DNA from: Eubacteriales bacterium
GTDB taxonomy: Bacteria; Bacillota; Clostridia; Oscillospirales; CAG-272
Assembly: GCA_045577415.1 (NCBI GenBank)
Contig: JAZNII010000052.1
Location: 992-64,991, forward strand
Direction of reading: 5' to 3'
Length of the DNA: 64,000 nucleotides
Part shown: piece by piece, positions 1-64,000 of the stretch
Layout of the letters: every line of letters starts with the position of its first letter
Position numbering within the stretch: position 1 is the first letter of the stretch
Program-made: the position numbers and the translations under genes
Notes under the pieces: model-generated
What the model saw: the letters and a program-made list of their open reading frames with translations, nothing else
The model's database searches: none
Told to the model about the DNA's origin: nothing

Positions 1-134
1 TCATCATCAAAAATCGTTGAACCAAAATCAGATGAATTATTACCGATGTTTCCTATATCAGTACAAGAGATAACAAAACCAATAACAGAAACAATCACTA
101 ATAAAACTATAAAATACGGAAAAATCTTTTTCAT
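1..134 (-). CDS. putative lipoprotein, N-terminal part only (gene runs off the left edge)
   Basis: ATG at 134 has a GAGGTG RBS 8 nt upstream. Translation MKKIFPYFIVLLVIVSVIGFVISCTD.. is a signal peptide with a lipobox-like VISC. Confidence 0.5.
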   Translation of the reverse strand, partial: MKKIFPYFIVLLVIVSVIGFVISCTDIGNIGNNSSDFGSTIFDD

Positions 135-165
135 GCTTATTGCACCTCATAAAAATGTTTTCTAT

Positions 166-194
166 ATTATAACACATTTTTATTTAGCAATCAA
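166..194 (-). promoter_or_regulatory. sigma-A type promoter for the left-edge lipoprotein gene
   Basis: On the minus strand TTGATT (194-189), a 17-nt spacer, then TATAAT (171-166) preceded by TGt. Confidence 0.45.
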
Positions 195-197
195 TAA

Positions 198-1055
198 TTA
201 ATTATAAAGAACAGCTCTATAATTAGCTTCATAGGAATTAACAAGAACTATGCAGAATTCTTCTGCGCCTTCAGGAATTTCAATGTCACGAATCCAGAAA
301 TCGCCTTCTTTATACGTGTCATCATTATAAGTCCATTCGTAGTTCATATTGTTGCCCTTTGCATCGAAGAACTGAATAATAGTAGTTACAGAAGCTTCGT
401 TAACAGGAACCCAAACTCTCAAAAAATCATAATTCGAAACCTTCTGAATAGCGGTTACGGATACATTATCTTGAATTACAAAAGTTTCCTTGTTGTTGCT
501 GTAATAACAACCAGCCTTGTCAACTTCTACAGAAACTTCCTGTGAGGTAAAATTCTGTTCTTTGTTAACAGAAATCTTGTACTTGCCAGCGATTCCAGCT
601 ACTTCGTAGAACTTGATCGCGTAATCTTCGATAACATGACCGTCCTCGTCCTTAGGAGCTTCGGGAGTGATCACAATTCTGCAATACTTTGCAAAACGGT
701 GGTTATCACCCTTAACGTATACGCCGTCGGTCTGGCTGTTGATCTTGTCGGTCTTGTCGATGAACTGCTTGTTAGCATCGTAATAGTACACTTGATATGT
801 ACCGATTGTTTCGAAATCGGGCTCGATCTCAAGACCCTGGCACTCGATCAGATCCTTGGTATAGATCGACTGATCGGACTCGATATAGAATCCGAGATTG
901 TTCAGAGCTCCGCGCTTGAACGCGATTGACGAAATTGTTTTCTTTTCTTCCTTTGCGATCGCGCTGATCCCGGCTATTGCGCCGACACCCAGCACTACTA
1001 CAAGCGTGATGATCAATACATTCTTCCACGGAATGTTTCGGAAAAATCTTTTCAT
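198..1055 (-). CDS. hypothetical membrane-anchored protein (single N-terminal TM, extracytoplasmic body)
   Basis: 285-aa ORF with a GAGAGG RBS. The N-terminus has a hydrophobic helix VLIITLVVVLGVGAIAGISAIA. I recognise no family. Confidence 0.55.
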   Translation of the reverse strand: MKRFFRNIPWKNVLIITLVVVLGVGAIAGISAIAKEEKKTISSIAFKRGALNNLGFYIESDQSIYTKDLIECQGLEIEPDFETIGTYQVYYYDANKQFIDKTDKINSQTDGVYVKGDNHRFAKYCRIVITPEAPKDEDGHVIEDYAIKFYEVAGIAGKYKISVNKEQNFTSQEVSVEVDKAGCYYSNNKETFVIQDNVSVTAIQKVSNYDFLRVWVPVNEASVTTIIQFFDAKGNNMNYEWTYNDDTYKEGDFWIRDIEIPEGAEEFCIVLVNSYEANYRAVLYN

Positions 1056-1090
1056 GAATTTTTAACCTCTCTTTTTTTATAAAAATTTAT

Positions 1091-1123
1091 AGGCAGAGCA
1101 TCCCGATTCGGAACACTCTGCCT
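1091..1123 (-). terminator. putative intrinsic terminator after the Rep module
   Basis: AGGCAGAG...CTCTGCCT forms an 8-bp stem, followed on the minus strand by ATAAATTTTTAT. The U-tract is interrupted, so the call is only moderate. Confidence 0.4.
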
Positions 1124-1127
1124 TGGT

Positions 1128-1271
1128 TCACTTGATTGTTATTTTGCCGTTTGAAAAAATGATCTCATTTTTACACCGGACACATTTTAGCTGAAGGTAA
1201 CGTAACTTCTTATCCTCGTCAGCTACAAAGGCAAGAAGCTTGTTGCAGCAGGGGCAACGTAATTCTTTCAA
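1128..1271 (-). CDS. small Com-like zinc-ribbon protein (47 codons, below the ORF-track cutoff)
   Basis: My own translation is (TTG)KELRCPCCNKLLAFVADEDKKLRYLQLKCVRCKNEIIFSNGKITIK*. The pattern RCPxCNKLL...KCxRCK resembles the phage Mu Com zinc ribbon. The start is uncertain (TTG 1271 or GTG 1277) and the RBS is weak. Confidence 0.4.
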   Translation of the reverse strand: MKELRCPCCNKLLAFVADEDKKLRYLQLKCVRCKNEIIFSNGKITIK

Positions 1272-1299
1272 AAACACTAATTGGTTCAAAAAATCACCC

Positions 1300-1575
1300 T
1301 TACTGTTTATTATTGGGATGTTCGTTCAGAGCGAACTTGGCGTTCTCAATAAACTTGACCGCCTGAACGAAGCCGCTGAAGTCAACGGACACATCGAGAA
1401 TATCACCGTACTGGGGTACTGCACCCTCAAGCTGATCAGGAGAGATCCAAAGCTCTCTAACAGCGAACTTGCTACCGATTGTATAAACACACTGACAAAC
1501 TACGCTATCATAGGGTTTACCGGTTTTCTTGCCAATTCCTGAACGTCTTTCTGCACTCATTACGTAAACTTTCAT
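1300..1575 (-). CDS. hypothetical 91-aa protein translationally coupled to Rep
   Basis: Its ATG overlaps the Rep stop codon (ATGA overlap at 1572-1575). Its position and size match small accessory or ssDNA-binding proteins of ssDNA replicons, but I recognise no family. Confidence 0.5.
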   Translation of the reverse strand: MKVYVMSAERRSGIGKKTGKPYDSVVCQCVYTIGSKFAVRELWISPDQLEGAVPQYGDILDVSVDFSGFVQAVKFIENAKFALNEHPNNKQ

Positions 1576-3164
1576 TTTTCTTTCTCACTTTCTTTTATTA
1601 ATTCATTTTCTTTTTTCAACTTTTTAATCTCTTTTGTCAATGATCGATATTGCCGTTCTTTTCTTACTTTAATATCACGATAACACGGCGGCTCTATAAC
1701 CGGAACTTCTCCGGTATTGGGATCTGGAGCGAAGCCGTAAAAATCATTGTCATTTAACGTGCATAGCACATCAGAAACGTCTTCCAAGAACGAATTGTCC
1801 TTATAACCGTTATTTTTGAGTATTGACATTGATGCGACCGTAGTGCATACGCGCCGCTTGGTCTTTTCAACGTCAGCATGGTGTTCGTGCTCACGCCAGA
1901 GGTCAACAATACATTTTTCGTATTCCTCAATATAGCACTCATTAATTCTGCGCCAGAAATAACAAAATCGTTCTTCTTCTGTGCCTTTCTTCTCCACGAA
2001 GCACAAAGAAGTTGACGTTAAATAGTTGCAGATCTCACTACGTAAATTTAAGATCGAGAAGATCCTAAACAAAGGCAAATCGCCTTTTTGATAAAAGCCT
2101 TTAAAAACTCCGTCTTCAAAATATGCTTTTTGATATACGTCAATAAAATTGTCGATCGAAGAATAAAACTTACGTTTAGTCTGATATTCCACATTCATTA
2201 TCAGAGTGACTGGGGGAAGGTATTTATCTACCTTTTCCCGGAGCTCGTCCGTATTGTCTGATTTTATGTAACAACTCTGCCGAACATCCGAAAGCTCTTT
2301 TTTAATTTCATCATCATAACCGTGCTCCAGGTACCAATCGATGCGACCGACAAGAAGACCGGTAACGTAGCTTTTCATCTCATAAGCCCTGGTATAAACA
2401 TAATGATCGTATGAATTAATGAGCTTGTCATTATACCACTTGTCAATGAAAAATACCTTATAGTTTTTTTCAATGACCTCGCGCGACTTGTTGTAAATTC
2501 TTACAAAAATATCGTTGCTCTTACGGTGACCGAATGAAAGATAATCAATTTCGATTTTCTTTCCGATGTCACCGACCTTGTGATATGTGCGAAGCTTGGT
2601 CTTGAGCTTTTTAATCAAAAGCCCATCGTTAAAAAATTTATACGGATTTTGAATCAGGTTAGTATGAAAAGCGTAGTCAATACGGTTTTCCTTAACTTCA
2701 TTGACCTTGAGGCTGAAAACATCAAGAAGATTTTCTACAAAGCTGAAAGATCTGCAGACCACCTGGCTTGTCCCGACTTGAACCAAAAAACGAGAACGTA
2801 GTTGTACCACTATACGTGGTGTGAGCGAATTTGGAAGAAAAGATGATATAAAAACATCAAACTCCTCATCCTGGCGTAAACAATATTCGTAATGAACAAA
2901 GCGTGTAGTTTCAAAATTAAGTCCAAAGAACTCGACGTTCTTGGAAGGTGACGTTACTTTCAGAGATCTGCAAAATTTGAGCTCTTTAAGTAAAGCCTCG
3001 ATCCCAGGAGGACAATCATTAGAATCGTCTAATATTGAAACCGTGTAATATAACGTATCTACATGAGCGCACACCTTCTCTCTACTCAAATTAAAATAAC
3101 GGTCTTGTTCTTCCGGGGAAAACTCCCCGAAAATCGGAGACGCTTTTATTTCTTTCGGTATCAT
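1572..3164 (-). CDS. Rep_trans (pT181 RepC/RepD-like) rolling-circle replication initiator or non-canonical relaxase
   Basis: Several motifs align with those I recall from pT181 RepC. RIDYAFH matches RLDLAFDF. DYLSFGHRKSNDIFVRIYNKSRE matches KYFGVRDSNRFIRIYNKKQE, which contains the active-site Tyr. MNVEYQTKRK matches WRVEIELKR. The protein also has a long C-terminal extension ending in a Lys/Glu-rich tail. Confidence 0.7.
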   Translation of the reverse strand: MIPKEIKASPIFGEFSPEEQDRYFNLSREKVCAHVDTLYYTVSILDDSNDCPPGIEALLKELKFCRSLKVTSPSKNVEFFGLNFETTRFVHYEYCLRQDEEFDVFISSFLPNSLTPRIVVQLRSRFLVQVGTSQVVCRSFSFVENLLDVFSLKVNEVKENRIDYAFHTNLIQNPYKFFNDGLLIKKLKTKLRTYHKVGDIGKKIEIDYLSFGHRKSNDIFVRIYNKSREVIEKNYKVFFIDKWYNDKLINSYDHYVYTRAYEMKSYVTGLLVGRIDWYLEHGYDDEIKKELSDVRQSCYIKSDNTDELREKVDKYLPPVTLIMNVEYQTKRKFYSSIDNFIDVYQKAYFEDGVFKGFYQKGDLPLFRIFSILNLRSEICNYLTSTSLCFVEKKGTEEERFCYFWRRINECYIEEYEKCIVDLWREHEHHADVEKTKRRVCTTVASMSILKNNGYKDNSFLEDVSDVLCTLNDNDFYGFAPDPNTGEVPVIEPPCYRDIKVRKERQYRSLTKEIKKLKKENELIKESEKEK

Positions 3165-3294
3165 AAAAAGCTATCTCCTTTTGAAGAATTTATTCATAAA
3201 AGCTGTTTGGGGAAATAGGCATTTGCCCAAACGACTTTTTATGTCAAAAAGTTAATGAATATAAGGGAAACCACGCAAAAATAACAAATTATGC

Positions 3295-3328
3295 AGGGGA
3301 CGTATTACGTATTACAATTTCGTCCCCT
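3295..3328. other. origin-like hairpin (candidate nick-site or dso structure)
   Basis: AGGGGACG (3295-3302) pairs with CGTCCCCT (3321-3328). The 18-nt loop TATTACGTATTACAATTT contains tandem GTATTAC GTATTAC repeats. Confidence 0.3.
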
Positions 3329-3344
3329 CAACGGTTTTTCGCGC

Positions 3345-3375
3345 TTTTTTTGACCGTGAATTCACGGTCAAAAAA
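3345..3375. repeat. perfect palindrome TTTTTTGACCGTGAATTCACGGTCAAAAAA
   Basis: A 30-bp perfect inverted repeat centred on GAATTC lies between the divergent rep and sngA-like genes. It could be a bidirectional terminator-like hairpin or a protein-binding or origin element. Confidence 0.6.
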
Positions 3376-3448
3376 GCTAAAAAATCGCTTGAAATTGTTA
3401 TCAATAGAATTGTACATTAAAAATTCGGCAAATTTGTTCTTTTCCCTA

Positions 3449-3477
3449 TTTACAAGCTATATTTTTTGTGGTATAAT
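3449..3477 (+). promoter_or_regulatory. sigma-A promoter of the three-gene TerB/ATPase/helicase operon
   Basis: TTTACA (3449-3454), a 17-nt spacer, then TATAAT (3472-3477) with an extended TGg. An AAAGGAGAGG RBS precedes the ATG at 3515. Confidence 0.6.
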
Positions 3478-3514
3478 AATATATTACAGAAAACTATGAA
3501 AAGGAGAGGTAAAA

Positions 3515-5302
3515 ATGTCTGAAAACGATAAAAATGACCGTCAAGATCTTGATTTTTGGAATTTGGATAAATATATAAAAAAACGTCCCTCTCCTGCTCC
3601 CGTAAGGCAGTTTTCAAAGAACGCTACCGAAGCGGTAACGATCGAGACACAGGGCAGTTCTCCCAAGGTGTCTGTCAATACCGCTAACGACAGCTCTCAT
3701 TTCTCCGATAGCAGGCTTTCCGTCAAGAGAGAAGCTGATACCGATAGCACGATAACACGCTTTATCCCCCCTCACAAGGACCCTGCATTTGCCAAGAAGT
3801 ACGTTATCGTTGAATATTTCCCCGAAAATCCATTGATAAAAAGCGTCAGGGTATGCTCCGAAAAGCCCGGAGAAAAGGTTTTCGTTGACACCAATCTTTT
3901 TATAAGAGAAAGGCGCGCCCTTCTGAACAGAAAGGCGGCGGAGTCTCCCTACGTCCCCTATTATTCATACTCTCCTCGCTACTCCCAGATGAGCCGCGCT
4001 CAGCTAAGCTATTATCTTTGGTGGCGAGAGAACACACAGAACGGAATTTTTCTTAAAGCCGACGAGTCCTATATAATCCTTTACGCGTACGAGCTTGCGG
4101 CGACGGGAGAGGGCGAGGATAAAGAGGCGGCGCTTGGTATGCTCTGTTCTCTTTTGCAGAACTACACCGATCGAGACATCAACGCCGTGTACCGCTTAAT
4201 GATAAGAGACCTTATCTGCGATTTCTGCCTCGTTCACGGAATTCCATCTCCCACTCACAAGCTTGGTGGCCTCGGCAATCAGCTTTTGTCGGGCGCGTTT
4301 CTGCCCGAATTCTTCATTGATCTGTCCGACCGTAACCGTTCAAGCGTTCTTGAAATGGGAATTGCTTCGATATCAATGTACGATTACAGAAGAAGCAAAT
4401 TCTATTCCGACGAAACAAGCAAGCTTTTCAAAAAGGCGATGAGCGGCGCTGTTGCCGCAATATTTTCCGATGACGCGGCGTTTAAAGCAGTCATGTCCTT
4501 TACCGACGGCATTTACGGTTGTGTCACCGCCGAGCGCCGTCCCTTTGCGAGAATGATAAATATCGTCAACAAAAGCGTAAAGCTTGAGATCACTTATTAC
4601 CAGCTTTCGAATATTCAGTCAGCAGTGACCGACGCAATGCGCTACTCCGAGAACAAGCTCCGCGAGTATATGGGTATCAAGAATAAGCTTCATATTATGT
4701 CGATAAACCCCCAAGTCAAAGCTGCTCTTGACGCTTATTTTTCCGAAAACTATCCCGCTATGCCCATAGTGGACAGACGGCGCAAGGCTAATGCCAACTC
4801 TGAACCCGTAGTTAATGAATACGACAAATTCTACGACGTTCCCAAGGCGGAAATATCTCCCGAACACGCTTTGGAGATAGAACGTGACTCTTGGAGTACC
4901 ACAAAAATATTGACCGAGGCGTTTTCGACCGAAGCCGACGACATTACGGAGGAAAGCACGTCTCTGAACGCTCTTCAGCTTATTATAGAACCAATCGGAG
5001 AGCCTGTGCCTCAAAAAACGGAAACAACCGTTTCCCACCTGCCTGCGACACAGCAATTGCAAATCAGTGGCGGTCTTTTGACACAGATAAAGGGAGAAAT
5101 CGGAGAAGTTGCCGATTTTATTGAGCTTTGTAAGTCGCCTACGCCCACGGAGCAACGCAGATTTGCTGCGTCACACGGCTTGTCGGTTGACGAGATAGCC
5201 GATAGCATAAACGAATGCGCCGCGAATGTTTTCGGAGATATTATCCTTGAAGACGTAGGCGGAGCGTACCGAATTATTGAAGATTATATTGACCAATTCT
5301 AA
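3515..5302 (+). CDS. sngA: TerB-N / TerB-C domain protein (Shango SngA-like)
   Basis: The central motif VPYYSYSPRYSQMSRAQLSYYLWWRENTQNGIFLKADESYIILYAYELA matches what I recall of TerB N-terminal domain proteins. The C-terminus (..SVDEIADSINECAANVFGDIILEDVGGAYRIIEDY) is TerB-C-like. It is the first gene of the operon. Confidence 0.7.
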   Translation: MSENDKNDRQDLDFWNLDKYIKKRPSPAPVRQFSKNATEAVTIETQGSSPKVSVNTANDSSHFSDSRLSVKREADTDSTITRFIPPHKDPAFAKKYVIVEYFPENPLIKSVRVCSEKPGEKVFVDTNLFIRERRALLNRKAAESPYVPYYSYSPRYSQMSRAQLSYYLWWRENTQNGIFLKADESYIILYAYELAATGEGEDKEAALGMLCSLLQNYTDRDINAVYRLMIRDLICDFCLVHGIPSPTHKLGGLGNQLLSGAFLPEFFIDLSDRNRSSVLEMGIASISMYDYRRSKFYSDETSKLFKKAMSGAVAAIFSDDAAFKAVMSFTDGIYGCVTAERRPFARMINIVNKSVKLEITYYQLSNIQSAVTDAMRYSENKLREYMGIKNKLHIMSINPQVKAALDAYFSENYPAMPIVDRRRKANANSEPVVNEYDKFYDVPKAEISPEHALEIERDSWSTTKILTEAFSTEADDITEESTSLNALQLIIEPIGEPVPQKTETTVSHLPATQQLQISGGLLTQIKGEIGEVADFIELCKSPTPTEQRRFAASHGLSVDEIADSINECAANVFGDIILEDVGGAYRIIEDYIDQF

Positions 5303-5316
5303 ATTTGGAGATCATT

Positions 5317-6723
5317 ATGAACGAAAATATGCAGAATAATATGCCACAAGTCCCTCGCCGCATCCTTTCTTCCCTGCTTTCAAGTATTTCCGCAGGCGTA
5401 GTGCCGAGGGCAGGCGCGCCATATATCGCCATCGGACGCAAGGACGAGATACAGGCGTTTCTGTCCGACCTTGAGGAGATAAATGAGGGCGGCGGCGCAA
5501 TGCGCTTTCTTATCGGTCGCTACGGAAGCGGAAAGAGCTTTCTTATCCAGCTTATACGCGGCTACTCCCTTGAACGCGATTTTCTCACCGCCGACTGTGA
5601 TCTTTCTCCCGAAAGAAAGCTGAGCGGCAGCGGAAACAGCGCGATCGCAACCTACCGCGAGCTTATGAAAAATCTCGCATCCAAGTCATCCCCCGACGGC
5701 GGCGCTCTGCCTAAGATCATCTCACGTTGGATTGGAAAAATACGCGGCGACCTGATTTCTGAGGATATTTCTCCCGACGATGAAAAATTCGAGCGCGAGC
5801 TTCAAAAAAGAATATACGCCGAGCTTTCTGAGCTTGAATTTTTAGTGGGCGGATTTGATTTTTCTCGTGTGATCCTTGAATATTACAAGGCAAGCGTATC
5901 AGACGGCGAGGAAGCCACCGCTAAAATGAGCGCTTGTCTGCGTTGGCTCCGCGGAGAGTATTCCACCAAGACCGAAGCGAAAACCGGACTTGGATTTTCG
6001 GTATCGGTCATTATAAACGATGACAACTGGTACGATTTTCTCAAGCTTTGGGCGGTTCTCTCCAAGAAAATGGGTTATCGCGGTCTGGTAGTCTTTATCG
6101 ACGAGTGCGTCAACCTTTATAAGATCCCGCACCGCGTCAGCCGCGAGAACAACTACGAAAAGATACTTTCAATGTTCAACGACACCTTACAGGGTCGCGC
6201 GCCGGGACTTGATATAATCTTTGGCGGTACTCCTCAGTTTTTAGAGGACACGAGACGCGGACTTTTCAGCTACGAGGCGCTTCGCTCCCGTCTTTGCGAC
6301 AGTAGATTTGCCCTTGACGGATTCAAAAACCTTATAGGTCCCGTAATACGATTGCGCCGACTCACCGACGACGAGCTTTTCGCTCTTATTCAGCGCGTGA
6401 CGGTGCTTTACTCACAGTTCTATCAGTGGGATTGCCGCGTCACAAACGAGGACAGATTGAAATTCCTCAATATTTGTCTCTCCCGCGCGGGCGCTGACAG
6501 TATGATAACACCTCGCGAGATGCTCCGCGACTATATGACCGTCCTCAACATACTGATGCAGAACCCCGAGGCAAGCCTTGACGACGTTGTGGGCAGTCAC
6601 GTAACGCTGAAAACCGCAAACGCCGATGATGATCTTGAACCCGAGATTATTCCAACTCAAAAAAGTGAGCAAAGCGGCGGATCGGCACCTAAAAAATTTA
6701 CGGCAAACGATATTGAATTTTAA
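5317..6723 (+). CDS. sngB: DUF2791/BrxD-like P-loop ATPase (Shango SngB-like)
   Basis: Walker A is GRYGSGKS and Walker B is GLVVFIDE. The N-terminal region (GVVPRAGAPYIAIGRKDE..) is typical of DUF2791-type ATPases. The ATG at 5317 has a GGAGA RBS, and the ORF track begins at TTG 5305. The gap to sngA is 14 nt. Confidence 0.7.
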   Translation: MNENMQNNMPQVPRRILSSLLSSISAGVVPRAGAPYIAIGRKDEIQAFLSDLEEINEGGGAMRFLIGRYGSGKSFLIQLIRGYSLERDFLTADCDLSPERKLSGSGNSAIATYRELMKNLASKSSPDGGALPKIISRWIGKIRGDLISEDISPDDEKFERELQKRIYAELSELEFLVGGFDFSRVILEYYKASVSDGEEATAKMSACLRWLRGEYSTKTEAKTGLGFSVSVIINDDNWYDFLKLWAVLSKKMGYRGLVVFIDECVNLYKIPHRVSRENNYEKILSMFNDTLQGRAPGLDIIFGGTPQFLEDTRRGLFSYEALRSRLCDSRFALDGFKNLIGPVIRLRRLTDDELFALIQRVTVLYSQFYQWDCRVTNEDRLKFLNICLSRAGADSMITPREMLRDYMTVLNILMQNPEASLDDVVGSHVTLKTANADDDLEPEIIPTQKSEQSGGSAPKKFTANDIEF

Positions 6724-6743
6724 AAAATACACAAGGAGGATTT

Positions 6744-9089
6744 ATGACAGACGCGGATCGCATTTTTGAACGCTTTCCCGACTTTATAAGGGAATATATA
6801 TACTCCCATTCATGGGAGTCTCTGCGCGCCGTTCAGTTGGCGGCGGCAAAGACTATATTTGACACTGACAATAATCTGCTTCTGACCTCCTCCACCGCAA
6901 GCGGAAAGACCGAGGCGGCGTTCTTCCCCATACTCTCGCTTCTCCACGAGGACAAGCCGTCAAGCATCGGCGTGCTTTATATCGCGCCCCTTAAAAGCCT
7001 TATCAACGACCAATTTGAGCGACTTGAGGAGGTTCTTGATATGACGGGCGTTAAGGTCACCCACTGGCACGGTGATGTTGCGGCATCCCACAAGCGAAAG
7101 CTACTTGAAAAGCCCGAGGGAATTTTGCAGATAACGCCCGAGTCCCTTGAAGCGATGCTGATCAATCGCTCAAATGACATTCCAAGGCTTTTCGGAGACC
7201 TTCGGTTCGTTGTCATCGACGAGATACACACCTTGACAGGTACCGACCGAGGGAATCAGATAATCTGTCAGCTCTCGCGAATTGCTCACCTCATCGGTTT
7301 CCACCCGCGCCGTATTGCGCTTTCAGCTACCATAGGCGACCCGTCTCTTGCCGCCGAATGGCTGAACGCTGACACGGTCAGAGATATTGACGTTCCCTCC
7401 TTTGCCGAGGAAAAGATAAAATGGAGACTTGGACTTGAGCATTTCTATATCCAAAATCCCGAGCTTGAAAAGCAGAAAAAGGAGCAGGAAAAGGCAAAGA
7501 TAGCTGACAAGCTTTCCTCAAACGAGGTGGTTTTCGCCGAAAAGGTCGAGGACGCCTCCAATGGTGAAGGCTATAACGAAAAAAATGATGCTTATGATAG
7601 GATTGGCGGCACAAAGCCCTATTACATCGATCCGGGTTACGAATACGCGTATGATTGCGTCAAGGATAAAAAATCCTTGGTTTTCTCCAACTCACGTGAG
7701 GAGACCGAATATGTCTGCGCCACGCTCCGTCAGATAGCGAAGCTGCGCGGCGATGAGGACAGCCACATTCTCATTCACCACGGCAATCTTTCGGCGTCTC
7801 TCCGCGAGGAAGCCGAGATGAAGATGCGTGACGACGAGGAGTTTGCCGTCACCTGCGCCACCGTCACTATGGAGCTTGGCATCGATATTGGTCAGCTTGA
7901 GAGAGTTATGCAGATCGAAGCTCCAAACAGTGTTTCAAGCTTTTTGCAACGCTTGGGCAGATCGGGCAGACGAAGTCAGACACCCGAGATGATGATGGTC
8001 TTCCGTGAGGAGGAGGCGCTTCCAAACACCCCGCTTCCCCAGCTTATTCCGTGGGAACTTCTGCGAGGAATTGCCATTATTCAGCTCTACATTGAGGAAC
8101 GCTTCATTGAGCCGCCCTCACGCAAAAAAATGCCCTTTAGTCTGCTGTTCCACCAAACTCTTTCGATGCTTGCGTCCTGCGGCGAGCTTACCCCTGCAAG
8201 GCTTGCACAGAGAGTTCTTTCCCTGCCTCCTTTTCAGTTTGTCAGCCGCGAAGATTACAAGGCTCTGATCGTTTCGATGCTCAATAATGAATTTATTGAA
8301 ATGACCGAGGAAAAGGGTCTTATCGTGGGACTTGTGGGTGAAAGACTTCTCAAAAGCTTCAAATTTTACGCGGTATTCAAGGATAGTGAAGATTTCACGG
8401 TGCGTTGCGGCTCGGACGAGATTGGAACTATCACTACCCCTCCCCCCGTTGGCGACCGCTTCGCTTTGGCGGGTCGTGTCTGGGAGGTTGAGGAACTTGA
8501 CGTCACAAGAAAGCTTATTTACGTCAAAAAGGTTGACGGAAAAATGGAGGTGTCGTGGCCGGGTGACTTTGGCGAGATACACACCAAAATTTTGCGCCGT
8601 ATGAAGCAGATACTTGAGGAGGACACAGTTTATCCCTATCTCAAGGAAAACGCCGTAAAACGCTTAAATCAAGCTCGTGCGACGGCGAGAAACACAGGCA
8701 TGCTTGACCACTCTCTCGTTCACCTCGGCGGTTACTCATGGTGTCTCTTTCCTTGGCTCGGAACTCGCTCATTCCGCACTCTCCGCAAGTATATAAAGAA
8801 AAACGCCGCGGCAAACGGCATCAGCGGCATAGAGTTTGAGGGATGCTATTACATCACCTTCAAGCTGGAAAAGGTGTCCGATATTCAGTTTATTTCACGC
8901 TTGCTTGACGGAATTGAGCGCGAGGGCATTGTCTGCGAGGCTCTTGTTGAAAACAGCGAGATCCCCGTATTTGAAAAATATGACAACTATATTCCCCACG
9001 ACCTGCTCCGCAAGGCTTACGCCGCAGATAAGCTCCGCGCAGACGAGGCCGAGGAACAGATAAGAGCGGTATTTGAAGAATTTGAATAA
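6744..9089 (+). CDS. sngC: Lhr-like DEAD/DEAH-box SF2 helicase with a long C-terminal extension (Shango SngC-like)
   Basis: Helicase motifs are present: I TASGKTEAAF, II VVIDEIH, III SAT, VI QRLGRSGRR. An AAGGAGGA RBS precedes the start. The gap from the ATPase gene is 20 nt. Confidence 0.75.
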   Translation: MTDADRIFERFPDFIREYIYSHSWESLRAVQLAAAKTIFDTDNNLLLTSSTASGKTEAAFFPILSLLHEDKPSSIGVLYIAPLKSLINDQFERLEEVLDMTGVKVTHWHGDVAASHKRKLLEKPEGILQITPESLEAMLINRSNDIPRLFGDLRFVVIDEIHTLTGTDRGNQIICQLSRIAHLIGFHPRRIALSATIGDPSLAAEWLNADTVRDIDVPSFAEEKIKWRLGLEHFYIQNPELEKQKKEQEKAKIADKLSSNEVVFAEKVEDASNGEGYNEKNDAYDRIGGTKPYYIDPGYEYAYDCVKDKKSLVFSNSREETEYVCATLRQIAKLRGDEDSHILIHHGNLSASLREEAEMKMRDDEEFAVTCATVTMELGIDIGQLERVMQIEAPNSVSSFLQRLGRSGRRSQTPEMMMVFREEEALPNTPLPQLIPWELLRGIAIIQLYIEERFIEPPSRKKMPFSLLFHQTLSMLASCGELTPARLAQRVLSLPPFQFVSREDYKALIVSMLNNEFIEMTEEKGLIVGLVGERLLKSFKFYAVFKDSEDFTVRCGSDEIGTITTPPPVGDRFALAGRVWEVEELDVTRKLIYVKKVDGKMEVSWPGDFGEIHTKILRRMKQILEEDTVYPYLKENAVKRLNQARATARNTGMLDHSLVHLGGYSWCLFPWLGTRSFRTLRKYIKKNAAANGISGIEFEGCYYITFKLEKVSDIQFISRLLDGIEREGIVCEALVENSEIPVFEKYDNYIPHDLLRKAYAADKLRADEAEEQIRAVFEEFE

Positions 9090-9090
9090 T

Positions 9091-9130
9091 AAAAAATCCG
9101 AATGAGCTTAAAAACTCATTCGGATTTTTT
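9091..9130. terminator. bidirectional intrinsic terminator
   Basis: TCCGAATGAG / CTCATTCGGA forms a 10-bp stem flanked by an A6 run and a T6 run. It lies between the convergent helicase and lipoprotein genes. Confidence 0.8.
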
Positions 9131-9150
9131 GTTTTAGAAGGCACTGCAAC

Positions 9151-11154
9151 CTAATTTATATCGTTCGGATGTATGCTTAAATTGATCTTAGTGTTATCTA
9201 TTATAATCGTTACCCAATAGGTGTAATTATAGAATCCAGCAAATGTAAATTCTATGTTTGTTTCTTCACCGCTAACCAATTCTATCTTTTTCGACTCAAA
9301 ACTGCCAAGATTATCATCACTTTGATAGCTTTCAAGGCAGACATTTACCGTTTTAGTTTGTGCCGATAAAATCCGCAATGTAATTTTATTGTTTTTTGAG
9401 TGGTGCACATTTTCAATACTTATATTTTCTATTGCCACACATTCTACCGATGAGTAATTTTTATACACCTGCTGTAAAGTAACAGTGCCATTTTCATAAG
9501 ATCCGGACCAGTAATCATATGGATGATGATACCATGCATTAACCAAGAGTTCTTTCAAAGTGTCGGTCATTTGCAGTTCTTGCCCCTCGCCCAAATGTGT
9601 TTGCACTTTGCAGATTTCTGTCATTTCGGGATTCAAGCGAAACACCCCAACTCTTCCACATTCAATCCAAACTGTGCCTCTTGCAATAGGCAATTCTTCA
9701 GAAAACTCATTTACTACATCATCGGAAATTCCTGGAATAATATAGCCGGTTCCCTGCAATTCGGAAAGGCAATCAATAATAGCATATCCCAAATCACAAT
9801 TATATACTTCTTTTTTTAAGACACCATATCCATCCCAATTATATTGGATCATCTTGAACCCTGCATCATAGCCAGATTCACAATCATTGTCGGGGTCAGT
9901 ATACGTTCCTTCAATCAACTCGTCAAGATTTTTGCCTACAAGATAATAATATCCGCTTTCACCGTTGATGTAAAAAATGCTATGGTCTATAAACATCAAG
10001 GCGCCAAATTCGGTTTCAACAATATGAGTAGGTACAGGCTCGTTCTCGCCAAAATCAATTTCCACTTCGCCAAATTCTATCTCATCCATTGGTATTTCAC
10101 ACAACCAAAGAGGTTCAACCGCAAGATTGCTACCATCTAAAAGCTGTCCTACCGTACCTTTTCCAGTATAGGTTACAAATCCGTAACAGCCAATGAAATC
10201 GGTGCCATAGCTAAACTTGGGAATATAAAGCAGATCAAACCAAGCTCCGTTTGTATCGCGGTAGTTACCGTTATTTAAATGAAGCTCTTTGACTTCACCG
10301 TTTTTCAAAACAAAATCTACCGTTACGGCTCCTCCACCGTCGATTTCTCCGTATACATCTGCAATAGGTGCGGTGTCCATCCAATAATACTTTTCAAACA
10401 TATCCGCAATTACAGATTGATCAGTAGAGCTTGTAATGTTCTTTAATGCTCCGGGTGCAACGCCGACAGCCTCCTCCGTTATCTTGATTTCGGCTATATC
10501 ATCGGCAGTTATTTCATTCATCCACTCACAGCCTGCCTGATTGCGAAGGAAGTGATTTGTGGGTGTCGGCGGCTCGTGCATTGAATATCCGCAAACATCA
10601 CATAACAGATCTGCATCATAATTGATATGCTCCTCCGAATCATCGGTAGAAAGACAACCGCAAGTATAGCATATTTGATGTGTGTCCTCGTTACAAATAT
10701 AAACGTATGTATGCTCGTGGTGCTGCTTGAGCGCTTCCTCAGTGAAGGCGATAATGATTTCACCCTTTACGGGGCTGTCGGATTCAAAGGTGATAGTGAT
10801 TTTATCGCCCTCGACATAACCGCCCGAACCGTTAATAGGCATTTCGTCATCTGCCGTAAAATTACCCAGAGGTTGAAATACATTAATAACACTGTGCTTG
10901 TAGCTAACACTCAAGGCTCCTGCTTCAAGGTTTACTTGATAATAGATTGCACCCTCACCAAGATCTGTGCGGTCTAACTCAAATGAAGTCGTAGTTCGTG
11001 AGGGAAAATCATCAAATGTGAAAACCGCGCAGTTTTCATATTCTTGGCAAGTCACATTTTTGTCTTTTGCAAATAAGCCTTGTAACATTTCACAGGCAGT
11101 AAGACAAGTAAGCATTAAAGCTACTGTCAAAATACAAACTAATATTTTTTTCAT
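9151..11154 (-). CDS. large secreted lipoprotein of unknown function
   Basis: The start is probably the ATG at 11154 (GGAGG RBS), giving signal peptide MKKILVCILTVALMLTCLTAC with lipobox LTAC. It contains a His/Cys-rich segment HEHTYVYICNEDTHQICYTCGC..CDVCGY. I recognise no family. Confidence 0.6.
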   Translation of the reverse strand: MKKILVCILTVALMLTCLTACEMLQGLFAKDKNVTCQEYENCAVFTFDDFPSRTTTSFELDRTDLGEGAIYYQVNLEAGALSVSYKHSVINVFQPLGNFTADDEMPINGSGGYVEGDKITITFESDSPVKGEIIIAFTEEALKQHHEHTYVYICNEDTHQICYTCGCLSTDDSEEHINYDADLLCDVCGYSMHEPPTPTNHFLRNQAGCEWMNEITADDIAEIKITEEAVGVAPGALKNITSSTDQSVIADMFEKYYWMDTAPIADVYGEIDGGGAVTVDFVLKNGEVKELHLNNGNYRDTNGAWFDLLYIPKFSYGTDFIGCYGFVTYTGKGTVGQLLDGSNLAVEPLWLCEIPMDEIEFGEVEIDFGENEPVPTHIVETEFGALMFIDHSIFYINGESGYYYLVGKNLDELIEGTYTDPDNDCESGYDAGFKMIQYNWDGYGVLKKEVYNCDLGYAIIDCLSELQGTGYIIPGISDDVVNEFSEELPIARGTVWIECGRVGVFRLNPEMTEICKVQTHLGEGQELQMTDTLKELLVNAWYHHPYDYWSGSYENGTVTLQQVYKNYSSVECVAIENISIENVHHSKNNKITLRILSAQTKTVNVCLESYQSDDNLGSFESKKIELVSGEETNIEFTFAGFYNYTYWVTIIIDNTKINLSIHPNDIN

Positions 11155-11233
11155 TTGCTTTACCTCCATTATTCTAAGTCCTTCACCTTATAAGTCGATG
11201 TAAATTCAAAAAGGTTACAATTTCTATATAAAA

Positions 11234-11262
11234 ATTATACCATATTTTTTACAAATTGTAAA
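11234..11262 (-). promoter_or_regulatory. sigma-A promoter of the 667-aa lipoprotein gene
   Basis: On the minus strand TTTACA (11262-11257), a 17-nt spacer, then TGgTATAAT (-10 at 11239-11234). Confidence 0.55.
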
Positions 11263-11289
11263 TGCTTTAATAAAACAGTTCCTATATAC

Positions 11290-11320
11290 AAAAACAGCAC
11301 CGCGATACGGTGCTGTTTTT
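11290..11320. terminator. intrinsic terminator downstream of rny
   Basis: CAGCACCG / CGGTGCTG forms an 8-bp stem flanked by A and T runs. Confidence 0.7.
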
Positions 11321-11452
11321 GTGGGTTATCAAATATATTATCTATCCGGCTTCGCCGTGGTAATTAGCCTCTGTGTTCTATGTTAAATATATGTGAATCC
11401 TTAACTGTAACTAAGGAACAAAGATTACAGAATTTTCTGTATATTTGACTTT

Positions 11453-13006
11453 TTACTTCGCGTAGTCGACTGCGCGGCTTTCGCGAATAAGGTTGATCTT
11501 GATCTGTCCGGGGTATTTGACCTCTGCCTGGATCTTCGCCGCCATATCGCGTGCGATGACCTTCATGCCTGCGTCGTTGACCTCCTCGGGCTTGACCATA
11601 ACTCTGATCTCACGTCCTGCCTGGATTGCAAACGCTTTATCGATTCCGTCAAAGCTCTTTGCGATCTCCTCAAGCTTTTCAAGACGCTTGATGTAATTTT
11701 CCATATCCTCGCGGCGCGCTCCGGGTCTTGCGGCGCTGATAGCGTCGGCTGCCTGAACGAGTACTGCGATGATAGTCTTGGGTTCAACATCGTTGTGGTG
11801 CGCTTCGATAGCGTGGACGACCTCGCGGCTTTCCTTATACTTCTTAACTGCGTTAACACCGATCTCAACGTGTGAGCCTTCAACGTCGTGGGGGAACGCC
11901 TTACCGATATCGTGGAGCAGACCTGCGCGCTTTGCCAAAGTGGAGTCTACGCCAAGCTCGTCTGCCATGATTCCTGCAAGGAACGCAACCTCAATAGAAT
12001 GTTTGAGAACATTCTGACCGTAGCTGGTTCTGTACTTAAGTCTACCGAGCAATCTTACAAGCTCGGGGTTGATTCCGTGGATGCCGACCTCAAAGGTAGC
12101 TCGCTCACCCGCCTGCTTGACGGATATGTCAACCTCTTTTTGTGCCTTCTCCACCATTTCTTCGATTCTTGCGGGATGGATTCGTCCGTCGGAGATAAGT
12201 CTCTCAAGAGCAATTCTCGCAACCTCTCGTCTCACGGGGTCAAATCCCGACAAGGTTATCGTCTCAGGGGTATCGTCAATAATAAGTTCTACACCCGTGA
12301 GCGTTTCGATCTTCTGGATGTTACGACCCTCACGACCGATAATTCTACCCTTCATTTCCTCGCTGGGCAGAGCCACGCTGGAAACGGTAGCCTCGGATAC
12401 GTGGTCGGATGCGTATCTCTGAATTGCCAAAGACAGAATGTTTTTCGCTTTGTCGTCTGCTTCTTCCTTGAACTGTGTTTCAAGCTCGTCAAGTCTTTGA
12501 GCAAGCTCGTGCTTGACCTCGGACTCAACTCTTTCAATAAGCTCTTCCTTAGCTCTCTCGGATGAGTAACCAGAAATTTCCTCGAGCTTCTTGACCTGCT
12601 CGCCGATGATCTCGTCCTCTTTTTCCTGAAGTGTCTCGTAATCCTTGATCTTTTTATCAAGAATTTCATTCTTCTTTTCAAGAGCCTCGGACTTTTTGTC
12701 AAGAGTTTCCTCTTTCTTGGTCAAACGGTTTTCGGTACGTATGATCTCGTTTCTTCGTTCCTTGATCTCACGGTCAAGCTCATTTCTCTGAGCCATGATC
12801 GTTTCTTTAGCCTCAAGCAGGGACTCCTTCTTTGCGGACTCGGCATTTTTCTTTGCCTCGCTAACTATCTTGGCAGCCTCTGCCTCTGCAGAGCCTATCT
12901 TTGCTTCACCGATCTTCTTTCTGATGACAAAGCCGATAAGAAATCCAAGAGCAATACCGACAATGGCGCACACAACGCTTATAAGTATCGCAATTTCAAT
13001 TGGCAT
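11453..13006 (-). CDS. rny: ribonuclease Y
   Basis: It has an N-terminal TM helix, a coiled-coil, a KH domain and an HD domain (GLLHDIGKA). The start is set at ATG 13006 with an AGGAGG RBS, so the ORF-track N-extension is rejected. Confidence 0.93.
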
Positions 13007-13244
13007 TTTCCCTTTACACCTCCTTTTTCTTTCGTTTTGTTTTTCTTTTTCAAAGCAAATAGGTATATCGCGCAAGCCTGTCGCTTTGAGGACGGGTCGC
13101 GCATTTATTGAAAGCGGTTTTTGTCTTAAATAAAACAATTTTACCGACTCAATCAAACAATAATTATTAAAACCGAAAAATTAGAAAATATTACCGCATT
13201 TTAATAATTTATTATACACCTTATTATATTATAAATAAAATAAA

Positions 13245-13286
13245 GCGTTTTGTCAATAGTTTTTTGCAACACCATTGACAAAACGC
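13245..13286 (-). terminator. intrinsic terminator after pmbA
   Basis: GCGTTTTGTCAAT / ATTGACAAAACGC forms a 13-bp stem followed on the minus strand by a T-rich tract. Confidence 0.7.
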
Positions 13287-13333
13287 AAAAAAATTCAAAA
13301 AAAATTCACATAATAGGCAAATATCACGCGGAA

Positions 13334-14662
13334 TTATTTACCTGCTACACTCATTCCCTTTACAAGCACGTCGGGAGAGCCGAACACTACGAATCCCGTA
13401 GGAATTCCCCACTTGACCTCATTTCCGAGAGAGTCAATGTCGTTAAGCATCGAGAAGAAATTACCCGCGATAGTAAAGGACTTGATAGGACCTGCCTTTT
13501 GGCCGTCCTTTATAAGGAAGCCCTCGCTCTCGACGGAAAAGTCGCCCGTAATAGCGTTAGCGCCTGCGTGAAGTCCCTTAACTCCCGTTACGTAGATGCC
13601 GTCCTGGACCTTAGCGAAAAGCTCGTCCTGAGATTCACTTCCCGCGCAGATGCCGAAGTTATAGGGTGCGATATTGCCGCCGCGGCGACCGTTACCTGTG
13701 GTCTGCTTGCCGGTTTTGTGGGCAGTAGTCAGATCGTAAAGCATGGTTTTGAGAACGCCGTTCTCAACTACGGTCTTTTTATAGGTAGCAACACCCTCGT
13801 CGTCGAAGGGGGTCTGAATGGGACAGCCCTCTCTCATGGGATCGTCGGTGATGGTGACAATGTCAGAGGCGATCTTCTCACCCTCCTTACCCGCGAGACG
13901 CGACATACCGAGAAGCGCATTCTTTGCGGAGAACGCAGACGAGAAAGCAGACAGAAGCGAGCGCATCTGTGTTCCGTCGATAACCACGTCGTATTTGCCC
14001 GTGGGGATTTCCGAGGCACCGATCTTGTCAAGAGCACCCTGAACCGCCTTTGCAGGAAGGTTCTTTGCGTCCTCGCTATTAATGTTCTCTGCAAACTCAA
14101 AATTATCTCTTGCCTCTCCGTCCTTATTTACGACAGCGGCAACGTAGCATCCCGACATACCAACGCGGTTTGAAAGCTCAAGACCGTGGGAGTTGTAGAG
14201 ATATATCTCGTTTCTAAAGGAGATAGCCACTGACTGCGTTCCGTCAACGACAGAGCTGTCGGTCGCATAGGTAGCTCTCTGAAGCTCAAGAGCCTTGTTT
14301 TTAAGCTCACCTGCGTCAACAACAACAGGGTCGGGAGCGGTAGTCTTTGCGTAGGACTCGGAACCCTTGAAAATAAACACAACATCGTCGTTTTCAATAG
14401 CACCTGCGTTCTCCTTTGCGCGAACTACAAGGTCTTCAAGCTCGTCAGCGGCAAAATAGCTGCTGGAGGCGTAGCCCATGTGACCGTCAACGAGGCAACG
14501 GAAGTATACCTTTGCGCTCTCGCCGGAGCTGAACGCGCTGACCTCGTCTTTGAGGGTCTCGGCGCTGATGTCCTCGCCTACTGTGTAGTAGATCTCATAT
14601 TCCGCAACGCCGAATTTCTCGCAAGCGGCGGAAATTATATTTTTAATTTCTGTAAAATTCAT
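13334..14662 (-). CDS. pmbA: PmbA/TldE family metalloprotease partner
   Basis: A 442-aa TldD/PmbA-fold protein that lacks the HExxxH motif, immediately downstream of tldD. Confidence 0.85.
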   Translation of the reverse strand: MNFTEIKNIISAACEKFGVAEYEIYYTVGEDISAETLKDEVSAFSSGESAKVYFRCLVDGHMGYASSSYFAADELEDLVVRAKENAGAIENDDVVFIFKGSESYAKTTAPDPVVVDAGELKNKALELQRATYATDSSVVDGTQSVAISFRNEIYLYNSHGLELSNRVGMSGCYVAAVVNKDGEARDNFEFAENINSEDAKNLPAKAVQGALDKIGASEIPTGKYDVVIDGTQMRSLLSAFSSAFSAKNALLGMSRLAGKEGEKIASDIVTITDDPMREGCPIQTPFDDEGVATYKKTVVENGVLKTMLYDLTTAHKTGKQTTGNGRRGGNIAPYNFGICAGSESQDELFAKVQDGIYVTGVKGLHAGANAITGDFSVESEGFLIKDGQKAGPIKSFTIAGNFFSMLNDIDSLGNEVKWGIPTGFVVFGSPDVLVKGMSVAGK

Positions 14663-14663
14663 T

Positions 14664-16049
14664 TTAGCGACCTCCTACTGTGATCTTGGAAACGCGGATA
14701 AGGGGCTGACCTACGTCGGTAGGAACGCTTCCGCTGGAGGAACCGCACATACCCTGCGCGGTCTCAAGGTTCTGACCCACCATATCGATATCCATAAGGA
14801 TCTGTGATCCTGTTCCTACAAGAGACGCGCCGCGAACGGGTTCGCAGATCTCCCCGTTACGAACGATATATCCCTCGCTGACACCGAAGTTAAATTCGCC
14901 CGTCAAGGGGTTTACCGAACCGCCGCCCATGCTCTTGGCATAGAGACCGTATTCAATGGACTTGATGATGTCCTCGTTCTTGTCGGGACCGTTTGCGATA
15001 AAGGTATTGGTCATACGGGAGGTAGGCTCGTACATAAAGCTCTCGCGGCGACCGTTACCCGTCATAGCCATACCCATTCTGCGGGAACCGAGACGGTCGA
15101 TCATGTAGCTCTTGAGAATACCGTTCTCGATGAGAACGTTTCTCTGTGTGGGAGTTCCCTCGTCGTCGATGTTGACCGAACCCCAAGCGCCGGGGATGGT
15201 TCCATCGTCGATAGCGGTGACCTTTACGTTAGCTATCTGCTGACCCAGCTTGCCGCACATCTGGGAAGTACCCGTACCAACGCTGGTAGCCTCAAGGGAG
15301 TGACCGCAAGCCTCGTGGAAGATAACGCCGCCAAAGCCGTTTTCAATGGCAACGGTCATCTGTCCTGCGGGACAATAGTCTGCGCGGAGATTTACGAGCG
15401 CCTGATCAGCAGCCTGAATACCTACGCTCTTGGGATCGATGAAATCAAACATTTCAAGTCCCATTCCGCGTCCGGGAGATGCACTTCCTGACTGGTTATC
15501 CGAGCCATCTGCCGAGAGTGCTACCGCGCTTACCGCGATCCTCGTTCTTACGTGTCTGTCGCCTGTGTAAAGCCCCTCGCTGTTAGCAACGAGAATGGTG
15601 TGGTCTACCGATGCGAGACTTCCCATTACCTGCTTGATCTTCTCGTCTCTCTCGCGAGCGGCAAAGCAAGCGGATTTGAGAATATCGGTTCTTGTGGAAA
15701 GAGCCGTGCTTCCGGGAAGTATCTTTACGGGGTGGATGTTGGGGAAAATTCGCTCGGTCAGATTTATACTTACCTGAGCCTTGCTCTCACCAAGGGCATC
15801 GGCAACCGCCTTTGCGCAACGAAGCAGACCGCTTCTTGAAAAGTCGGTGGTGGTAGCGTATACCGTTCTTGTTCCGATAAACGCGCGAATACCTACTCCC
15901 GACACCATATCGTCACTTACAGTGTCGATCTTACCGTCGAGAAAACGTATGCCGTTGTTTCTCGTCTTTTCAGCGTAGACCTCTGCGAAGTCCGCGCCGG
16001 TCGACATAGCCGCGGCAAGAACGTCTTCAAGCAAAATTCTTGAAATCAT
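14664..16049 (-). CDS. tldD: TldD metalloprotease
   Basis: 461 aa with the HEACGH zinc motif and overall TldD similarity. Confidence 0.88.
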   Translation of the reverse strand: MISRILLEDVLAAAMSTGADFAEVYAEKTRNNGIRFLDGKIDTVSDDMVSGVGIRAFIGTRTVYATTTDFSRSGLLRCAKAVADALGESKAQVSINLTERIFPNIHPVKILPGSTALSTRTDILKSACFAARERDEKIKQVMGSLASVDHTILVANSEGLYTGDRHVRTRIAVSAVALSADGSDNQSGSASPGRGMGLEMFDFIDPKSVGIQAADQALVNLRADYCPAGQMTVAIENGFGGVIFHEACGHSLEATSVGTGTSQMCGKLGQQIANVKVTAIDDGTIPGAWGSVNIDDEGTPTQRNVLIENGILKSYMIDRLGSRRMGMAMTGNGRRESFMYEPTSRMTNTFIANGPDKNEDIIKSIEYGLYAKSMGGGSVNPLTGEFNFGVSEGYIVRNGEICEPVRGASLVGTGSQILMDIDMVGQNLETAQGMCGSSSGSVPTDVGQPLIRVSKITVGGR

Positions 16050-16075
16050 TTTTTCTCTCCTTTACTTATTTTCAA

Positions 16076-16525
16076 TCAATTATTTTCAATAGATACGTCA
16101 ATTAAATCTATCTTGTCATCAGCCTTACGCAGATAGTATTTTGCGGCGATCTTTTCATCCACAAAATTAAAGTCACAGCACTGCTTGCGCTTTCCGTTTC
16201 CTACCAAAAGTCTGAAATGCTCGTTGTCCTCCCACTCGCCGCAGAAAAGCTCGGAGCTGTCCTTTGCAAAAAGAACCAGCTTACAATCGTCATTTCCCGA
16301 TTCTACGCTTCCCTGCACTTTAATAAATGTAAGTCCCTTTGCAAATTTTGAAGAACCGTATGTCAGAGTAACTATGTTGTCGCCGTTTGGAGATGTAAAG
16401 CTGCACTCGTTAAGATCCGCTTTGATCTCCTTTACGATCTTGCGTACGGCAAGCACTCCCGCAACCGTAGCAGCGGCTCCAAGGGCAACACCCACGCAAA
16501 TTCCGATTACCGTTTGTTTTTTCAT
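16076..16525 (-). CDS. hypothetical membrane-anchored protein
   Basis: 149-aa ORF with an N-terminal TM helix (VIGICVGVALGAAATVAGVLAV). I recognise no family. Confidence 0.5.
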   Translation of the reverse strand: MKKQTVIGICVGVALGAAATVAGVLAVRKIVKEIKADLNECSFTSPNGDNIVTLTYGSSKFAKGLTFIKVQGSVESGNDDCKLVLFAKDSSELFCGEWEDNEHFRLLVGNGKRKQCCDFNFVDEKIAAKYYLRKADDKIDLIDVSIENN

Positions 16526-16539
16526 AATTATCCTCCAAA

Positions 16540-17199
16540 TTATATGTTGTTTTCTTTTTTAATAAGATCAATGACCTCTAAAAGATCGTCGTAGGTCTTG
16601 TATACCAACGCTTCCGTTTCCGATGTAGGTGGAAGTAAATCGGGAACCATTATCGGTTTCATTCCAGCCGCGTGTGCGGCAAATATGCCATTGTACGAAT
16701 CCTCGCAGACTATACACACAGATGCGTCTTCGACACCAATACGTTTTCCTGCCTCAATAAAAATATCGGGAGCGGGTTTACCGTCCACCACCATTTCACT
16801 GGTAACAACAGCATCTATATATTCCCACAAGCCGGTTTTTTTAAGATTTTTCTCGGCTATCTTCATAACGGTCGACGTGGCAACGGCAACGGGAATACTA
16901 TTCTCTCGTAAAAATTGCAATATTTCAAGCGCACCCTTTTTGAGCGGTATTTCTCCCTCGAAAAGCTCTCTCGCACGAGCCATTCTCTCGGCATAAAAGC
17001 CTTTACAGTCAACTCCTTTGCCGTACGTATCCTCAAGCAGCTCGATTATAGTATCTCTGCTCCTGCCTATGATCTTACAATAGAGCTTGTCAATGTCCTT
17101 AAGTCCCCACTTCTCGCCAACCTCGTTCCAGCTTCTCTGAAACAAGGGTTCGGTATCGATAAGTGTTCCGTCTTTATCAAAAATTACGTACTTTATCAT
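16540..17199 (-). CDS. HAD-superfamily hydrolase (beta-phosphoglucomutase-like subfamily)
   Basis: DKDGTLIDTE is HAD motif I, and the length of 219 aa is typical. Confidence 0.8.
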   Translation of the reverse strand: MIKYVIFDKDGTLIDTEPLFQRSWNEVGEKWGLKDIDKLYCKIIGRSRDTIIELLEDTYGKGVDCKGFYAERMARARELFEGEIPLKKGALEILQFLRENSIPVAVATSTVMKIAEKNLKKTGLWEYIDAVVTSEMVVDGKPAPDIFIEAGKRIGVEDASVCIVCEDSYNGIFAAHAAGMKPIMVPDLLPPTSETEALVYKTYDDLLEVIDLIKKENNI

Positions 17200-17202
17200 A
17201 GC

Positions 17203-18342
17203 TTAATCGGGGTTTCTTTCACCGAGAGCGACGTGATATTTCTGATAGAAGCTCTCAAAGTAGCCGCCGTCCAGAGCTTCTCTTATTTTTCTTGTTAAAT
17301 TGTTATAGAAATAGAGGTTGTGAGCAACTGCAAGTCTCATTCCAAGAGATTCCTTCGCCTTGATAAGGTGACGGATATAGGACCGGCTGTAATTACGGCA
17401 GGCAGGACAGTTGCAGGACTCGGAAATGGGTCTGGGGTCCTTGGCGTACTTCTCATTGAGCAGATTCATCTTACCTTCCCACGTGAAAAGATTGCCGTGG
17501 CGCGCGTTTCTTGAGGGCATTACGCAATCGAAGAAATCGACACCCATGTGTACCGCTTCAAGGATGTTGCAGGGCGTACCGACACCCATAAGGTATCTGG
17601 GCTTATCCTTGGGCATATATGGCTCGACCGCATCGATGATACGGTACATATCGTCGGTAGCTTCACCGACTGCAAGACCGCCGATAGCGTATCCCTCGCA
17701 GTTGATCTCGGCAATCCTCTGCATATGCTCAATTCGAAGATCTTCATACGTGCTTCCCTGATTTATGCCGAAAAGCATCTGATTACGGTTTATGGTATCG
17801 GGAAGCGAATTGAGTCTGTCCATCTCGGTGCGGCATCTTTCAAGCCAACGCGTGGTTCTGTCGATAGACGCGCGGACGTACTTATAGGGTGCGGGGTTTT
17901 CGATACACTCATCAAACGCCATAGCGATAGTCGATGCAAGGTTGGACTGTATCTGCATACTCTCCTCGGGACCCATAAAGATCTTCTTGCCGTCGATGTG
18001 AGACTGGAATCTGACACCCTCCTCGGTAATTTTACGAAGCTGAGCCAGAGAAAAGACCTGAAATCCCCCCGAGTCGGTAAGGATAGGCTTTTTCCAGTTC
18101 ATAAACTTGTGCAAGCCCCCCATATCTCTGATAAGTCCGTCACCGGGACGGATATGGAGATGGTAGGTGTTGGAAAGCTCGACCTGACAGTCAAGCTCGT
18201 CGTTAAGCTCAACGGTAGAAACACCGCCCTTGATAGCGGCGCAGGTGCCGACGTTCATAAATACGGGGGTCTGAATGTCCCCGTGAACGGTATGAAGCAC
18301 GCCTCTGCGCGCTCTGCCGTCCTGTGCTAAAAGTTCAAACAT
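17203..18342 (-). CDS. tgt: queuine tRNA-ribosyltransferase
   Basis: MFELLAQDGRARRG.. N-terminus, the GGLAVGE motif and the zinc motif CNCPACRNYSRSYIRHL. The start at 18342 has an AAGGAG RBS. Confidence 0.93.
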   Translation of the reverse strand: MFELLAQDGRARRGVLHTVHGDIQTPVFMNVGTCAAIKGGVSTVELNDELDCQVELSNTYHLHIRPGDGLIRDMGGLHKFMNWKKPILTDSGGFQVFSLAQLRKITEEGVRFQSHIDGKKIFMGPEESMQIQSNLASTIAMAFDECIENPAPYKYVRASIDRTTRWLERCRTEMDRLNSLPDTINRNQMLFGINQGSTYEDLRIEHMQRIAEINCEGYAIGGLAVGEATDDMYRIIDAVEPYMPKDKPRYLMGVGTPCNILEAVHMGVDFFDCVMPSRNARHGNLFTWEGKMNLLNEKYAKDPRPISESCNCPACRNYSRSYIRHLIKAKESLGMRLAVAHNLYFYNNLTRKIREALDGGYFESFYQKYHVALGERNPD

Positions 18343-18392
18343 AACTTTGCTCCTTTTTCCGCTGACACAAGCCAAAGTGACGCGGGATTAAT

Positions 18393-20546
18393 TTAAGTTC
18401 TTTCAAATTGTCTGTCTATATTTTTCTTGGAAAGCTCCATCGCCACGGGTCTGCCGTGAGGACAGAAGGTAATATCGGGTATCTCCATAAGTTTTTCGAC
18501 CACCCATTCGCCGTGACCCTTGGCGTATTCCCTGCCTGCCTTGATAGCAGCCTTGCAGGAAGCCTGATAAAGAGCTTTTTCGAAGATAATATTCCTCGTC
18601 AAGTCCACCTTACCCGTGCCATTCTTAATTCTGTCGGCAACCACGGCAAACATATCGGCAACCGCGTCCTGCTCGATGCCTACGGGCAGAGCCGTGACCG
18701 AAACCGTGTTTCTTGACGTTGAAAACTCAAAGCCAACCGCTTCAAGCTCTTGTCTGTACTCCTCTATCGCCGCAACCTCGTCGGACATCAGCATAACGTC
18801 GACGGGAAGCATAAGCAGCTGGGAGGAGACCTCCTGAGAGTACATATTTTTCTTGAGCTGCTCGAAAATTATTCTCTCGTGAGCGGCGTGCTTGTCGATA
18901 ATAAGCATTTTTTCCTCGACCTGCACGATAATATAGGAATTAAAGACCTCTCCGACGATCTTATATTCGATCTTCGGAGCTTTTTCTTCAACTTCGGATG
19001 TTTCGGGGGCTTTTTCTGAAGAAACGGCGCTCTGAACCGATTTATTGGCAGGCACGGAGATGTTTTCAGCATTTTTCTTGACCTCCGCAGCCTTCAGCTC
19101 CTCAACTGTCTCCTCGGAAGTTTTGTTTTCAGGCTCACGCGCGTTTTCTGCTTGGGGAGCGTCACAACAATTCTCGTCATCCTCTTTTGGAAGCGCCTCG
19201 GGGTTATAGTAGTATTTTATGTAATCCTCAGCCGTAAGTCGGGTTATTTTGCCCTGTTCCTTGGACACGGGGCTTGACTGCGTTAAGCCGCTCTCATTGA
19301 TCTGAGGCGCAGGAGTTACTTTCGGTATCTCGTTTTGCTTTTTAGGCGTAAATTGCGGAGCCGCCGTCTCGGCTATGAACGCAGGTACGCGCTCGTTCTC
19401 CGACTTTTGGGGCTGCGCGGGTTTATTCTGCGTGGGGGTCGGCATATCAATAGTGATCTGTCTTGCTTTAAGCGACTTTTCCCTTTCCACGGAAGTAAAC
19501 GCATCCGACATTCGCACACCTGCCGACGCTTTCGGCATTTCCATTTCAGGACGTGTAACGTTCTGCTCAAGTGCTTGTCTTACTGCGTAATATATCGCTT
19601 CAAATACAGGCTTTTCGTTAGAGAATTTGACCTCCAGCTTCGCGGGGTGGACGTTTACGTCAACCCTACCGGGATTAAGGGATATAAACAGTACGCATAC
19701 GGGAAATTTCTCCGACGGCATATAGGAAACGAATGCCTGCTCTATCGCCGCACCCGCAGTTCTGCTCTTAACAAAACGCTTGTTTATGTAGAAATTCTCG
19801 TAGTTTCTGTTGCTCTTGACATTATCCGAGCGACCAATGTAGCCCTTGACCGATATCCCGTCAAACTCGCCATCCACTTCGATCAATCTGTTGGCAAAAT
19901 CTCGTCCGAACACCGCGTAGATCGCGCTAAGAAGCTTGCCGTCGCCCACGGTCTCAAGCTTTATCTGACCGTCGGTGATAAGTCTGAAGGCGATCTCGGG
20001 GTGAGACAGCGCGATCTTCTCCACGTTGGCGCAGACCGCCGTGGTCTCGGTAACGTCACGCTTCAGAAACTTTCTTCTTGCGGGAACGTTGGCGAAAAGA
20101 TCCTCGACTATAATAGTCGTTCCGTTTGAACAACCTCTCTCCTGAAGCGCGATCTCCTCTCCGCAATCGACGATAAGCTCGGCGCCGAGGGGAGCATCGT
20201 GTGTTTTTGAAATTATGCGGAGCTTGGAAACTGCGGATATTGCCGCCAGAGCCTCGCCGCGGAAGCCGAGCGTACATATGCCGTCAAGATCCTCTGCGGT
20301 CTTTATCTTACTTGTTGCGTGTCGCTTTATACACAGAGGCAGATCATCGGGCTCCATACCGCATCCGTCGTCTGATATTCGCATAAAGGTAATTCCACCG
20401 TTTTGTATCTCGACGGTGATATGCTTGGCGCCCGCGTCGATAGAATTTTCTATCATCTCCTTGATCGCCGAAGCGGGTCTGTCCACGACCTCACCCGCCG
20501 CGATAAGGTTAGCGACCTCAAAGGACAGAACGTTTATAATTCCCAT
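18393..20546 (-). CDS. mutL: DNA mismatch repair protein MutL
   Basis: GHKL ATPase N-terminus (IAAGEVVDRPASAIKEMIENSIDAG) with a long low-complexity linker. It lies downstream of mutS. Confidence 0.93.
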   Translation of the reverse strand: MGIINVLSFEVANLIAAGEVVDRPASAIKEMIENSIDAGAKHITVEIQNGGITFMRISDDGCGMEPDDLPLCIKRHATSKIKTAEDLDGICTLGFRGEALAAISAVSKLRIISKTHDAPLGAELIVDCGEEIALQERGCSNGTTIIVEDLFANVPARRKFLKRDVTETTAVCANVEKIALSHPEIAFRLITDGQIKLETVGDGKLLSAIYAVFGRDFANRLIEVDGEFDGISVKGYIGRSDNVKSNRNYENFYINKRFVKSRTAGAAIEQAFVSYMPSEKFPVCVLFISLNPGRVDVNVHPAKLEVKFSNEKPVFEAIYYAVRQALEQNVTRPEMEMPKASAGVRMSDAFTSVEREKSLKARQITIDMPTPTQNKPAQPQKSENERVPAFIAETAAPQFTPKKQNEIPKVTPAPQINESGLTQSSPVSKEQGKITRLTAEDYIKYYYNPEALPKEDDENCCDAPQAENAREPENKTSEETVEELKAAEVKKNAENISVPANKSVQSAVSSEKAPETSEVEEKAPKIEYKIVGEVFNSYIIVQVEEKMLIIDKHAAHERIIFEQLKKNMYSQEVSSQLLMLPVDVMLMSDEVAAIEEYRQELEAVGFEFSTSRNTVSVTALPVGIEQDAVADMFAVVADRIKNGTGKVDLTRNIIFEKALYQASCKAAIKAGREYAKGHGEWVVEKLMEIPDITFCPHGRPVAMELSKKNIDRQFERT

Positions 20547-20580
20547 TAGTCTCGCCTCCTTTCATCAGATTTGTTTCCTT

Positions 20581-23175
20581 TCAACTCAAACGCTTTTTGA
20601 GGTCGAAAAGGAAGGTCATGCACTCATAGGGTGAGAGCGTGTTGATATCAACGTTTTTAAGCGCGTCTATAACCTGATCGTTGATGCAATCCTCAAATGT
20701 TATAAGGGTATCGTCCTTTTCTACGACCTTTTCTTCACGGTCGGTGAGCTTGATATTCTTGGCGCTTTCCTCGACCGTTGCAAGTATCTCCTTGGCGCGC
20801 TTGATGACCTCGTTTGGAAGGCCCGCAAGCTTCGCGACCTCGATTCCGTAGCTGTCGTCGGTAGAGCCGCGGACAATTTTACGCAGGAATGTAATACTGT
20901 CACCGCGCTTTTTAGCGGCGATATTATAGTTGACGATGCCGTCAAACTCATTCTCCATACTTGTCAGCTCGTGGTAGTGTGTCGCAAAAAGAGTTTTCGC
21001 TCCGATGCGTCTGCCTGCAGTGTATTCAACTATAGCTCTTGCTATACTCATGCCGTCAAAGGTTGAAGTACCGCGTCCTACCTCGTCGTAGATGATAAGG
21101 CTCTTTCTCGTAGCGTTCTTAAGTATGTAAGCCACCTCGTTCATCTCCAGCATAAAGGTGGACTGACCCGAAGCCAGATCGTCGGACGCGCCAACGCGTG
21201 TAAATATCTTGTCGGTAATACCGATCGTCGCCTCTGCCGCAGGCACGAAGGATCCCATCTGCGCCATAAGCACGATCAGCGCCACTTGTCGCATATACGT
21301 GGATTTACCCGCCATATTGGGACCTGTGATAAGCAGGAGACGGTCGGTAGTCATATTAAGCTTTGTGTCGTTGGGGACGAAATAGGAGTCCTTAACGAAC
21401 TGCTCGACCACGGGGTGTCTGCCGTCCTTGATATCGATGTCATCGGAGGAGGTTATCTCGGGACGGACGTATCTGTTCTTCGCCGCAACGGTGGCAAGAC
21501 TGTAATAAACGTCGGTCTCGGCGAGGAGCGCGGCGGTCTTTTGTATTCTTACGCTATTATCTGCAACGATCGCGCGGATATCGCAGAAAAGCTCGTATTC
21601 AAGTGAACAGAGCTTGTCAGAGGCTCCAAGCACCTTGGCTTCCATTTCTTTCAGCTCCTCGGTGATATAACGCTCGCAATTTGCAAGAGTCTGCTTTCTA
21701 ATATATCTGTCGGGAACAAGATCGTACTGCGACCTCGTGACCTCGATATAAAATCCGAAGACCTTGTTGTAGCCTACTTTAAGGTTCTTGATCCCGGTTT
21801 CTTCTCGCTCTCTTTCGGCGATCTGCTCACGCCACTCGTCACCATGCTCCACGATGGCGCGGAACTCGTCAACGCGCTCGTCATAGCCGTCCTTTATCAT
21901 TCCGCCCTCGCGTACGGAAAAAGGCGGCTCTTCCTTAATCGAGCGACAGATAAGGTCGCAGATGTCCTCAAGGGTATCAAGCTCCGAATATATTCTCTGC
22001 ATCTCGTCGCTCGTGCAGTTAGAGAGCAGATTTTTCAGCTCGGGAAGAATAGCCACGGTGCTTGCCACCGCGCGAAGATCCTTTGCGTTTGCCGAGCCGT
22101 AAACTATCTTGGTGATAAGTCTTTCAAGGTCAAGAACGTTATCAAGCAGCTCACTTATCTGCTCGCGGAGCATGAAGTTGTTGTAAAACTCCTCTACGGC
22201 GTTCTGTCTCTTGACTATCGCCGATGCGGTGATCAGCGGATGCTCTACCCATTTACGAAGCAGACGCGCTCCGAGAGAGGAACGGGTCTTGTCAAGCACC
22301 CAAAGCAGAGTTCCCTTCTTTTCCTTGGCTCTCATAGACTCCACAAGCTCAAGATTTCGTCTTGTGTTCACGTCCATTTCAAGGTACTGACCGTCGGAAT
22401 AGACGTTCAGCTTATTGATATATCCGATGTCCTTTTTCTGGGTGTCGCGGACGTAATCGAGCATAGCGCCAACCGCACAAACCAAAGCCTTATCGGCAGT
22501 GTCGTCCTCGCGCAAAGTCGACTCGAACTGCGCTTTCATCCTATCCATACAAGGATCAAGCTCAAAGCGTGAGGGCTGATTGTCGTTGAGCATCGAGCCA
22601 AGACGGTCTTTTATGAAATCAGCTATTTCTTTGAATTTTGTCGCGCCAAGATTGGAAATGACCTCCACGGGAGCGTAGGTGCCAAGCTCGTTGAGAAGTC
22701 TCGCGTCCATATTGTTACCCGAAAAGCTGGTAGCGTATATCTCCGCCGTGGAAACGTCGCAGAAGCAGACACCATATTCAAATTCACCCATATAAAGAGC
22801 GCAGAGATAATTGTTTTTCTTATCGGACAGGAGATTGGACTCGATGACCGTACCGGGAGTAATGACTCTTATAACGTCTCGCTTCACTATTCCCTTGGCG
22901 GTAGCGGGATCCTCCATCTGCTCGCAGATAGCGATCTTAAATCCCTGCTCGATAAGCTTGCCGATGTAGGTGTCCACCGAATGAAACGGCACGCCGCACA
23001 TAGGCGCTCTCTCTGCTTCTCCGCAATCTCTGCCCGTCAAGGTCAGGTCAAGCGCTCTTGATGCCACGATAGCGTCGTCAAAAAACATCTCGTAAAAGTC
23101 ACCGAGACGGTAAAAAAGCAGATAGTCCTTGTATTTGTTTTTTATCTCAAAATATTGCTCCATCATTGGAGTCAT
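20581..23175 (-). CDS. mutS: DNA mismatch repair protein MutS
   Basis: MTPMMEQYFEIK.. N-terminus with the mismatch-binding GDFYE motif, and Walker A GPNMAGKST. Confidence 0.95.
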   Translation of the reverse strand: MTPMMEQYFEIKNKYKDYLLFYRLGDFYEMFFDDAIVASRALDLTLTGRDCGEAERAPMCGVPFHSVDTYIGKLIEQGFKIAICEQMEDPATAKGIVKRDVIRVITPGTVIESNLLSDKKNNYLCALYMGEFEYGVCFCDVSTAEIYATSFSGNNMDARLLNELGTYAPVEVISNLGATKFKEIADFIKDRLGSMLNDNQPSRFELDPCMDRMKAQFESTLREDDTADKALVCAVGAMLDYVRDTQKKDIGYINKLNVYSDGQYLEMDVNTRRNLELVESMRAKEKKGTLLWVLDKTRSSLGARLLRKWVEHPLITASAIVKRQNAVEEFYNNFMLREQISELLDNVLDLERLITKIVYGSANAKDLRAVASTVAILPELKNLLSNCTSDEMQRIYSELDTLEDICDLICRSIKEEPPFSVREGGMIKDGYDERVDEFRAIVEHGDEWREQIAEREREETGIKNLKVGYNKVFGFYIEVTRSQYDLVPDRYIRKQTLANCERYITEELKEMEAKVLGASDKLCSLEYELFCDIRAIVADNSVRIQKTAALLAETDVYYSLATVAAKNRYVRPEITSSDDIDIKDGRHPVVEQFVKDSYFVPNDTKLNMTTDRLLLITGPNMAGKSTYMRQVALIVLMAQMGSFVPAAEATIGITDKIFTRVGASDDLASGQSTFMLEMNEVAYILKNATRKSLIIYDEVGRGTSTFDGMSIARAIVEYTAGRRIGAKTLFATHYHELTSMENEFDGIVNYNIAAKKRGDSITFLRKIVRGSTDDSYGIEVAKLAGLPNEVIKRAKEILATVEESAKNIKLTDREEKVVEKDDTLITFEDCINDQVIDALKNVDINTLSPYECMTFLFDLKKRLS

Positions 23176-23209
23176 AGCGGTTTCCTCGCTTCTGTTATTT
23201 CTTTATCAC

Positions 23210-23311
23210 CTACGGCAAAGCCGTAGATTTCATCGTAGGCGGCGATTTCATCCGCCGAAGGTGGATTTCATCCGCATTGCGGATTTCATTGCAAAAGCCA
23301 AGGGCTTTTGC
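23210..23311. repeat. hairpin-rich spacer with GATTTCAT x4
   Basis: GATTTCAT starts at 23226, 23244, 23264 and 23282. Small GC stems flank the copies, for example GGCGG..CCGCC and CCGC ATT GCGG. A 9-bp hairpin GCAAAAGCC AAG GGCTTTTGC spans 23291-23311, and CTACGG CAAAG CCGTAG spans 23210-23226. Confidence 0.7.
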
Positions 23312-23692
23312 TTAGTGGCAGCCACCGCAGGTGGAGCAATCGTGAGTGCAAGGTGTCTTGCCTGTCGCATTAAACATAATGGTGTTGTTCACGGTCTCCA
23401 TAAGCTCGTTGACCGCCGCCTGCGCTTCGTCAAGCTCGATGAAAAGGGGGTCGGTGGTGATCTCTGCGTAGATCTCGTCAATTCTGTCCTGAATTCTCGT
23501 CAGCGCATCGGTGTCGATCTCATCGCCGTCGCCCATAGTTGTGAGAGCCTGCTGCTGAATACCGTATTCCATCATAAGGTTGGCGATCTTCTCGCTTCCC
23601 TCGTAGGCTTCCTTAGCCTTTTCCATACGGATCATTCTCTCGTCTTCTTTTATTGCCTTTCCAAGCTCTGCCGCAAGTGAATAAATGCTCAT
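23312..23692 (-). CDS. YmcA/YlbF (RicA/RicF) family protein with a C-terminal Cys cluster
   Basis: 126-aa helical protein in the miaB-ymcA-mutS-mutL arrangement known from Bacillus subtilis. It ends in PCTHDCSTCGGCH. Confidence 0.7.
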   Translation of the reverse strand: MSIYSLAAELGKAIKEDERMIRMEKAKEAYEGSEKIANLMMEYGIQQQALTTMGDGDEIDTDALTRIQDRIDEIYAEITTDPLFIELDEAQAAVNELMETVNNTIMFNATGKTPCTHDCSTCGGCH

Positions 23693-23715
23693 ATCTATTT
23701 CCTCTTTTCGTTATT

Positions 23716-25149
23716 TTAGATTTTCTCGCCGTAGAGCGCAAAGGTCTCGGCGCGTGTAATTTTCATTTTTATGAATTTTCCGACGTCACTCTCGTCGCCG
23801 TCAAAAAGTACTATTTTATTTCCCTCGGTGCGACCCGAATATACGTCCTCGTTGTTTTTGCTCTTACCGTCGCAAAGCACCTTTAGTATTTTTCCCTCAA
23901 GAGGCTTGTTTTTTTCAAGAGCGATCTCGTTTTGAAGCTCCAAAAGTCTGTTGAAGCGCTCTCCCTTGACGTTGTCGGGTATCTGACAATCCATAGCCGC
24001 TGCGGGGGTGTCCTTTCTGGGCGAATAGATGAAGGAATAGGTCATATCGAAGCGCACCTTGCGAAGCATTTCAAGGGTTCCTTCAAAATCCTCGTCGGTC
24101 TCTCCGGGGAAACCTACGATAATGTCCGAAGATATGGTAATATCGGGTATTTTCTCGCGAAGATAATTGACTGTACGCAGATATTTTTCTCTGTCGTAGT
24201 GGCGGTTCATAGCCTTAAGTATTGTGTCGCTTCCCGACTGCATTGGCAGGTGAAACTGATGCGCGACGTGCTTTGACGATGCTATAATGTCGATAAGCTT
24301 GTCCGACGCATCCTTCGGGTGGCTGGTCATAAAACGGATAAAGTAATCGCCCTCGATTTTGTCAATATCCGAAAGCAGGTCGGCAAAATCGTAGACCTCG
24401 CCGTCGTCGCTCTTTGCATCCTTGCCGTAGCTGTTGACGTTCTGACCGAGCAGGGTTATATCCTTGTAACCGCTCCGGACAAGTTCTCTGACCTCGGCGA
24501 TTATGTCCTCGGGGCGGCGGCTTCTCTCGCGACCTCTGACGTAAGGCACGATGCAGTAGGTGCAGAAATTATTACAGCCGTACATTATCGACACCCACGC
24601 ACGGTAGGTGGACTCACGGTGAATGGGTAATCCCTCGGCAACCAAATATTCCTTTTCCTCGGGGCAATAAAGTCTTTTTCCCTTTTGAATCTTGGTGAAA
24701 ATAAGCTCGGGCAAACGGTGGAGCGAGGACGTTCCAAGCACGAAATCAACGTAAGGATAGCTGTGCTTGATGGTTTCCTTTCGGTGGTCTTGGGTCACCA
24801 TACAACCGCAAACGCCGATAAGCATATCGGGCTTTGCCGCCTTTAAATGCTTGTACTGACCCACGATGGAAAGCGCCTTTTGCTCGGCGTGCTCTCTTAC
24901 CGCACATGTGTTGACCATAATAAGGTCCGCTTCCTCGGGAGCGTAGCATATTTCATAGCCCATCGAGCGGCACATTCCCGCAATCTTTTCACTGTCGGCT
25001 TCGTTCTGCTGGCAACCAAAGGTCTGCACGAATGCCTTCAAGGCGTGTCCGCATTTCTCGGCTTTAGCAAGAGAAATCGCTCTCACCTTGTCGCGGAATA
25101 TATTTTGCGCCTGCATCTCGGCATCGGGTAAAATTCTGTATTCTTTCAT
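23716..25149 (-). CDS. miaB: tRNA-i6A37 methylthiotransferase MiaB
   Basis: UPF0004 N-domain (TFGCQQNEADSE), radical-SAM motif CNNFCTYC and a TRAM C-terminus. Confidence 0.92.
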   Translation of the reverse strand: MKEYRILPDAEMQAQNIFRDKVRAISLAKAEKCGHALKAFVQTFGCQQNEADSEKIAGMCRSMGYEICYAPEEADLIMVNTCAVREHAEQKALSIVGQYKHLKAAKPDMLIGVCGCMVTQDHRKETIKHSYPYVDFVLGTSSLHRLPELIFTKIQKGKRLYCPEEKEYLVAEGLPIHRESTYRAWVSIMYGCNNFCTYCIVPYVRGRERSRRPEDIIAEVRELVRSGYKDITLLGQNVNSYGKDAKSDDGEVYDFADLLSDIDKIEGDYFIRFMTSHPKDASDKLIDIIASSKHVAHQFHLPMQSGSDTILKAMNRHYDREKYLRTVNYLREKIPDITISSDIIVGFPGETDEDFEGTLEMLRKVRFDMTYSFIYSPRKDTPAAAMDCQIPDNVKGERFNRLLELQNEIALEKNKPLEGKILKVLCDGKSKNNEDVYSGRTEGNKIVLFDGDESDVGKFIKMKITRAETFALYGEKI

Positions 25150-25377
25150 AATTCTCTCTTTAAAATCAATTTGGATATAGTTATAGATAATATATTATTA
25201 TATAATAAAAGCGCGAAAATGTCAAGGGTTTGAGTAGGATTTGTTGCTATTTCGCAGAGAAATATCCGAAAACCTTTCAGGAGCTTGAACGCTCTTGACA
25301 AAATCCTGCAAATGACTTATAATTAAAATAGGACTTTTCTATTGAAACAATCAAATCATAATTAGGAGAAACGTGCT

Positions 25378-25767
25378 ATGTTGTCAAATGAGGTTAAATA
25401 CGAAAAACTGTTACAAAAATTCATAAGCGGCATAGAATGCACTATTGATGTTGATTACGGTGATAAGGCATCGGTTAAGAAAAACAACAAAGGTGTAGAC
25501 CAGTACAGAAAAGCCGCTAAACAGATTAACGAGCAGTTCTCCGATCAAAAAGATAACTTTGCAAGCCTTTTAAATCATCCTACAAACGAAGTCAGAGTTG
25601 CTTGCGCCGTGTGTATGATAGAGATTATGGATTACAATGAAAACTGGCGCAATCAAGCATTGGAGGTAATTAAAGCCGATTATCCTTCAAAACCACGATT
25701 TGAAAAATCTATGATTAACATTTGGCTAAAGAATCATGGATTTGATGAAATAGAAAAAATATATTGA
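25378..25767 (+). CDS. hypothetical protein, possibly a DUF2019 / HEAT-like immunity-type protein
   Basis: The 129-aa ORF has its own TTGACA-17-TATAAT promoter and an AGGAGA RBS. The segment LLNHPTNEVRVACAVCMIE resembles the DUF2019 pattern as I recall it. This assignment is weak. Confidence 0.35.
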   Translation: MLSNEVKYEKLLQKFISGIECTIDVDYGDKASVKKNNKGVDQYRKAAKQINEQFSDQKDNFASLLNHPTNEVRVACAVCMIEIMDYNENWRNQALEVIKADYPSKPRFEKSMINIWLKNHGFDEIEKIY

Positions 25768-25787
25768 TTTTGCAATTCATACAAGTT

Positions 25788-25821
25788 AAAATCCCGATAG
25801 ATTTTTGTCTATCGGGATTTT
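25788..25821. terminator. bidirectional intrinsic terminator
   Basis: AAAATCCCGATAGA / TCTATCGGGATTTT lies between convergent genes. Confidence 0.8.
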
Positions 25822-25828
25822 GTTATTA

Positions 25829-26686
25829 TTATCTTTCCCCTCTGGCAATACTTGCCGCGGTGAGGGTATTTTTGAGAAGCATGGTGATAGTCATAGGACC
25901 TACGCCGCCGGGAACGGGGGTGATGTAGGATGCTTTAGGCTCGACCTCGGCAAAATCAACGTCGCCGACGAGCTTGCCGCTCTCAAGACGGTTAATTCCC
26001 ACGTCAACAACAACGGCTCCCTCCTTGACCATATCGCCTTTAACGAATTCGGGCTTACCGATTGAAGCCACGAGAATATCGGCTTCACGGCAGATCTCGG
26101 CAAGATTTTGCGTTCTGCTATGACAGATAGTCACCGTTCCGTGAGCATGAAGCAAAAGCATAGCCATAGGCTTACCCACGATATTGGAGCGACCGATAAC
26201 CACGCATTTTTTGCCCGAGACGTCAATTCCGCTCTTTTGGAGCAGAACCATAACGCCCGCAGGGGTGCAAGGCAGCAGGTCGTGGTTGCCGATCATAATT
26301 TTACCCACGTTATAGGGGTGGAACGCGTCAACGTCCTTTTCGGGCTTGATCTTCAAGAGAACTTCGGTCTCGTTAAGATGCTTTGGCAGAGGAAGCTGAA
26401 CCAAAATTCCGTGAATTTTGTCATCATTATTGAGCCTTTCAACAAGGGCGATAAGCTCCTCTTGCGTTGTCTCTGCGGGAAGCTCGTAGCTTTCGGAGTA
26501 AAATCCGACCTCCTCGCAGCCCTTCTTTTTATTTTTTACGTAGACCTGCGACGCAGGGTCATTTCCCACGATTATAACCGCCAAACCGGGGGCGGAGTCG
26601 TATTTCTCCTTGAATCTGACCACTTCTGCGGCGATCTCCTCTCTTACCTGCTTGGAAATTGCTTTTCCGTCAATTATCTGTGCCAT
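25829..26686 (-). CDS. folD: bifunctional methylenetetrahydrofolate dehydrogenase/cyclohydrolase FolD
   Basis: MAQIIDGKAISKQV.. N-terminus and the ILVQLPLP motif. The start at 26686 has a GGAGG RBS, and the first 17 nt overlap the end of lgt. Confidence 0.93.
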   Translation of the reverse strand: MAQIIDGKAISKQVREEIAAEVVRFKEKYDSAPGLAVIIVGNDPASQVYVKNKKKGCEEVGFYSESYELPAETTQEELIALVERLNNDDKIHGILVQLPLPKHLNETEVLLKIKPEKDVDAFHPYNVGKIMIGNHDLLPCTPAGVMVLLQKSGIDVSGKKCVVIGRSNIVGKPMAMLLLHAHGTVTICHSRTQNLAEICREADILVASIGKPEFVKGDMVKEGAVVVDVGINRLESGKLVGDVDFAEVEPKASYITPVPGGVGPMTITMLLKNTLTAASIARGER

Positions 26687-27767
26687 TTTCATTTTCCTCC
26701 GTTTCATTTGGAGTATTTTCCTCGGCTATCTCCCGTGCATCGGAGACGGGTTCGGTATTCTCTGTTTTTTCGGTCTTTTTTTCAAAGAATACGGGATTCA
26801 TAATAAGATCGGGCTTGATATAGTTATCAAAAGCGGAGAGCTGCGCGCCGCCCATATAAAGCTTTTTCTTTGAATAGATAAGACCTGCCACAAGCGCCGC
26901 GCCGAAAACAACGAAGCACACGATTCCCACCATCTGGGATATGCGGATAGCGGTGCCCGGAATATAAAGGCTATCGGTGCGAAGTCCCTCTATAAAGAAT
27001 CTGCCGAATCCGTACCATGCAAGATACATGCAAACTATCTGACCGTTAAATTTCTTCTTTTTGTAGAAGATATTTATAAGAATAAAGCCCGCAAGATTCC
27101 AAAGTGACTCATAAAGGAAGGTAGGATGAACGTCAACCGCTCCCAAGGGGTATCCGAGAAGCTCATCGCGCTGAGTATTATACGACTGAAGACTCATTCG
27201 CAGAAAGGACAGAGGGTGTCCCTCCTCTACCAAGCCGCCGTACGCCTCTCCGTTAAAAAAGTTGCCCCATCTTCCTAATGATTGCGCTATCATAACACCG
27301 GGTGCCGCCATATCGAAAAGCTTAAGAAAATTCATCTTCTTAACGCTTGTCACTATAATAATAGCTATAGCTCCGCCGATAATACCTCCGTATATGGCAA
27401 GACCGCCCGTGCGAAGATTAAATACATTTTTGATAAATTCGATAAAGTTTCCATCCTTTGGCATAAAGCTGTCGAGACTGGTCAGAACAAAATAAAGTCT
27501 TGCTCCTATCACACCCGAGATGATCGCCCAGAGCGCCACGTCGGTAATGTCGTCCAATTTAATACTCTCGTATTTGCCTCGATAAGTAACGTAAAGAAAC
27601 GCCAACACCATTCCGCAGGTAATGATAATTCCGTACCAATATACGGGAAAGCTACCGATCTTGATTCCGAAAAATCCCAAGATGTCGGCAATATTGAATG
27701 CCACGTTATTCAGCTCAAATTCGCCTATTCCAATTCCGGGAAAGGCTATTTTTGAAATATGTTCCAT
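26670..27767 (-). CDS. lgt: prolipoprotein diacylglyceryl transferase with an acidic C-terminal extension
   Basis: GRWGNFFNGEAYG signature and multiple TM helices. There is an extra Glu/Thr/Asn-rich tail of about 80 aa. Confidence 0.9.
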   Translation of the reverse strand: MEHISKIAFPGIGIGEFELNNVAFNIADILGFFGIKIGSFPVYWYGIIITCGMVLAFLYVTYRGKYESIKLDDITDVALWAIISGVIGARLYFVLTSLDSFMPKDGNFIEFIKNVFNLRTGGLAIYGGIIGGAIAIIIVTSVKKMNFLKLFDMAAPGVMIAQSLGRWGNFFNGEAYGGLVEEGHPLSFLRMSLQSYNTQRDELLGYPLGAVDVHPTFLYESLWNLAGFILINIFYKKKKFNGQIVCMYLAWYGFGRFFIEGLRTDSLYIPGTAIRISQMVGIVCFVVFGAALVAGLIYSKKKLYMGGAQLSAFDNYIKPDLIMNPVFFEKKTEKTENTEPVSDAREIAEENTPNETEENENGTDN

Positions 27768-27783
27768 AATATCCTCCTGTGTT

Positions 27784-29064
27784 TTATTCGGGTCTTATGA
27801 CGGACAAGGTAAAGCGCTCATCCTCAAAGACTCTATTCAAAAGCTCGGTAACGTAATCAAACGTAATGCTTTCTATGATCCTCGGTTGCTCGAAAAGGTC
27901 AATTCCGTCGTAAGCGTAGCTGGTCAGTGCAAAAGCTATGTCCTCGGTGGAATCAAAATCTGAAATATAGGACGCGTAAACGCATTTCTTTTCTCTCTCG
28001 AAATCCTCTCTGTCAAGTCCGTTCTCGCGGCACTCGGAAATACGCTCCTTTATCTTTTCAAGCAGAGTTTCGGGAACGTCGCTCTCACCCGAGATCATAA
28101 TGTAAGCCGTATTTGGGCTTGCGGAATATCCGCTGTCAAATCCCGGAGATACGATCCCCTGCTCCAGCATATCGAGATAAAACTCGCCCGCCTCGGAGAG
28201 CATCATGTGAAGCAGAATGTTCATTCCCTCCACCTTTTTGTATCGCTCGATCGGCGACAATGGAATGTCGCAATCCTTGACACCTATGCAGAAAAGCGGC
28301 TTGCCTACGGGCATTTTTCTTTCAACGTAATGATTTTTCACTTCGCGCGGCTCGTCAAAAGGGGCAAAAGACGAACAGAAGTTACGCTTCTCTTTACCTA
28401 TCTCCCTATCGACTATCTCAACAGTCTCCTCTGCCGTAATGTTTCCGCAGATACAGAGAACCATATTTTCGGGAGTGTAAAAATCACGGCAGCAGCGGTA
28501 CAGCACCTCGGGGGTTATCCTTGATATAGACTCCTCGCTTCCGCAGATCTCATTTTTGACGGGATTGGCGAAATACATCGCGCTAAGCATATTCATATAG
28601 CAACGGTCGTAAGGATCGTCCATACATCCGCGTATTTCCTCGGCGATAATGCCGATCTCCTTTTTCACGGTCTTTTCGGTGAAATAAGGGTGAGTAACGA
28701 AGCTTAAAAGCTCGGAAAGAGCTTCGCGGACGTTTTCGGTAGCCGAGAAAAGGTAGGCGGTGCGCTCGTTTGAGGTGTAAGCATTGTCGTATGCGCCGAG
28801 AGACGAAAAAACGTCGTCTGCATTGCTTCCGTCCTCGTTTTCAAAGAGCTTATGCTCAAGAAAATGGGCGCATCCCTGAGGCAGACTGACCTTTTCGCCG
28901 CCGCAGTCGTATTCTATGGCGTTGCCGCCGAAATTGACCGAAAAAATGCCGTATGTAGTAGACAGATTTTTAGGGAAAACGAACACGCTAAGTCCGCTGT
29001 CGTGGTTTATTTTGTAATAATGCTCGCCGAGAAGCGAGGACTCAAATCGCTTGATCTCACTCAT
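27784..29064 (-). CDS. M16 (pitrilysin/insulinase) family zinc peptidase
   Basis: HFLEHKLF contains the inverted zinc motif HxxEH. Confidence 0.85.
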   Translation of the reverse strand: MSEIKRFESSLLGEHYYKINHDSGLSVFVFPKNLSTTYGIFSVNFGGNAIEYDCGGEKVSLPQGCAHFLEHKLFENEDGSNADDVFSSLGAYDNAYTSNERTAYLFSATENVREALSELLSFVTHPYFTEKTVKKEIGIIAEEIRGCMDDPYDRCYMNMLSAMYFANPVKNEICGSEESISRITPEVLYRCCRDFYTPENMVLCICGNITAEETVEIVDREIGKEKRNFCSSFAPFDEPREVKNHYVERKMPVGKPLFCIGVKDCDIPLSPIERYKKVEGMNILLHMMLSEAGEFYLDMLEQGIVSPGFDSGYSASPNTAYIMISGESDVPETLLEKIKERISECRENGLDREDFEREKKCVYASYISDFDSTEDIAFALTSYAYDGIDLFEQPRIIESITFDYVTELLNRVFEDERFTLSVIRPE

Positions 29065-30367
29065 CGTATTCGTCCTCCTCTCCCGTTCCGCAAAGGAAAT
29101 ATACGGTATCTATCCGCACTTTTTGCGCCACCGCGACGATCTCGTCTTTGGTGACCGCTTTTATTTTATCCGCTACGTCCTCGGCACTTTCGTCAACGCC
29201 TGCCAGAAATCTTCTGAACTTGAACGCTTCTATCGCCGACGGACTGTCCGACATTTGCAAAAGTCCCGACAAAATGGTGCACTTTGCCGTCTCAATATCC
29301 TGCTCCGAAAAGCTTCCTTTTTGCATTTCAAGGAGCTGATTTTTTATTTCGGCATAAGCCTTTTCTCTGTTTTCTCGCTTGATGCCGCATCCGATCATCA
29401 ACGTTCCCGTAGCCGAGCTGTACGAGGAGTAGCAATAGTAGCAAAGGCTCAGCCTTTCTCTGGCGTTCATAAAGAGCTTGGCAACCGACGAGCCGCCAAA
29501 TATCTCGTTAAAAAGGCTCATGGCGTAGTAGTCACTGTCCTTCATGACAACGCCGCTTGTGCATCCAACGTTAAGTCTGCACTGCGACACGTTCATGGTC
29601 TCGTCAAGGGTTTTCAAATTAGCACAATCTTCGCGTAAAAATCCTTTTTCCTCACCAAAAAGCGATACCGACGAGCGACCGATTTTCGCAAATCTTTCGC
29701 TGACCAGATCTATTACCTCGCTTACGTCGTCGCTACCAACGTAGAAACATTCGAGGATCGAATTTTTGAGAAAATATTCAACGTTTTCACTTACCGACTT
29801 AAGGGTGATCTTCTCTAACTGCTCTGCCGTTCCCTCGACGGATATGCCCGACGGATCCCCTTCAAGCATAAGGCTTTTGCACCTTTCTGCCGCATACGCC
29901 TTCTGATCGTTTATCTTGGCTTTTATAGCGTCAATAGCAAGCTTCTTTTCGCTTTCAAAGTTACTCTCGGAGAGAAGTCCGTTTTCATCGCGGAGAGGCG
30001 CGAAAAGTATCTCTAAAATGACCTCGCAAACGCCCTTGACAATGCTATCACTGTCACCCTTGAACCTGTATCTGTCGCTTAATACCTCACAAGATATTCT
30101 GAAAGCGTGACGCTCGCCGACCGAGGTCGCGCGCCACGTGACGGTTGAACCGTAAAGCTGGTCAAGTCTCTTATTTATAGCGACCACAGAGGGGTATTTT
30201 TCGCATCCTCGCATCATTGTGGCAAGCATAAGTCTTGTCCTCGGCGATCTTTCGGCATCGGCGGGCAATATAAAATTGAATGACAGGCGCGACATTTTAA
30301 ATCGGTCTGTCCTTACCTTATGAAAACGCAGACCTGCGTCGGCTCTCTCAACTGTTCTTTCTATCAT
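29057..30367 (-). CDS. M16 family peptidase-like partner (no HxxEH motif seen)
   Basis: 436-aa M16-like protein that overlaps the downstream M16 gene by 8 nt, the typical paired arrangement. Confidence 0.75.
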   Translation of the reverse strand: MIERTVERADAGLRFHKVRTDRFKMSRLSFNFILPADAERSPRTRLMLATMMRGCEKYPSVVAINKRLDQLYGSTVTWRATSVGERHAFRISCEVLSDRYRFKGDSDSIVKGVCEVILEILFAPLRDENGLLSESNFESEKKLAIDAIKAKINDQKAYAAERCKSLMLEGDPSGISVEGTAEQLEKITLKSVSENVEYFLKNSILECFYVGSDDVSEVIDLVSERFAKIGRSSVSLFGEEKGFLREDCANLKTLDETMNVSQCRLNVGCTSGVVMKDSDYYAMSLFNEIFGGSSVAKLFMNARERLSLCYYCYSSYSSATGTLMIGCGIKRENREKAYAEIKNQLLEMQKGSFSEQDIETAKCTILSGLLQMSDSPSAIEAFKFRRFLAGVDESAEDVADKIKAVTKDEIVAVAQKVRIDTVYFLCGTGEEDEYDE

Positions 30368-30510
30368 TTCTGACCTTTATCCCCCGATAAGCGAGAGATA
30401 AATTCCTTTCAAATACATATTTAATATATTTTACACTATTTCTGTTCTTTTTTCAAGTGGAATTTATAATTTAATTCTTTTTTTGAAAAAGTTCTTGGAA
30501 GACAGGAGGT

Positions 30511-30554
30511 GTGGGGGAAAGAGACCTTCATTCAAGAAGGTCTCTTTCCCCCAC
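30511..30554. repeat. 19-bp perfect hairpin GTGGGGGAAAGAGACCTTC / GAAGGTCTCTTTCCCCCAC
   Basis: It lies just downstream of the mrp stop codon. It is probably a terminator-like element, although the U-tract on the minus strand is poor. Confidence 0.6.
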
Positions 30555-30563
30555 AAAACTCTT

Positions 30564-31400
30564 TTATTTATTACACTTCTCGATTATCTTGTCTGCCGCC
30601 GCGCTAAGGTAGTCGCAGTTTGCCGACTCTATTCTGCCGTTGTCCACGAACGCCGCCACCTGAGGGTCGATCGGAACCTTTGCGAGCAGGTCGTAACCGA
30701 ACTCATTCGCGATGTCGTCGATATGGCTCTCACCAAACACACGGATCTCCTTACCGCAATCGGGACACTTGATATAGCTCATATTTTCAACGAGACCGAG
30801 GACGGGTATCTGCATCATATCCGCCATATTAGCCGCTTTCTTAACGATCATAGCAACGAGATCCTGAGGACCCGAAACGATCACGCAACCGTCGATCGGA
30901 ATACTCTGGAAAACGGTAAGCGGAACGTCGCCCGTGCCGGGAGGGCAGTCGATGAGAAGATAGTCAAGGTCGCCCCAAGCGCAGTCTGTCCAGAACTGAC
31001 GGACAGTACCCGAAATAATAGAGCCTCTCCAGACCACGGGCGCGCTCTCGTCGTCAAGCATAAGATTGACCGACATGATTTTAATTCCCGTAGCTGTTTC
31101 GGGAGGAAGCATATTTCCCTCTCCGTCGCCCTCAACATCGGCGTGCATACCGAACGCTTTTGGGATAGAGGGACCTGTGATGTCGGCGTCGAGAATACCG
31201 ACCTTATATCCCTTTCTGCTGAGATTTACCGCAAGCATAGAGGTAACGAGAGACTTACCTACGCCTCCCTTTCCGCTCATTACCGCGATTATGTGCTTTA
31301 CGTTGCTGTATTTGTTAGGCTCGTCCTTGGGAATGCCGCCCGATTTGGACGGACAGTTCAAGCCACAAGTGGAACAGTCGTGTGTGCATCCTTCTGCCAT
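30564..31400 (-). CDS. Mrp/NBP35/ApbC family Fe-S cluster carrier ATPase
   Basis: Deviant Walker A SGKGGVGKS, an N-terminal Cys cluster MAEGCTHDCSTCGLNC and a CPxC-type motif (KCPDCG). Confidence 0.88.
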   Translation of the reverse strand: MAEGCTHDCSTCGLNCPSKSGGIPKDEPNKYSNVKHIIAVMSGKGGVGKSLVTSMLAVNLSRKGYKVGILDADITGPSIPKAFGMHADVEGDGEGNMLPPETATGIKIMSVNLMLDDESAPVVWRGSIISGTVRQFWTDCAWGDLDYLLIDCPPGTGDVPLTVFQSIPIDGCVIVSGPQDLVAMIVKKAANMADMMQIPVLGLVENMSYIKCPDCGKEIRVFGESHIDDIANEFGYDLLAKVPIDPQVAAFVDNGRIESANCDYLSAAADKIIEKCNK

Positions 31401-31547
31401 TTCAAACCTCCGAAATATATTTAAAGATAAATTTTACCAAACGTAATTATACAACATTATTCGCCAAAAAGCAATAGCTATTTCAAAAATTAAAAAATAA
31501 AAAGGAATCCCTCGAGGAATTCCTTTTTATTTTCTGCTTTGTGTCAA

Positions 31548-31739
31548 TTAAGCCTCTTTTACGTTGAGAACCTTCTTGCCGTTGTAGAAGCCGCAAACCT
31601 TGCATACGCAGTGGGGCTTGAGCATCTCGGAGCAAGCGGGGTTGGAGCATTTAACAAGTCCGGGCATAGTGAGCTTGGAGTTGTTGCTTCTTCTCTTATC
31701 TCTGCGTGCTTTGGACACTTTTCTCTTCGGTACTGCCAT
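31548..31739 (-). CDS. rpmF: 50S ribosomal protein L32
   Basis: MAVPKRKVSKARRDKRR.. with a zinc-ribbon C-terminus. The start is at 31739, so the ORF-track extension is rejected. Confidence 0.93.
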   Translation of the reverse strand: MAVPKRKVSKARRDKRRSNNSKLTMPGLVKCSNPACSEMLKPHCVCKVCGFYNGKKVLNVKEA

Positions 31740-31814
31740 TGTGAAACCTCCTCTCGAAAACGCTTTTCGCATTTTCGAATATAAATAAATTATTTTTTAC
31801 TGTTTTGGGGGCGT

Positions 31815-32333
31815 TTATTTGTCTTCTTCCTTGTTAAGGAGCTGCGCTAAGACCGCAAGACGCGGGTCGATCTCCTTTTTGGGGCAACCGCAGTCACCGC
31901 CCTTGAGAGATTTTCCGCATTTGGGGCAAAGTCCGGGGCAATCCTCGGAGCAAAGTATCTTACGGGGGAAATCAAGAAGAAGCGCTTCGGCGAGCTGCTC
32001 GTCGATGTCAAGACGACCGTTTTCAACAATAACGTACTCGTCTACGTTGTCCTCTATCTGTTCCTCGGTAAGGGTACCCTCGTCGGCTACCACTCTTTCA
32101 AAGTCAAGCACGAATTCACCCTCGACGGTATCGAGACACCTGTCGCACTCGGTCTCATACGCAAGCTGAGCCTGAGCCTTCAGTTGCATGTAACCTGCAC
32201 TGTCGGTTATCTCTCCCGTAACGAGCGCGTCGTCCTTGAAGCTGACTCTGTCCATGGGGATGGGTTCAAGCTTGTACTCAAATGTTATTCGGTTTTTCTC
32301 TCCCCTGAGGAGAGGACCTACGTCCAAAATCAT
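31815..32333 (-). CDS. yceD: YceD/DUF177 family protein
   Basis: It sits upstream of rpmF as in many bacteria and has a C-terminal cysteine pair region CSEDCPGLCPKCG..CGC. The start at 32333 has an AGGGTGGA RBS. Confidence 0.85.
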   Translation of the reverse strand: MILDVGPLLRGEKNRITFEYKLEPIPMDRVSFKDDALVTGEITDSAGYMQLKAQAQLAYETECDRCLDTVEGEFVLDFERVVADEGTLTEEQIEDNVDEYVIVENGRLDIDEQLAEALLLDFPRKILCSEDCPGLCPKCGKSLKGGDCGCPKKEIDPRLAVLAQLLNKEEDK

Positions 32334-32376
32334 ACAAATTCCACCCTTCATCAAGACATAAAACGCGACTTTAATT

Positions 32377-32405
32377 ATTATACATAAGAAATTGCGATTT
32401 GTCAA
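32377..32405 (-). promoter_or_regulatory. sigma-A promoter of yceD-rpmF
   Basis: On the minus strand TTGACA (32405-32400), a 17-nt spacer, then TATAAT (32382-32377). Confidence 0.6.
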
Positions 32406-32545
32406 GAGTTTTTTTCATTTTTGTGGGGGGATTTTTAGATTTTTTTGTTTTACTATGTTACTACTCATCCACCACTGCGTGGTCCCCCTTCCCTCACAAG
32501 GGAAGGCTATAAAATGAGCGCCCACGGTGTGAGCGCCCATAAAAA

Positions 32546-35200
32546 TTATTCTTCGGGAACGTAATTGTAAATTATAGTTGCGTTTTTGAGTTCGGAGTTA
32601 GGGGAAGCTATGTTGATTGCCGCCCAATCCTCCTCACTTCCAGTATAACAAACAATTTTAAGACTGTTACAATTATCGAACGCTATCGCTCCGATGCTTG
32701 TAACACCGCAAACTATAGTCACGCTCGTAAGTTTTGAACAGTTTACGAATGCTCCACCGTCAATGTGGGTGATGCTACCCGGTATAGTTATGCTCGTAAG
32801 GTTTACGCAATTATAGAATGCGTAAATTCCAATTCTAGTAATACCGTCAGGAATAGTGAAACTTGTATCAGCTTTGCCAATTGCATACTGAATAAGCGTA
32901 CCGTCTTTGCTATACAAATTACCGTCTATTGACTTATAATTCGCATTGTTCTTGTTTACAGTTATATTCTCAAGATTTGTGCAATTATATAGCGCATACT
33001 CTCCAATGCTTGTAACGCTGTCGGGGATTTCTATGCTCTTAAGGCTTCTGCAATTATATAACGCACACTCACCAATGCTTGTGACATCGTCAGGAATAGT
33101 GAAACTTGTATCAGTTTTGCCAATTGCATACTGGATAAGCGTGCCGTCTTTGCCATACAAATTACCGTCTATTGACTTATAATTCGCATTATTCTCGTCC
33201 ACAGTTATATGCTCAAGATTTGCGCAATTATAGAACGTACCCTCACCAATACTTGTAACACTGTCGGGGATAGTTATGTTCGTAAGGCTCGAGCAACCAG
33301 AGAACGCATAATCGCCAATGCTTGTGACACTGTCGCCGATTTCTATGCTCGTTAGGCTTCTGCAATAGTCGAACGCATAATCGGCAATTCCAACAGTATT
33401 CGTTCTCAACGATACGGAAGTAACAGAAGTATCGCAATCAATAACCCATTTATCAACATATGATACACCGTTTTCTGTTTGTATCAGCGCTTCGCAATCC
33501 GCGAACGCAGAAGAACTAATGCTTGTGACACTATCTGGGATTTCTATTCTCGCAAGGCTTGTGCAACCGGAGAACGCATATTTCCCAATGTTTGTTACAC
33601 TGTCGCCGATAGTTACGTTCGTAAGGCTTGTGCAACCAGAGAACGCAAAAGAACCAATGCTTGTGACACTGTCGCCGATAGTTACGCTCGTAAGGCTTGT
33701 GCAACAGTCGAACGCATTTTTCTCAATACTTGTGACACCATCGGGAATTACTACGCACGCAAGGCTTGTGCAATTAGAGAACGCATAAGAATCAATGTTT
33801 GTGACACTGTCGCCGATAGTTACGCTCATAAGACTTGTGCAATTAGAGAACGTAGCTCTACCAATGCTTGTGACACTGTCGCCGATTTCTACGCTCGTAA
33901 GGCTTCTGCAATAGTCGAACGCATAATTACCAATGTTTGTGACACTGTCGCCGATAGTTACGCTCTCAAGGCTTCTGCACTCACAGAACGCCTCCTCACC
34001 AATGCTTGTGACACCCTCTGGGATTTCTATACTCGTAAGTCTTATGCAATAATAGAACGCATAATCGGCAATTCCAACAGTATTCGTTCTCAACGATACG
34101 GAAGCAACAGAAGTATCGCAATCAATAACCCATTTATCAACGTATGATACACCGTTTTCTGTTTGTATCAATGCTTCGCAACTAAAGAACGCCATATCAC
34201 CGATGCTTGTGACACTGTCGGGAATTTCTATGCTCGTAAGACTTGCGCAATCGTAGAACGCATGATCACCAATGCTTGTGACACTGTCGGGGATATTTAT
34301 GCTTGTAAGGCTTGTGCAAAAATAGAACGCATAATCACCAATGCTTGTGACACTGTCGGGGATATTTATGCTCGTAAGGCTTGTGCAACCATAGAACGCA
34401 TAATCGCCAATGCTTGTGACACCGTTGGGGATAATTATGCTCGTAAGGATTGAGCAATCGTAGAACGCATGATCACCAATGCTTGTGACACTGTCGGGAA
34501 TAGTTATGCTCGTAAGGCTTGAGCAACCGTAGAACGCCGAAATACCAACGCTTGTAACACTGTCGGGGATTACTACGCTCGTAAGACTATCGCAATTTGC
34601 GAACGCCAAATAACCAATGCTTGTGACACTGTCTCCTTCTGGTGATGTTAAAGGAATAACAATATCATTATCGGTACAAGTTCCTATTCCTCTAACATAG
34701 CAGGAGCCATCGCCATTTGATGTAAATTTAAGTCCTTCGCTTGGTGCAAATTCGTTGCCACACACGGAGCAAACATAATTTACGAGTTTGTGATCAGTTG
34801 TAGGTAACTCCATGTATGTAGTATATTCGCATCTCGAACAGTTTGCGTAAGCATCCCAGCCGCTTTCAGTACAAGTAGGTGCTTGTGCTTCATGGGTTAT
34901 TTCATTATGACCCAGTGCGTCAATTGTTTTTGTCTCTTTTTCTCCGCAAGCACAATTACGCTCTTGCTCACCCTTTTCGGTACAGGCGGGTTCTTTGGTT
35001 GTGATCCATTCGCTGAAGACGTGACTGTGTGGAGCGTTGGTTTCTTCACCGTCATCAGTTTGAGTTGACTCGGTATTGCCGTCATCGGGCTGAGTGGACT
35101 CGGTGCTACCGTCATTCTTATTTCCAAAATCGCACGCAGCGAAAGTGGTCAACGCAAGGCAAACGATCAGCAAAAGGGCTAAAAGCTTTGTTTTCTTCAT
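32546..35200 (-). CDS. BspA-type leucine-rich-repeat surface lipoprotein
   Basis: Signal peptide with lipobox (LTTFAAC) and an N-terminal Cys/His-rich segment. About 25 LRR units of the type IPDSVTSIGDYAFxxCxSLTS follow. The gene is highly repetitive at the DNA level. Confidence 0.88.
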   Translation of the reverse strand: MKKTKLLALLLIVCLALTTFAACDFGNKNDGSTESTQPDDGNTESTQTDDGEETNAPHSHVFSEWITTKEPACTEKGEQERNCACGEKETKTIDALGHNEITHEAQAPTCTESGWDAYANCSRCEYTTYMELPTTDHKLVNYVCSVCGNEFAPSEGLKFTSNGDGSCYVRGIGTCTDNDIVIPLTSPEGDSVTSIGYLAFANCDSLTSVVIPDSVTSVGISAFYGCSSLTSITIPDSVTSIGDHAFYDCSILTSIIIPNGVTSIGDYAFYGCTSLTSINIPDSVTSIGDYAFYFCTSLTSINIPDSVTSIGDHAFYDCASLTSIEIPDSVTSIGDMAFFSCEALIQTENGVSYVDKWVIDCDTSVASVSLRTNTVGIADYAFYYCIRLTSIEIPEGVTSIGEEAFCECRSLESVTIGDSVTNIGNYAFDYCRSLTSVEIGDSVTSIGRATFSNCTSLMSVTIGDSVTNIDSYAFSNCTSLACVVIPDGVTSIEKNAFDCCTSLTSVTIGDSVTSIGSFAFSGCTSLTNVTIGDSVTNIGKYAFSGCTSLARIEIPDSVTSISSSAFADCEALIQTENGVSYVDKWVIDCDTSVTSVSLRTNTVGIADYAFDYCRSLTSIEIGDSVTSIGDYAFSGCSSLTNITIPDSVTSIGEGTFYNCANLEHITVDENNANYKSIDGNLYGKDGTLIQYAIGKTDTSFTIPDDVTSIGECALYNCRSLKSIEIPDSVTSIGEYALYNCTNLENITVNKNNANYKSIDGNLYSKDGTLIQYAIGKADTSFTIPDGITRIGIYAFYNCVNLTSITIPGSITHIDGGAFVNCSKLTSVTIVCGVTSIGAIAFDNCNSLKIVCYTGSEEDWAAINIASPNSELKNATIIYNYVPEE

Positions 35201-35394
35201 TGTTTTTCTCCTTTAAATGAAAAATAAAAAGTGCGCAGCCGAAGCTACGCACAAAAAATACGTCGCTCCATTTGCTGCGACACAATTTCGTAAACCCTAA
35301 TCTAAAAGTAGAATGCGAAAAAGGAGTACGTATTTTTATCATATAATAAAAATACCCACTTTTAGATAGGATTATTTAATTGTGTCGCACCCTC
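35201..35394 (-). promoter_or_regulatory. structured 5' leader of the LRR lipoprotein gene (rod-like helix, anti-SD, terminator/antiterminator)
   Basis: Three stacked helices form a rod. The first pairs 35389-35378 with 35287-35276 (12 bp). The second pairs 35373-35367 with 35299-35293 (7 bp). The third pairs 35365-35358 with 35309-35302 (8 bp). A 10-bp AU hairpin spans 35355-35330, and CUCCUUU sits at 35326-35320. The terminator is listed separately. Confidence 0.55.
35221..35252 (-). terminator. intrinsic terminator inside the LRR gene leader (attenuator)
   Basis: The minus-strand RNA reads GUGCGUAGC UUCG GCUGCGCAC UUUUUAUUUUU, a 9-bp stem with a UUCG tetraloop. It ends about 20 nt before the RBS. 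No upstream co-directional gene exists that it could terminate. Confidence 0.7.
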
Positions 35395-35423
35395 ATTATA
35401 GCACCAACGCAAATAATTGTCAA
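35395..35423 (-). promoter_or_regulatory. sigma-A promoter of the LRR gene leader
   Basis: On the minus strand TTGACA (35423-35418), a 17-nt spacer, then TGcTATAAT (-10 at 35400-35395). The predicted transcription start falls at the first helix arm. Confidence 0.65.
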
Positions 35424-35539
35424 GACAATTCGGTCAAATTTCGCTTTTTCACTTTTGCAAAACAAACTGCCACTCCACTTGACACAACACAAAAACAATG
35501 ATATAATTGTATAGGAAAAAATCAAGAAAGGAGAGCTTT

Positions 35540-36748
35540 ATGCGAAACGTTGGCATCGTTTGCGAATACAATCCGTTTCACACGGGGCATAAGCGACAGA
35601 TAGACATTCTGCGAGAGAATGGCGCGGAACTGATAATCTGCGCTATGAGCGGCAACTTTTCCGAGCGCGGAGAGTTGACCGTTGCCGACAAATATACGCG
35701 CGCGGAGAGTGCGGTCAGATGCGGCGCGGACATCGTAGTTGAGCTTTCCTTTCCCTTTTCGTCCTTTTCCGCAGAAGGCTTTGCAAGATCGGGCATTCAT
35801 ATTTTAGCGGAGCTTGGTTGCGACACTCTCTGCTTTGGAAGCGAGAGCGCGGACAAGGAGCTTTTGACACGGGCGGCTGAGGTCGTCATATCCGAGGATT
35901 TCGTCCGCTCCTACACCGAAGCCACAAAAAGCCAAGGCGCGGCAAGGTCCTATTTTGACCTGCTTGCGGCGCATCTCGGCGAGGACACGGCGCTCTTGTC
36001 CAACGACATTTTAGCGATCTCCTACATCGCCGCAATCAAGCGAGCGAATTTAAATATGGATATATTCCCCATCAAGCGAGAGGGCGCGGCGTACACCGAA
36101 AGTCAGCTTGGCGACGAGCTTCCCAGCGCGACCGCCATCCGCGAAGCAGTCAAAAATTCTCCCGAAGGCTTCTTTGCCACATCGGGCAAGCATCTGCCCA
36201 CCGAGGCTCTTGAAGTCCTTCGCGCGGCTCAATCGGCAGGCTACGCCCCTGTATTTACCGAGAACATCGGCTCGGATATATCGAGCTTTTTCAAGCTTAT
36301 GTCGACAGAGGATATTGTCGCAAGAGCTATCAAAAAATCGTGCGGCGGCACTTCCGTCTGCGAGGACGGCTGCGGCATCGTCGAGCGGCTTTGCAACTGC
36401 GCCAAAAAGACCGCAAACTTCGAGGAATTCGTGGGCAACGCGTACAATTCGCGCTACACGGACGCGCGTATCAATCGAGTAATTCTCTTTTCACTCATTG
36501 GAGTTTCGGATATTTTCGCAAAATCCGTTCCCGATTACACAATTCTTTTGGGAGCAAGCGAAAAAGGACGCAAATATCTTTCAACTATCCGAAAAACAAT
36601 AGATTTTCCCATCATCACCAAGCCTGCCGACGCGTACGCAGGAGTGACGACCGATATTCTCCGTCTTTCCGATTCTCTTTACTCGTCTGCTATGCCAAAG
36701 GGCGTAAGCTTCGATTATTTTTTGAAAAAGCACCCTTTTATGGATTAA
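35540..36748 (+). CDS. tmcAL: tRNA(Met) cytidine acetate ligase (YlbM/TmcAL family nucleotidyltransferase)
   Basis: The N-terminus GIVCEYNPFHTGHKRQI matches the YlbM/TmcAL signature. The start at 35540 has an AAAGGAGAG RBS and a TTGACA-17-TATAAT promoter upstream. Confidence 0.85.
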   Translation: MRNVGIVCEYNPFHTGHKRQIDILRENGAELIICAMSGNFSERGELTVADKYTRAESAVRCGADIVVELSFPFSSFSAEGFARSGIHILAELGCDTLCFGSESADKELLTRAAEVVISEDFVRSYTEATKSQGAARSYFDLLAAHLGEDTALLSNDILAISYIAAIKRANLNMDIFPIKREGAAYTESQLGDELPSATAIREAVKNSPEGFFATSGKHLPTEALEVLRAAQSAGYAPVFTENIGSDISSFFKLMSTEDIVARAIKKSCGGTSVCEDGCGIVERLCNCAKKTANFEEFVGNAYNSRYTDARINRVILFSLIGVSDIFAKSVPDYTILLGASEKGRKYLSTIRKTIDFPIITKPADAYAGVTTDILRLSDSLYSSAMPKGVSFDYFLKKHPFMD

Positions 36749-36867
36749 AAATCGCAAATTGAGCGAAAATATTAACAATTTATTGTTGACTTGACCCCAT
36801 TTGTGTGTTATAATTTATTATTGATATATTTTTTGAAAGGATTTCGAGCAATCGAAGCAGGTGATAT

Positions 36868-37161
36868 ATGATGGCAGAGACTCGCGAGATGGTCAAGGGC
36901 AACATCCTTTACTACAAAAACAAGCCCCTGGTCAGAGAAAAGGACACTATTTGCTACGGCGATTTTACCGAAAAGTGCGTTCTTATATTTGAGATAATGT
37001 CTTACGTCGAAAAGGAAGGCGTTAAGGTGCCGGGCAAGATATTTATTCAGGTTATCGACTCCGAAAGCGGAAAAATACTTAAGCAGGCAGATAAGGAAGG
37101 TATGTACGAGGCATTTACCTACGGCATATTCTGGTACGAAAAATTCTTGTCTGAAAACTGA
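36868..37161 (+). CDS. hypothetical small protein
   Basis: The 97-aa ORF has a TTGACT-17-TGtTATAAT promoter, an AGGTGA RBS and a strong terminator directly downstream. It is preferred over the overlapping 128-aa antisense ORF. Confidence 0.55.
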   Translation: MMAETREMVKGNILYYKNKPLVREKDTICYGDFTEKCVLIFEIMSYVEKEGVKVPGKIFIQVIDSESGKILKQADKEGMYEAFTYGIFWYEKFLSEN

Positions 37162-37180
37162 TCTTTTCATTATAAAAATA

Positions 37181-37212
37181 ATCCCTTGTTGCATTCCACT
37201 GCAACAAGGGAT
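37181..37212. terminator. bidirectional intrinsic terminator
   Basis: ATCCCTTGTTGCA / TGCAACAAGGGAT forms a 13-bp stem flanked by A-rich and T-rich runs. Confidence 0.8.
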
Positions 37213-37216
37213 TTGT

Positions 37217-38203
37217 TTATATTATATCGTTTCCGACAGGTGTGTAGAACAATTTTGCAAACTCGGCGGCGGTTTTGGACTTGGGGAGCGCCCACATGAC
37301 CTTGGCAACAACCGTCTCGGTCGTCATGTCGTAGGCTTCGGGAAGCTCGTATTTCTGCTTGATGCGAAGTCCAACCTGATAAACGCCCATGTCACTTCCC
37401 TCGTGAGGCACTTGAGTGGTGATAACGATGCGAACTCCTTTTTCAATAAGCTTTTCGATCTTCTCTACGAACTCGTCGTTGTCGTAGTAAGGCAGACCGC
37501 CAACACCGAAGCTCTCGATGATGACCGCGTGGTATCTGTCGGCGATAAAGTCGAAAATGTCGGCACTCATTCCGGGAATAAGCTTGACTACGATGACCGA
37601 TGAGTCGATCTCGTCGCAGAATATTGGGTCGCCACAGGTCTTCTCGCGGATATAGTATTTCACAGAGCCGCGGATAAAGCCGATCTCGGGATAGTCGATG
37701 CTGGAGAAAGCGTTAAAGCTCTTGGTTCTGGTCTTTCTCGCGCGAGTGGCGGCGATTATCTTGTCGCCAAATACGATATGTACGCCGCAGGCATCATCGT
37801 CCGACGCATACATAAAAGCATCGGTGAGATTTTCCCTTGCGTCGGTGTCTCTTTTTTCAATCGGTATCTGCGCGCCCGTAAGTACGATTGGCTTTCGGCT
37901 GTTTTGTATTAGATAATGGAGCATCGCCGCGGCATACGCCATAGTGTCGGTGCCGTGGGTGATGACGAAACCGTCGTACTCGTCGTATACCTTGCGGATA
38001 TAGCGCGCTATCTCAAGCCAGTATTCGGGACGCATATTGGTGCTGTCCAGATTGTACAGCTGGACGGTTGAGACATGGCAGATCCTTCCGACCTCCGGAA
38101 CGTGAGAAAGCAGCTGCTCCGATGCAAGCACGGGTACAAGACCGTTTTCACCCTCGGCAGATGCGATAGTACCTCCCGTTGTTATTAATAGAATATGTTT
38201 CAT
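37217..38203 (-). CDS. ansA: type I L-asparaginase
   Basis: TTGGTIAS and HGTDTM motifs, 328 aa. Confidence 0.9.
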   Translation of the reverse strand: MKHILLITTGGTIASAEGENGLVPVLASEQLLSHVPEVGRICHVSTVQLYNLDSTNMRPEYWLEIARYIRKVYDEYDGFVITHGTDTMAYAAAMLHYLIQNSRKPIVLTGAQIPIEKRDTDARENLTDAFMYASDDDACGVHIVFGDKIIAATRARKTRTKSFNAFSSIDYPEIGFIRGSVKYYIREKTCGDPIFCDEIDSSVIVVKLIPGMSADIFDFIADRYHAVIIESFGVGGLPYYDNDEFVEKIEKLIEKGVRIVITTQVPHEGSDMGVYQVGLRIKQKYELPEAYDMTTETVVAKVMWALPKSKTAAEFAKLFYTPVGNDII

Positions 38204-38916
38204 ATACCAAAGCCTCCGTCGACACCGATTATCTGCGCAGTAATAAACGACGCCTTTTCGCTCGCGAGGAAATAGACAAGCTCGGCAACCTCGGTGGGGT
38301 CTCCTATTCTGTAAAGCGGTGTCTTATCGCAAAGCTCGGCAATATCCTCGTCGTCATAGCCCGCGTTCATATCGGTGTCGATAACCCCCGGCTCTACGCA
38401 GTTGACGCGAATTCCCGAGGGACCAAGCTCCTTGGCAAGAGATAGGGTAAGTCCGCGAAGTCCCGCCTTGCTTGCCGAGTACGCCGCCTCGCAGGATGCT
38501 CCGCATCTGCCCCAAACAGAACCTATATTGACGATCGCGCCGCTTTGCTGTCTTACAAAGTCGCGTGTCGCCTCTCTGCTCATATAGAACGCGCTTGAAA
38601 GATTGGTGTTCATGACATTCATCCACTGCTCGTCGGTCACGTCGGTAACAAGCCCCGATATGCTGATGCCCGCGTTGTTTACAAGCACGTCAACGCCGCC
38701 GAGATACTCAACGGCTTTATTATAAGCCCACTCCGCCTCGTCGGGGTCGGAAAGATCGGCTTTTATCGGATATGCCCCCGTCTCGTCGGCACATTCCTCT
38801 GCCGCATCGTCATTTGAGCAATAGATAAAAGCAACTGCCCATCCGTTTTCGGAGAAAAGCTCTACGCAGGCGCGTCCGATGCCGCGAGAGCCGCCGGTAA
38901 TGATGACTTTCTTCAT
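38200..38916 (-). CDS. SDR family oxidoreductase (FabG-like)
   Basis: TGGSRGIG cofactor motif and YSASK catalytic motif. The start at 38916 has a GGAGA RBS. Confidence 0.85.
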   Translation of the reverse strand: MKKVIITGGSRGIGRACVELFSENGWAVAFIYCSNDDAAEECADETGAYPIKADLSDPDEAEWAYNKAVEYLGGVDVLVNNAGISISGLVTDVTDEQWMNVMNTNLSSAFYMSREATRDFVRQQSGAIVNIGSVWGRCGASCEAAYSASKAGLRGLTLSLAKELGPSGIRVNCVEPGVIDTDMNAGYDDEDIAELCDKTPLYRIGDPTEVAELVYFLASEKASFITAQIIGVDGGFGI

Positions 38917-39142
38917 TTTCGTCTCCAATCTTCAAAAAAATCTACAAATAACTAAAAAACATCATTTTTACGCTTCTTTTTATCATTATAACATCTGAAC
39001 GGCTTTTTTTCAATAGAAATTATCAATTATTTTTATTAAAGCTCTTGAAAAATACCAATTTTTGTAGTATAATATAGTTTGGTATGTGATGTATACCCCC
39101 AAACAGTAAAAAATAAAAGTACATAATACACAGGAGGTCATT

Positions 39143-40393
39143 ATGGCAAACGCAAGATACGAGTCCGCTAAGGAGATCTACGCAAAGTACGGTATCGACA
39201 CTGAGGCGGCTATCGCAGCTCTTTCCGACGTTCGCATTTCTATGCACTGCTGGCAGGCAGACGACGTTAAGGGATTTGAAGGAACAGGTGAGCTTTCCGG
39301 CGGTATTCAGACTACCGGTAACTACCCCGGCGGCGCAAGATGTCCCGACGAGCTTTTCGCAGACCTTGACAAGGCTCTCTCCCTCATTCCCGGAACTCAC
39401 AAGATCAACGTTCACGCAAACTACGCTATCGCTGAGGACGGCGAGACCATCGACCGTGACTGCATCGAACCCCGTCACTTCAAGAGATGGGTAGAGTTCG
39501 CAAAGAAGCATAACTGCGGTCTCGATTTCAACCCCACATTCTTCTCTCATCCCAAGGCTTCGGGTCTTACCCTCTCCAGCCCCGACGATGAGATCAGAAA
39601 CTTCTGGATCAAGCACGGTATCGCTTGTATCCGCATTTCCGAGTATTTCGCAAAGGAAACAGGTTATCCTTGCGTTATGAATATCTGGACCGGCGACGGT
39701 ACAAAGGACATCCCCGGCGACAGAATGGGTCCCCGTCAGAGATACGCTGACTCCATCGACCAGATTATCGGTTGTGGCTATGACAAGAGTCAGGTTTACG
39801 TAACCGTTGAGTCCAAGGTATTCGGTATCGGCGTTGAGGCTTACACCGTAGGCAGCGCTGAGTTCTCTCTCGCATACGCTATGACAAGAGGCATCACTCC
39901 TCTTATGGATAACGGTCACTACCATCCCACCGAGGTAGTTTCCGACAAGATCCCCGCGCTTCTCGTCTTCTCCGACAAGATCGCGCTCCACATCACCCGT
40001 CCTATCCGTTGGGACTCTGACCACGTTGTTGCTTATGACGATGAGACCCGCGAGATGATGAAGGAAGTCGTTCGTTGCAACGCTCTTGACAGAGTATTCC
40101 TCGCAACCGACTACTTCGACGCTTCCATCAACCGTGTAGCGGCTCTTGTTATCGGTATGAGAAACGTTCAGAAGGCAATCTTGAACGCTCTGCTTACTCC
40201 TAACGCAGAGATCAAGGGCTACCAGGATAAGGGAGACTACACCAGAATGCTTATGCTCCAAGAAGAGATCAAGACCCTTCCTATGGGCGATGTCTGGATG
40301 GAATTCTGCGAAAGAAACGGTGTTCCCGGCTGCTCTTGCTGGTTCAAGGAGATTGAAAAGTACGAATCTGAGGTTCTTTCTAAGAGAGTTTAA
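39143..40393 (+). CDS. rhaA: L-rhamnose isomerase
   Basis: It is alignable along its length with E. coli RhaA as I recall it (SMHCWQ.DDV.GFE, GGIQ.TGNYPG, RPIRWDSDHVV, FDASINR). Confidence 0.9.
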   Translation: MANARYESAKEIYAKYGIDTEAAIAALSDVRISMHCWQADDVKGFEGTGELSGGIQTTGNYPGGARCPDELFADLDKALSLIPGTHKINVHANYAIAEDGETIDRDCIEPRHFKRWVEFAKKHNCGLDFNPTFFSHPKASGLTLSSPDDEIRNFWIKHGIACIRISEYFAKETGYPCVMNIWTGDGTKDIPGDRMGPRQRYADSIDQIIGCGYDKSQVYVTVESKVFGIGVEAYTVGSAEFSLAYAMTRGITPLMDNGHYHPTEVVSDKIPALLVFSDKIALHITRPIRWDSDHVVAYDDETREMMKEVVRCNALDRVFLATDYFDASINRVAALVIGMRNVQKAILNALLTPNAEIKGYQDKGDYTRMLMLQEEIKTLPMGDVWMEFCERNGVPGCSCWFKEIEKYESEVLSKRV

Positions 40394-40447
40394 TCTTCGT
40401 ATTACATACACTAAAATCCTCACTTGATGAGGGGATTTTCATATATA

Positions 40448-40480
40448 AAAACGCTTGCGGCTATAAACCGCAAGCGTTTT
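40448..40480. terminator. bidirectional intrinsic terminator
   Basis: AAAACGCTTGCGG / CCGCAAGCGTTTT lies between the convergent rhaA and flavodiiron genes. Confidence 0.8.
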
Positions 40481-40494
40481 GTATTATTAGCAAC

Positions 40495-42285
40495 TTATTT
40501 TATCTCCTCAAAATCCACGGCTCCGTGCTTACAGAGGGGGCAGATGAAGTCCTCGGGGAGATTTTCGCCCTCGTAGATGTAGCCGCAGATCTTGCAGACG
40601 TAGCCTTTTTTGCCCTTTGTCTCGGGCTTGGGCTTGACATTGGCGTGATAGTAGGAGTAGGTCATGGTCTCTCTGTCGGAGATGACTCTCGCCTCGGTCA
40701 CGGAGCAGATAAACATTCCGTGGGTGTCGAGGTCAACATACTGCTCTACCTTAAGCGACATAAAGGAGTTGATATTTCTCGGAAGGAATACCAGACCGTT
40801 GTCGGAACGCAGAGGTTCGCAATCAGCGAACTTGTCCACGTTTCTGCCGCTCTGGAAACCGAATTTCTCAAATACGGCAAAGGGAGCGTCTACCGTGAGG
40901 CAGTTGATATTCATAATTCCCGTCTGCTTGATGACGTGATGAGAATAATTCGCCTTATTGATGGTCACGGCGATCCTGTTGGGTGTGCTTGTGACCTGTG
41001 TTACGGTATTGACGATAAGACCGTTGTCCTTCTTGCCGTCGTTTGAGGTCACCACGTAGAGACCGTAACCTATCTTAAAGAGCGCGGTGAGGTCGTTCTT
41101 ATTTGCGGTAGAGTCCTGCTGTGCGAGATAGTCACGGCAAAGCTCCTCTGCAAGAGCGTTAAGCTGATTCGTGCTTTCCTCGTTAAGGGCGGAAAGTATC
41201 TTAACGGTATTCTCGGCATAAGTCAGGTTCTTGCTCTTTTCAAGCATTCCCTTCATGACCTTTGTAGCCATGGGCGCCCAGCTTCCGTTCTCAATGAACG
41301 CAACGGTTCTGTTACTGTAATTGCGCTCGGTCAGGTGGTTGATAAATTCTCTCATAAAGGGGAAAATTTCGGCGTTGTAGGTAGTAGTCGCCAATACGAG
41401 CTTACTGTATCTGAAGGCGTCCTCGACCGCCTCTGCCATATCGCATCTTGCAAGATCGTTGACCACGACCTTGGGGCAACCGTTAGCTCTCAGCTTGTCG
41501 GCAAGCTGAAGAACCGCCTTTTTGGTGTTGCCGTAGACCGAGGTATAGGCGATAACGATTCCCTCCTCCTCGACCTGATAGCTTGACCAGGTGTTGTAGA
41601 GACCAAGGTAATATCCAAGATTTTCGGTGAGAACGGGTCCGTGAAGGGGGCAGATAGTCTGAATGTCAAGTCCTGCCGCCTTTTTGAGGAGAGATTGAAC
41701 CTGCGCGCCGTACTTGCCGACGATACCGATATAGTAGCGTCTTGCCTCGCACGCCCAGTCCTCGTCTGCGTCAAGCGCGCCGAATTTGCCGAAGCCGTCA
41801 GCCGAGAAAAGAACCTTATCGCAGCTATCGTAGGTCACAATGACCTCGGGCCAATGCACCATAGGCGCGGTAACGAAGGTCAACGTGTGCTTTCCGAGAG
41901 AAAGAGTATCACCCTCGCCCACAACGATCTGCTTGTCCGCAAAATCCTTGCCGAAGAAGTTCTTCATCATAACGAAAGCCTTCTGAGAGGAAACTATTTT
42001 CGCCTCGGGGTAAGCGTTCAGGAAGTTGACGATATTCGCGCTATGGTCGGGCTCCATGTGCTGAATGATCAGATAGTCGGGCTTTTTTGCGCCAAGTGTA
42101 TTCTGAATGTTATCAAGCCACTCGTGGGTGAAGTTTGCGTCTACGGTATCCATAACCGCGATCTTTTCGTCGATTATAACGTATGAATTGTAGGAAATTC
42201 CGTTAGGCACTACGTATTGACCCTCGAAAAGGTCGATATTTCGGTCGTTTACACCTACGTACTTAATATCATTTGTAATTATCAT
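40495..42285 (-). CDS. multidomain flavodiiron protein: diiron MBL-like + flavodoxin + flavin-reductase-like + rubredoxin
   Basis: HMEPDH diiron ligand motif and a flavodoxin core. The C-terminal part has a flavin-reductase-like domain. The final module YVCKICGYIYEG..FICPLCKHG is rubredoxin-like. The start at 42285 rejects the ORF-track extension. Confidence 0.85.
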   Translation of the reverse strand: MIITNDIKYVGVNDRNIDLFEGQYVVPNGISYNSYVIIDEKIAVMDTVDANFTHEWLDNIQNTLGAKKPDYLIIQHMEPDHSANIVNFLNAYPEAKIVSSQKAFVMMKNFFGKDFADKQIVVGEGDTLSLGKHTLTFVTAPMVHWPEVIVTYDSCDKVLFSADGFGKFGALDADEDWACEARRYYIGIVGKYGAQVQSLLKKAAGLDIQTICPLHGPVLTENLGYYLGLYNTWSSYQVEEEGIVIAYTSVYGNTKKAVLQLADKLRANGCPKVVVNDLARCDMAEAVEDAFRYSKLVLATTTYNAEIFPFMREFINHLTERNYSNRTVAFIENGSWAPMATKVMKGMLEKSKNLTYAENTVKILSALNEESTNQLNALAEELCRDYLAQQDSTANKNDLTALFKIGYGLYVVTSNDGKKDNGLIVNTVTQVTSTPNRIAVTINKANYSHHVIKQTGIMNINCLTVDAPFAVFEKFGFQSGRNVDKFADCEPLRSDNGLVFLPRNINSFMSLKVEQYVDLDTHGMFICSVTEARVISDRETMTYSYYHANVKPKPETKGKKGYVCKICGYIYEGENLPEDFICPLCKHGAVDFEEIK

Positions 42286-42325
42286 TTTATACCTCTTATA
42301 CCTCAATTATGATTTTCATTTGTTT

Positions 42326-43027
42326 TTACCAAAGTAAGGGGAGAATAATACCGCCGCTAACAAGCGATTCGAACCATTCCACAAGATACTCTATTATGTA
42401 AGGCATAACACTGCCCAATATCTCATGTATAATATCTCCCAAAACTCCGGTTGCTATAGATCCAAAAACCGGCGCTAATATTGCTAAAATCGGAGTAATT
42501 ATTGATATTATACTGCTAAGAAACGACGTAACAAAAGCAAGCACAAAGCTGACAATAAACGAAAGTACATCAAACACAAACGCAAGAACGAATAATATCA
42601 GCAAAAGAACTATTATCAATCCCAGCAATATTGTGGATATAAGTCCGAAAATATATCCCAACTTCATTATCTTTGACGTATTGCCCTTCTTCTTGACGAT
42701 CCTTGAAAATACAATGGCAAGGATACCAAAGATTAGAGGAGCTATACACATCAAGATATGTACTATAGGAACGATAGATCCTACAATTAAGCTCAAAATG
42801 ATCGTGAGCAGACCAAAGAGCAAATTCATCATTGCTCCGGCAAACGCGATAAACGCGAATATCATAGATAAAAGCGCCAACACTTTACCGTGTTGCTTTT
42901 TCACTGTTTTTGTGTCACTGCCGTCAAGCATTTCAACCTTATATGTCTCATTTTTATCTGAAGCATTTAACGATTCGTCAACCAATTCACTCGTCACAAC
43001 GGTTGTTTCCTTTTTCTTATCTTCCAT
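42326..43027 (-). CDS. hypothetical polytopic membrane protein
   Basis: A short polar N-terminus is followed by a long run of hydrophobic helices. The start is the ATG at 43027 with a GAGGTG RBS. It is arranged in tandem with a similarly organised gene. Confidence 0.5.
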   Translation of the reverse strand: MEDKKKETTVVTSELVDESLNASDKNETYKVEMLDGSDTKTVKKQHGKVLALLSMIFAFIAFAGAMMNLLFGLLTIILSLIVGSIVPIVHILMCIAPLIFGILAIVFSRIVKKKGNTSKIMKLGYIFGLISTILLGLIIVLLLILFVLAFVFDVLSFIVSFVLAFVTSFLSSIISIITPILAILAPVFGSIATGVLGDIIHEILGSVMPYIIEYLVEWFESLVSGGIILPLLW

Positions 43028-43063
43028 AATGAACACCTCAAAAGTTATTTTTTATCATTTTAA

Positions 43064-43765
43064 TTACAGCAGAAACGCCGCGCATAACGTTGATGGGATT
43101 ATCAAATTCACCAAAAACTGTACCAACAAATCGATCATAGGATTAATTATTAGCAGTAACACTACTGCAATCAAAAGAAGCAATATCTCCAACAATCCCA
43201 GTGCAACGATTAGTAAAACAATGAACACAAACGCTAAAATGGGAACTAACACAAACAACAAGCTTAAAGCAAGTCCGAAAATTCCCGCCAGAATTCCTAT
43301 AGTTGAATAGATGGATTTATGCTTATATCTTTTCGTAGACAGAGCTGCCCCAATACCTATAAGCGCAAAGATCGGATTTCCCATAAAAACGCTACAGGAA
43401 AGCAATCCGCACACGAAAGAGATTATTGAGCGTTCCTGCAAGACAGTTTCGTCGGGAATCTTTTTAGCCGTCTTTTTTTTCTTTAATCCTTTACCCTTTT
43501 CCCCACTTGCGTCGAAAGAATCGGGGGTTCCGTCATCATCCTCGGACACATGGGACTCACTATACTTTTTGAAATCCTCGTCGTCTAAATGTATCTCGAC
43601 GGGTTCATGGTCGAAATAATCGTCCTCCGAGCCATTCCCCTCATGAAATTCTTCATTCGAAGGGTCTACGAGGGACTTTTTATTTTCAGTCCCCTCGGTC
43701 TCGACCTCTTGATCTGTATTTTGAAGCTCAGCTTCATAAGATTGCGTGTTTTTTTCGTCTTTCAT
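43064..43765 (-). CDS. hypothetical membrane protein with an acidic N-terminal region (DUF4190-like TM pair?)
   Basis: An N-terminal segment of about 110 aa rich in Asp/Glu is followed by several TM helices. The family assignment is tentative. Confidence 0.45.
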   Translation of the reverse strand: MKDEKNTQSYEAELQNTDQEVETEGTENKKSLVDPSNEEFHEGNGSEDDYFDHEPVEIHLDDEDFKKYSESHVSEDDDGTPDSFDASGEKGKGLKKKKTAKKIPDETVLQERSIISFVCGLLSCSVFMGNPIFALIGIGAALSTKRYKHKSIYSTIGILAGIFGLALSLLFVLVPILAFVFIVLLIVALGLLEILLLLIAVVLLLIINPMIDLLVQFLVNLIIPSTLCAAFLL

Positions 43766-43796
43766 AATTAAACACCTGAATTTACTAAATTTGCGT

Positions 43797-45164
43797 TTAC
43801 TCCACCGAATATCCTTGCTTGCAGATCTCGTCCGTAACGATCTTGATACATCTTCGGCAGGTCTCGTCGTCCTTCGCCTCCGACATTACTCGGATCACAG
43901 GCTCAGTTCCCGACTTGCGAAGCAACATTCTTCCGTCTCCGCAAAGATCCGCCTCGGCGCGCTTCAGAGCTGCAAGCACGTTTTCGTCCTTCATAACCTT
44001 TTCTTTATCAGCCTCGCGCACTCTTACATTAACAGTCATCTGAGGATAGGTGACAACAGGCTCTGCCAGCTTTGCCAAAGTAGCCTTCTTGGCGATCATT
44101 ACCTCCATCATCTTAAGGCTGGTAAGGACTCCGTCCCCCGTAGACGCAAAGCGGCTGAAGATTATATGACCCGACTGCTCTCCGCCAATGCAGTTGTTAT
44201 GCTCGGACATATAGTCATGAACGTTCTTATCTCCAACAGCGGTCTGGGCATAGTCGATGCCGATCTCGTCAAGCGCCTTGAAAAAGCCAAGGTTGGACAT
44301 AACGGTTGCAACTACGGTATTGTTGGTAAGCTCGCCAAGCTCCTTGAGGTAACGGGAATAGATATATAGTATCTTATCGCCGTCTACTACCTGACCGTTT
44401 TCGTCAACGCAAAGGCAACGGTCTGCGTCTCCGTCGAAGGCAAAGCCCACGTCCATGCCGTTTTCAACCACATACTTGCAGAGATGCTCGATGTGTGTGC
44501 TTCCCGCGTCGCGGTTGATGTTCGTTCCGTCGGGGTCGGCGTTGATAACGTAGGTTTTTGCTCCGAGAGCGTCAAAAACAGCCTTTGCAATAGTCCAGGA
44601 CGCGCCGTTTGCGCAGTCAAGAGCGATCTTATACTTTTTGAAGGAGTACTTTCCAAGGGAGATGAGATAGCCGACGTAGCGGTTTCTTCCCGCAACGTAG
44701 TCAACGGTGCGACCTATCTTTTCCTTAAGCGCAAAGGGGATCTCACCGATCTTGCCGTCAAGATAATCCTCTACCTTCTCAATAATATCATCGTCCATCT
44801 TCTCGCCGTGAGCGTTGATGAGCTTGATACCATTATCGTAAAAGGGATTATGGCTTGCGGAGATCATAATTCCGCAGTCAAAGGAATCGACCTTGGTAAT
44901 ATACGCAACTGATGGTGTGGTGGTAACGTGCATAAGACAAGCGTCAGCGCCCGACGCGGTTATACCTGCCGCAAGCGCGTACTCAAACATATAGGACGAG
45001 CGTCTGGTGTCTTTACCGATAAGGATCCTCGCGCCCTCGTCGTCGCCCTCGTGGTTTTGTCCGTAGTACCAACCGAGAAAGCGTCCGATCTTAAATGCGT
45101 GATCAACTGTTAAAACAACGTTAGCCTCGCCTCTGAATCCGTCTGTTCCGAAATATCTCCCCAT
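43797..45164 (-). CDS. glmM: phosphoglucosamine mutase
   Basis: GTDGFRG motif and the phosphoserine loop SASHNP. The start at 45164 has a GGAGAA RBS. Confidence 0.93.
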   Translation of the reverse strand: MGRYFGTDGFRGEANVVLTVDHAFKIGRFLGWYYGQNHEGDDEGARILIGKDTRRSSYMFEYALAAGITASGADACLMHVTTTPSVAYITKVDSFDCGIMISASHNPFYDNGIKLINAHGEKMDDDIIEKVEDYLDGKIGEIPFALKEKIGRTVDYVAGRNRYVGYLISLGKYSFKKYKIALDCANGASWTIAKAVFDALGAKTYVINADPDGTNINRDAGSTHIEHLCKYVVENGMDVGFAFDGDADRCLCVDENGQVVDGDKILYIYSRYLKELGELTNNTVVATVMSNLGFFKALDEIGIDYAQTAVGDKNVHDYMSEHNNCIGGEQSGHIIFSRFASTGDGVLTSLKMMEVMIAKKATLAKLAEPVVTYPQMTVNVRVREADKEKVMKDENVLAALKRAEADLCGDGRMLLRKSGTEPVIRVMSEAKDDETCRRCIKIVTDEICKQGYSVE

Positions 45165-45200
45165 TTTCTTTTCTCCAATCAAATTTATATAAGATTAGTG

Positions 45201-45863
45201 TCAAATGCGTTTAACTATATTTCCGCTCGACTTGAATATCGAGCCTTCAGGCACGACTCCGCGAACCGAGGACAAGGGATATACCGAGGATCCTCTGCCA
45301 ACCACCGTTCCGGGATTGAGGACAGAGCCACATCCGACCTCAACGAAGTCTCCGAGCATCGCTCCAACCTTTTTTCTGCCGGTTTCAATTTTTTCGCCGT
45401 CTTGGCTCTTTATAACAACAAGGGTTTTATCGCTCTTTACATTGCTGGTAATAGAGCCTGCACCCATGTGCGACTTGTATCCGAGGATGCTGTCGCCGAC
45501 GTAATTGTAGTGAGGCACCTGAACGTTATCGAAAAGTATGCAGTTTTTCAGCTCTGTGGAGTTTCCGACAACGCAATTCTCACCGACAAGGACGCTTCCT
45601 CGTATAAATGCTCCGGGACGAACCTCGGTATTATGACCTATAATACAAGGACCTTCAATATAATTATTAGGATATATCTTTGCACTCTTGGAGATCCAAA
45701 CATTCTCGCCTACCTTATCGTAAAGCTCGCCGTCAAGGGTATTTCCGAGGGCAATTATCATTTCCTTGATGCCCGCAAGAGCCTCCCAAGGATACGTGTA
45801 ATCTGAAAGATAATCTTTCGCAAGAGAGTGTGAAAGATCGTAGAGATCGATAATTTTTACCAT
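45201..45863 (-). CDS. hexapeptide-repeat (left-handed beta-helix) transferase, GlmU C-terminal-like
   Basis: Repeated [LIV]G-x4 hexapeptide pattern. It is adjacent to glmM. The start is 45863 or 45878. Confidence 0.65.
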   Translation of the reverse strand: MVKIIDLYDLSHSLAKDYLSDYTYPWEALAGIKEMIIALGNTLDGELYDKVGENVWISKSAKIYPNNYIEGPCIIGHNTEVRPGAFIRGSVLVGENCVVGNSTELKNCILFDNVQVPHYNYVGDSILGYKSHMGAGSITSNVKSDKTLVVIKSQDGEKIETGRKKVGAMLGDFVEVGCGSVLNPGTVVGRGSSVYPLSSVRGVVPEGSIFKSSGNIVKRI

Positions 45864-45911
45864 AAAAAATCCCTTCATCCTTAAGTTTAAGGCAAATATA
45901 ATATAAAATTT

Positions 45912-48302
45912 TTATTTCAATTCAACTACGGTAACTCCGCCGTCGCCCTCGCCAAACTGACCTATGCGGAAGCTTGATATGCGTTTGTCGCCCTTGAGGA
46001 ACTTCCAAAGGGCGGTCTTGAGCGCTCCCGTTCCCTTTCCGTGGATAAGTCTTACGGTTCTGACGTTAGCTAACGTCGCCTCGTCGAAATATTTGTCAAC
46101 CGCAAGCCAGGCTTCATCGCCTGTCATACCGCGGAGGTCTATCTCATCCTTGAAGGTAGTGGTTCTGGTCACGGAATATGAGGACGCTTTGACCTTTTTG
46201 TCGCCGCTTATGACCTTCGGTTCATTTTCCTTAAGTCGAAGATCCTTAATATTTACTCTCGTCTGCAAAATACCCGCCTGAACTCTTACGTTGCCCGATT
46301 TATCGGGATCGTCAAGCAAAGTCGCTTCGCTGCCAAGTGTCACCACCGTAACGAGATCGCCCTTTTTGAGCTTTCTCGGCAGGACGTAATTTTCGTCGAC
46401 CTTAGGCTTCTCCACGGGGTCAAATTTATCGGAATTTTCTCTCCAATGGTCTCTTACCGCCCGTCTCGCTCTGTCAAGCTCGCTACCGAGATTTTCGGAG
46501 TCCTTAGCCTTGCGCACCTTGTCCATCTGCTCCATAATGAAGTCGCTGGAAGCCTTTGCGCTCGTGACCATACTGACCGCTTTCGCTCTTGCCTTTTCAA
46601 GCTCGCGCTCGGACTCGTCAAGTCTTGACTGTATCTTTTTCTCTGCCTCCGCCTTAAATCTCTCGTAATCGGCTCGCATCTGCTCGGTCTCCTCGCGAGC
46701 TTTGTCCATTTCAAGACGGCTTCGCTCCATCTGACCGATTATATCCTCAAATTTTCTGTTATCGGTGCTGATGTAGTTTTCCGCGTTGTTTATTATCTCC
46801 TTGGGCAATCCAAGCTTTTCGGAAATCGCGAAAGCATTGGACTTACCGGGTGTGCCGATTATCAGCTTATAGGTAGGCTTCAGCGTCTCAACGTCGAACT
46901 CGCAGGACGCGTTGCAAACACCCTCGGTATCAAGGGCATAGGCTTTCAGCTCTGCATAGTGGGTAGTTGCCGCGCACATAGCGCCCTTACTTCTTACGAA
47001 ATCGATGATAGATACCGCAAGCGCCGCGCCCTCAACGGGATCTGTTCCCACACCAAGCTCATCGAAAAGAACCAAGGAGCGGTTGCCCACGCTTTCCATG
47101 AACGAAACAATATTTACCATGTGTGACGAGAAGGTAGAGAGTGACTGCTCAATGCTCTGCTCGTCGCCGATGTCAACGAGAATACTGTCACAGACCGTGA
47201 CGACGCTTCCCTCGTCGGCGGGGATATGAAGACCCGACTGCGCCATAAGGATAAACAGTCCCAGAGTTTTCAAGGTAACCGTCTTACCGCCCGTGTTGGG
47301 ACCCGTGATTATCATAGTGTCGTAGCCATCGCCAAGGCGCACGTTGATGGGAACGACCCTGTCCTTATCAATAAGGGGATGTCTTGCGCGCTTTAGCTCT
47401 ACCGTTCTCTCCCCGGTGACCGTGGGAGCGGAGGCGTTCATAGCGATAGACATCTGCGCGCAAGCAAAGGCAACCGCCAATTCGGTGATGTTTCTGTAAT
47501 TGAGCCAGATAGCGTTGGAGTTCTCCGAGACCTGAGTCGAGAGAGCCGAGAGTATCTTTTCGATCTCGTGCTGCTCCTTGGACTCAAGAACGCGCAGCTC
47601 GTTATTTGCTTCAACCACCGCCACAGGCTCGACGAATATAGTCGCCCCCGAGGAAGACGTGTCGTGGATAAGTCCCTTGACCTCATTTTTGCACTCTGCC
47701 TTTACAGGGATAACGTATCTGCCGTTTCTGGTAGTTACGATATTCTCTTGCAGATATTTTGAGTGCGAACCGCCCTGAACGTACTTTTGCAACGTCTCTT
47801 TTATCTTGTTATTGGTTATTCTTATCTGTCTGCGGATGTTTGCCAGAGTGTCCGACGCCTCGTCGGCGATCAGCTCCTCGGAAATTATGGATCGGCTTAT
47901 TCTCTCCTCAAGGGTTCGGTTTGGCATAAGACGGTCAAATACCTCGTCGAGAACGGTATCAAAAAGATGATTTCCGTGACAGTAATCCACCAGCATTCTC
48001 GCCGTGCGAAGCACGGATGCTATCGCCAAAAGCTCCCCCGGCGAGAGTATCGCGCCCTTGTCTGCTCTTTCGCAGGATTCTGACACGTCCTTGACCATAC
48101 CGAACGAGGGCATTCCCTTTGCGTCACACAATCTTTTTGCGTCTGTGGTGCGTCTCTGCTTTTTCAGAACCGACCCTATGTCGTCCGAGGGCATGAGAAG
48201 CCTTGCCGCCGTCTTTGCCCCCTCGGTGGGAGCGTAGGATGCCAGCATTTCGCAGATCTTATCAAATTCAAGTGAACGTAATGTTTTTTCGTTAAAGCTC
48301 AT
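45912..48302 (-). CDS. mutS2: endonuclease MutS2
   Basis: MutS ATPase core (GPNTGGKT) plus a C-terminal Smr domain (LRGMTGDEA..IHGKGTGALK). Confidence 0.93.
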   Translation of the reverse strand: MSFNEKTLRSLEFDKICEMLASYAPTEGAKTAARLLMPSDDIGSVLKKQRRTTDAKRLCDAKGMPSFGMVKDVSESCERADKGAILSPGELLAIASVLRTARMLVDYCHGNHLFDTVLDEVFDRLMPNRTLEERISRSIISEELIADEASDTLANIRRQIRITNNKIKETLQKYVQGGSHSKYLQENIVTTRNGRYVIPVKAECKNEVKGLIHDTSSSGATIFVEPVAVVEANNELRVLESKEQHEIEKILSALSTQVSENSNAIWLNYRNITELAVAFACAQMSIAMNASAPTVTGERTVELKRARHPLIDKDRVVPINVRLGDGYDTMIITGPNTGGKTVTLKTLGLFILMAQSGLHIPADEGSVVTVCDSILVDIGDEQSIEQSLSTFSSHMVNIVSFMESVGNRSLVLFDELGVGTDPVEGAALAVSIIDFVRSKGAMCAATTHYAELKAYALDTEGVCNASCEFDVETLKPTYKLIIGTPGKSNAFAISEKLGLPKEIINNAENYISTDNRKFEDIIGQMERSRLEMDKAREETEQMRADYERFKAEAEKKIQSRLDESERELEKARAKAVSMVTSAKASSDFIMEQMDKVRKAKDSENLGSELDRARRAVRDHWRENSDKFDPVEKPKVDENYVLPRKLKKGDLVTVVTLGSEATLLDDPDKSGNVRVQAGILQTRVNIKDLRLKENEPKVISGDKKVKASSYSVTRTTTFKDEIDLRGMTGDEAWLAVDKYFDEATLANVRTVRLIHGKGTGALKTALWKFLKGDKRISSFRIGQFGEGDGGVTVVELK

Positions 48303-48325
48303 ATCAAAGTTAATTAAAGTATAAA

Positions 48326-50206
48326 TTAAAAGTTTTTCAACCTTTCGGAAATAGACGTAGCGTCAAGTCCCGACGCCGAAAGATAACTCTCACCCTCAGC
48401 TCTTGAAACAAAGGCATCGGTGGCAGCAAGAATATCATACTTGACCATATCAAGAACACCGAGAGGACGAAGTGACTCTGCCAGCATCATGCCAAAGCCG
48501 CCCGCCTTGATCTCCTCCTCAACGAAAAGAAGATTTTCGGGTCTGACCTCTTTTAATATTTCAAAGATTTCAGTCGCAAGAGAGTCATAAGGAGCAAGAT
48601 ACTCGCAAAGCAGGATGCCAACGTCGTCCCTCTGCTCCGAAAGCATATTTTTCGCCTTTAAGCACTCTTTCACGATACGACCGTGAGTGATAATTAAAGT
48701 TTTTGGCTTTTTATCGTCGAAAAAATCAGTACGAACACCGATTTTTTCAATTTTTTCGTCCTTATAGAAGGCTTCGATCACCTCCGCCGACACGCTTCCA
48801 CTGGGATACCTGATCACAGCTGAGCAAGAGCCGTTCACTGCCTCCTTTAAGGAAAGCCTCAATCCCTCGTAGCTTACCGGCGCGTATATTTTAACTCCGG
48901 GTATCTGGGAAACAAAAGCAACGTCAAAGATTCCGTGGTGAGTTGCTCCGTCAGCGTTATTGAATCCTGCTCTGTCCACGCAGAACACAACGGGAAGTCT
49001 TTGAAGCGCTACGTCGTGTATCATCTGATCGTAGCTTCTCTGCAAGAATGACGAATAGACCGCAAACACAGGCTTATATCCGGTTGCCGACAGTCCCGCC
49101 GCAAAGGTGACGGCGTGTTCCTCGGCGATGCCTACGTCGAAAAATCTATTGGGAAATTCAGACGCGAAGCGATCAAGACCGGTTCCCGAACTCATAGCGG
49201 CGGTTATCGCGCATATTTTTTCGTCATTCTCTGCCATAGAGCAGATAGCCTTGCCGAATTCTTCCGAATAATTGGATTCGGCGCACGGCGCGTCAGAGGG
49301 GCGAAGTCCGTGATACTTATTGGGATTATCCTCCGCGGGAGCGTATCCCTTACCCTTTTGGGTCTTGAGATGGACAAGCACGCTCTCTCCCGCATTTTTC
49401 GCGGCATCAAGTAGCGCTTCAACATCCTCAAAATTATTTCCGTCGGCAGGACCAAGATAATAAAGTCCCAGATCCTCGAAATAATTGCTGCTGTATATCA
49501 GGTTCTTTACAGACTTCTTGCACCATCTTATAGCGCGGAAAAGTCCGTTACCCACAAGCGGTATCTTTTTTATAAAGGACACTGTAAATCTTTTGGCTTT
49601 AAAATAACCTCTCTTATGACGAAGCTTTGAAATATTTTTTGCGAAACGACCGATATTCCTTGATATGGACATCTCGTTTTCGTTGAGAATGATTATCAGC
49701 TTCAGATCCTTGTCGCAGTTGTTCAGCGCCTCGTGAATCATACCACCCGTAAAGGCTCCGTCACCAAGCACTACAACAGTATATGCATCCGAACCCGATA
49801 TTTTATCAGCCTTTGCAAATCCCAACGCCGCGGATAGCGATGTAGAGCTATGTCCCGCGCCGAAGCAATCGTATTCGCTCTCGTCGCGATTGGTAAATCC
49901 CGTAATTCCGCCGGGACGCCTCAAGGTATCAAAATTTTGGTATCTCCCCGTAAGAAGCTTATGGGTATAGCTTTGGTGACCTACGTCGAAAATTATATGA
50001 TCCCCAGGACAGTTAAAGACCTTATGTATAGCAACGCTCAGTTCCACCGCGCCAAGATTTGAGGCAAGATGTCCGCCGTTGTTTTCGGTGACTTCTACGA
50101 TACACTCGCGTATCTCGCCGCAAAGCGCGTTTATTTCCTCAGAGGTAAGACCCTTTACATCTTCTGGAGAGTTTACTCTACCGAGATATTTGTATTCACT
50201 TTTCAT
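48326..50206 (-). CDS. dxs: 1-deoxy-D-xylulose-5-phosphate synthase
   Basis: 626-aa transketolase-like protein with the GHSSTSLSAALG motif and a typical N-terminus. Confidence 0.93.
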   Translation of the reverse strand: MKSEYKYLGRVNSPEDVKGLTSEEINALCGEIRECIVEVTENNGGHLASNLGAVELSVAIHKVFNCPGDHIIFDVGHQSYTHKLLTGRYQNFDTLRRPGGITGFTNRDESEYDCFGAGHSSTSLSAALGFAKADKISGSDAYTVVVLGDGAFTGGMIHEALNNCDKDLKLIIILNENEMSISRNIGRFAKNISKLRHKRGYFKAKRFTVSFIKKIPLVGNGLFRAIRWCKKSVKNLIYSSNYFEDLGLYYLGPADGNNFEDVEALLDAAKNAGESVLVHLKTQKGKGYAPAEDNPNKYHGLRPSDAPCAESNYSEEFGKAICSMAENDEKICAITAAMSSGTGLDRFASEFPNRFFDVGIAEEHAVTFAAGLSATGYKPVFAVYSSFLQRSYDQMIHDVALQRLPVVFCVDRAGFNNADGATHHGIFDVAFVSQIPGVKIYAPVSYEGLRLSLKEAVNGSCSAVIRYPSGSVSAEVIEAFYKDEKIEKIGVRTDFFDDKKPKTLIITHGRIVKECLKAKNMLSEQRDDVGILLCEYLAPYDSLATEIFEILKEVRPENLLFVEEEIKAGGFGMMLAESLRPLGVLDMVKYDILAATDAFVSRAEGESYLSASGLDATSISERLKNF

Positions 50207-50328
50207 CGACAGAGACTCCTCTCTATTAATACAACATATTATAATTATACATTATATATTCTAACACTTTTCGTCTCTATTGTAAAGGGGGTTTTGCAAA
50301 AAAATCGGCTTATGCGTAGCTAAATATC

Positions 50329-50355
50329 AAAAAAAGGCGCTTTCGCGCCTTTTTT
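50329..50355. terminator. intrinsic terminator
   Basis: The minus-strand RNA reads GGCGC GAAA GCGCC followed by U7. It lies after the small lipoprotein gene. Confidence 0.7.
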
Positions 50356-50368
50356 GCTTAAATAATTA

Positions 50369-50743
50369 TTACTTCTTGTAGTACTTAGCTCCGCCAATCT
50401 CAATGTAATCGCCGTTGTTGTCGTTACCTGCATTGTACTTCTTCTCGCCATTGAGAAGTCCTCTAATAAGAGAATACTCAACATCGAGGAAGCTGTCGGG
50501 TTCGGGAAGATCAATGTCGATAGTAGGATTGCCTTCTTCATCCTCTCCCATTTCAAAGGTACCCTCAACAGTGGTCTTCTTGGAATCGCCATATGTAAGC
50601 TCGACCTTTTCACCGGAGAACTTAAGGGTAATGTCGTCATTACCGTAGGTTCCGCTGGGAGCGTTTGAGCAGGATGCGAACATAACGCACATCATAATAG
50701 CGACAAGTGAAATGGATACAATTCTAATAACAGTTTTTTTCAT
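50369..50743 (-). CDS. small lipoprotein of unknown function
   Basis: Signal peptide with lipobox (MFASC), 124 aa. Confidence 0.6.
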   Translation of the reverse strand: MKKTVIRIVSISLVAIMMCVMFASCSNAPSGTYGNDDITLKFSGEKVELTYGDSKKTTVEGTFEMGEDEEGNPTIDIDLPEPDSFLDVEYSLIRGLLNGEKKYNAGNDNNGDYIEIGGAKYYKK

Positions 50744-50870
50744 AATAATTGTTCCTTTCTTAAACTGATATTTTTTGCTGGTAAACTCTTTCGTTTACAT
50801 ACTAATTATAATCATTTTCGTGTCGTTTGTCAATAGTTTTTGTAAAAAACATATTAAAAAATGTTACGTT

Positions 50871-52460
50871 TTAACATTTATGTTGGCGATTTTTTATCTT
50901 ATTGATAACCTCAACGATCAGCGGGCCTGCAATAAATATTATGCATACGTACACCCAAGCGTTACCGATAACCGAATAAAGCGTTGTATCGCTACGCATC
51001 TCGATCGGAGCAGAAATATATCCTCTTTCAAGCGCACCAAGCTCCTCTACCACATTGCCCATAGGGTCTATTATGGACGAAATACCCGTGTTTGCGGAAC
51101 GCACAACGTATCTTCCGCTCTCAATCGCACGCAGGCGTGACTGACCGTTATGCATAGCAAGGGCGGCGCTATCGCTGAACCACGAGTCGTTCGTTGAAAC
51201 GGCGATCATTTCGGCTCCGTTATTGACCGAATCGTATATCACCTTTTCATAGATCGAATCAAAGCAGACCGCGCATCCAACGTTTCCCCACTCGCCGTCG
51301 ATGACCACGCTCTCCTCTCCTGCCGAAAGGTCTTCGGAAAGCATATTGATGTCTGCCAAAGGCGGGAATATGGCGGTTACAAATTCACGCATAGGCACGA
51401 ATTCGCCAAAGGGGACAAGTCTTTGCTTACTGTATACCGTTTCATTGACGCTACCGTCGCTTCTTATTTCCATAATGGAGTTTTTAAGCTGATCCGTTTT
51501 CTCATCACGAGTGAACACCGAGATTATTATAGTTATGTTATTCTCATTTGCCAGATCGGTGACCGCGTTATAGTACTTTTCCCTTTCTGTCAATACGATG
51601 GGCAGCGCCGTCTCGGGCCAGACGATCATCTCCGCGCCGTCTGCCGCCGCGCTTCGGGTCAGCTCCTCGTAAATTTTCAAAACCTCCTCGGTCTTGCCTC
51701 CCCATTTTTCTGTGGAGGATATATTTCCCTGCGCCGCCGCCGCGTGAACGGTCTCCTCACCCTCGCTATACGCAAGCGTGACCGAAAGACCTAACGCGAG
51801 ATTGAGACAAAACAGAGATATAGCAGCAACAAGAGCAACCTTTCGGATACCCTGCTTGATTATCGCGATTGCAAGAAAAGCGTTTACCGCAACTATTACG
51901 AAGCTGATAAAATAAGATCCGAAAAGCGATGCGCTTCTGAGAAGCAGAGTGAAATTCACTTGTCCGAGAGACAATCTGCCCCACGGAACTCCCCACCATC
52001 CTATTGTCTGCCACCACTCGGCAACCACCCATAAGGACGCCATAAGAAGCGGCAAAAGGAATGTTTTTTTTCTTAGAAAATCAGTTCTTGTCACAATAAC
52101 GAAAAGCACGAAAGTAAGGGCGCTGAACACCGATTGAAGGAAAGCGAGACCAAAGCATCCGAGGGATACGATGATCAGAGAAACGCCGTTGGACACCCCC
52201 GCGAAATCCAAGGGATACATATAGTAGAACCAATGGAATGTCACGGCATAATAGCACATAAAGAACAGCATTCCCATTCTGTACGCCCTACCGAGCCTTG
52301 CTTTTTCGCCCTCTGCAAGCCACATAAGCGCCAGCGCCATTGGGACAAGCGACACCCACTGAAGAAATCCCAAAGACGGAAAGATCAGCGGCAGAGCCGT
52401 CAAAATTCCGCTTGGTATCAAGCATAACGGAATTTTATGTTTTGAAATAAAATTTTTCAT
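50871..52460 (-). CDS. lnt: apolipoprotein N-acyltransferase homologue
   Basis: An N-terminal polytopic membrane domain is followed by a CN-hydrolase domain. Candidate E-K-C triad contexts are VWPETA, KQRLVPFGEFVP and GCAVCFDS. Confidence 0.8.
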   Translation of the reverse strand: MKNFISKHKIPLCLIPSGILTALPLIFPSLGFLQWVSLVPMALALMWLAEGEKARLGRAYRMGMLFFMCYYAVTFHWFYYMYPLDFAGVSNGVSLIIVSLGCFGLAFLQSVFSALTFVLFVIVTRTDFLRKKTFLLPLLMASLWVVAEWWQTIGWWGVPWGRLSLGQVNFTLLLRSASLFGSYFISFVIVAVNAFLAIAIIKQGIRKVALVAAISLFCLNLALGLSVTLAYSEGEETVHAAAAQGNISSTEKWGGKTEEVLKIYEELTRSAAADGAEMIVWPETALPIVLTEREKYYNAVTDLANENNITIIISVFTRDEKTDQLKNSIMEIRSDGSVNETVYSKQRLVPFGEFVPMREFVTAIFPPLADINMLSEDLSAGEESVVIDGEWGNVGCAVCFDSIYEKVIYDSVNNGAEMIAVSTNDSWFSDSAALAMHNGQSRLRAIESGRYVVRSANTGISSIIDPMGNVVEELGALERGYISAPIEMRSDTTLYSVIGNAWVYVCIIFIAGPLIVEVINKIKNRQHKC

Positions 52461-52474
52461 TCGAATTATCCTTT

Positions 52475-53476
52475 TTAGCGTTTTACACGCAGAATTTTTT
52501 CGATTTTTTCATAAGCGCCCGAGTATTCCTCGACGAACCAAATTTCGGATGGGTCAAGATTTACCTGCTTGCCCGAGAGGTAGCCGAGATAACCGTTATC
52601 CTTACCAAAATCAAAGATCAATCGGTAGGAATAGAGGGCTTGATATTTATATCCTCTCGCACGGTCATCACGGTTAACACCGTACTTACCGTCGCCAAGC
52701 AAGGGATGTCCGATATGCGCCATGTGGGCGCGTATCTGGTGAGTTCTTCCCGTCACAAGCTCGACCTCAAGCAGTGAGCTATCCCTCCGCTCTGCAATGA
52801 CCTTATATTTGGTTATTATATTCTTGTAGCCGTCTTTGGGTTTATCGGAAATGGTTACAAGATTGTCGTTGCTGTTCTTTTTGAGATAACCCGTCAGTGT
52901 GTCGGCAGACTTTTGAGGTTTGCCGTGGACGGCGCAAAGATAGAACTTTCTTATCTCGTCGTTCTTTATCTTCTCGTTCATTACGCGGAGAGCCTCGGCA
53001 TTTTTTGCCGCAATTACGATGCCACCCGTGTTTCTGTCGATACGGTTGCAAAGCGCAGGAGCAAATGACTGCTCCTCATCGGGGTCATATTCCCCTTTCT
53101 GAAAAAGATACGCCTTGATATGCATTATAAGGGTATTCTCCTTTGCGCTGTCATCCTCGTGGACGAGAACTCCGGGACGCTTGTTACACAGAATGATATT
53201 ATCATCCTCGTAAACGATGTCAAGCTTGGGTGTGATACGGGAAAGCGCCCCATCATCCTGCTCGGGCGAACCAAAAAATTCATCTCTGATAAAGAGCTGG
53301 ATCTCGTCGCCCTCAAGGAGTATCTGCTTCTGCTCACATCTCTTGCGGTTGACCTTTATTTTCTTGGTTCTTATGTACTTATACATAAGCGACGCAGGTA
53401 ACCCCTTGACCGCCTTCGTAAGAAATTTGTCAAGTCTCTGCCCCGCGTCGTTTTTGTTGATCTTTAATATTTGCAT
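52475..53476 (-). CDS. RluA-family 23S rRNA pseudouridine synthase with an S4 domain
   Basis: S4-like N-terminus (GQRLDKFLTK) and catalytic motif NRIDRNTGG. Confidence 0.85.
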   Translation of the reverse strand: MQILKINKNDAGQRLDKFLTKAVKGLPASLMYKYIRTKKIKVNRKRCEQKQILLEGDEIQLFIRDEFFGSPEQDDGALSRITPKLDIVYEDDNIILCNKRPGVLVHEDDSAKENTLIMHIKAYLFQKGEYDPDEEQSFAPALCNRIDRNTGGIVIAAKNAEALRVMNEKIKNDEIRKFYLCAVHGKPQKSADTLTGYLKKNSNDNLVTISDKPKDGYKNIITKYKVIAERRDSSLLEVELVTGRTHQIRAHMAHIGHPLLGDGKYGVNRDDRARGYKYQALYSYRLIFDFGKDNGYLGYLSGKQVNLDPSEIWFVEEYSGAYEKIEKILRVKR

Positions 53477-53484
53477 AGTTAGCC

Positions 53485-54159
<675 letters not shown>

Positions 54160-54302
54160 TTATAACTCATTATTCTCTCTTTTTCAAGTCTTTTTTGCAA
54201 ATTGAGAGAAAAAGATCGTTTTTAAGGATTACTATTGACTTTTATTTTTTGCTGTTGTATAATTTTATTATATTATCAGATTTTGAAAGCGAGTAAAATG
54301 TT

Positions 54303-55772
54303 ATGAATGATTCTGTCGCTCTGCCCGAAAACGGCTCTGTTGAAGCTACGGAAATAAAAGCGAACACTTGGCACTCTCCCGAATTTAAAGTGTCGGGACT
54401 TTTCGCGTCCCACATGGTACTGCAAAGAGAAAAGCCCATCAAAATATGGGGATTTTCGCAAAAAGTCGGAACAAAAGTAGCAGGTCACTTTATGGGCGAG
54501 ACCTCCACGGCTACCGTTGGCGAGGACAACCGCTTTGAGCTTGTTTTCTCCGCGCGTCCCGTATGCACCGAGCCGCAGGTTATGGTAATCTCCGACGAAT
54601 TTGAGCATATTGTTACTCTTGAAGATATACTTATTGGAGATGTATGGATCATCGGCGGTCAATCTAACGCCGAGCTGCATTTAGCGTCTTGTATGCCGTT
54701 GACTCCAAGCGTAGAATTTGACGAGAACGACAATTTCCGTCTCTTTTCTCAAGCGCAAAGTTCAGCAAAGGCGCGTTCCTTTGAGATAGACTATCCCGAA
54801 CCCGATATAATCAATCCCGATTGGACTTGGAGCCGTCCCAACGAGAAAAGCTCACTCGGCTTTTCTGCGATCGGTTGGTTTTTTGCCAAAGAGATGTCAA
54901 AGCATATCGGAGTGCCGCTTGGCATGGTTATGATGGCGGCAGGCGGCGCGTGTCTGCGTGAGCTGATGCCCACCGAGCTTGCAAGCTCTCTCGGCTACAC
55001 CAAGGGTGCAAACGTCCGCATCGGCGGCTACTACGACACGCTCATCAACCCCATAGTTCCTTTGTCCTTCAAGGCGCAAATCTATTTTCAGGGTGAGAGC
55101 GAGGGCGTTTGGAAGGACTGCGCCGACAGATACGACACCGACCTCAAAGCTTATTTTGAGGACGAACGCCGCCGCTTCGGTCAGCATTTCCCCGTATACA
55201 ACGTTCAGCTTTCCAGCTATGGCGAAAACTGCTTCAATTACTTCCCCTCTCTCGACATCGTGCGTGTAAAACAGTTTGACGCGCTCTCGATCATCCCCGA
55301 CATGACGCTTACCGTTGATATGGACCTTGGCTCTCCCGAGGGCTTCGACTGGGCGCACTCGCCCCGAAAGCTTGAGCTTGCAGAGCGACTTGCCAGACTT
55401 GCTCTCGCTAAGGAATACGGCGTGGGAAAGGTGGTTGACGCGGTCTCTCCCCGTCCTATCTGCGCCTCCCTTTCCGATGACAAAAAGGAGATCGTTATTG
55501 ACTTTACCGACCTCGGCACGGGACTTATCGTGACGGGACAAGATCCCAAAAACAGCGTCGGTCTACCCGTAGCTGGCTTCTCGGTCGGTCCTTACGATGA
55601 CAGAAAGTCCGCTGAAGCCAAGATAAGCTCACGCGGTCAGGTCACCGTCACCGTTCCCGACGGCGCTGACACAAGCCGTGTTAACTACTGCTTCTCGATC
55701 ATCACAGAACCCGAGCTTTACAACGGTAACAATCTGCCATGCCCCGCGTTTTCCATTAAAGTTTCGCAGTAA
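54303..55772 (+). CDS. sialate O-acetylesterase-like (SASA/DUF303) carbohydrate esterase
   Basis: The GDVWIIGGQSNAE motif is typical of the family. A TTGACT-17-TGtTATAAT promoter lies upstream. Confidence 0.75.
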   Translation: MNDSVALPENGSVEATEIKANTWHSPEFKVSGLFASHMVLQREKPIKIWGFSQKVGTKVAGHFMGETSTATVGEDNRFELVFSARPVCTEPQVMVISDEFEHIVTLEDILIGDVWIIGGQSNAELHLASCMPLTPSVEFDENDNFRLFSQAQSSAKARSFEIDYPEPDIINPDWTWSRPNEKSSLGFSAIGWFFAKEMSKHIGVPLGMVMMAAGGACLRELMPTELASSLGYTKGANVRIGGYYDTLINPIVPLSFKAQIYFQGESEGVWKDCADRYDTDLKAYFEDERRRFGQHFPVYNVQLSSYGENCFNYFPSLDIVRVKQFDALSIIPDMTLTVDMDLGSPEGFDWAHSPRKLELAERLARLALAKEYGVGKVVDAVSPRPICASLSDDKKEIVIDFTDLGTGLIVTGQDPKNSVGLPVAGFSVGPYDDRKSAEAKISSRGQVTVTVPDGADTSRVNYCFSIITEPELYNGNNLPCPAFSIKVSQ

Positions 55773-55783
55773 TGGAGATCATT

Positions 55784-57103
55784 ATGGATAAAAAGATAAC
55801 GGTCGGCATCCTTACTTTAGGATGCAAGGTCAATCAATACGAAAGCGAAGCAATCGCGGAAACCCTTACGGACAAAGGCTTTATTATAAGCCCTCACTCT
55901 GAAAAATGCGGCGCTTATATAATCAACACCTGCACTGTCACCGCAGAGTCGGACAGAAAAGCGAGGCAGATGATAAGGCGTATGATAACGAAAAATCCCG
56001 AAGCCTACATACTGGTCACGGGATGTTATTCCCAAGTCTCCCCCAACGAGGTAGCGGAGATCAAGGGTGTAGACTATATCTGCGGAAGCTCAAACAAAAT
56101 GACCGTGGTTGACGTTCTTTGTGAGTTAGCCGAGCGCGGCAGAAAAAACGACATTTGTGAAATATCTGTTCCCGAGCTTAACGAATCGAGCTTTGAACCG
56201 ATGTCTATCCGTCGCTTCGACCGCACGCGCGCTTACGTTAAGATCGAGGACGGTTGCGAGTCAAAATGCGCCTACTGCACCATCCCCGCCTCACGCGGAC
56301 CTATACGCTCAAAGCCTTTTTCCGAGGTCATAGACGAGGTAAAGACACTTACCGAAAACGGCGTACGCGAGGTGGTGCTTACGGGCATCGAGACCGGCTC
56401 ATACGGCAGAGACCTGCCCGAAAACGAGAATTTCGCTTCTCTGCTTGCCGCCATCGACAAAATTGACGGCGTCGGCAGAGTTCGTACAGGCTCTCTTGAC
56501 CCAACGGTGATAAAGCCCTCGTTTGTTGAGACTATACGCGATCTCAAATCGCTCTGCCCCCATTTTCATCTGTCGCTTCAAAGCGGCAGCAGCAAGATCC
56601 TCGCCTCGATGAAGCGCAAATACAACGCCGATCAAGCGCTGGCTTGCATCGAAAGATTGCGCGATGCTATCCCCGACTTAAAGCTTACCACCGACGTGAT
56701 CGTCGGCTTCCCGGGTGAAACCGAGGAGGATTTTATTGAGAGCTGTGAATTTGCTCGCCGAGCAAGGTTTTTGATGATACACGTATTCCCTTACTCCAAA
56801 AGGAAAGGCACAGTAGCGGCAGAAATGAAGGGACAGATCCCCGAAGCCGTCAAAAAGGAGCGAGTGGCTACCCTTTCACAGATCAGCCGCGAGATCCGTG
56901 CTGAAATTCTTGACGAAAAGATTACTGAGGACAGACCTGTCGAGGTGCTTTTCGAGACCTGCGAGGGCGGATTTGCTCACGGTCACACCGCAGACTTTAT
57001 TGAGGTCAGAGTTAAAACCGACAAAAAGCTTCACGGACTTTTCCGCTCCGTCAAGCTGATTTCTCACGACGGAGACGTCTGCGAGGGAGTTTTCGTTGAA
57101 TAA
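55784..57103 (+). CDS. mtaB: tRNA t6A37 methylthiotransferase MtaB
   Basis: TLGCKVNQYESE N-domain, radical-SAM motif CESKCAYC and a TRAM C-terminus. The start at 55784 has a GGAGA RBS. An alternative ATG at 55772 overlaps the upstream stop codon (TAATG). Confidence 0.88.
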   Translation: MDKKITVGILTLGCKVNQYESEAIAETLTDKGFIISPHSEKCGAYIINTCTVTAESDRKARQMIRRMITKNPEAYILVTGCYSQVSPNEVAEIKGVDYICGSSNKMTVVDVLCELAERGRKNDICEISVPELNESSFEPMSIRRFDRTRAYVKIEDGCESKCAYCTIPASRGPIRSKPFSEVIDEVKTLTENGVREVVLTGIETGSYGRDLPENENFASLLAAIDKIDGVGRVRTGSLDPTVIKPSFVETIRDLKSLCPHFHLSLQSGSSKILASMKRKYNADQALACIERLRDAIPDLKLTTDVIVGFPGETEEDFIESCEFARRARFLMIHVFPYSKRKGTVAAEMKGQIPEAVKKERVATLSQISREIRAEILDEKITEDRPVEVLFETCEGGFAHGHTADFIEVRVKTDKKLHGLFRSVKLISHDGDVCEGVFVE

Positions 57104-57305
57104 GATATAATAATTAGTGAGAAAAGCATATAAAAATCTTTGATTTCATCTGCTTTTTAGTGTTTATTTGTAAAAAACAAAAAAATTTGAAATATTTTTC
57201 AAAAAACTATTGCAATTTAGAAAAAAGTATGATATAATATCGAAGTTGCATAATGTATAACAAATTCTATTAATAGATTGCAAGAAATTGCAAGGAGGTA
57301 AAATC

Positions 57306-57491
57306 ATGGCAAAGTGCAGTGTTTGTGGAAAAGGTGTTGTTTTCGGTCAGAACGTTTCTCACTCTAACCGTAAGACCAACAGAACCTGGAAGCCCAATAT
57401 CCGTAAGGTAAAGGCAATCGTTGACGGTACTCCTAAGACCGTTGCTGTTTGCTCTCGTTGCCTTCGTTCCGGCAAGGTTAACCGCGCTTAA
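57306..57491 (+). CDS. rpmB: 50S ribosomal protein L28
   Basis: MAKCSVCGKG..NVSHSNRKTNRTWKPN. It has an AAGGAGG RBS and a TTGCAA-17-TATAAT promoter upstream. Confidence 0.93.
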   Translation: MAKCSVCGKGVVFGQNVSHSNRKTNRTWKPNIRKVKAIVDGTPKTVAVCSRCLRSGKVNRA

Positions 57492-57520
57492 TTCGGTTAA
57501 AGGTTCATATTTTTCAAAGT

Positions 57521-57544
57521 GGGTGCGTGGTGACGCACCCTTTT
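57521..57544 (+). terminator. intrinsic terminator after rpmB
   Basis: GGGTGCGT GGTG ACGCACCC followed by TTTT. Confidence 0.7.
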
Positions 57545-57571
57545 GCATTTCAATTTTTTGCGGAGGACGAA

Positions 57572-58279
57572 ATGTACGTTATCACAGACAACAGAATAGA
57601 TAATTCCTCCCTGCGAACTCTGCAAAAGGAGGGCTTTGAGGCGATACTGCTCCCCCCTGCAAACTATCTGCAAGCGGGCGTTGCAGGTCACACCGATATG
57701 CTGATTTTTATAGGGTTTGGACGGCTTTTCTGTCATAAAAATTATTATGACAGCAACCGAGAGCTTATAGAACACATCGGCAAAGTTTCGGGACTTGAAT
57801 TGACTCTATCCGACGAGCCGACGGGCGCAAAATACCCTCTTGACGTGCTTTTTAACGCGTGTCTTGTGGGAAATAAGCTTATCTGCAACGAAAAAACCGT
57901 GTCAAGGCTGATACTTGAAGCCGCAAAAACGCAGAATTACAAGATAATAAACGTACCGCAGGGATATACAAAATGCTCGGTCTGCGTGGTGTCTGAAAAC
58001 GCGATAATTACCGCAGACAAGGCAATAGCGGAGGCTTGCAGATCAGAAAAAATCGACGTTCTCACGGTTTCCGAGGGGCATATTTCCCTGCCGCCCTATA
58101 ATTTCGGCTTCATCGGCGGCTCAAGCGGTTTATGCGGCGATAAGATCTATTTCTGCGGCTCTCTTGACACCCATTCCGATGGCGACGCAATAAGGAGTTT
58201 TTGCAAAAAGCACAAAAAAAATGCCGTTTCTCTGTCGGACGGCGAGCTGCAGGATGTGGGAAGCTTATTCTTTATATAA
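57572..58279 (+). CDS. conserved hypothetical protein
   Basis: 236-aa ORF starting at ATG 57572 with a GGAGGA RBS. I cannot assign a family. Confidence 0.5.
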   Translation: MYVITDNRIDNSSLRTLQKEGFEAILLPPANYLQAGVAGHTDMLIFIGFGRLFCHKNYYDSNRELIEHIGKVSGLELTLSDEPTGAKYPLDVLFNACLVGNKLICNEKTVSRLILEAAKTQNYKIINVPQGYTKCSVCVVSENAIITADKAIAEACRSEKIDVLTVSEGHISLPPYNFGFIGGSSGLCGDKIYFCGSLDTHSDGDAIRSFCKKHKKNAVSLSDGELQDVGSLFFI

Positions 58280-58355
58280 CAAAAACTATTGACCGTAGTA
58301 AGATAAACTAACAAAAAAACAACTCATTTGTTTGAAAGAATTTTTGAAAAGGGGT

Positions 58356-58391
58356 GCGGGGGAAAACTTTTTCTAAAAAGTTTTCCCCCGC
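58356..58391. repeat. 17-bp perfect hairpin GCGGGGGAAAACTTTTT / AAAAAGTTTTCCCCCGC
   Basis: It lies between convergent genes and is probably a bidirectional terminator. It shares the GGGGGAAA...TTTCCCCC core with the hairpin at 30511-30554. Confidence 0.6.
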
Positions 58392-58408
58392 ATTCTTTTA
58401 TAAAATAA

Positions 58409-58948
58409 TCAATAATTCTCTTCGTGAAGCTCGAAGTAGCTCTGAGGATGTGCGCAAGTGGGACAGATCTGGGGAGCTTTAGTACCAACCACGATATGAC
58501 CGCAGTTACGGCACTCCCATACCTTGACCTCGCTCTTTTCGAAAACCTGAGCGGTCTCAACGTTCTTGAGCAGTGCGCGATATCTTTCCTCATGGTGCTT
58601 CTCGATTGCAGCTACCATGCGGAACTTTGCAGCAAGCGCGGTAAATCCTTCTTCTTCGGCGGTCTTTGCAAAGCCCTCGTACATATCGGTCCACTCATAG
58701 TTCTCGCCATCAGCAGCGTTTGCAAGGTTCCACGCGGTGTCGCCGATTCCATCAAGCTCCTTGAGCCAGAGCTTAGCATGCTCCTTCTCGTTGTCGGCGG
58801 TCTTTAAGAAAAGAGCCGCGATCTGCTCGTATCCTTCCTTCTTTGCCTTAGAAGCAAAGTAGGTGTACTTATTTCTTGCCTGAGATTCACCCGCGAATGC
58901 CGCAAGAAGATTAGCTTCGGTTTTAGTGCCTGCGTATTTGTTTGCCAT
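58409..58948 (-). CDS. rbr: rubrerythrin
   Basis: N-terminal ferritin-like diiron domain plus a C-terminal rubredoxin-like CRNCG...CPTC. The start at 58948 has a GGAGG RBS. Confidence 0.9.
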
Positions 58949-58975
58949 AATATAATTCCTCCGTTTAAACATTAT

Positions 58976-58989
58976 GAGAATTTATTCTC
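58976..58989. promoter_or_regulatory. candidate operator (6-2-6 palindrome GAGAAT NN ATTCTC) at the rbr transcription start
   Basis: A perfect inverted repeat lies between the -10 element and the RBS of rbr. It is AT-rich, like boxes of the Fur/PerR family. Confidence 0.35.
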
Positions 58990-58998
58990 TATAGAAAA

Positions 58999-59027
58999 AA
59001 TATAGCATAAATTTTTCTTATTGTCAA
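58999..59027 (-). promoter_or_regulatory. sigma-A promoter of rbr
   Basis: On the minus strand TTGACA (59027-59022), a 17-nt spacer, then TGcTATATT (-10 at 59004-58999). Confidence 0.6.
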
Positions 59028-59049
59028 TATTTTTGCCAATTTTTTATTT

Positions 59050-59940
59050 TTATATACACAACAAAAGAATTGCAACAACACCCAAGCCTATTCCTACGTA
59101 CTGTCTGACGGTAAATCTTTCCTTAAAGAGAACAGCGCCAATCAAGGCAAGCACAAGCGACGTTCCGCAGTTATAGGCAGGATAATATATAGACCCTGGG
59201 ATCAATGATATAGCGAAGGTATGGACACATTGGAAAACACCAAGCGTCGCACCCACTCCACAACCAATTAGCACCGCGCTTTTTGATACAAGTGTTATTC
59301 CCTTTTTCGTCTCCTTGAGAGCAAGCATGCCAAATATCACAAAAGCCTCTACCGCCGCCATCATATATGCTATGCATACGAACTCAAAAGGTTGGAAATC
59401 GCCGCCTGCTCTTACAGTGTAAAGCTTTTGAAATACCGATGCAAATCCGTTTGATAAAAATAACAAGAGAGTCAGTATAAGCCATATCACGCTCTCGCCG
59501 CTGTTCTTGCTCGTCTTACCTTTTTCTGACTTGTTTACAACTGTCAAGCAAAGACACGCGAGAGCCAAAGCCGCTCCGACTCCTATAAGCGGCGTAAACT
59601 CGTCGCCTAAAAAGAATATCGAAACCAGCATAGGTATCAGCATTCCAAAATTGTTGATTATAACCGTCAACGTCATTCTGCCCATGGACAGCGCGATAAC
59701 GTAGAATATCTGATACAGCAGGCTAAAGCTGCCCAACAATACCGCGTAAAATACCGTGGTTGCCGATATTCCACCGTCAAAAAGCGTGGGCAGGAACATA
59801 AATGAAATGACGGAAAACATTATTGCGGTAAAGAAAACGTTTTGTGAGAGCGTGTGTTTACCGCTTTTCGAAAATTTTGATTGAAGTGTTACCTTTAAGG
59901 ATGCCAGAACGCAACCCAAAGGCAAAAGTAAATATTCCAT
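59050..59940 (-). CDS. EamA/DMT-superfamily transporter
   Basis: 296 aa with about 10 predicted TM helices in two EamA-like halves. Confidence 0.75.
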   Translation of the reverse strand: MEYLLLPLGCVLASLKVTLQSKFSKSGKHTLSQNVFFTAIMFSVISFMFLPTLFDGGISATTVFYAVLLGSFSLLYQIFYVIALSMGRMTLTVIINNFGMLIPMLVSIFFLGDEFTPLIGVGAALALACLCLTVVNKSEKGKTSKNSGESVIWLILTLLLFLSNGFASVFQKLYTVRAGGDFQPFEFVCIAYMMAAVEAFVIFGMLALKETKKGITLVSKSAVLIGCGVGATLGVFQCVHTFAISLIPGSIYYPAYNCGTSLVLALIGAVLFKERFTVRQYVGIGLGVVAILLLCI

Positions 59941-60011
59941 ATCCTGATCCCGATCTCCTATTAGAAATCTAAAACAAGTAAATTATACTACAAAAAAGGT
60001 GCGGTGTCAAT

Positions 60012-60038
60012 AAAAAACCGCCGACCTTCTGTCGGCGG
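60012..60038 (-). terminator. intrinsic terminator after rpsR
   Basis: CCGCCGAC / GTCGGCGG forms an 8-bp stem followed on the minus strand by TTTTTTATT. Confidence 0.75.
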
Positions 60039-60054
60039 GTTAAATGTTACTAAA

Positions 60055-60303
60055 TTAATCAGTAATGTAAGGCAGAAGAGCAACCTGACGCGCGCGCTTA
60101 ATAGCGGTGTTCAGCTCTCTCTGGTGTACTGCGCAGGTACCGGAAATTCTTCTGGGAAGAATTTTGCCGCGCTCGCTGATGAACTTGCGGAGCTTGCCAG
60201 CATCCTTGTAATCGATGTAAGCAACCTTATCAGCGCAGAAGATACATACCTTTTTTCTCTTTGCACGCATAGCAGGGCGTGCAGGACGAGTATTCTCAGT
60301 CAT
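60055..60303 (-). CDS. rpsR: 30S ribosomal protein S18
   Basis: [24 protein letters not shown] signature. It is the last gene of the rpsF-ssb-rpsR operon. Confidence 0.93.
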
Positions 60304-60344
60304 CTTATGAAATCCTCCAATTTAAAATTTTAGTTGACGGCGAC

Positions 60345-60809
60345 TCAGAAAGGAAGATCGTCGTCGGTCTTGATCTCCTCAAACTTGGGAGCAGCTCCCG
60401 CAGGTGTGGAGAAAGAGGGTGTGGAACCACCGAAAGCGTCGGAATCGTCTCCACCAAAGGAGTTTCCGGACTCAGAGCGACTGTCAACAAACATAACCTC
60501 ATCAGCAACGATGTCGGTTCTGTAATGCTTTGCGCCCTGTTGATCGGTCCATGTGCTGTTCTGGATAGTACCAACTACGCAGATGGACGATCCTTTTCTA
60601 AAGTAACGGGAAACGAACTCAGCGGTCTGTCTCCAAGCAGTTACGTTGAAAAAGTCTGTTTCACTCTGCTGAGCGGAGTTCTTGGTGTATCTGCGGTTGA
60701 CCGCAACGCTAAAGGATACGACAGCGATGCCACTCTGTGTAGTCTTAAGCTCGGGATCCGCGGTAAGTCTTCCGCCGAGAATGACCTTGTTAAAATTAAA
60801 ATTTGCCAT
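60345..60809 (-). CDS. ssb: single-stranded DNA-binding protein
   Basis: OB-fold N-terminus (NKVILGGRLTADPELK), a Gly/Ser-rich linker and the acidic tip DDDLPF. Confidence 0.93.
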   Translation of the reverse strand: MANFNFNKVILGGRLTADPELKTTQSGIAVVSFSVAVNRRYTKNSAQQSETDFFNVTAWRQTAEFVSRYFRKGSSICVVGTIQNSTWTDQQGAKHYRTDIVADEVMFVDSRSESGNSFGGDDSDAFGGSTPSFSTPAGAAPKFEEIKTDDDLPF

Positions 60810-60834
60810 AATAGTCCTTCCCTTTCAGTTTGGA

Positions 60835-61230
60835 TTATTCAGCGTCTGCTTCGGTAGCTGCAACTTCTTCTGCAACAACTGCTTCAGCAACAACTTCTTC
60901 TGCAACGACCTCTTCCTTGACAGTTGCAACAGGCTCGAAATCAAGCTTAACTGTCATGGAACGCATGATGGACTCGTCGATATTGAAAAGACGGTCAAGC
61001 TCTGCGAGGAAAGATGCAGGGGACTTGTGAGTTACAACGGTGTAGTAGCCCTCGTTCATATCGTTGATGGGATATGCAAGACGGCGCTTGCCCCACTCTG
61101 CGACCTCAACGATCTCACCGTTGGAACCGATCAAACCTGTGAACTTGTTTACAGTAGCCTTTGTAGCCTCCTCACCGTTAGAAAGATCGGTGATGAACAG
61201 AGTTTCATAAGAATTGATGATGTTTTCCAT
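60835..61230 (-). CDS. rpsF: 30S ribosomal protein S6 with an acidic Val/Glu/Ala-rich C-terminal extension
   Basis: YETLFI.. N-terminus and S6 core. The extra tail KEEVVAEEVVAEAVVAEEVAATEADAE follows. Confidence 0.92.
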   Translation of the reverse strand: MENIINSYETLFITDLSNGEEATKATVNKFTGLIGSNGEIVEVAEWGKRRLAYPINDMNEGYYTVVTHKSPASFLAELDRLFNIDESIMRSMTVKLDFEPVATVKEEVVAEEVVAEAVVAEEVAATEADAE

Positions 61231-61327
61231 GTTTTATTACCTCCCTATGGACTTTATATCGACCGCGCTGTGTCTTTTTGCGCGGTAGAGAGACGGCCGT
61301 GGGCATCACAGACCGTACCGAGAAAGA
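61231..61327 (-). promoter_or_regulatory. structured rpsF 5' leader (candidate S6:S18 autoregulatory element)
   Basis: Two mutually exclusive hairpins share the sequence ACCG. One pairs CGGTA (61283-61287) with TACCG (61316-61320), with inner ACGG/CCGT pairing. The other pairs ACCGCGC (61262-61268) with GCGCGGT (61280-61286). Confidence 0.4.
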
Positions 61328-61356
61328 ATTATACCATAAATTATATACTTTGTCAA
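61328..61356 (-). promoter_or_regulatory. sigma-A promoter of rpsF-ssb-rpsR
   Basis: On the minus strand TTGACA (61356-61351), a 17-nt spacer, then TGgTATAAT (-10 at 61333-61328). Confidence 0.65.
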
Positions 61357-61448
61357 GCGATTGATAAAAACATTTGTAAACTTTTTGTTAATTGAGTGTC
61401 GCTCTAACAGTAACTTACCAATTACTATTCCAAATAAATCTTATTGGT

Positions 61449-61610
61449 GTGAACTTGCGTTGCCCCGCCGCCGTCGCATAGTCGCCGATGCATCGCTCGA
61501 TACACTCGCTTGCACGGCTCCTTGCTTTGGGCGATCTTGCAGTGCAAAAACGCTCCACCGGAGCCTTTTTGCTTGTTCGCCCTACCACCCTGCGCCTTTC
61601 GGCGCGGGGA
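61449..61610 (-). other. GC-rich hairpin-dense block containing colinear fragments of the adjacent tRNA-Pro (tRNA relic, att scar or unclassified sRNA)
   Basis: TGAACTTGCG (61450-61459) equals tRNA positions 61707-61716. GCC-CTACCACCC (61579-61590) equals tRNA 61717-61729 with one deleted T. On the minus strand there is a GNRA-capped hairpin GCGCC GAAA GGCGC (61605-61592). Confidence 0.4.
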
Positions 61611-61650
61611 GTTATCGGATCACAACTTCAAAGGCTATCGATGAGAATAG

Positions 61651-61686
61651 AAAAAGCCGAACAAACTGATGTTTGTTCGTCTTTTT
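61651..61686. terminator. bidirectional intrinsic terminator downstream of tRNA-Pro
   Basis: CGAACAAAC / GTTTGTTCG forms a 9-bp stem flanked by A5 and T5 runs. Confidence 0.75.
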
Positions 61687-61687
61687 C

Positions 61688-61763
61688 TGGTCTGAGTGAC
61701 AAGACTTGAACTTGCGGCCTCTACCACCCCAAGGTAGCGCGCTACCAGCTGCGCCACACCCAG
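61688..61763 (-). tRNA. tRNA-Pro (anticodon GGG), CCA encoded
   Basis: I folded this by hand and obtained a 76-nt cloverleaf. Acceptor stem is CTGGGTG/CACTCAG and D arm is GCGC-AGCTGGTA-GCGC. The anticodon arm is CTACC-TTGGGGT-GGTAG. The T arm is GCAAG-TTCAAGT-CTTGT, followed by ACCA. Confidence 0.88.
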
Positions 61764-61802
61764 AAACCTATTTTTTCTTGTCGTCTCTTGACGACTTGAA
61801 CA

Positions 61803-61830
61803 TTATACCACAATCAAATCGCTTTGTCAA
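61803..61830 (-). promoter_or_regulatory. sigma-A promoter of tRNA-Pro
   Basis: On the minus strand TTGACA (61830-61825), a 17-nt spacer, then TGgTATAAT (-10 at 61808-61803). Confidence 0.6.
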
Positions 61831-62039
61831 TACCTTTTTTGAAAATTCTTCAAAAATCTTTACTATAATTTTTCTTTATTTTTTGAGGTTTTTATTTTAG
61901 CGTTATGCTCCGCAATCGTCTTTAAAAAACACCGACGTATTTTGGCAAAAACTGTTTTCCCCTAAAAAAAAGATTGACATTTTTAAGCTATTATGGTATG
62001 ATATTATTAAAGGTAATCTTATGAAAGGAGATCAGTATT

Positions 62040-62504
62040 ATGGCAAAGAAAAAATTTTTTGATACCAACCTCTTCTCTTCAATACTCTACATCATCCTCG
62101 GTGTGCTTTTGATAGCTTTCCCCGGCGAGGCACTTAGCTGGGCTATGACTATTGCGGGCATCTTCTTTATAATTTCGGGTATTCTCGAATTAGTTAAGAA
62201 AAATTGGTTTGGCGGCGCTATAAGCCTTATCATCGGTATCGTTATTTTGGTTCTGGGCTGGACGCTTGTATGGTTAGTGCTTTTGGTTCTCGGTATTCTT
62301 GTTGCTATCAAGGGTGTTATCGCTCTTATCGACGCGCTTAAGAGACGCAAAAAGAACTTTTTAAGCATTCTGTTCGCAATACTTACCATAGTAGTAGGTA
62401 TCGTGCTTGCTTTTGGTAACGCTCTTGAGATAATCGTTATCGTTGCTGGCATACTTCTCGTAATCAACGGCGTGCTTGGTCTTATTTCCGCACTGAAAAA
62501 GTAA
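62040..62504 (+). CDS. DUF308/HdeD-like small membrane protein
   Basis: 154 aa with repeated TM hairpins of the pattern ILGVLLIAFPGEAL...GIFFIISGILEL. A TTGACA-17-TATGAT promoter lies upstream. Confidence 0.6.
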   Translation: MAKKKFFDTNLFSSILYIILGVLLIAFPGEALSWAMTIAGIFFIISGILELVKKNWFGGAISLIIGIVILVLGWTLVWLVLLVLGILVAIKGVIALIDALKRRKKNFLSILFAILTIVVGIVLAFGNALEIIVIVAGILLVINGVLGLISALKK

Positions 62505-62532
62505 TTTTTGTTTCAAAAAGCAAAAAAAACAT

Positions 62533-62559
62533 CCGACTCTGCAAATAATGCGGAGTCGG
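62533..62559. terminator. bidirectional intrinsic terminator
   Basis: CCGACTCTGC / GCGGAGTCGG forms a 10-bp stem (one G-U pair) flanked by an A8 run and a T5 run. Confidence 0.75.
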
Positions 62560-62567
62560 GTGCTTTT

Positions 62568-64000
62568 TCATATCAGATTTGCAAGTTTGACTATCAGCCG
62601 TGACAAAAAACCGTTCAAAGCTCCACCGCTGCATATTTCCAAGGAGCGTATGGGATTGTCGGTAACGCTGATAAGCATCATTCGGTACGTGGGATCGATC
62701 CTTGCTTTTTTGCCTCCATACTGAGCAAATAAAAACAACTCCACCGCTTTATAAACGAGCTTCATAATAATCGAACCGTCCTTCATCTCGCAGATCGTAC
62801 TGCTAAGGTCATAATCTCCCTTTCGCTTTGCGTTCTCAACAGGTACGGAGCATCCCATAAGCTTTTCCCAGTCCTCGCGGGTCGGTTTGCACAAAAGGGT
62901 CTCGTATACGGTGTCGCGCAAGCTTTCGGGAGTTTCTACCGTCTCGCCCGAGACCTCTATCTCCGCTCTTGCCCTGATGTCCTCGCTTGACGAGCCTATC
63001 TCTATTCCGTAAACGCCACTCGGAACTCTCCAACCGTCCTGCCACACGGCAAAGCTTCTGTCGTCAAGGGCAAAGCTGACGGTTCTGCTCTCGCCTGCCT
63101 CAAGCTCTATTCTCTCGAAGCCTTTAAGCTCGCGTTGGGGTCGGAAAATGCCGTCTCTTGGCGGTGTGATATAAAGTTGGACTACCTCTGCGCCACTTCT
63201 CTCACCTGCATTCTTGACCGTGACCGACACCCTTCTGCCGTCAATCTTCACGTCTCCGTACTCAAAGCTTGTGTATGACAGACCGTATCCAAAGGGGTAA
63301 CGGACGGCGACATTTGCCGTAGAATAATAACGGTATCCCACGAACACGCTCTCGCGGTATTCGGGGTTCTTCTGTCCGAAGGTATCGGCAGAGATGATGT
63401 CGGCATAGTCCATCGGCCAGCTCTCGGTTAGCTTGCCCGAAGGACACGCTCTGCCCGTCAGCAGATCTGCCGCCGCCTCTCCTCCGCCTTGACCCGAAAG
63501 TCCCATATATAGTATCGCCTTGACCTTATCCGCCCAAGGAAGCTCCATAGCTCCTCCGCCAAATAAGACTACAACGGTGTTTTCGTTTACCTCGGCAACT
63601 CTTTCCGCAAGGAGATTATGATCCTTTGGCAAGCGCAGATGCTGGCGGTCAAACGCTTCGGACTCATAGAATTCCGGCAATCCGACCGCAACAACCGCGA
63701 TCCTATGACTCTTTGCCGCCGCTACCGCCGCTTCGATCTCACTCTCGCTGATATTTCCCTGCTCGTCGCCGCAAGGCAGATATAGAGAATTGGGCATAGC
63801 CTCGGCAAGGCTTGTCAGCTTTGTGGGATTGATATGGCTGCTTCCGCTTCCCTGATACCTTGGATCTGCCGCCATGCGACCTATAATCACCGCATCGGGT
63901 TCATTAAGCGGAAGGATATTTTCTTTGTTTTTTAACAGAACCGCGCCCTGCTCTGCCATCTTGCGCGCAAGAGCGTGATGAGACTCCTCATCAAAGGGTT
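62568..64000 (-). CDS. glycoside hydrolase family 3 beta-glucosidase-like protein, C-terminal part (5' end beyond the right edge)
   Basis: The reading frame stays open upstream of the called Met (..PFDEESHHALARKMAEQGAVLLKN). It has a GH3 C-terminal domain and an FnIII-like domain (FGYGLSYTSFEY). Confidence 0.85.
   Translation of the reverse strand, partial: PFDEESHHALARKMAEQGAVLLKNKENILPLNEPDAVIIGRMAADPRYQGSGSSHINPTKLTSLAEAMPNSLYLPCGDEQGNISESEIEAAVAAAKSHRIAVVAVGLPEFYESEAFDRQHLRLPKDHNLLAERVAEVNENTVVVLFGGGAMELPWADKVKAILYMGLSGQGGGEAAADLLTGRACPSGKLTESWPMDYADIISADTFGQKNPEYRESVFVGYRYYSTANVAVRYPFGYGLSYTSFEYGDVKIDGRRVSVTVKNAGERSGAEVVQLYITPPRDGIFRPQRELKGFERIELEAGESRTVSFALDDRSFAVWQDGWRVPSGVYGIEIGSSSEDIRARAEIEVSGETVETPESLRDTVYETLLCKPTREDWEKLMGCSVPVENAKRKGDYDLSSTICEMKDGSIIMKLVYKAVELFLFAQYGGKKARIDPTYRMMLISVTDNPIRSLEICSGGALNGFLSRLIVKLANLI

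Follow-up and report, generated by a model that had tools for sequence, protein, structure and literature searches.

The window, that is, the whole 64,000-nucleotide stretch of Eubacteriales DNA analysed here, carries at its left end a compact minus-strand operon in which a gene for a 530-residue protein (rep) is followed by two small ORFs and a hairpin (Table 1). All of these rep/OB/Zn-ribbon features had been described in a first-pass annotation of the same DNA and were confirmed in the window. The ATG of the 91-aa ORF overlaps the TGA of rep as an ATGA at 1572–1575, and the terminator-like hairpin, with 8 G-C pairs among its 15, runs into a T-rich tail, ATAAATTTTT. Two further ORFs lie beyond this hairpin, and a leader with three inverted repeats (IR-A, IR-B and IR-C) precedes rep.

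Table 1. Position and description of the features at the rep locus of the window.
Feature	Position	Strand	Description
Lipoprotein-like ORF, start (MKKIFPYFIVLLVIVSVIGFVISC...)	1–134	minus	Truncated by the left edge of the window
285-aa protein with N-terminal TM anchor	198–1055	minus	Opens the membrane/structural part of the element
Terminator-like hairpin	1091–1123	minus	Closes the rep/OB/Zn-ribbon operon
Zn-ribbon ORF, 53 aa	1128–1289	minus	CxxC...CxxC; TTG start
91-aa ORF	1300–1575	minus	OB-fold-like; translationally coupled to rep
rep, 530 aa	1572–3164	minus	Predicted divergent Rep_trans-fold rolling-circle initiator
IR-C	3198–3239		19-nt arms AAAAGCTGTTTGGGGAAAT/ATTTGCCCAAACGACTTTT, 84% complementary
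IR-B	3295–3328	minus	Stem GGGGACG/CGTCCCC; loop holds the family-invariant TGTAATACG
IR-A	3346–3375		Perfect 15+15 nt palindrome, TTTTTTGACCGTGAA/TTCACGGTCAAAAAA
Rep-proximal terminus of the integrated element	3398–3423	minus	Invariant 20-mer ATGTACAATTCTATTGATAA at 3398–3417

At least 417 homologues of rep (clusters in public data) were found. Among the 120 homologues listed, none has a precomputed Pfam domain and a single one carries a source name ('hypothetical protein'). The four complete ORFs of the element are all intact in the window. For rep, dN/dS against relatives is 0.08–0.11, and values extend over 0.08–0.18 in all, indicating purifying selection. Values around 0.1 together with intact ORFs speak against decay, which had been considered earlier. 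The 285-aa TM protein shares 44–47% identity with its positional counterparts in six related loci (L002–L006 and L019). Since the lipoprotein-like ORF leaves the window on the left, the element continues past it.

The 530-aa protein is truly related to the pT181-type rolling-circle initiators, although it has diverged far from them. The three motifs previously pointed out are present, with RIDYAFH at residues 161–167, DYLSFGHRKSNDIFVRIYNKSRE at 206–228 and VEYQTKRK at 325–332. Its AlphaFold (AF2) model (pLDDT 83.6) was compared with the PDB using Foldseek and matched 4CIJ (E = 2.4e-8), 4CWE (9.7e-7) and 4CWC (1.2e-6) with a probability of 1.0, followed by TBPs, so the model has the TBP-like catalytic fold of the RepDE/RepSTK1 type; sequence identity in these structural alignments is only ~12%. 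Rep proteins of Inoviridae sp. rank top when the same model is searched against BFVD (best E = 6.7e-10). Profile alignment with hhalign placed residues 207–230 on residues 175–197 of RepC with 52% identity (E = 1.2e-4). Tyr191 of RepC sits within FIRIYNKKQER, the equivalent in the window protein is RIYNK, and R222-I-Y224-N-K226 falls on R189-I-Y191-N-K193. With a broader family alignment (A5), the catalytic motif alone was aligned to RepC and the score was lower (E = 1.4e-3).

The active site of RepDE is formed by D46, D142, R189, Y191, K193 and E214; R189 and K193 flank the catalytic tyrosine and are needed for religation, and D46, D142 and E214, each on a separate beta-strand, are the metal ligands (PMC4797284). 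In the window protein D36, D163, R222, Y224, K226 and E326 are invariant across 41 family members with identities down to 30%. D36, D163 and E326 are located on separate predicted strands of the AF2 model (residues 31–44, 154–168 and 323–330), as are the RepDE ligands. The mapping of these ligands to RepDE was made by motif order and inspection, and pairs VDTL with FDAM, RID with RLD and VEYQTKR with VEIELKR. On the basis of the alignments and the model, Y224 is predicted to be the catalytic tyrosine, for which a candidate had already been proposed, and D36, D163 and E326 are predicted metal ligands.

The earlier Rep_trans assignment thus holds for the fold and the active site, as judged from Foldseek, hhalign and the invariant residues. 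Profile searches do not bear it out, as the window protein has no Pfam match at E ≤ 1, falls short of the curated Rep_trans threshold and gives no match to NCBIfam or PHROGs. Seventeen of the 41 relatives give PF02486 matches, but none scores above 17.4 bits where the gathering score is 29.6; each of these matches falls on profile positions 58–99, where the catalytic motif lies. Searches of PDB sequences with phmmer and hmmsearch did not recover RepD and returned noise only (IL-4, MHC). The failure of the profiles on the window protein is plausibly due to a helical insertion of ~85 residues (~238–315) between the tyrosine motif and the VEYQTKRK strand, which is absent from RepC (314 aa). The extra size had been ascribed to a C-terminal extension of about 200 aa. 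The C-terminal part does contribute, with ~100 additional residues rather than ~200, but so do the insertion and an N-terminus that is ~15 residues longer. The C-terminal region has its own invariant motif, EDxSDxLxxLNDND.

The N-terminal third of the 91-aa protein matches the PHROGs for RstB (7e-5) and for an ssDNA-binding protein family (1.7e-4). Its AF2 model (pLDDT 89) has the topology b1-b2-b3-a-b4-b5, and the best Foldseek matches are the OB folds of RPA, PriB, HIN and SSB, all of which are weak and none significant (E ≥ 0.046). In two homologues (P0078 and P0080) this OB-fold-like domain is fused to the C-terminus of Rep. By analogy with gVp or RstB, the 91-aa protein is probably an ssDNA-binding partner of Rep; similarity between it and the 106-aa candidate of the distant locus L012 was not found. 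The 53-aa Zn-ribbon protein matches PHROGs for a translational-regulator family (9.4e-8) and gpCom (5.2e-6), its Pfam zinc-ribbon matches are weak, and the ORF is kept at the same position in L002–L007 and L020. From these sequence matches, we consider it a putative Com-like translational regulator.

The leader (241 nt, within ~250 nt upstream of rep) folds as ssDNA with an energy of -42.9 kcal/mol (z = -6.98). The region 3295–3375, pointed to earlier for a nicking test, contains two separate inverted repeats, IR-A and IR-B, and a third, IR-C, lies outside it. The stem of IR-B varies on both sides among relatives at five of its seven pairs. A total of 28 compensatory cells was counted, compared to 10.6±2.5 in shuffled alignments (0 of 500 shuffles reached 28), and 82% of cells are paired compared to at most 54% in slid controls. 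Of the 54 loci checked, 42 have the exact sequence TGTAATACG of the IR-B loop at ~80–150 nt upstream of rep; among the remaining 12, some are truncated in this upstream region. In the window copy the loop contains a 7-nt tandem duplication, GTAATAC (3302–3308 and 3309–3315), and L046 has an independent 10-nt tandem duplication with the same start point. IR-B of the window resembles IR-II of pT181 (...CTCTAATAGCCGG), and its loop T-AATA followed by the stem is similar to the pT181 CTCT/AATAGCCGG. Its sequence conservation and covariation suggest that IR-B is likely the plus-strand origin hairpin with the nick site.

IR-A extends imperfectly to 3328–3392. Its stem shows a compensatory change in relatives (GTGA/TCAC versus GCGC/GCGC); L020 and L008 have a much longer hairpin in its place. 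IR-A may serve as a minus-strand origin or as a hairpin of packaging type. An Rfam scan gave sub-threshold noise only, on the IR-A palindrome. IR-C, a candidate Rep-binding or operator site, is situated between promoter-like hexamers and the rep RBS and is kept in all six aligned relatives. The order of long hairpin, nick hairpin and rep is that of the Ff intergenic region.

Homology to the related loci L001 (86% nucleotide identity), L003, L019 and L020 stops sharply at 3420–3423, to the right of which host DNA starts, and the contigs of L003 and L006 begin exactly at this boundary (~3420). The window has a single copy of the terminal 20-mer ATGTACAATTCTATTGATAA, where 0.01 would be expected by chance, and each related locus likewise has one. 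GC content drops to 38% in the element as compared to 46.5% for the window, the flanking genes differ among L001, L002, L008, L019, L020 and the window, and a 90%-identical copy was found in another chromosomal context. The sharp stop, the GC drop and the differing contexts together indicate that the element is integrated and mobile. This agrees with the initial view that the rep module belongs to an integrated mobile element extending leftwards out of the window. Relatives hold a further 7–8 kb of module downstream, and the source contig, 66,127 bp long, reaches at most ~2.1 kb beyond the window.

No integrase or flanking direct repeats were found for the subclade of the window, and the far end of related elements shows neither att-type direct repeats above chance nor a second ATGTACAATTCTATTGATAA 20-mer. 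tRNA genes are absent near the junction. A dif-like reading of the terminus was unconvincing by eye. A 15-mer, TTTTTGTGGTATAAT, is shared between the host flank of the window and the far end of the relatives, and was rejected as an att site because it corresponds to the extended -10 promoter consensus.

No integrase was seen, the element is truncated where the window ends and probably also where the contig ends, and the nick-site loop carries a duplication which most relatives lack. These features would also suit a remnant, domesticated or in decay, in which rep is a chromosomal gene no longer part of a functional mobile element. We consider such a remnant highly improbable in view of the intact ORFs and low dN/dS, the 90%-identical copy in a different context and the conservation of both the origin and the terminus sequences.

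The closest relatives (L002/L003, L008, L019 and L020) contain unidirectional modules of ~10 kb. In the window clade the order is Rep, OB, Zn-ribbon, TM proteins, a secreted protein of 620–722 aa and a Walker A protein of 692–766 aa with 4–5 N-terminal TM segments. The secreted proteins of the relatives combine a signal peptide with a TM anchor at the C-terminus, and hydrophobic ORFs of 30–36 aa are present as well. Since this order is maintained across Rep identities of 35–76% and differing host flanks, the membrane genes belong to the element. No recognisable Zot/pI was found in the closest relatives, where the corresponding gene was studied because it lies beyond the window itself. Their 692–766-aa ATPase could not be placed in any specific Pfam, PHROG or PDB family and aligned with Zot in hhalign over the P-loop only. 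It was therefore rejected as a Zot member and is considered a generic P-loop protein. None of the secreted proteins and small hydrophobic ORFs of the relatives shows the acidic-hydrophobic-basic pattern of a coat protein, and a typical major coat protein was not identified.

More distant family members are found in Zot-encoding prophages resembling inoviruses and on small circular replicons. Rep and a Zot-like protein occur together on pCd1_4, a circular C. difficile plasmid of 6.83 kb, as well as in L012 and the f4 group, and the L012 ATPase scores 23.0 bits against Pfam Zot (cut-off 20.3). Loci of Blautia, Ruminococcus and Holdemanella have the order repressor, pIII-like protein, 2-TM protein, 204-aa Walker-A protein, REP and tyrosine integrase. 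In L039 and L040 the order is pIII-like, ATPase, REP and integrase, with the ATPase in exactly the position of Zot. The same Rep family is also present on circular contigs of ~3.57 kb (L041) and ~9.08 kb (L042). Some relatives are IMG/VR viral contigs of 6–12 kb; a Rep homologue was not found among GenBank phage records. The predicted rolling-circle Rep and the probable ssDNA-binding protein of the window, together with the one-strand modules of ~10 kb in L002/L003, L008, L019 and L020, correspond to the replication genes, gene orientation and size (~5–12 kb) of inovirus-like prophages.

Rep_trans proteins are also known to act as relaxases of conjugative transposons (PMC4797284). On an alternative reading the window protein would be the relaxase or replicase of an element that is mobilisable or conjugative as well as integrative, comparable to the Rep_trans members NicK of ICEBs1 and Orf20 of Tn916. 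The polytopic P-loop ATPase of ~750 aa would then act in coupling, and the large secreted proteins would be adhesins. The ATPase of the relatives has the layout of a coupling protein (N-terminal TM segments and P-loop) and gives single weak matches to T2SSE and TrwB_AAD_bind, and the anchored signal-peptide proteins would suit such a role. Our scan for T4SS and coupling-protein genes covered the called genes of L001–L011, the L003 module and the ATPase family and revealed no ICE/IME gene set; a VirB4-like ATPase or an FtsK/TraG Pfam match is absent from all the ~10-kb modules, whose gene set is small and unidirectional. Moreover, the same Rep and origin hairpin occur in Zot-encoding circles of 6.8–9 kb and in integrase-bearing prophages of inovirus type, and the ATPase of L039/L040 has the position of Zot in the gene order. 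A conjugative element is thus unlikely.

We likewise give little credence to an integrated rolling-circle plasmid or satellite-like replicon which has no transfer apparatus of its own and for which the membrane genes are cargo. The ~3.57-kb circle holds just Rep and a few tiny ORFs, pCd1_4 was deposited as a plasmid, and an RCR plasmid that behaves as a satellite of an inovirus has been described (bioRxiv 10.1101/2023.11.28.569023). However, cargo genes would not be expected to keep their order across differing flanks as the membrane and ATPase genes do in the clade of the window.

Among the plasmid, filamentous-phage and relaxase options named in the first-pass annotation, the filamentous phage fits best. 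We think it likely that positions 1 to ~3420 of the window, on the minus strand, represent the replication end of a ~10-kb integrated element belonging to a filamentous-phage-like (inovirus-like) lineage of gut Clostridia. As the closest relatives carry an unclassified ATPase, we infer rather than observe that the element produces filamentous particles, and the same applies to its transfer route.

In such an element, replication could proceed as follows. Rep, presumably as a dimer, would bind the leader and nick the rep-sense (plus) strand in the loop at 3295–3328, possibly at or next to TGT/AATACG. Y224 would form the 5'-phosphotyrosine link, with a divalent metal held by D36, D163 and E326, and R222 and K226 would serve religation. 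A host PcrA/UvrD-type helicase, perhaps recruited by the complex, and Pol III would displace the plus strand, which the 91-aa OB-fold protein might coat. Once the hairpin is regenerated, a further round of cleavage and joining there would free the circle.

Rep_trans initiators are already established in filamentous phages and in integrated elements; the lineage described here is an unannotated one. Members of its Rep family can now be interpreted as rolling-circle initiators for which the catalytic tyrosine, metal site and nick-site hairpin are predicted, and this provides a handle for finding widespread small mobile elements of gut Clostridia which current profile libraries miss. Cultured carriers of related elements include Blautia hominis KB1, Blautia difficilis M29, Ruminococcus sp. 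AF41-9 and AM22-13, and C. difficile Cd1 with pCd1_4, and a subgroup is flagged whose release machinery is not canonical Zot/pI. More tentatively, the window element may belong to an undescribed Oscillospiraceae/Eubacteriales lineage of integrated, Rep_trans-replicated ssDNA elements in which the polytopic ATPase replaces pI/Zot and no integrase is evident. If this is true, inovirus detectors built on pI would overlook such elements, export or assembly might rely on another machine, and integration might be mediated by host Xer-type recombinases or by Rep. The Rep would then define a new Rep_trans subfamily, marked by the internal helical insertion and the conserved C-terminal domain.

In comparison to RepC, RepD and RepDE of the pT181 family and to RepSTK1, the window protein shares the TBP-like fold, the R-I-Y-N-K motif and three acidic ligands on separate strands; a nick-site hairpin, a candidate one here, lies beside further inverted repeats in both. 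It differs from RepC in its length, the helical insertion and the longer C-terminal region. The candidate origin is upstream of rep in the window whereas the pT181-type origin is inside rep, and the context is a chromosomal phage-like element instead of a resistance plasmid. NicK of ICEBs1 and Orf20 of Tn916 belong to the same enzyme superfamily and likewise reside in chromosomally integrated elements. In contrast to these, the loci of the relatives are without T4SS or recognisable coupling-protein genes, and Rep of the window family is coupled or fused to an OB-fold-like partner.

Rep_trans is reported to be the commonest rolling-circle enzyme of the Tubulavirales (PMC13595969). As in inoviruses with their own Reps, in Ff (gII-gV) and in CTXphi (rstA-rstB), a small ssDNA-binding-type protein follows Rep, here with a PHROG match to RstB. 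Distant family members have pIII-like and 2-TM proteins and a Zot-like ATPase as neighbours, in some cases along with an integrase, whereas the subclade of the window has no detectable Zot/pI or typical coat protein. At ~10–11 kb, the window-type element is larger than most Gram-positive inoviruses. It shares its gut Clostridia hosts with the Enterocloster/Hungatella inoviruses (PMC10061712) and the cryptic inoviruses of Roux et al. 2019 (PMC6813254), which are integrated prophages of 6.5–16 kb found via pI/Zot profiles. Detection in the latter study demands Zot as the closest domain and 1–2 TM domains (PMC6813254). With an ATPase of 4–5 TM segments and no Zot similarity, elements of the window type would escape this criterion.

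The 530-aa minus-strand protein Rep had no match at E ≤ 1 in Pfam, NCBIfam or PHROGs, and RepD was not recovered from the PDB sequences by either a sequence search or a family-profile search with Rep. A search of 5.8 billion proteins returned at least 417 homologues; the 120 listed are without any precomputed Pfam domain, and 'hypothetical protein' is the only source name among them. Profile search against Rep_trans (PF02486, the pT181-type rolling-circle initiators) thus gave no support for Rep itself and only sub-threshold matches in its relatives: 17 of 41 family members match PF02486 weakly (up to 17.4 bits, threshold 29.6), always at profile positions 58-99, which correspond to the catalytic motif. 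Every other Pfam family is matched by at most three of the 41.

The AlphaFold2 model of Rep, built from 24 homologues (mean pLDDT 83.6), finds as its best PDB structure matches RepSTK1 (4CIJ, E 2.4e-8) and RepDE (4CWE and 4CWC, ~1e-6), each with a probability of 1.0; these two are the only solved Rep_trans proteins. TATA-binding proteins come next, as expected from the TBP-like fold of Rep_trans enzymes described in PMC13595969, which cites the RepDE/RepSTK1 structure paper. The best predicted viral structures are Rep proteins of uncultured Inoviridae (top E 6.7e-10). On the predicted model, membership in Rep_trans is therefore settled by structure and not by the profile libraries.

The active site agrees with this assignment. 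In RepDE, Y191 is the catalytic tyrosine (Carr et al., PMC4797284), R189 and K193 act in religation, and the metal ligands D46, D142 and E214 lie one per separate strand (PMC4797284). We read the RepC sequence from the fetched pT181 record, where Tyr191 lies within FIRIYNKKQER, and the family profile places Rep residues 207-230 (DYLSFGHRKSNDIFVRIYNKSREV) on RepC 175-197 with 52% identity, an alignment by which Y224 is the predicted counterpart of the catalytic Tyr191. Assignment by motif order gives R222, Y224 and K226 (RIYNK) for R189/Y191/K193, and D36 (VDTL for FDAM), D163 (RID for RLD) and E326 (VEYQTKR for VEIELKR) for the metal ligands. In 41 aligned family members, reaching down to 30% identity, none of the six residues varies, and in the model they are spread over four predicted strands. 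The first-pass annotation had proposed a pT181-type initiator with a candidate catalytic tyrosine, and both proposals are borne out by the fold-level matches and these invariant counterparts. It had also put the extra size of Rep down to a C-terminal extension of ~200 aa; an extension is present, ~100 residues long with invariant residues of its own (W404, D462, D472 and N473), but a further ~85 residues form an internal helical insertion (~238-315) between the tyrosine strand and the third ligand strand of the model, where the gap in RepC is ~15 residues. This insertion plausibly explains why the PF02486 HMM fails on Rep. We therefore place Rep in the Rep_trans superfamily, as a divergent member that the current Pfam model does not cover: an unannotated, structurally elaborated family with the expected role.

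Gene positions and signals are listed in the table; the 530-aa protein, the coupled 91-aa ORF, the Zn-ribbon ORF and the hairpin of the first-pass annotation were all recovered on the minus strand. The 91-aa protein matches RstB (7e-5) and an ssDNA-binding protein family (1.7e-4) in PHROGs over its N-terminal third only. In its model (pLDDT 89) the secondary-structure elements follow one another as in an OB fold (beta1-3/helix/beta4-5), and the Foldseek list is led by OB domains of RPA, PriB, HIN-200 and SSB, none better than E 0.046. In the homologue clusters P0078 and P0080 and in locus L024, the OB-like domain is fused to the Rep C-terminus. The ATGA overlap and these natural fusions argue that Rep and the 91-aa protein work together. 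The fusions are 613-619 aa long (in L024, 9804-11642) and keep an internal MKV... start at the junction. The 53-aa protein matches translational-regulator (9.4e-8) and Com (5.2e-6) families in PHROGs.

Positions of genes and signals at the element end and in the adjoining cluster (window coordinates unless stated)
Feature	Position	Strand	Remarks
Lipoprotein-like ORF	far left end	-	start only, runs off window
285-aa protein	198..1055	-	N-terminal membrane anchor
Hairpin	1123->1091	-	15 pairs, T-rich tail
53-aa ORF (Zn-ribbon)	1128..1289	-	CxxC...CxxC
91-aa ORF	1300..1575	-	ATG overlaps rep stop as ATGA, 1572-1575
rep, 530-aa ORF	1572..3164	-	AGGAGA ribosome-binding site in front
Three motifs quoted in the first-pass annotation	Rep residues 161-167, 206-228, 325-332		
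IR-C	3198-3239		19-nt imperfect arms, just upstream of RBS
IR-B	3295-3328		8-bp stem, 18-nt loop
IR-A	3346-3375		perfect 15+15 palindrome
TerB_N/TerB_C protein, 595 aa	within 3515-9089	+	
BrxC/BrxD-family ATPase, 472 aa	within 3515-9089	+	Pfam PF10923, E 3e-150
DEAD/Helicase_C protein, 781 aa	within 3515-9089	+	

The 250-nt stretch that separates rep from the end of the element holds three inverted repeats (IR-A to IR-C), and as ssDNA this leader folds at -42.9 kcal/mol against -21.4±3.1 in shuffles (z = -6.98). The IR-B loop contains TGTAATACG, which in 42 of 54 loci lies upstream of rep at a distance of ~80-150 nt, a count of the exact sequence without variants, some of the other 12 having a truncated upstream region. 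Its stem differs by clade (GGGGACG/CGTCCCC, GGGGCG/CGCCCC or CCACG/CGTGG). Among 26 distinct sequences, five of seven pairs change on both sides, 82% of cells are paired (54% at most with the partner slid), and 28 cells are compensatory against 10.6±2.5 in shuffles, none of 500 reaching 28; since the changes are clade-level, they represent few events and not 28. In the pT181 family, ICRII is nicked at its tip (PMC4797284; PMC5775427). With its invariant loop and covarying stem beside rep, IR-B looks, by analogy, like such a nick-site hairpin. The pT181 sequence reads ...CTCTAATAGCCGG, in which we take the nick to fall between T and A of TCT/AATA.

The loop has been tandemly duplicated twice independently, by 7 nt in the window (GTAATAC twice, 3302-3315, minus strand) and by 10 nt in locus L046 (GTAATACGTG twice, about 145 nt upstream of rep). 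The left edges coincide within the loop and, with the repeat unit rotated, both are compatible with a start from T/GTAATA up to TGT/AATA. Since termination proceeds ~10 nt beyond the nick (PMC4797284), the duplication start hints at the site of initiation and termination, and the duplications may record aberrant rolling-circle termination there. IR-A varies in length and sequence among relatives while pairing is kept, with a much longer hairpin in L020 and L008. Solely by analogy with the hairpin order of the Ff intergenic region, it may be a minus-strand origin or packaging-type signal.

Nucleotide homology to five related loci (Rep 66-90% identical), running from within the element, ends abruptly at 3420-3423. 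The terminal 20 nt (ATGTACAATTCTATTGATAA, 3398-3417) are the same in all close relatives, in a single copy per locus, and two metagenome contigs start exactly at the boundary. In the window, the boundary is followed on the right by a consensus promoter and the TerB_N/TerB_C gene, whereas relatives have ABC permeases, Band_7/trypsin genes or GdpP-L9-DnaB. GC content in 1-3500 is 38%, compared with 46.5% over the window, and dN/dS of the window genes against relatives is 0.08-0.18. The proposed integrated mobile element is thus upheld; rep is not a core gene at one locus throughout, and the suggestion of decay is unsupported. No integrase or flanking repeats were found for the closest relatives of the window element. 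As had been suspected, its left part lies outside the window: the window proteins belong to a single NCBI contig (66,127 bp), leaving at most ~2 kb beyond the window where relatives have 7-8 kb more of the module downstream, so this copy is probably cut by the contig end.

The three genes immediately right of the junction (3515-9089, plus strand) look like a defence-type cluster, with a near-consensus promoter at 3449-3477 predicted to drive them.

Clustering of ORFs in 43 further loci from genome and virus collections revealed two architectures. The first, in Blautia, Ruminococcus, Holdemanella and IMG/VR contigs (Rep 30-34% identical), runs from a divergent HTH repressor through small proteins, a ~500-aa protein with signal peptide and C-terminal anchor, a 78-aa two-TM protein and a 204-aa protein (N-terminal Walker A, one TM) to REP and a tyrosine integrase, an arrangement typical of inovirus prophages; the L012 equivalent of the 204-aa protein passes the Pfam Zot threshold (23.0 bits against 20.3). 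The second is that of the window's clade (L002/L003, L008, L019, L020 and others): origin, REP, OB protein, Zn-ribbon protein, TM proteins, a 620-722-aa secreted anchored protein, a 692-766-aa protein (4-5 TM, Walker A) and small basic proteins. This larger ATPase has no Zot similarity outside the P-loop in the window's clade; in L039 and L040 an ATPase of its type stands precisely where Zot would (in the order secreted protein, ATPase, REP, integrase). No VirB4 or FtsK/TraG-type genes occur in the related modules examined.

At the far end of relatives, an opposite-strand 281-332-aa protein (L003 9929-10927, L008 20688-21461, both minus) has N-terminal Zn ribbons, a nuclease-like C-terminal motif judged by eye and no Pfam match. 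Elements that differ in host context share a conserved 5' part of this gene, whose product may act in regulation or integration. A conserved non-coding block nearby (L003 9557-9610, L008 20359-20412, L020 19612-19696) reads as a consensus extended -10 promoter (TTGACT-N17-TGGTATAAT) directed back into the element. L038, a 4058-nt contig of a Methanobacteriaceae MAG bin, likewise has the TGTAATACG hairpin and a Rep homologue (39% identity); its archaeal assignment is probably a binning artefact.

Rep of this family is also carried by small circles, which is good indirect evidence that it drives autonomous replication. These include the circular 6830-bp C. difficile 'plasmid' pCd1_4 (NZ_CP037847.1, L055); a Bacillota MAG contig (L042, 9203 nt) with a Zot-like ATPase, whose 127-nt terminal repeat makes it a circle of ~9.08 kb; and a Holdemania MAG contig (L041, 3622 nt) with only a few tiny ORFs besides the Rep homologue, whose 55-nt terminal direct repeat makes it a circle of ~3.57 kb and which is possibly a minimal plasmid, or else a satellite of the phage-like elements. 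Both pCd1_4 and NZ_ON887052.1 were deposited as non-mobilisable plasmids with hypothetical proteins only. Their gene set, which is that of the replicative form of an inovirus, comprises Rep, small TM ORFs, a pIII-like protein of 421 aa, a two-TM protein of 89 aa and a Zot-like Walker-A protein of 209 aa, whose gene spans the record origin and is absent from the gene table.

The first-pass observation and interpretation hold overall, with the corrections made here. In the best reading, the origin, Rep_trans-fold initiator, OB-fold partner and small regulator would form a replication module at one end of an integrated filamentous-phage-like element, a combined statement that we consider likely. 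The enzyme class of Rep and the mobility of the element are highly probable. A phage-like nature is favoured with moderate confidence, held at that level because the window's subclade is without a recognisable Zot. The literature is in keeping with this: according to PMC13595969, Rep_trans is the commonest rolling-circle enzyme of filamentous phages, and inoviruses are known from gut Clostridia (PMC10061712). The inovirus detection criteria of Roux et al. rest on pI (PMC6813254), and elements of the window type would escape them.

Follow-up and report, generated by a model that had tools for sequence, protein, structure and literature searches.

A putative promoter-anchored RNA switch family of uncultured gut Clostridia with the architecture of a five-segment transcription attenuator

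What does a long, stably folded leader do when it begins close to its promoter, ends in an intrinsic terminator and lies immediately ahead of a gene for a surface lipoprotein? The question is raised by a locus in the window (the whole 64-kb stretch of DNA analysed here), and it reaches further than the one gene. The dealings of gut Clostridia with host, phage and neighbours are shaped by their surface proteins, BspA-type LRR proteins and lipoproteins among them, and to our knowledge almost nothing is known about the regulation of such proteins in these uncultured lineages. An earlier reading, made from the sequence alone, had described a promoter, several helices, an AU hairpin, a bulge, a terminator and an RBS, all of which lie where it had placed them (Table 1), and had proposed that they form a promoter-proximal structured leader. 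Folding of positions 35195–35394 (200 nt) with RNAfold bears this out, with -67.4 kcal/mol compared to -37.5 +/- 4.1 for 200 dinucleotide shuffles, none of which folded as well (z = -7.36; 0/200). The structured leader ahead of the LRR surface-protein gene is real. Its promoter matches the consensus at 12 of 12 positions and carries in addition the TG of an extended -10 element, and the promoter geometry would place the transcription start at about 35389/35388, on the first nucleotides of P1.

Table 1. Features of the leader, its promoter and the gene behind it, in positions of the window
Feature	Positions	Strand	Remarks
Lineage-specific cassette, 3,030 bp: promoter, leader, LRR gene, 3' hairpins	32448..35477		blastn against closest NCBI relative
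Promoter, sigma-70-type	35395..35423	-	TTGACA 35423-35418, 17-nt spacer, TGcTATAAT, -10 at 35400-35395
P1 5' arm UGCGACACAAUU	35378..35389	-	perfect pairing with 35287-35276
P2 5' strand	35358..35372	-	MFE fold, ~35372-35358 with 35309-35294, single bulge; sequence variable in the family
Segment 1 = P3 5' arm GUAUUUUUAUU	35345..35355	-	fold; P3 is an AU hairpin, 35355-35345 with 35340-35330, AUAU loop
Segment 2 = P3 3' arm GAUAAAAAUAC + bulge GUACUCC(UUU)	35320..35340	-	predicted partner: segment 1 (P3) or segment 3 (anti-antiterminator)
Asymmetric 3' bulge, 18-20 nt	35310..35329	-	single-stranded in rod state; CUCC, putative toehold, at 35326-35323
P2 3' strand	35294..35309	-	MFE fold
P1 3' arm AAUUGUGUCGCA	35276..35287	-	partner of 35389-35378
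Linker GCAAAU + segment 3 GGAG-CGAC-GUAUUUUUU	35253..35275	-	putative pivot strand; partner: segment 2 or segment 4
Intrinsic terminator hairpin GUGCGUAGC-UUCG-GCUGCGCAC	35231..35252	-	9 bp, 6 GC; 5' arm + UUCG loop = segment 4, 3' arm = segment 5
Terminator U-tract UUUUUAUUUUU	35220..35230	-	sequence
RBS AAAGGAG + ATG start codon	35198..35214	-	sequence; RBS 35214-35208, ATG 35200-35198
Regulated gene, 884-aa lipoprotein with BspA-type LRR_5 repeats	32546..35200	-	lipobox LTTFAAC; LRR_5 E = 6e-191

Promoter, leader and gene are parts of an inserted cassette that, by blastn against the closest NCBI relative, sits between the tmcAL and yceD-rpmF promoters in place of 65 bp, with flanks of 92% and 87% identity. 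In the relatives L002 and L003, tmcAL is directly divergent from yceD. TmcAL relatives at 80–94% identity carry neither the LRR gene nor the leader, and synteny yielded zero homologous leaders; no window protein had an exact match in the contig index searched, and a search with the LRR N-terminus returned weak, fragmentary relatives only. The window holds one copy of the leader. No second promoter for the LRR gene was found within the cassette, and the gap between terminator and RBS is too short to leave room for one.

Homologues were found with a degenerate pattern, TTGT...GCRRCWR...GRRG...GYRTTTTT, which matched at least 120 metagenome loci and led to a collection of at least 113 distinct homologues, each with a complementary P1 5' arm; the earliest were encountered on virome scaffolds and at LRR loci. 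The pattern itself imposed part of the conservation of the P1 3' arm, the linker and segment 3, and left free their partner strands, namely the P1 5' arm, segments 1 and 2 and the terminator. Membership and copy number were assessed by HMM: an nhmmer profile of 83 homologues that excludes the window leader matches 35389–35223 with E = 4.5e-30 (99.6 bits). The 113 members have in common an extended -10 promoter about 5 nt before P1, a rod of P1, P2 and P3, a CUCY in the 3' bulge, and a tail of the form GCARCAA-GGAG-N3-4-GYRUUUUU followed by a terminator. Exactly 5 nt separate the end of the -10 element from P1 in 87 of the 111 members examined for promoters, of which 88 have the TG and 89 a -35-like hexamer at 17-nt spacing. 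The same 3' bulge was present in all eight of the first members folded. The window leader has the promoter spacing, rod, CUCY bulge, tail and ORF-proximal terminator of the family.

The plasmid collection contained no match to the leader, and two strict patterns run against IMG/VR retrieved a single member (L086), which speaks against a phage origin of the element as a class. The sequence-only reading could not assign the structure to a known RNA class, and Rfam 15 likewise offers no family at gathering score, with T-box, the PyrR site, c-di-GMP-I/II and freshwater-2 among the models covered. The scan of the window returned nothing but a tRNA elsewhere, the best hit on the transcribed strand of the leader at E<=10 was freshwater-2 (22.6 bits compared to a gathering score of 49.9, mainly over the RBS), and 14 other members were without a match of the leader at gathering score. 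A published description of the family was not found, including by a sequence-string search in the first 200 of the 408 supplementary files of Fremin & Bhatt 2021, whose unnamed candidate set may still include the family. The leader thus belongs to an uncatalogued family of more than 100 promoter-anchored, putative RNA switches in uncultured gut Clostridia.

The arrangement of these parts suggests that family members probably act as five-segment transcription attenuators, and that the leaders most likely decide whether transcription stops ahead of diverse accessory genes. In the proposed mechanism, transcription would start on the first base pairs of the long P1 and P2 rod, the apex of which holds segments 1 and 2, paired as hairpin P3, and then the 3' bulge with its CUCC. 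Past the rod come segment 3 (GGAG and the GYRUUUUU box), segment 4 (5' arm and loop of the terminator) and segment 5 (its 3' arm with the U-tract). The neighbour pairings 1:2, 2:3, 3:4 and 4:5 are a chain of mutually exclusive helices, leaving two self-consistent states. In state A, P3 would coexist with a 3:4 antiterminator and RNA polymerase would read into the gene; in state B, a 2:3 anti-antiterminator would coexist with the 4:5 terminator and transcription would stop about 30 nt before the start codon. State B would probably begin with GGAG nucleating on the exposed CUCC, after which segment 1 would be displaced from segment 2. Termination, the order of strand displacement and the direction of regulation are as we infer them. 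Since no separate promoter serves the downstream gene, its expression would depend on the choice between the two states. The leader has two generic features of an attenuator, namely an intrinsic terminator between promoter and ORF with no intervening promoter, and a conserved alternative helix predicted to sequester a terminator strand.

In the window, segments 2 and 3 contain a perfect 10-nt complement (35328–35337 and 35254–35263), to which CUCC with GGAG can be added. The alternative pairing of segment 4 with segment 3 would join UGGAGC.ACGUAU with GUGCGU.GCUUCG and GCA with UGC, and this antiterminator fold is the MFE of the window leader itself. The anti-antiterminator layer has no counterpart in the sequence-only reading. 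The 2:3 helix forms a pseudoknot with P1/P2, and the linker from the base of the rod (about 25–30 bp) measures just 6–9 nt, so that pairing in cis would require a bend of the rod at the P1/P2 internal loop, or fraying of P1; alternatively, 2:3 could act in trans between molecules.

Homologous leaders conserve the structure, with covariation, in an alignment of 84 sequences (A2), as the earlier proposal of a functional leader had demanded. The five predicted helices are conserved; P1, P3, 2:3 and the terminator covary clearly, and the antiterminator covaries more weakly, its case being completed by an energy test of own versus cross-member partners. P1 is paired in 96.6% (83 sequences), with double changes in 7 of 13 pairs (for example CG38/GC33/UA11 and CG63/AU19), and the terminator in 95.5%, with double changes in 8 of 9 pairs; both were also recovered by RNAalifold from A2. 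P3 is 91.3% paired, with double changes in five of nine pairs (column 60:90 is GC34/AU31/GU7). The 2:3 helix, of 15 bp, is 91.4% paired, with columns 90:178 and 91:177 never broken and double changes in seven pairs, a covariation that is partly shared with P3 because segments 1 and 3 are near-identical in sequence. The mean energy of the 2:3 duplex is -18.0 kcal/mol compared to -12.3 for shuffled sequences, and the member's own partner beats those of other members in 90 of 113 cases; the GGAG/CUCC flanks alone have no such excess (49/97). Furthermore, the conserved G in the P3 loop (column 83) pairs with the C after the segment 3 U-run in 95% of sequences, and the predicted 2:3 helix, rather than P3, explains its conservation.

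The automatic column-pair DP gave unstacked artefacts for the antiterminator, and this helix was therefore defined by hand from duplex predictions. Its core is 91% paired in a family-wide alignment, and the 3:4 duplex averages -19.6 kcal/mol with the member's own partner (the better one in 94 of 112), -16.7 across members and -11.7 when shuffled. Over A2, the pairing of state A reaches 90.7% compared to 82.7% in shuffles (0/500), with slid partners at 50.5% at most, and that of state B 94.3% compared to 86.4% (0/500), although these shuffle controls overstate significance since the member sequences are mutually related. The earlier proposal of a conditional terminator with competing alternative pairings is supported. 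Before a pseudoknot penalty, the mean energies are -70.3 kcal/mol for state A and -74.8 kcal/mol for state B, and the two modelled global states are nearly isoenergetic.

The strand that had originally been cast as the antiterminator, the P1 3' arm pairing with the terminator 3' arm, is a different one. Its GCAGC/GCUGC complementarity exists, but is matched by chance in the family (78.5% paired compared to 77.4% for column shuffles). An alternative register was tried and rejected (89.9% compared to 89.7%); the pairing has 0–1 double-change pairs and is broken where P1 varies. The antiterminator that the family supports joins the linker and GGAG-box with the terminator 5' arm, the loop and the start of the 3' arm.

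MAFFT and RNAalifold failed to align P2, which was therefore analysed sequence by sequence: its identity between members is 0.29, about random, while the z of the rod interior averages -5.1 and lies below -3 in 94% of members. In 103 of 113 members the rod folds more stably in sense than in antisense, and sense folds contain 490 G.U pairs compared to 162 in antisense folds; selection evidently acts on the sense-strand RNA.

What sets the predicted switch is a separate matter. The rod and the 2:3 pseudoknot might form the ligand-stabilised aptamer of a small-molecule or second-messenger riboswitch, in which the ligand would lock segment 3 away and let the terminator form (OFF). Such a device would account for the anti-antiterminator, antiterminator and terminator logic seen in many OFF riboswitches, for the near-isoenergetic states and for the tandem leader copies that precede single genes in some members. 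The downstream genes count both for and against it. The 94 downstream proteins represent 73 Pfam families, the commonest of which, LRR_5, occurs in just nine; they are heterogeneous accessory or surface genes, and the element is not LRR-specific, contrary to the link with LRR and variable surface proteins drawn from the window. Signalling-molecule riboswitches, e.g. those for c-di-GMP, control similarly mixed regulons with many surface and accessory genes, but the absence of a common metabolic theme or pathway among the 94 proteins does not favour a metabolite. Moreover, all positions that are invariant or at least 90% conserved without being imposed by the pattern lie in helices (P1, U-run, A-run, segment 2, terminator), whereas variation is seen in the P3 loop, at the P1/P2 hinge and in the distal bulge; the MAFFT alignment thus reveals, moderately firmly, no conserved unpaired pocket. 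The rod interior tolerates insertions of 30–130 nt across the family, and the riboswitch models of Rfam have no match. We consider a riboswitch unlikely. Since the conserved positions lie within helices and a shared metabolic theme is absent, we favour, over a small-molecule pocket, an input to the P3/bulge module from a protein or RNA working in trans, or from a cue of kinetic or physical nature. The genes upstream of 84 members contain no recurrent family that would represent a linked regulator. Relaxase, recombinase or IS200 genes are found near some members.

A strong promoter and a good terminator, with some 165 nt of structured RNA between them, could also make up an independent, trans-acting sRNA gene that lies upstream of other genes by chance. 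The sequences exposed in its bulge and at its apex are conserved and might find partners in other RNAs, among them segment 3 of sister copies, and the terminated leader would accumulate if termination were the default. Against this, an SD-preceded ORF on the same strand was found for 97 of 113 members, and its start codon lies so close behind the terminator (median 30 nt) as to leave no room for another promoter; the cassette in the window has none for the LRR gene either, and a conserved antiterminator overlapping the terminator would be purposeless in a plain sRNA gene. These points make a free-standing sRNA quite improbable, while a dual role, in which the terminated product of a cis attenuator also works in trans, is conceivable.

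Control might instead be exerted on translation or mRNA stability, with the CUCCUUU of the bulge masking the RBS (as a thermometer, or until relieved by a protein), the blunt 5' rod stabilising the mRNA and the terminator being secondary. The sequence-only reading had pointed to the first element of this scheme, and the complementarity of CUCCUUU to the AAAGGAG of the window does exist; in one member (L084), 10 nt match the translation initiation region of the gene behind the leader. In the family, however, gene-specific complementarity is absent: duplexes with a member's own translation initiation region average -8.75 kcal/mol compared to -8.38 for those of other members, and the own region is better in only 47 of 97. 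The conserved partner of the bulge CUCC is the GGAG inside the leader, with which its covarying context pairs, and not the RBS of the gene; the conserved terminator and antiterminator would be left unexplained. We therefore regard control at this level as very doubtful in place of attenuation. A stabilising role alongside attenuation would be compatible with the data, as P1 would enclose the predicted 5' end in every member, which should thus be shielded from 5'-end-dependent decay, against which Firmicute 5' stem-loop stabilisers protect mRNA.

Finally, the element might work as DNA, be it as a MITE or other palindromic remnant of a mobile element, as a segment that inverts, or as an operator at which a dimeric DNA-binding protein forms a loop. 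This is scarcely credible, for although the leader sequence in the window is an imperfect palindrome of 114 bp, the cassette is an insertion, mobility genes of the kinds named above occur near some members and the P1 arm sequences are conserved, the element folds more stably in sense in 103 of 113 members, with a threefold excess of sense G.U pairs, has its upstream promoter and downstream terminator fixed in one orientation, occurs once in 64 kb, lacks sequence conservation in P2 and conserves an asymmetric 3' tail.

Transcription attenuation by five segments is thus the reading that we prefer. Tentatively, and as a possibility rather than an expectation, the family could be the cis half of an undiscovered, regulon-wide control system of uncultured gut Clostridia, in which a four-helix attenuator gated by a pseudoknot would be flipped by a dedicated RNA-binding protein, by a trans RNA (possibly terminated leaders pairing via their segments 2 and 3) or by a signalling molecule. 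Such a system would co-ordinately switch the surface and accessory genes that a genome has acquired horizontally, among them LRR adhesins, lipoproteins, zinc-ribbon membrane proteins and small XRE regulators. The presence of one portable promoter-leader module before more than 100 accessory or surface genes implies a common control point that can be sought and tested. For an attenuator, it is unusual that the anti-antiterminator strand should be concealed at the tip of a rod at the 5' end and reached via a toehold bulge, with the states in balance. If confirmed, the architecture would provide a new class for RNA-family catalogues, mark moron-like accessory cassettes and offer a compact natural switch that works by strand displacement; annotation would improve as well, since these terminators sit inside 5' UTRs and not at gene ends.

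Several known systems share parts of this architecture. The infC-rpmI-rplT leader of B. subtilis, subject to L20-dependent attenuation (PMC1865079), resembles the new leader in size and general mechanism. It represents ribosomal-protein autoregulation of a single operon, whereas the new leader precedes unrelated accessory genes in more than 100 copies and has no sequence or Rfam similarity to it. The 5'-terminal stem-loop stabilisers of Firmicute mRNAs, such as those of ermC and aprE, similarly place the beginning of the transcript (in our case, the predicted start) in a stable helix without a single-stranded 5' tail, but are simple hairpins without downstream terminator/antiterminator logic. 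T-box leaders also have a long irregular 5' stem with an asymmetric internal loop, and downstream of it antiterminator and terminator helices that compete; the new leader differs in having no match to the T-box model, no T-box sequence or specifier-loop motif, genes that are not aminoacyl-tRNA-related, and a bulge that is predicted to pair with its own 3' tail. With the OFF platforms of the SAM-I (S-box) type, it would share a helix that, in one state, serves as an anti-antiterminator permitting the terminator, and folds of similar stability; unlike them, it has no visible conserved ligand-binding core or riboswitch model match, and its rod interior is variable and open to insertions. The attenuators of the Bacillus subtilis pyr operon, which are PyrR-dependent and of the anti-antiterminator/antiterminator/terminator type, appear to be analogous in having three tiers of exclusive helices before an intrinsic terminator in the 5' leader, with an anti-antiterminator that captures the 5' strand of the antiterminator or does not. 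The new leader is set apart from them by the lack of a match to the PyrR binding site of Rfam and by genes unrelated to pyrimidine metabolism, and furthermore by an anti-antiterminator strand that lies at the tip of the rod of about 25–30 bp with which the transcript would begin, where P3 would mask it, adding a fourth layer and a pseudoknot topology to the pyr-like scheme.

The leader upstream of the LRR lipoprotein gene carries every feature that the sequence-only reading had listed, with coordinates and pairing confirmed (see table) and a fold energy over 200 nt of -67.4 kcal/mol versus -37.5 ± 4.1 for shuffles (z = -7.36). It forms a rod of helices P1, P2 and P3, the last an AU hairpin at the apex. 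The leader is single-copy within the 64 kb window and lies outside the Rfam 15 families, so no known class is matched; 14 other members of its family likewise have no Rfam match at the leader. The sole Rfam match at gathering score in the window is a tRNA gene (61691-61763, minus strand).

Features of the leader and its surroundings (window positions unless a collected locus is named)
Feature	Position	Strand	Remarks
TmcAL/HIGH_NTase1 homologue	35540-36748	+	divergent from leader
tmcAL promoter	35479-35507	+	perfect 12/12 TTGACA-17-TATAAT with TG
Leader promoter	35423-35395	-	TTGACA-17 nt-TGcTATAAT, 12/12 with TG
Spacer, promoter to P1			5 nt
P1 5' arm	35389-35378	-	UGCGACACAAUU
P2	about 35372-35358 with 35309-35294	-	
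P3 (AU hairpin)	35355-35345 with 35340-35330	-	
3' bulge	35329-35310	-	18-20 nt, unpaired, includes CUCC
P1 3' arm	35287-35276	-	perfect 12-bp partner of P1 5' arm
Linker	35275-35270	-	
GGAG and box	35269-35253	-	GGAG...GUAUUUUUU
Terminator	35252-35231	-	9 bp, UUCG loop, then U-tract
RBS	35214-35208	-	AAAGGAG
Start codon	35200	-	ATG; 884-aa BspA-type LRR lipoprotein
yceD-rpmF promoter	32405-32377	-	perfect 12/12 TTGACA-17-TATAAT; downstream of LRR gene
Cassette	32448-35477		promoter, leader, LRR gene, 3' hairpins; between tmcAL and yceD-rpmF promoters
Tandem leader arrays	L194 3431-4000; L161 501-916; L191 224-597		also L119, L138, L157, L172

In a phage collection, sensitive blastn yielded two homologues, both on human faecal virome scaffolds that are unverified; they precede a lipoprotein gene and a zinc-ribbon protein gene. 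These were blasted against 80 loci encoding LRR relatives, and diverged copies were found before LRR lipoproteins in other Clostridia MAGs (loci L007, L014, L040 and L067). All eight first members share the same rod fold; L004 and L026 were added later by nhmmer. A degenerate pattern derived from the conserved 3' tail gave two true and four false matches in IMG/VR and at least 120 loci in metagenomes, from which at least 113 distinct members were retained by requiring a complementary P1 5' arm. A profile made without the window sequence matches the window leader with E = 4.5e-30. A terminator hairpin and T-tract directly follow the tail in 112 of 113 members. Of 111 members, 87 have exactly 5 nt between the -10 hexamer and P1, 88 have the TG of an extended -10 and 89 a -35 spaced at 17 nt. 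Where carriers are named, they are uncultured MAGs (Christensenella-like, Clostridia or Eubacteriales) from the guts of humans, rabbits and ruminants. Members also occur on virus-labelled contigs (L084, MT835845.1; L085, MT837627.1; L086 and L088, from IMG/VR), and elsewhere in the family one leader precedes a gene for an Ltp-type superinfection-exclusion lipoprotein; on these grounds, some copies may be carried by prophages or other mobile elements, arranged in the manner of morons.

In 103 of 113 members the rod folds more stably as the sense strand than as its reverse complement (mean difference -8.6 kcal/mol), and G.U pairs number 490 in sense folds versus 162 in antisense ones. For the rod interior the mean z is -5.1, with 94% below -3, and identity between members in the 5' strand of P2 is 29%, about random. 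Such one-strand structure without sequence conservation, running from a fixed promoter to a fixed terminator, points to RNA, not DNA, as the conserved entity.

Alternative pairings were counted on A2, an 84-sequence MAFFT alignment, from which RNAalifold recovered the terminator and a 13-bp P1, both rich in compensatory changes; two further conserved pairings emerged from per-sequence duplex predictions. They are best described with five segments: the P3 5' arm (1), the P3 3' arm with the bulge (2; consensus GGUAAAAAYGCA..CUCY), the GGAG and box (3; GGAG-N3-4-RYGYRUUUUUC), the terminator 5' arm with its loop (4) and the terminator 3' arm with the U-tract (5). Segment 3 pairs with segment 2 across 14-15 bp at a mean energy of -18.0 kcal/mol versus -12.3 in shuffled controls, and a member's own partner beats those of other members in 90 of 113 cases. 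Together with the linker, segment 3 also makes 15-20 bp with the terminator (5' arm, loop and first 3'-arm nucleotides), at -19.6 kcal/mol versus -16.7 cross-member and -11.7 shuffled (self better in 94 of 112); the loop's part in this pairing would explain the conservation of its UUCG. The terminator alone averages -16.7 kcal/mol. The R just 5' of the segment-3 U-run is matched by its segment-2 partner in every member (GC 56, GU 36, AU 21, A.C 0), as does the next segment-3 position (CG 85, UA 20, UG 8, C.A 0). The conserved P3-loop G, whose conservation P3 cannot account for, pairs with the C after that U-run in 95% of sequences.

Each of the four helices (1:2, 2:3, 3:4, 4:5) uses a segment that its neighbour also needs, so only two global combinations exist, {1:2 + 3:4}, the predicted read-through state, and {2:3 + 4:5}, the predicted termination state. 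The former with P1 (state A) is 90.7% paired in A2, against 82.7% in shuffles (0/500) and at most 50.5% with slid partners, and the latter with P1 (state B) 94.3% against 86.4% (0/500). Taken singly, 2:3 is 91.4% paired (double changes at 7 of 15 pairs), the terminator 95.5% (8 of 9), P3 91.3% (5 of 9) and the antiterminator core 91%. The covariation by which the sequence-only reading was to be checked is present, as double or compensatory changes, in P1, P3, 2:3 and the terminator, and its general idea of a competing terminator/antiterminator switch in a novel cis-regulator was right. Crude energies of -70.3 and -74.8 kcal/mol for the two combinations, before any pseudoknot penalty, suggest that the states are energetically balanced.

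Transcription attenuation by this five-segment switch is, in our judgment, a fairly probable mechanism. The rod would fold first; as segment 3 emerges, its GGAG may dock on the exposed CUCC, whereupon segment 3 would displace segment 1 from segment 2 and the terminator would form (OFF). Alternatively, a free segment 3 would pair with the emerging segment 4, allowing read-through (ON). Output would be set by whatever shifts the P3/bulge equilibrium. Topologically, 2:3 forms a pseudoknot with the rod, which is roughly 25-30 bp long, and the linker offers only 6-9 nt, so that pairing in cis would call for either fraying of P1 or a bend at the internal loop between P1 and P2. In longer members the rod contains insertions, which by eye in L007 resemble branches above P1. 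As to the effector, we think a protein, an RNA or a kinetic or physical cue likelier, and we lean away from a metabolite pocket, since the strongly conserved positions are all helical, the loops, hinge and distal bulge vary, and the regulated genes have no pathway theme.

The antiterminator first proposed, P1 3' arm with terminator 3' arm, is 78.5% paired versus 77.4% in shuffles. A better register reaches 89.9% versus 89.7%, likewise not above chance; the pairing has 0-1 double-change pairs and fails exactly where P1 varies. The complementarity is real, yet is best read as a by-product of conserved sequence. Family-wide, complementarity between the 3' arms of P1 and the terminator is about 90%, without covariation (window 35285-35277 with 35239-35232; A2 columns 152-159 with 213-222). 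The terminator resembles a miniature P1, the resemblance reaching 8 nt in the UGCUACACAA subfamily. The proposed anti-SD role of the bulge finds no support: the bulge fits its own gene's initiation region no better than other members' (self better in 47 of 97), CUCC complementarity to GGAG(G) is generic, and the context with which CUCC covaries is the leader's own segment 3. A 10-nt perfect complement in L084 (AUUUUCAUAU with AUAUGAAAAU, about 2130-2145 and 2236-2250) joins the bulge to the SD-AUG spacer of the gene it precedes; as no such trend shows family-wide, this match is probably chance.

A same-strand, SD-preceded ORF follows the leader in 97 of 113 members, a median of 30 nt past the terminator (IQR 25-56). 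A Pfam scan of 94 products returned 73 families, among them LRR_5 (9 members), Zn_Ribbon_1 (6; the commonest zinc-ribbon family, others overlapping), SLH (4), RicinB, CHAP and small XRE HTH (3 each), AMP-binding and SHOCT (2 each) and the Ltp lipoprotein (1), and many N-termini, judged by eye, are lipoprotein or signal-peptide sequences. With products this heterogeneous, an LRR-specific regulator is not what the family represents; the module accompanies diverse accessory genes, often surface-exposed. Upstream neighbours in 84 members are unrelated housekeeping genes, now and then a relaxase, recombinase or IS200, and include no recurrent regulator. A recurrent 51-53-aa protein (MD..FF/FKD.LFDLINESD...), with no Pfam assignment among the top families, is among the putatively regulated products, its ORF directly following the leader in L092, L112 and L133. 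Leaders also occur in tandem, each with its own promoter (three in L194, two in L161, L191 and others), all preceding a single gene whose product is often a small XRE regulator of 64 aa. In L161, a 3-codon relic of the downstream gene stands behind the upstream copy, which suggests that the arrays grew by duplicating the module as a whole.

The closest relatives available, whose TmcAL is 86% and 80% identical, have tmcAL running directly divergent from yceD-rpmF, with no LRR gene. By blastn, alignment identity to the closest NCBI relative, L002, is 92% over 30000-32447 and 87% over 35478-38000, and the intervening 3,030 bp stand in place of 65 bp. Breakpoints and relatives together argue that promoter, leader and LRR gene form a self-contained, lineage-specific cassette, within which the LRR gene has no promoter besides the leader's. 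As yet another gene occupies the site in L001, a 94%-identical relative, the site looks like a hotspot for accessory cassettes. Three consensus promoters, those of the leader, tmcAL and yceD-rpmF, lie inside 3.1 kb. Two hairpins follow the LRR stop codon (32470-32540, minus strand), CGCUC..GGGCG, then CUCAUUUUAU, and CCUUCCCU..AGGGAAGG; neither passes terminator-scan criteria, and the yceD promoter lies just downstream. G+C is lower at 1-4000 and 42001-44000 (0.39-0.40 versus about 0.47 elsewhere), and these stretches may be further acquired segments.

By Rfam and downstream genes, the family belongs neither to the PyrR-type attenuators nor to the OFF riboswitches nor with the B. subtilis infC leader. 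No description of it was found in the searchable literature, and it may be one of the unnamed candidates that large microbiome screens have produced by the thousand. With PyrR-type attenuators and the expression platforms of OFF riboswitches it shares a functional logic of anti-antiterminator, antiterminator and terminator, and the 200-bp infC leader bears a loose likeness to it (PMC1865079). Against these systems we rate it a new RNA family, with a predicted anti-antiterminator that is unusual in being rod-embedded and toehold-gated.
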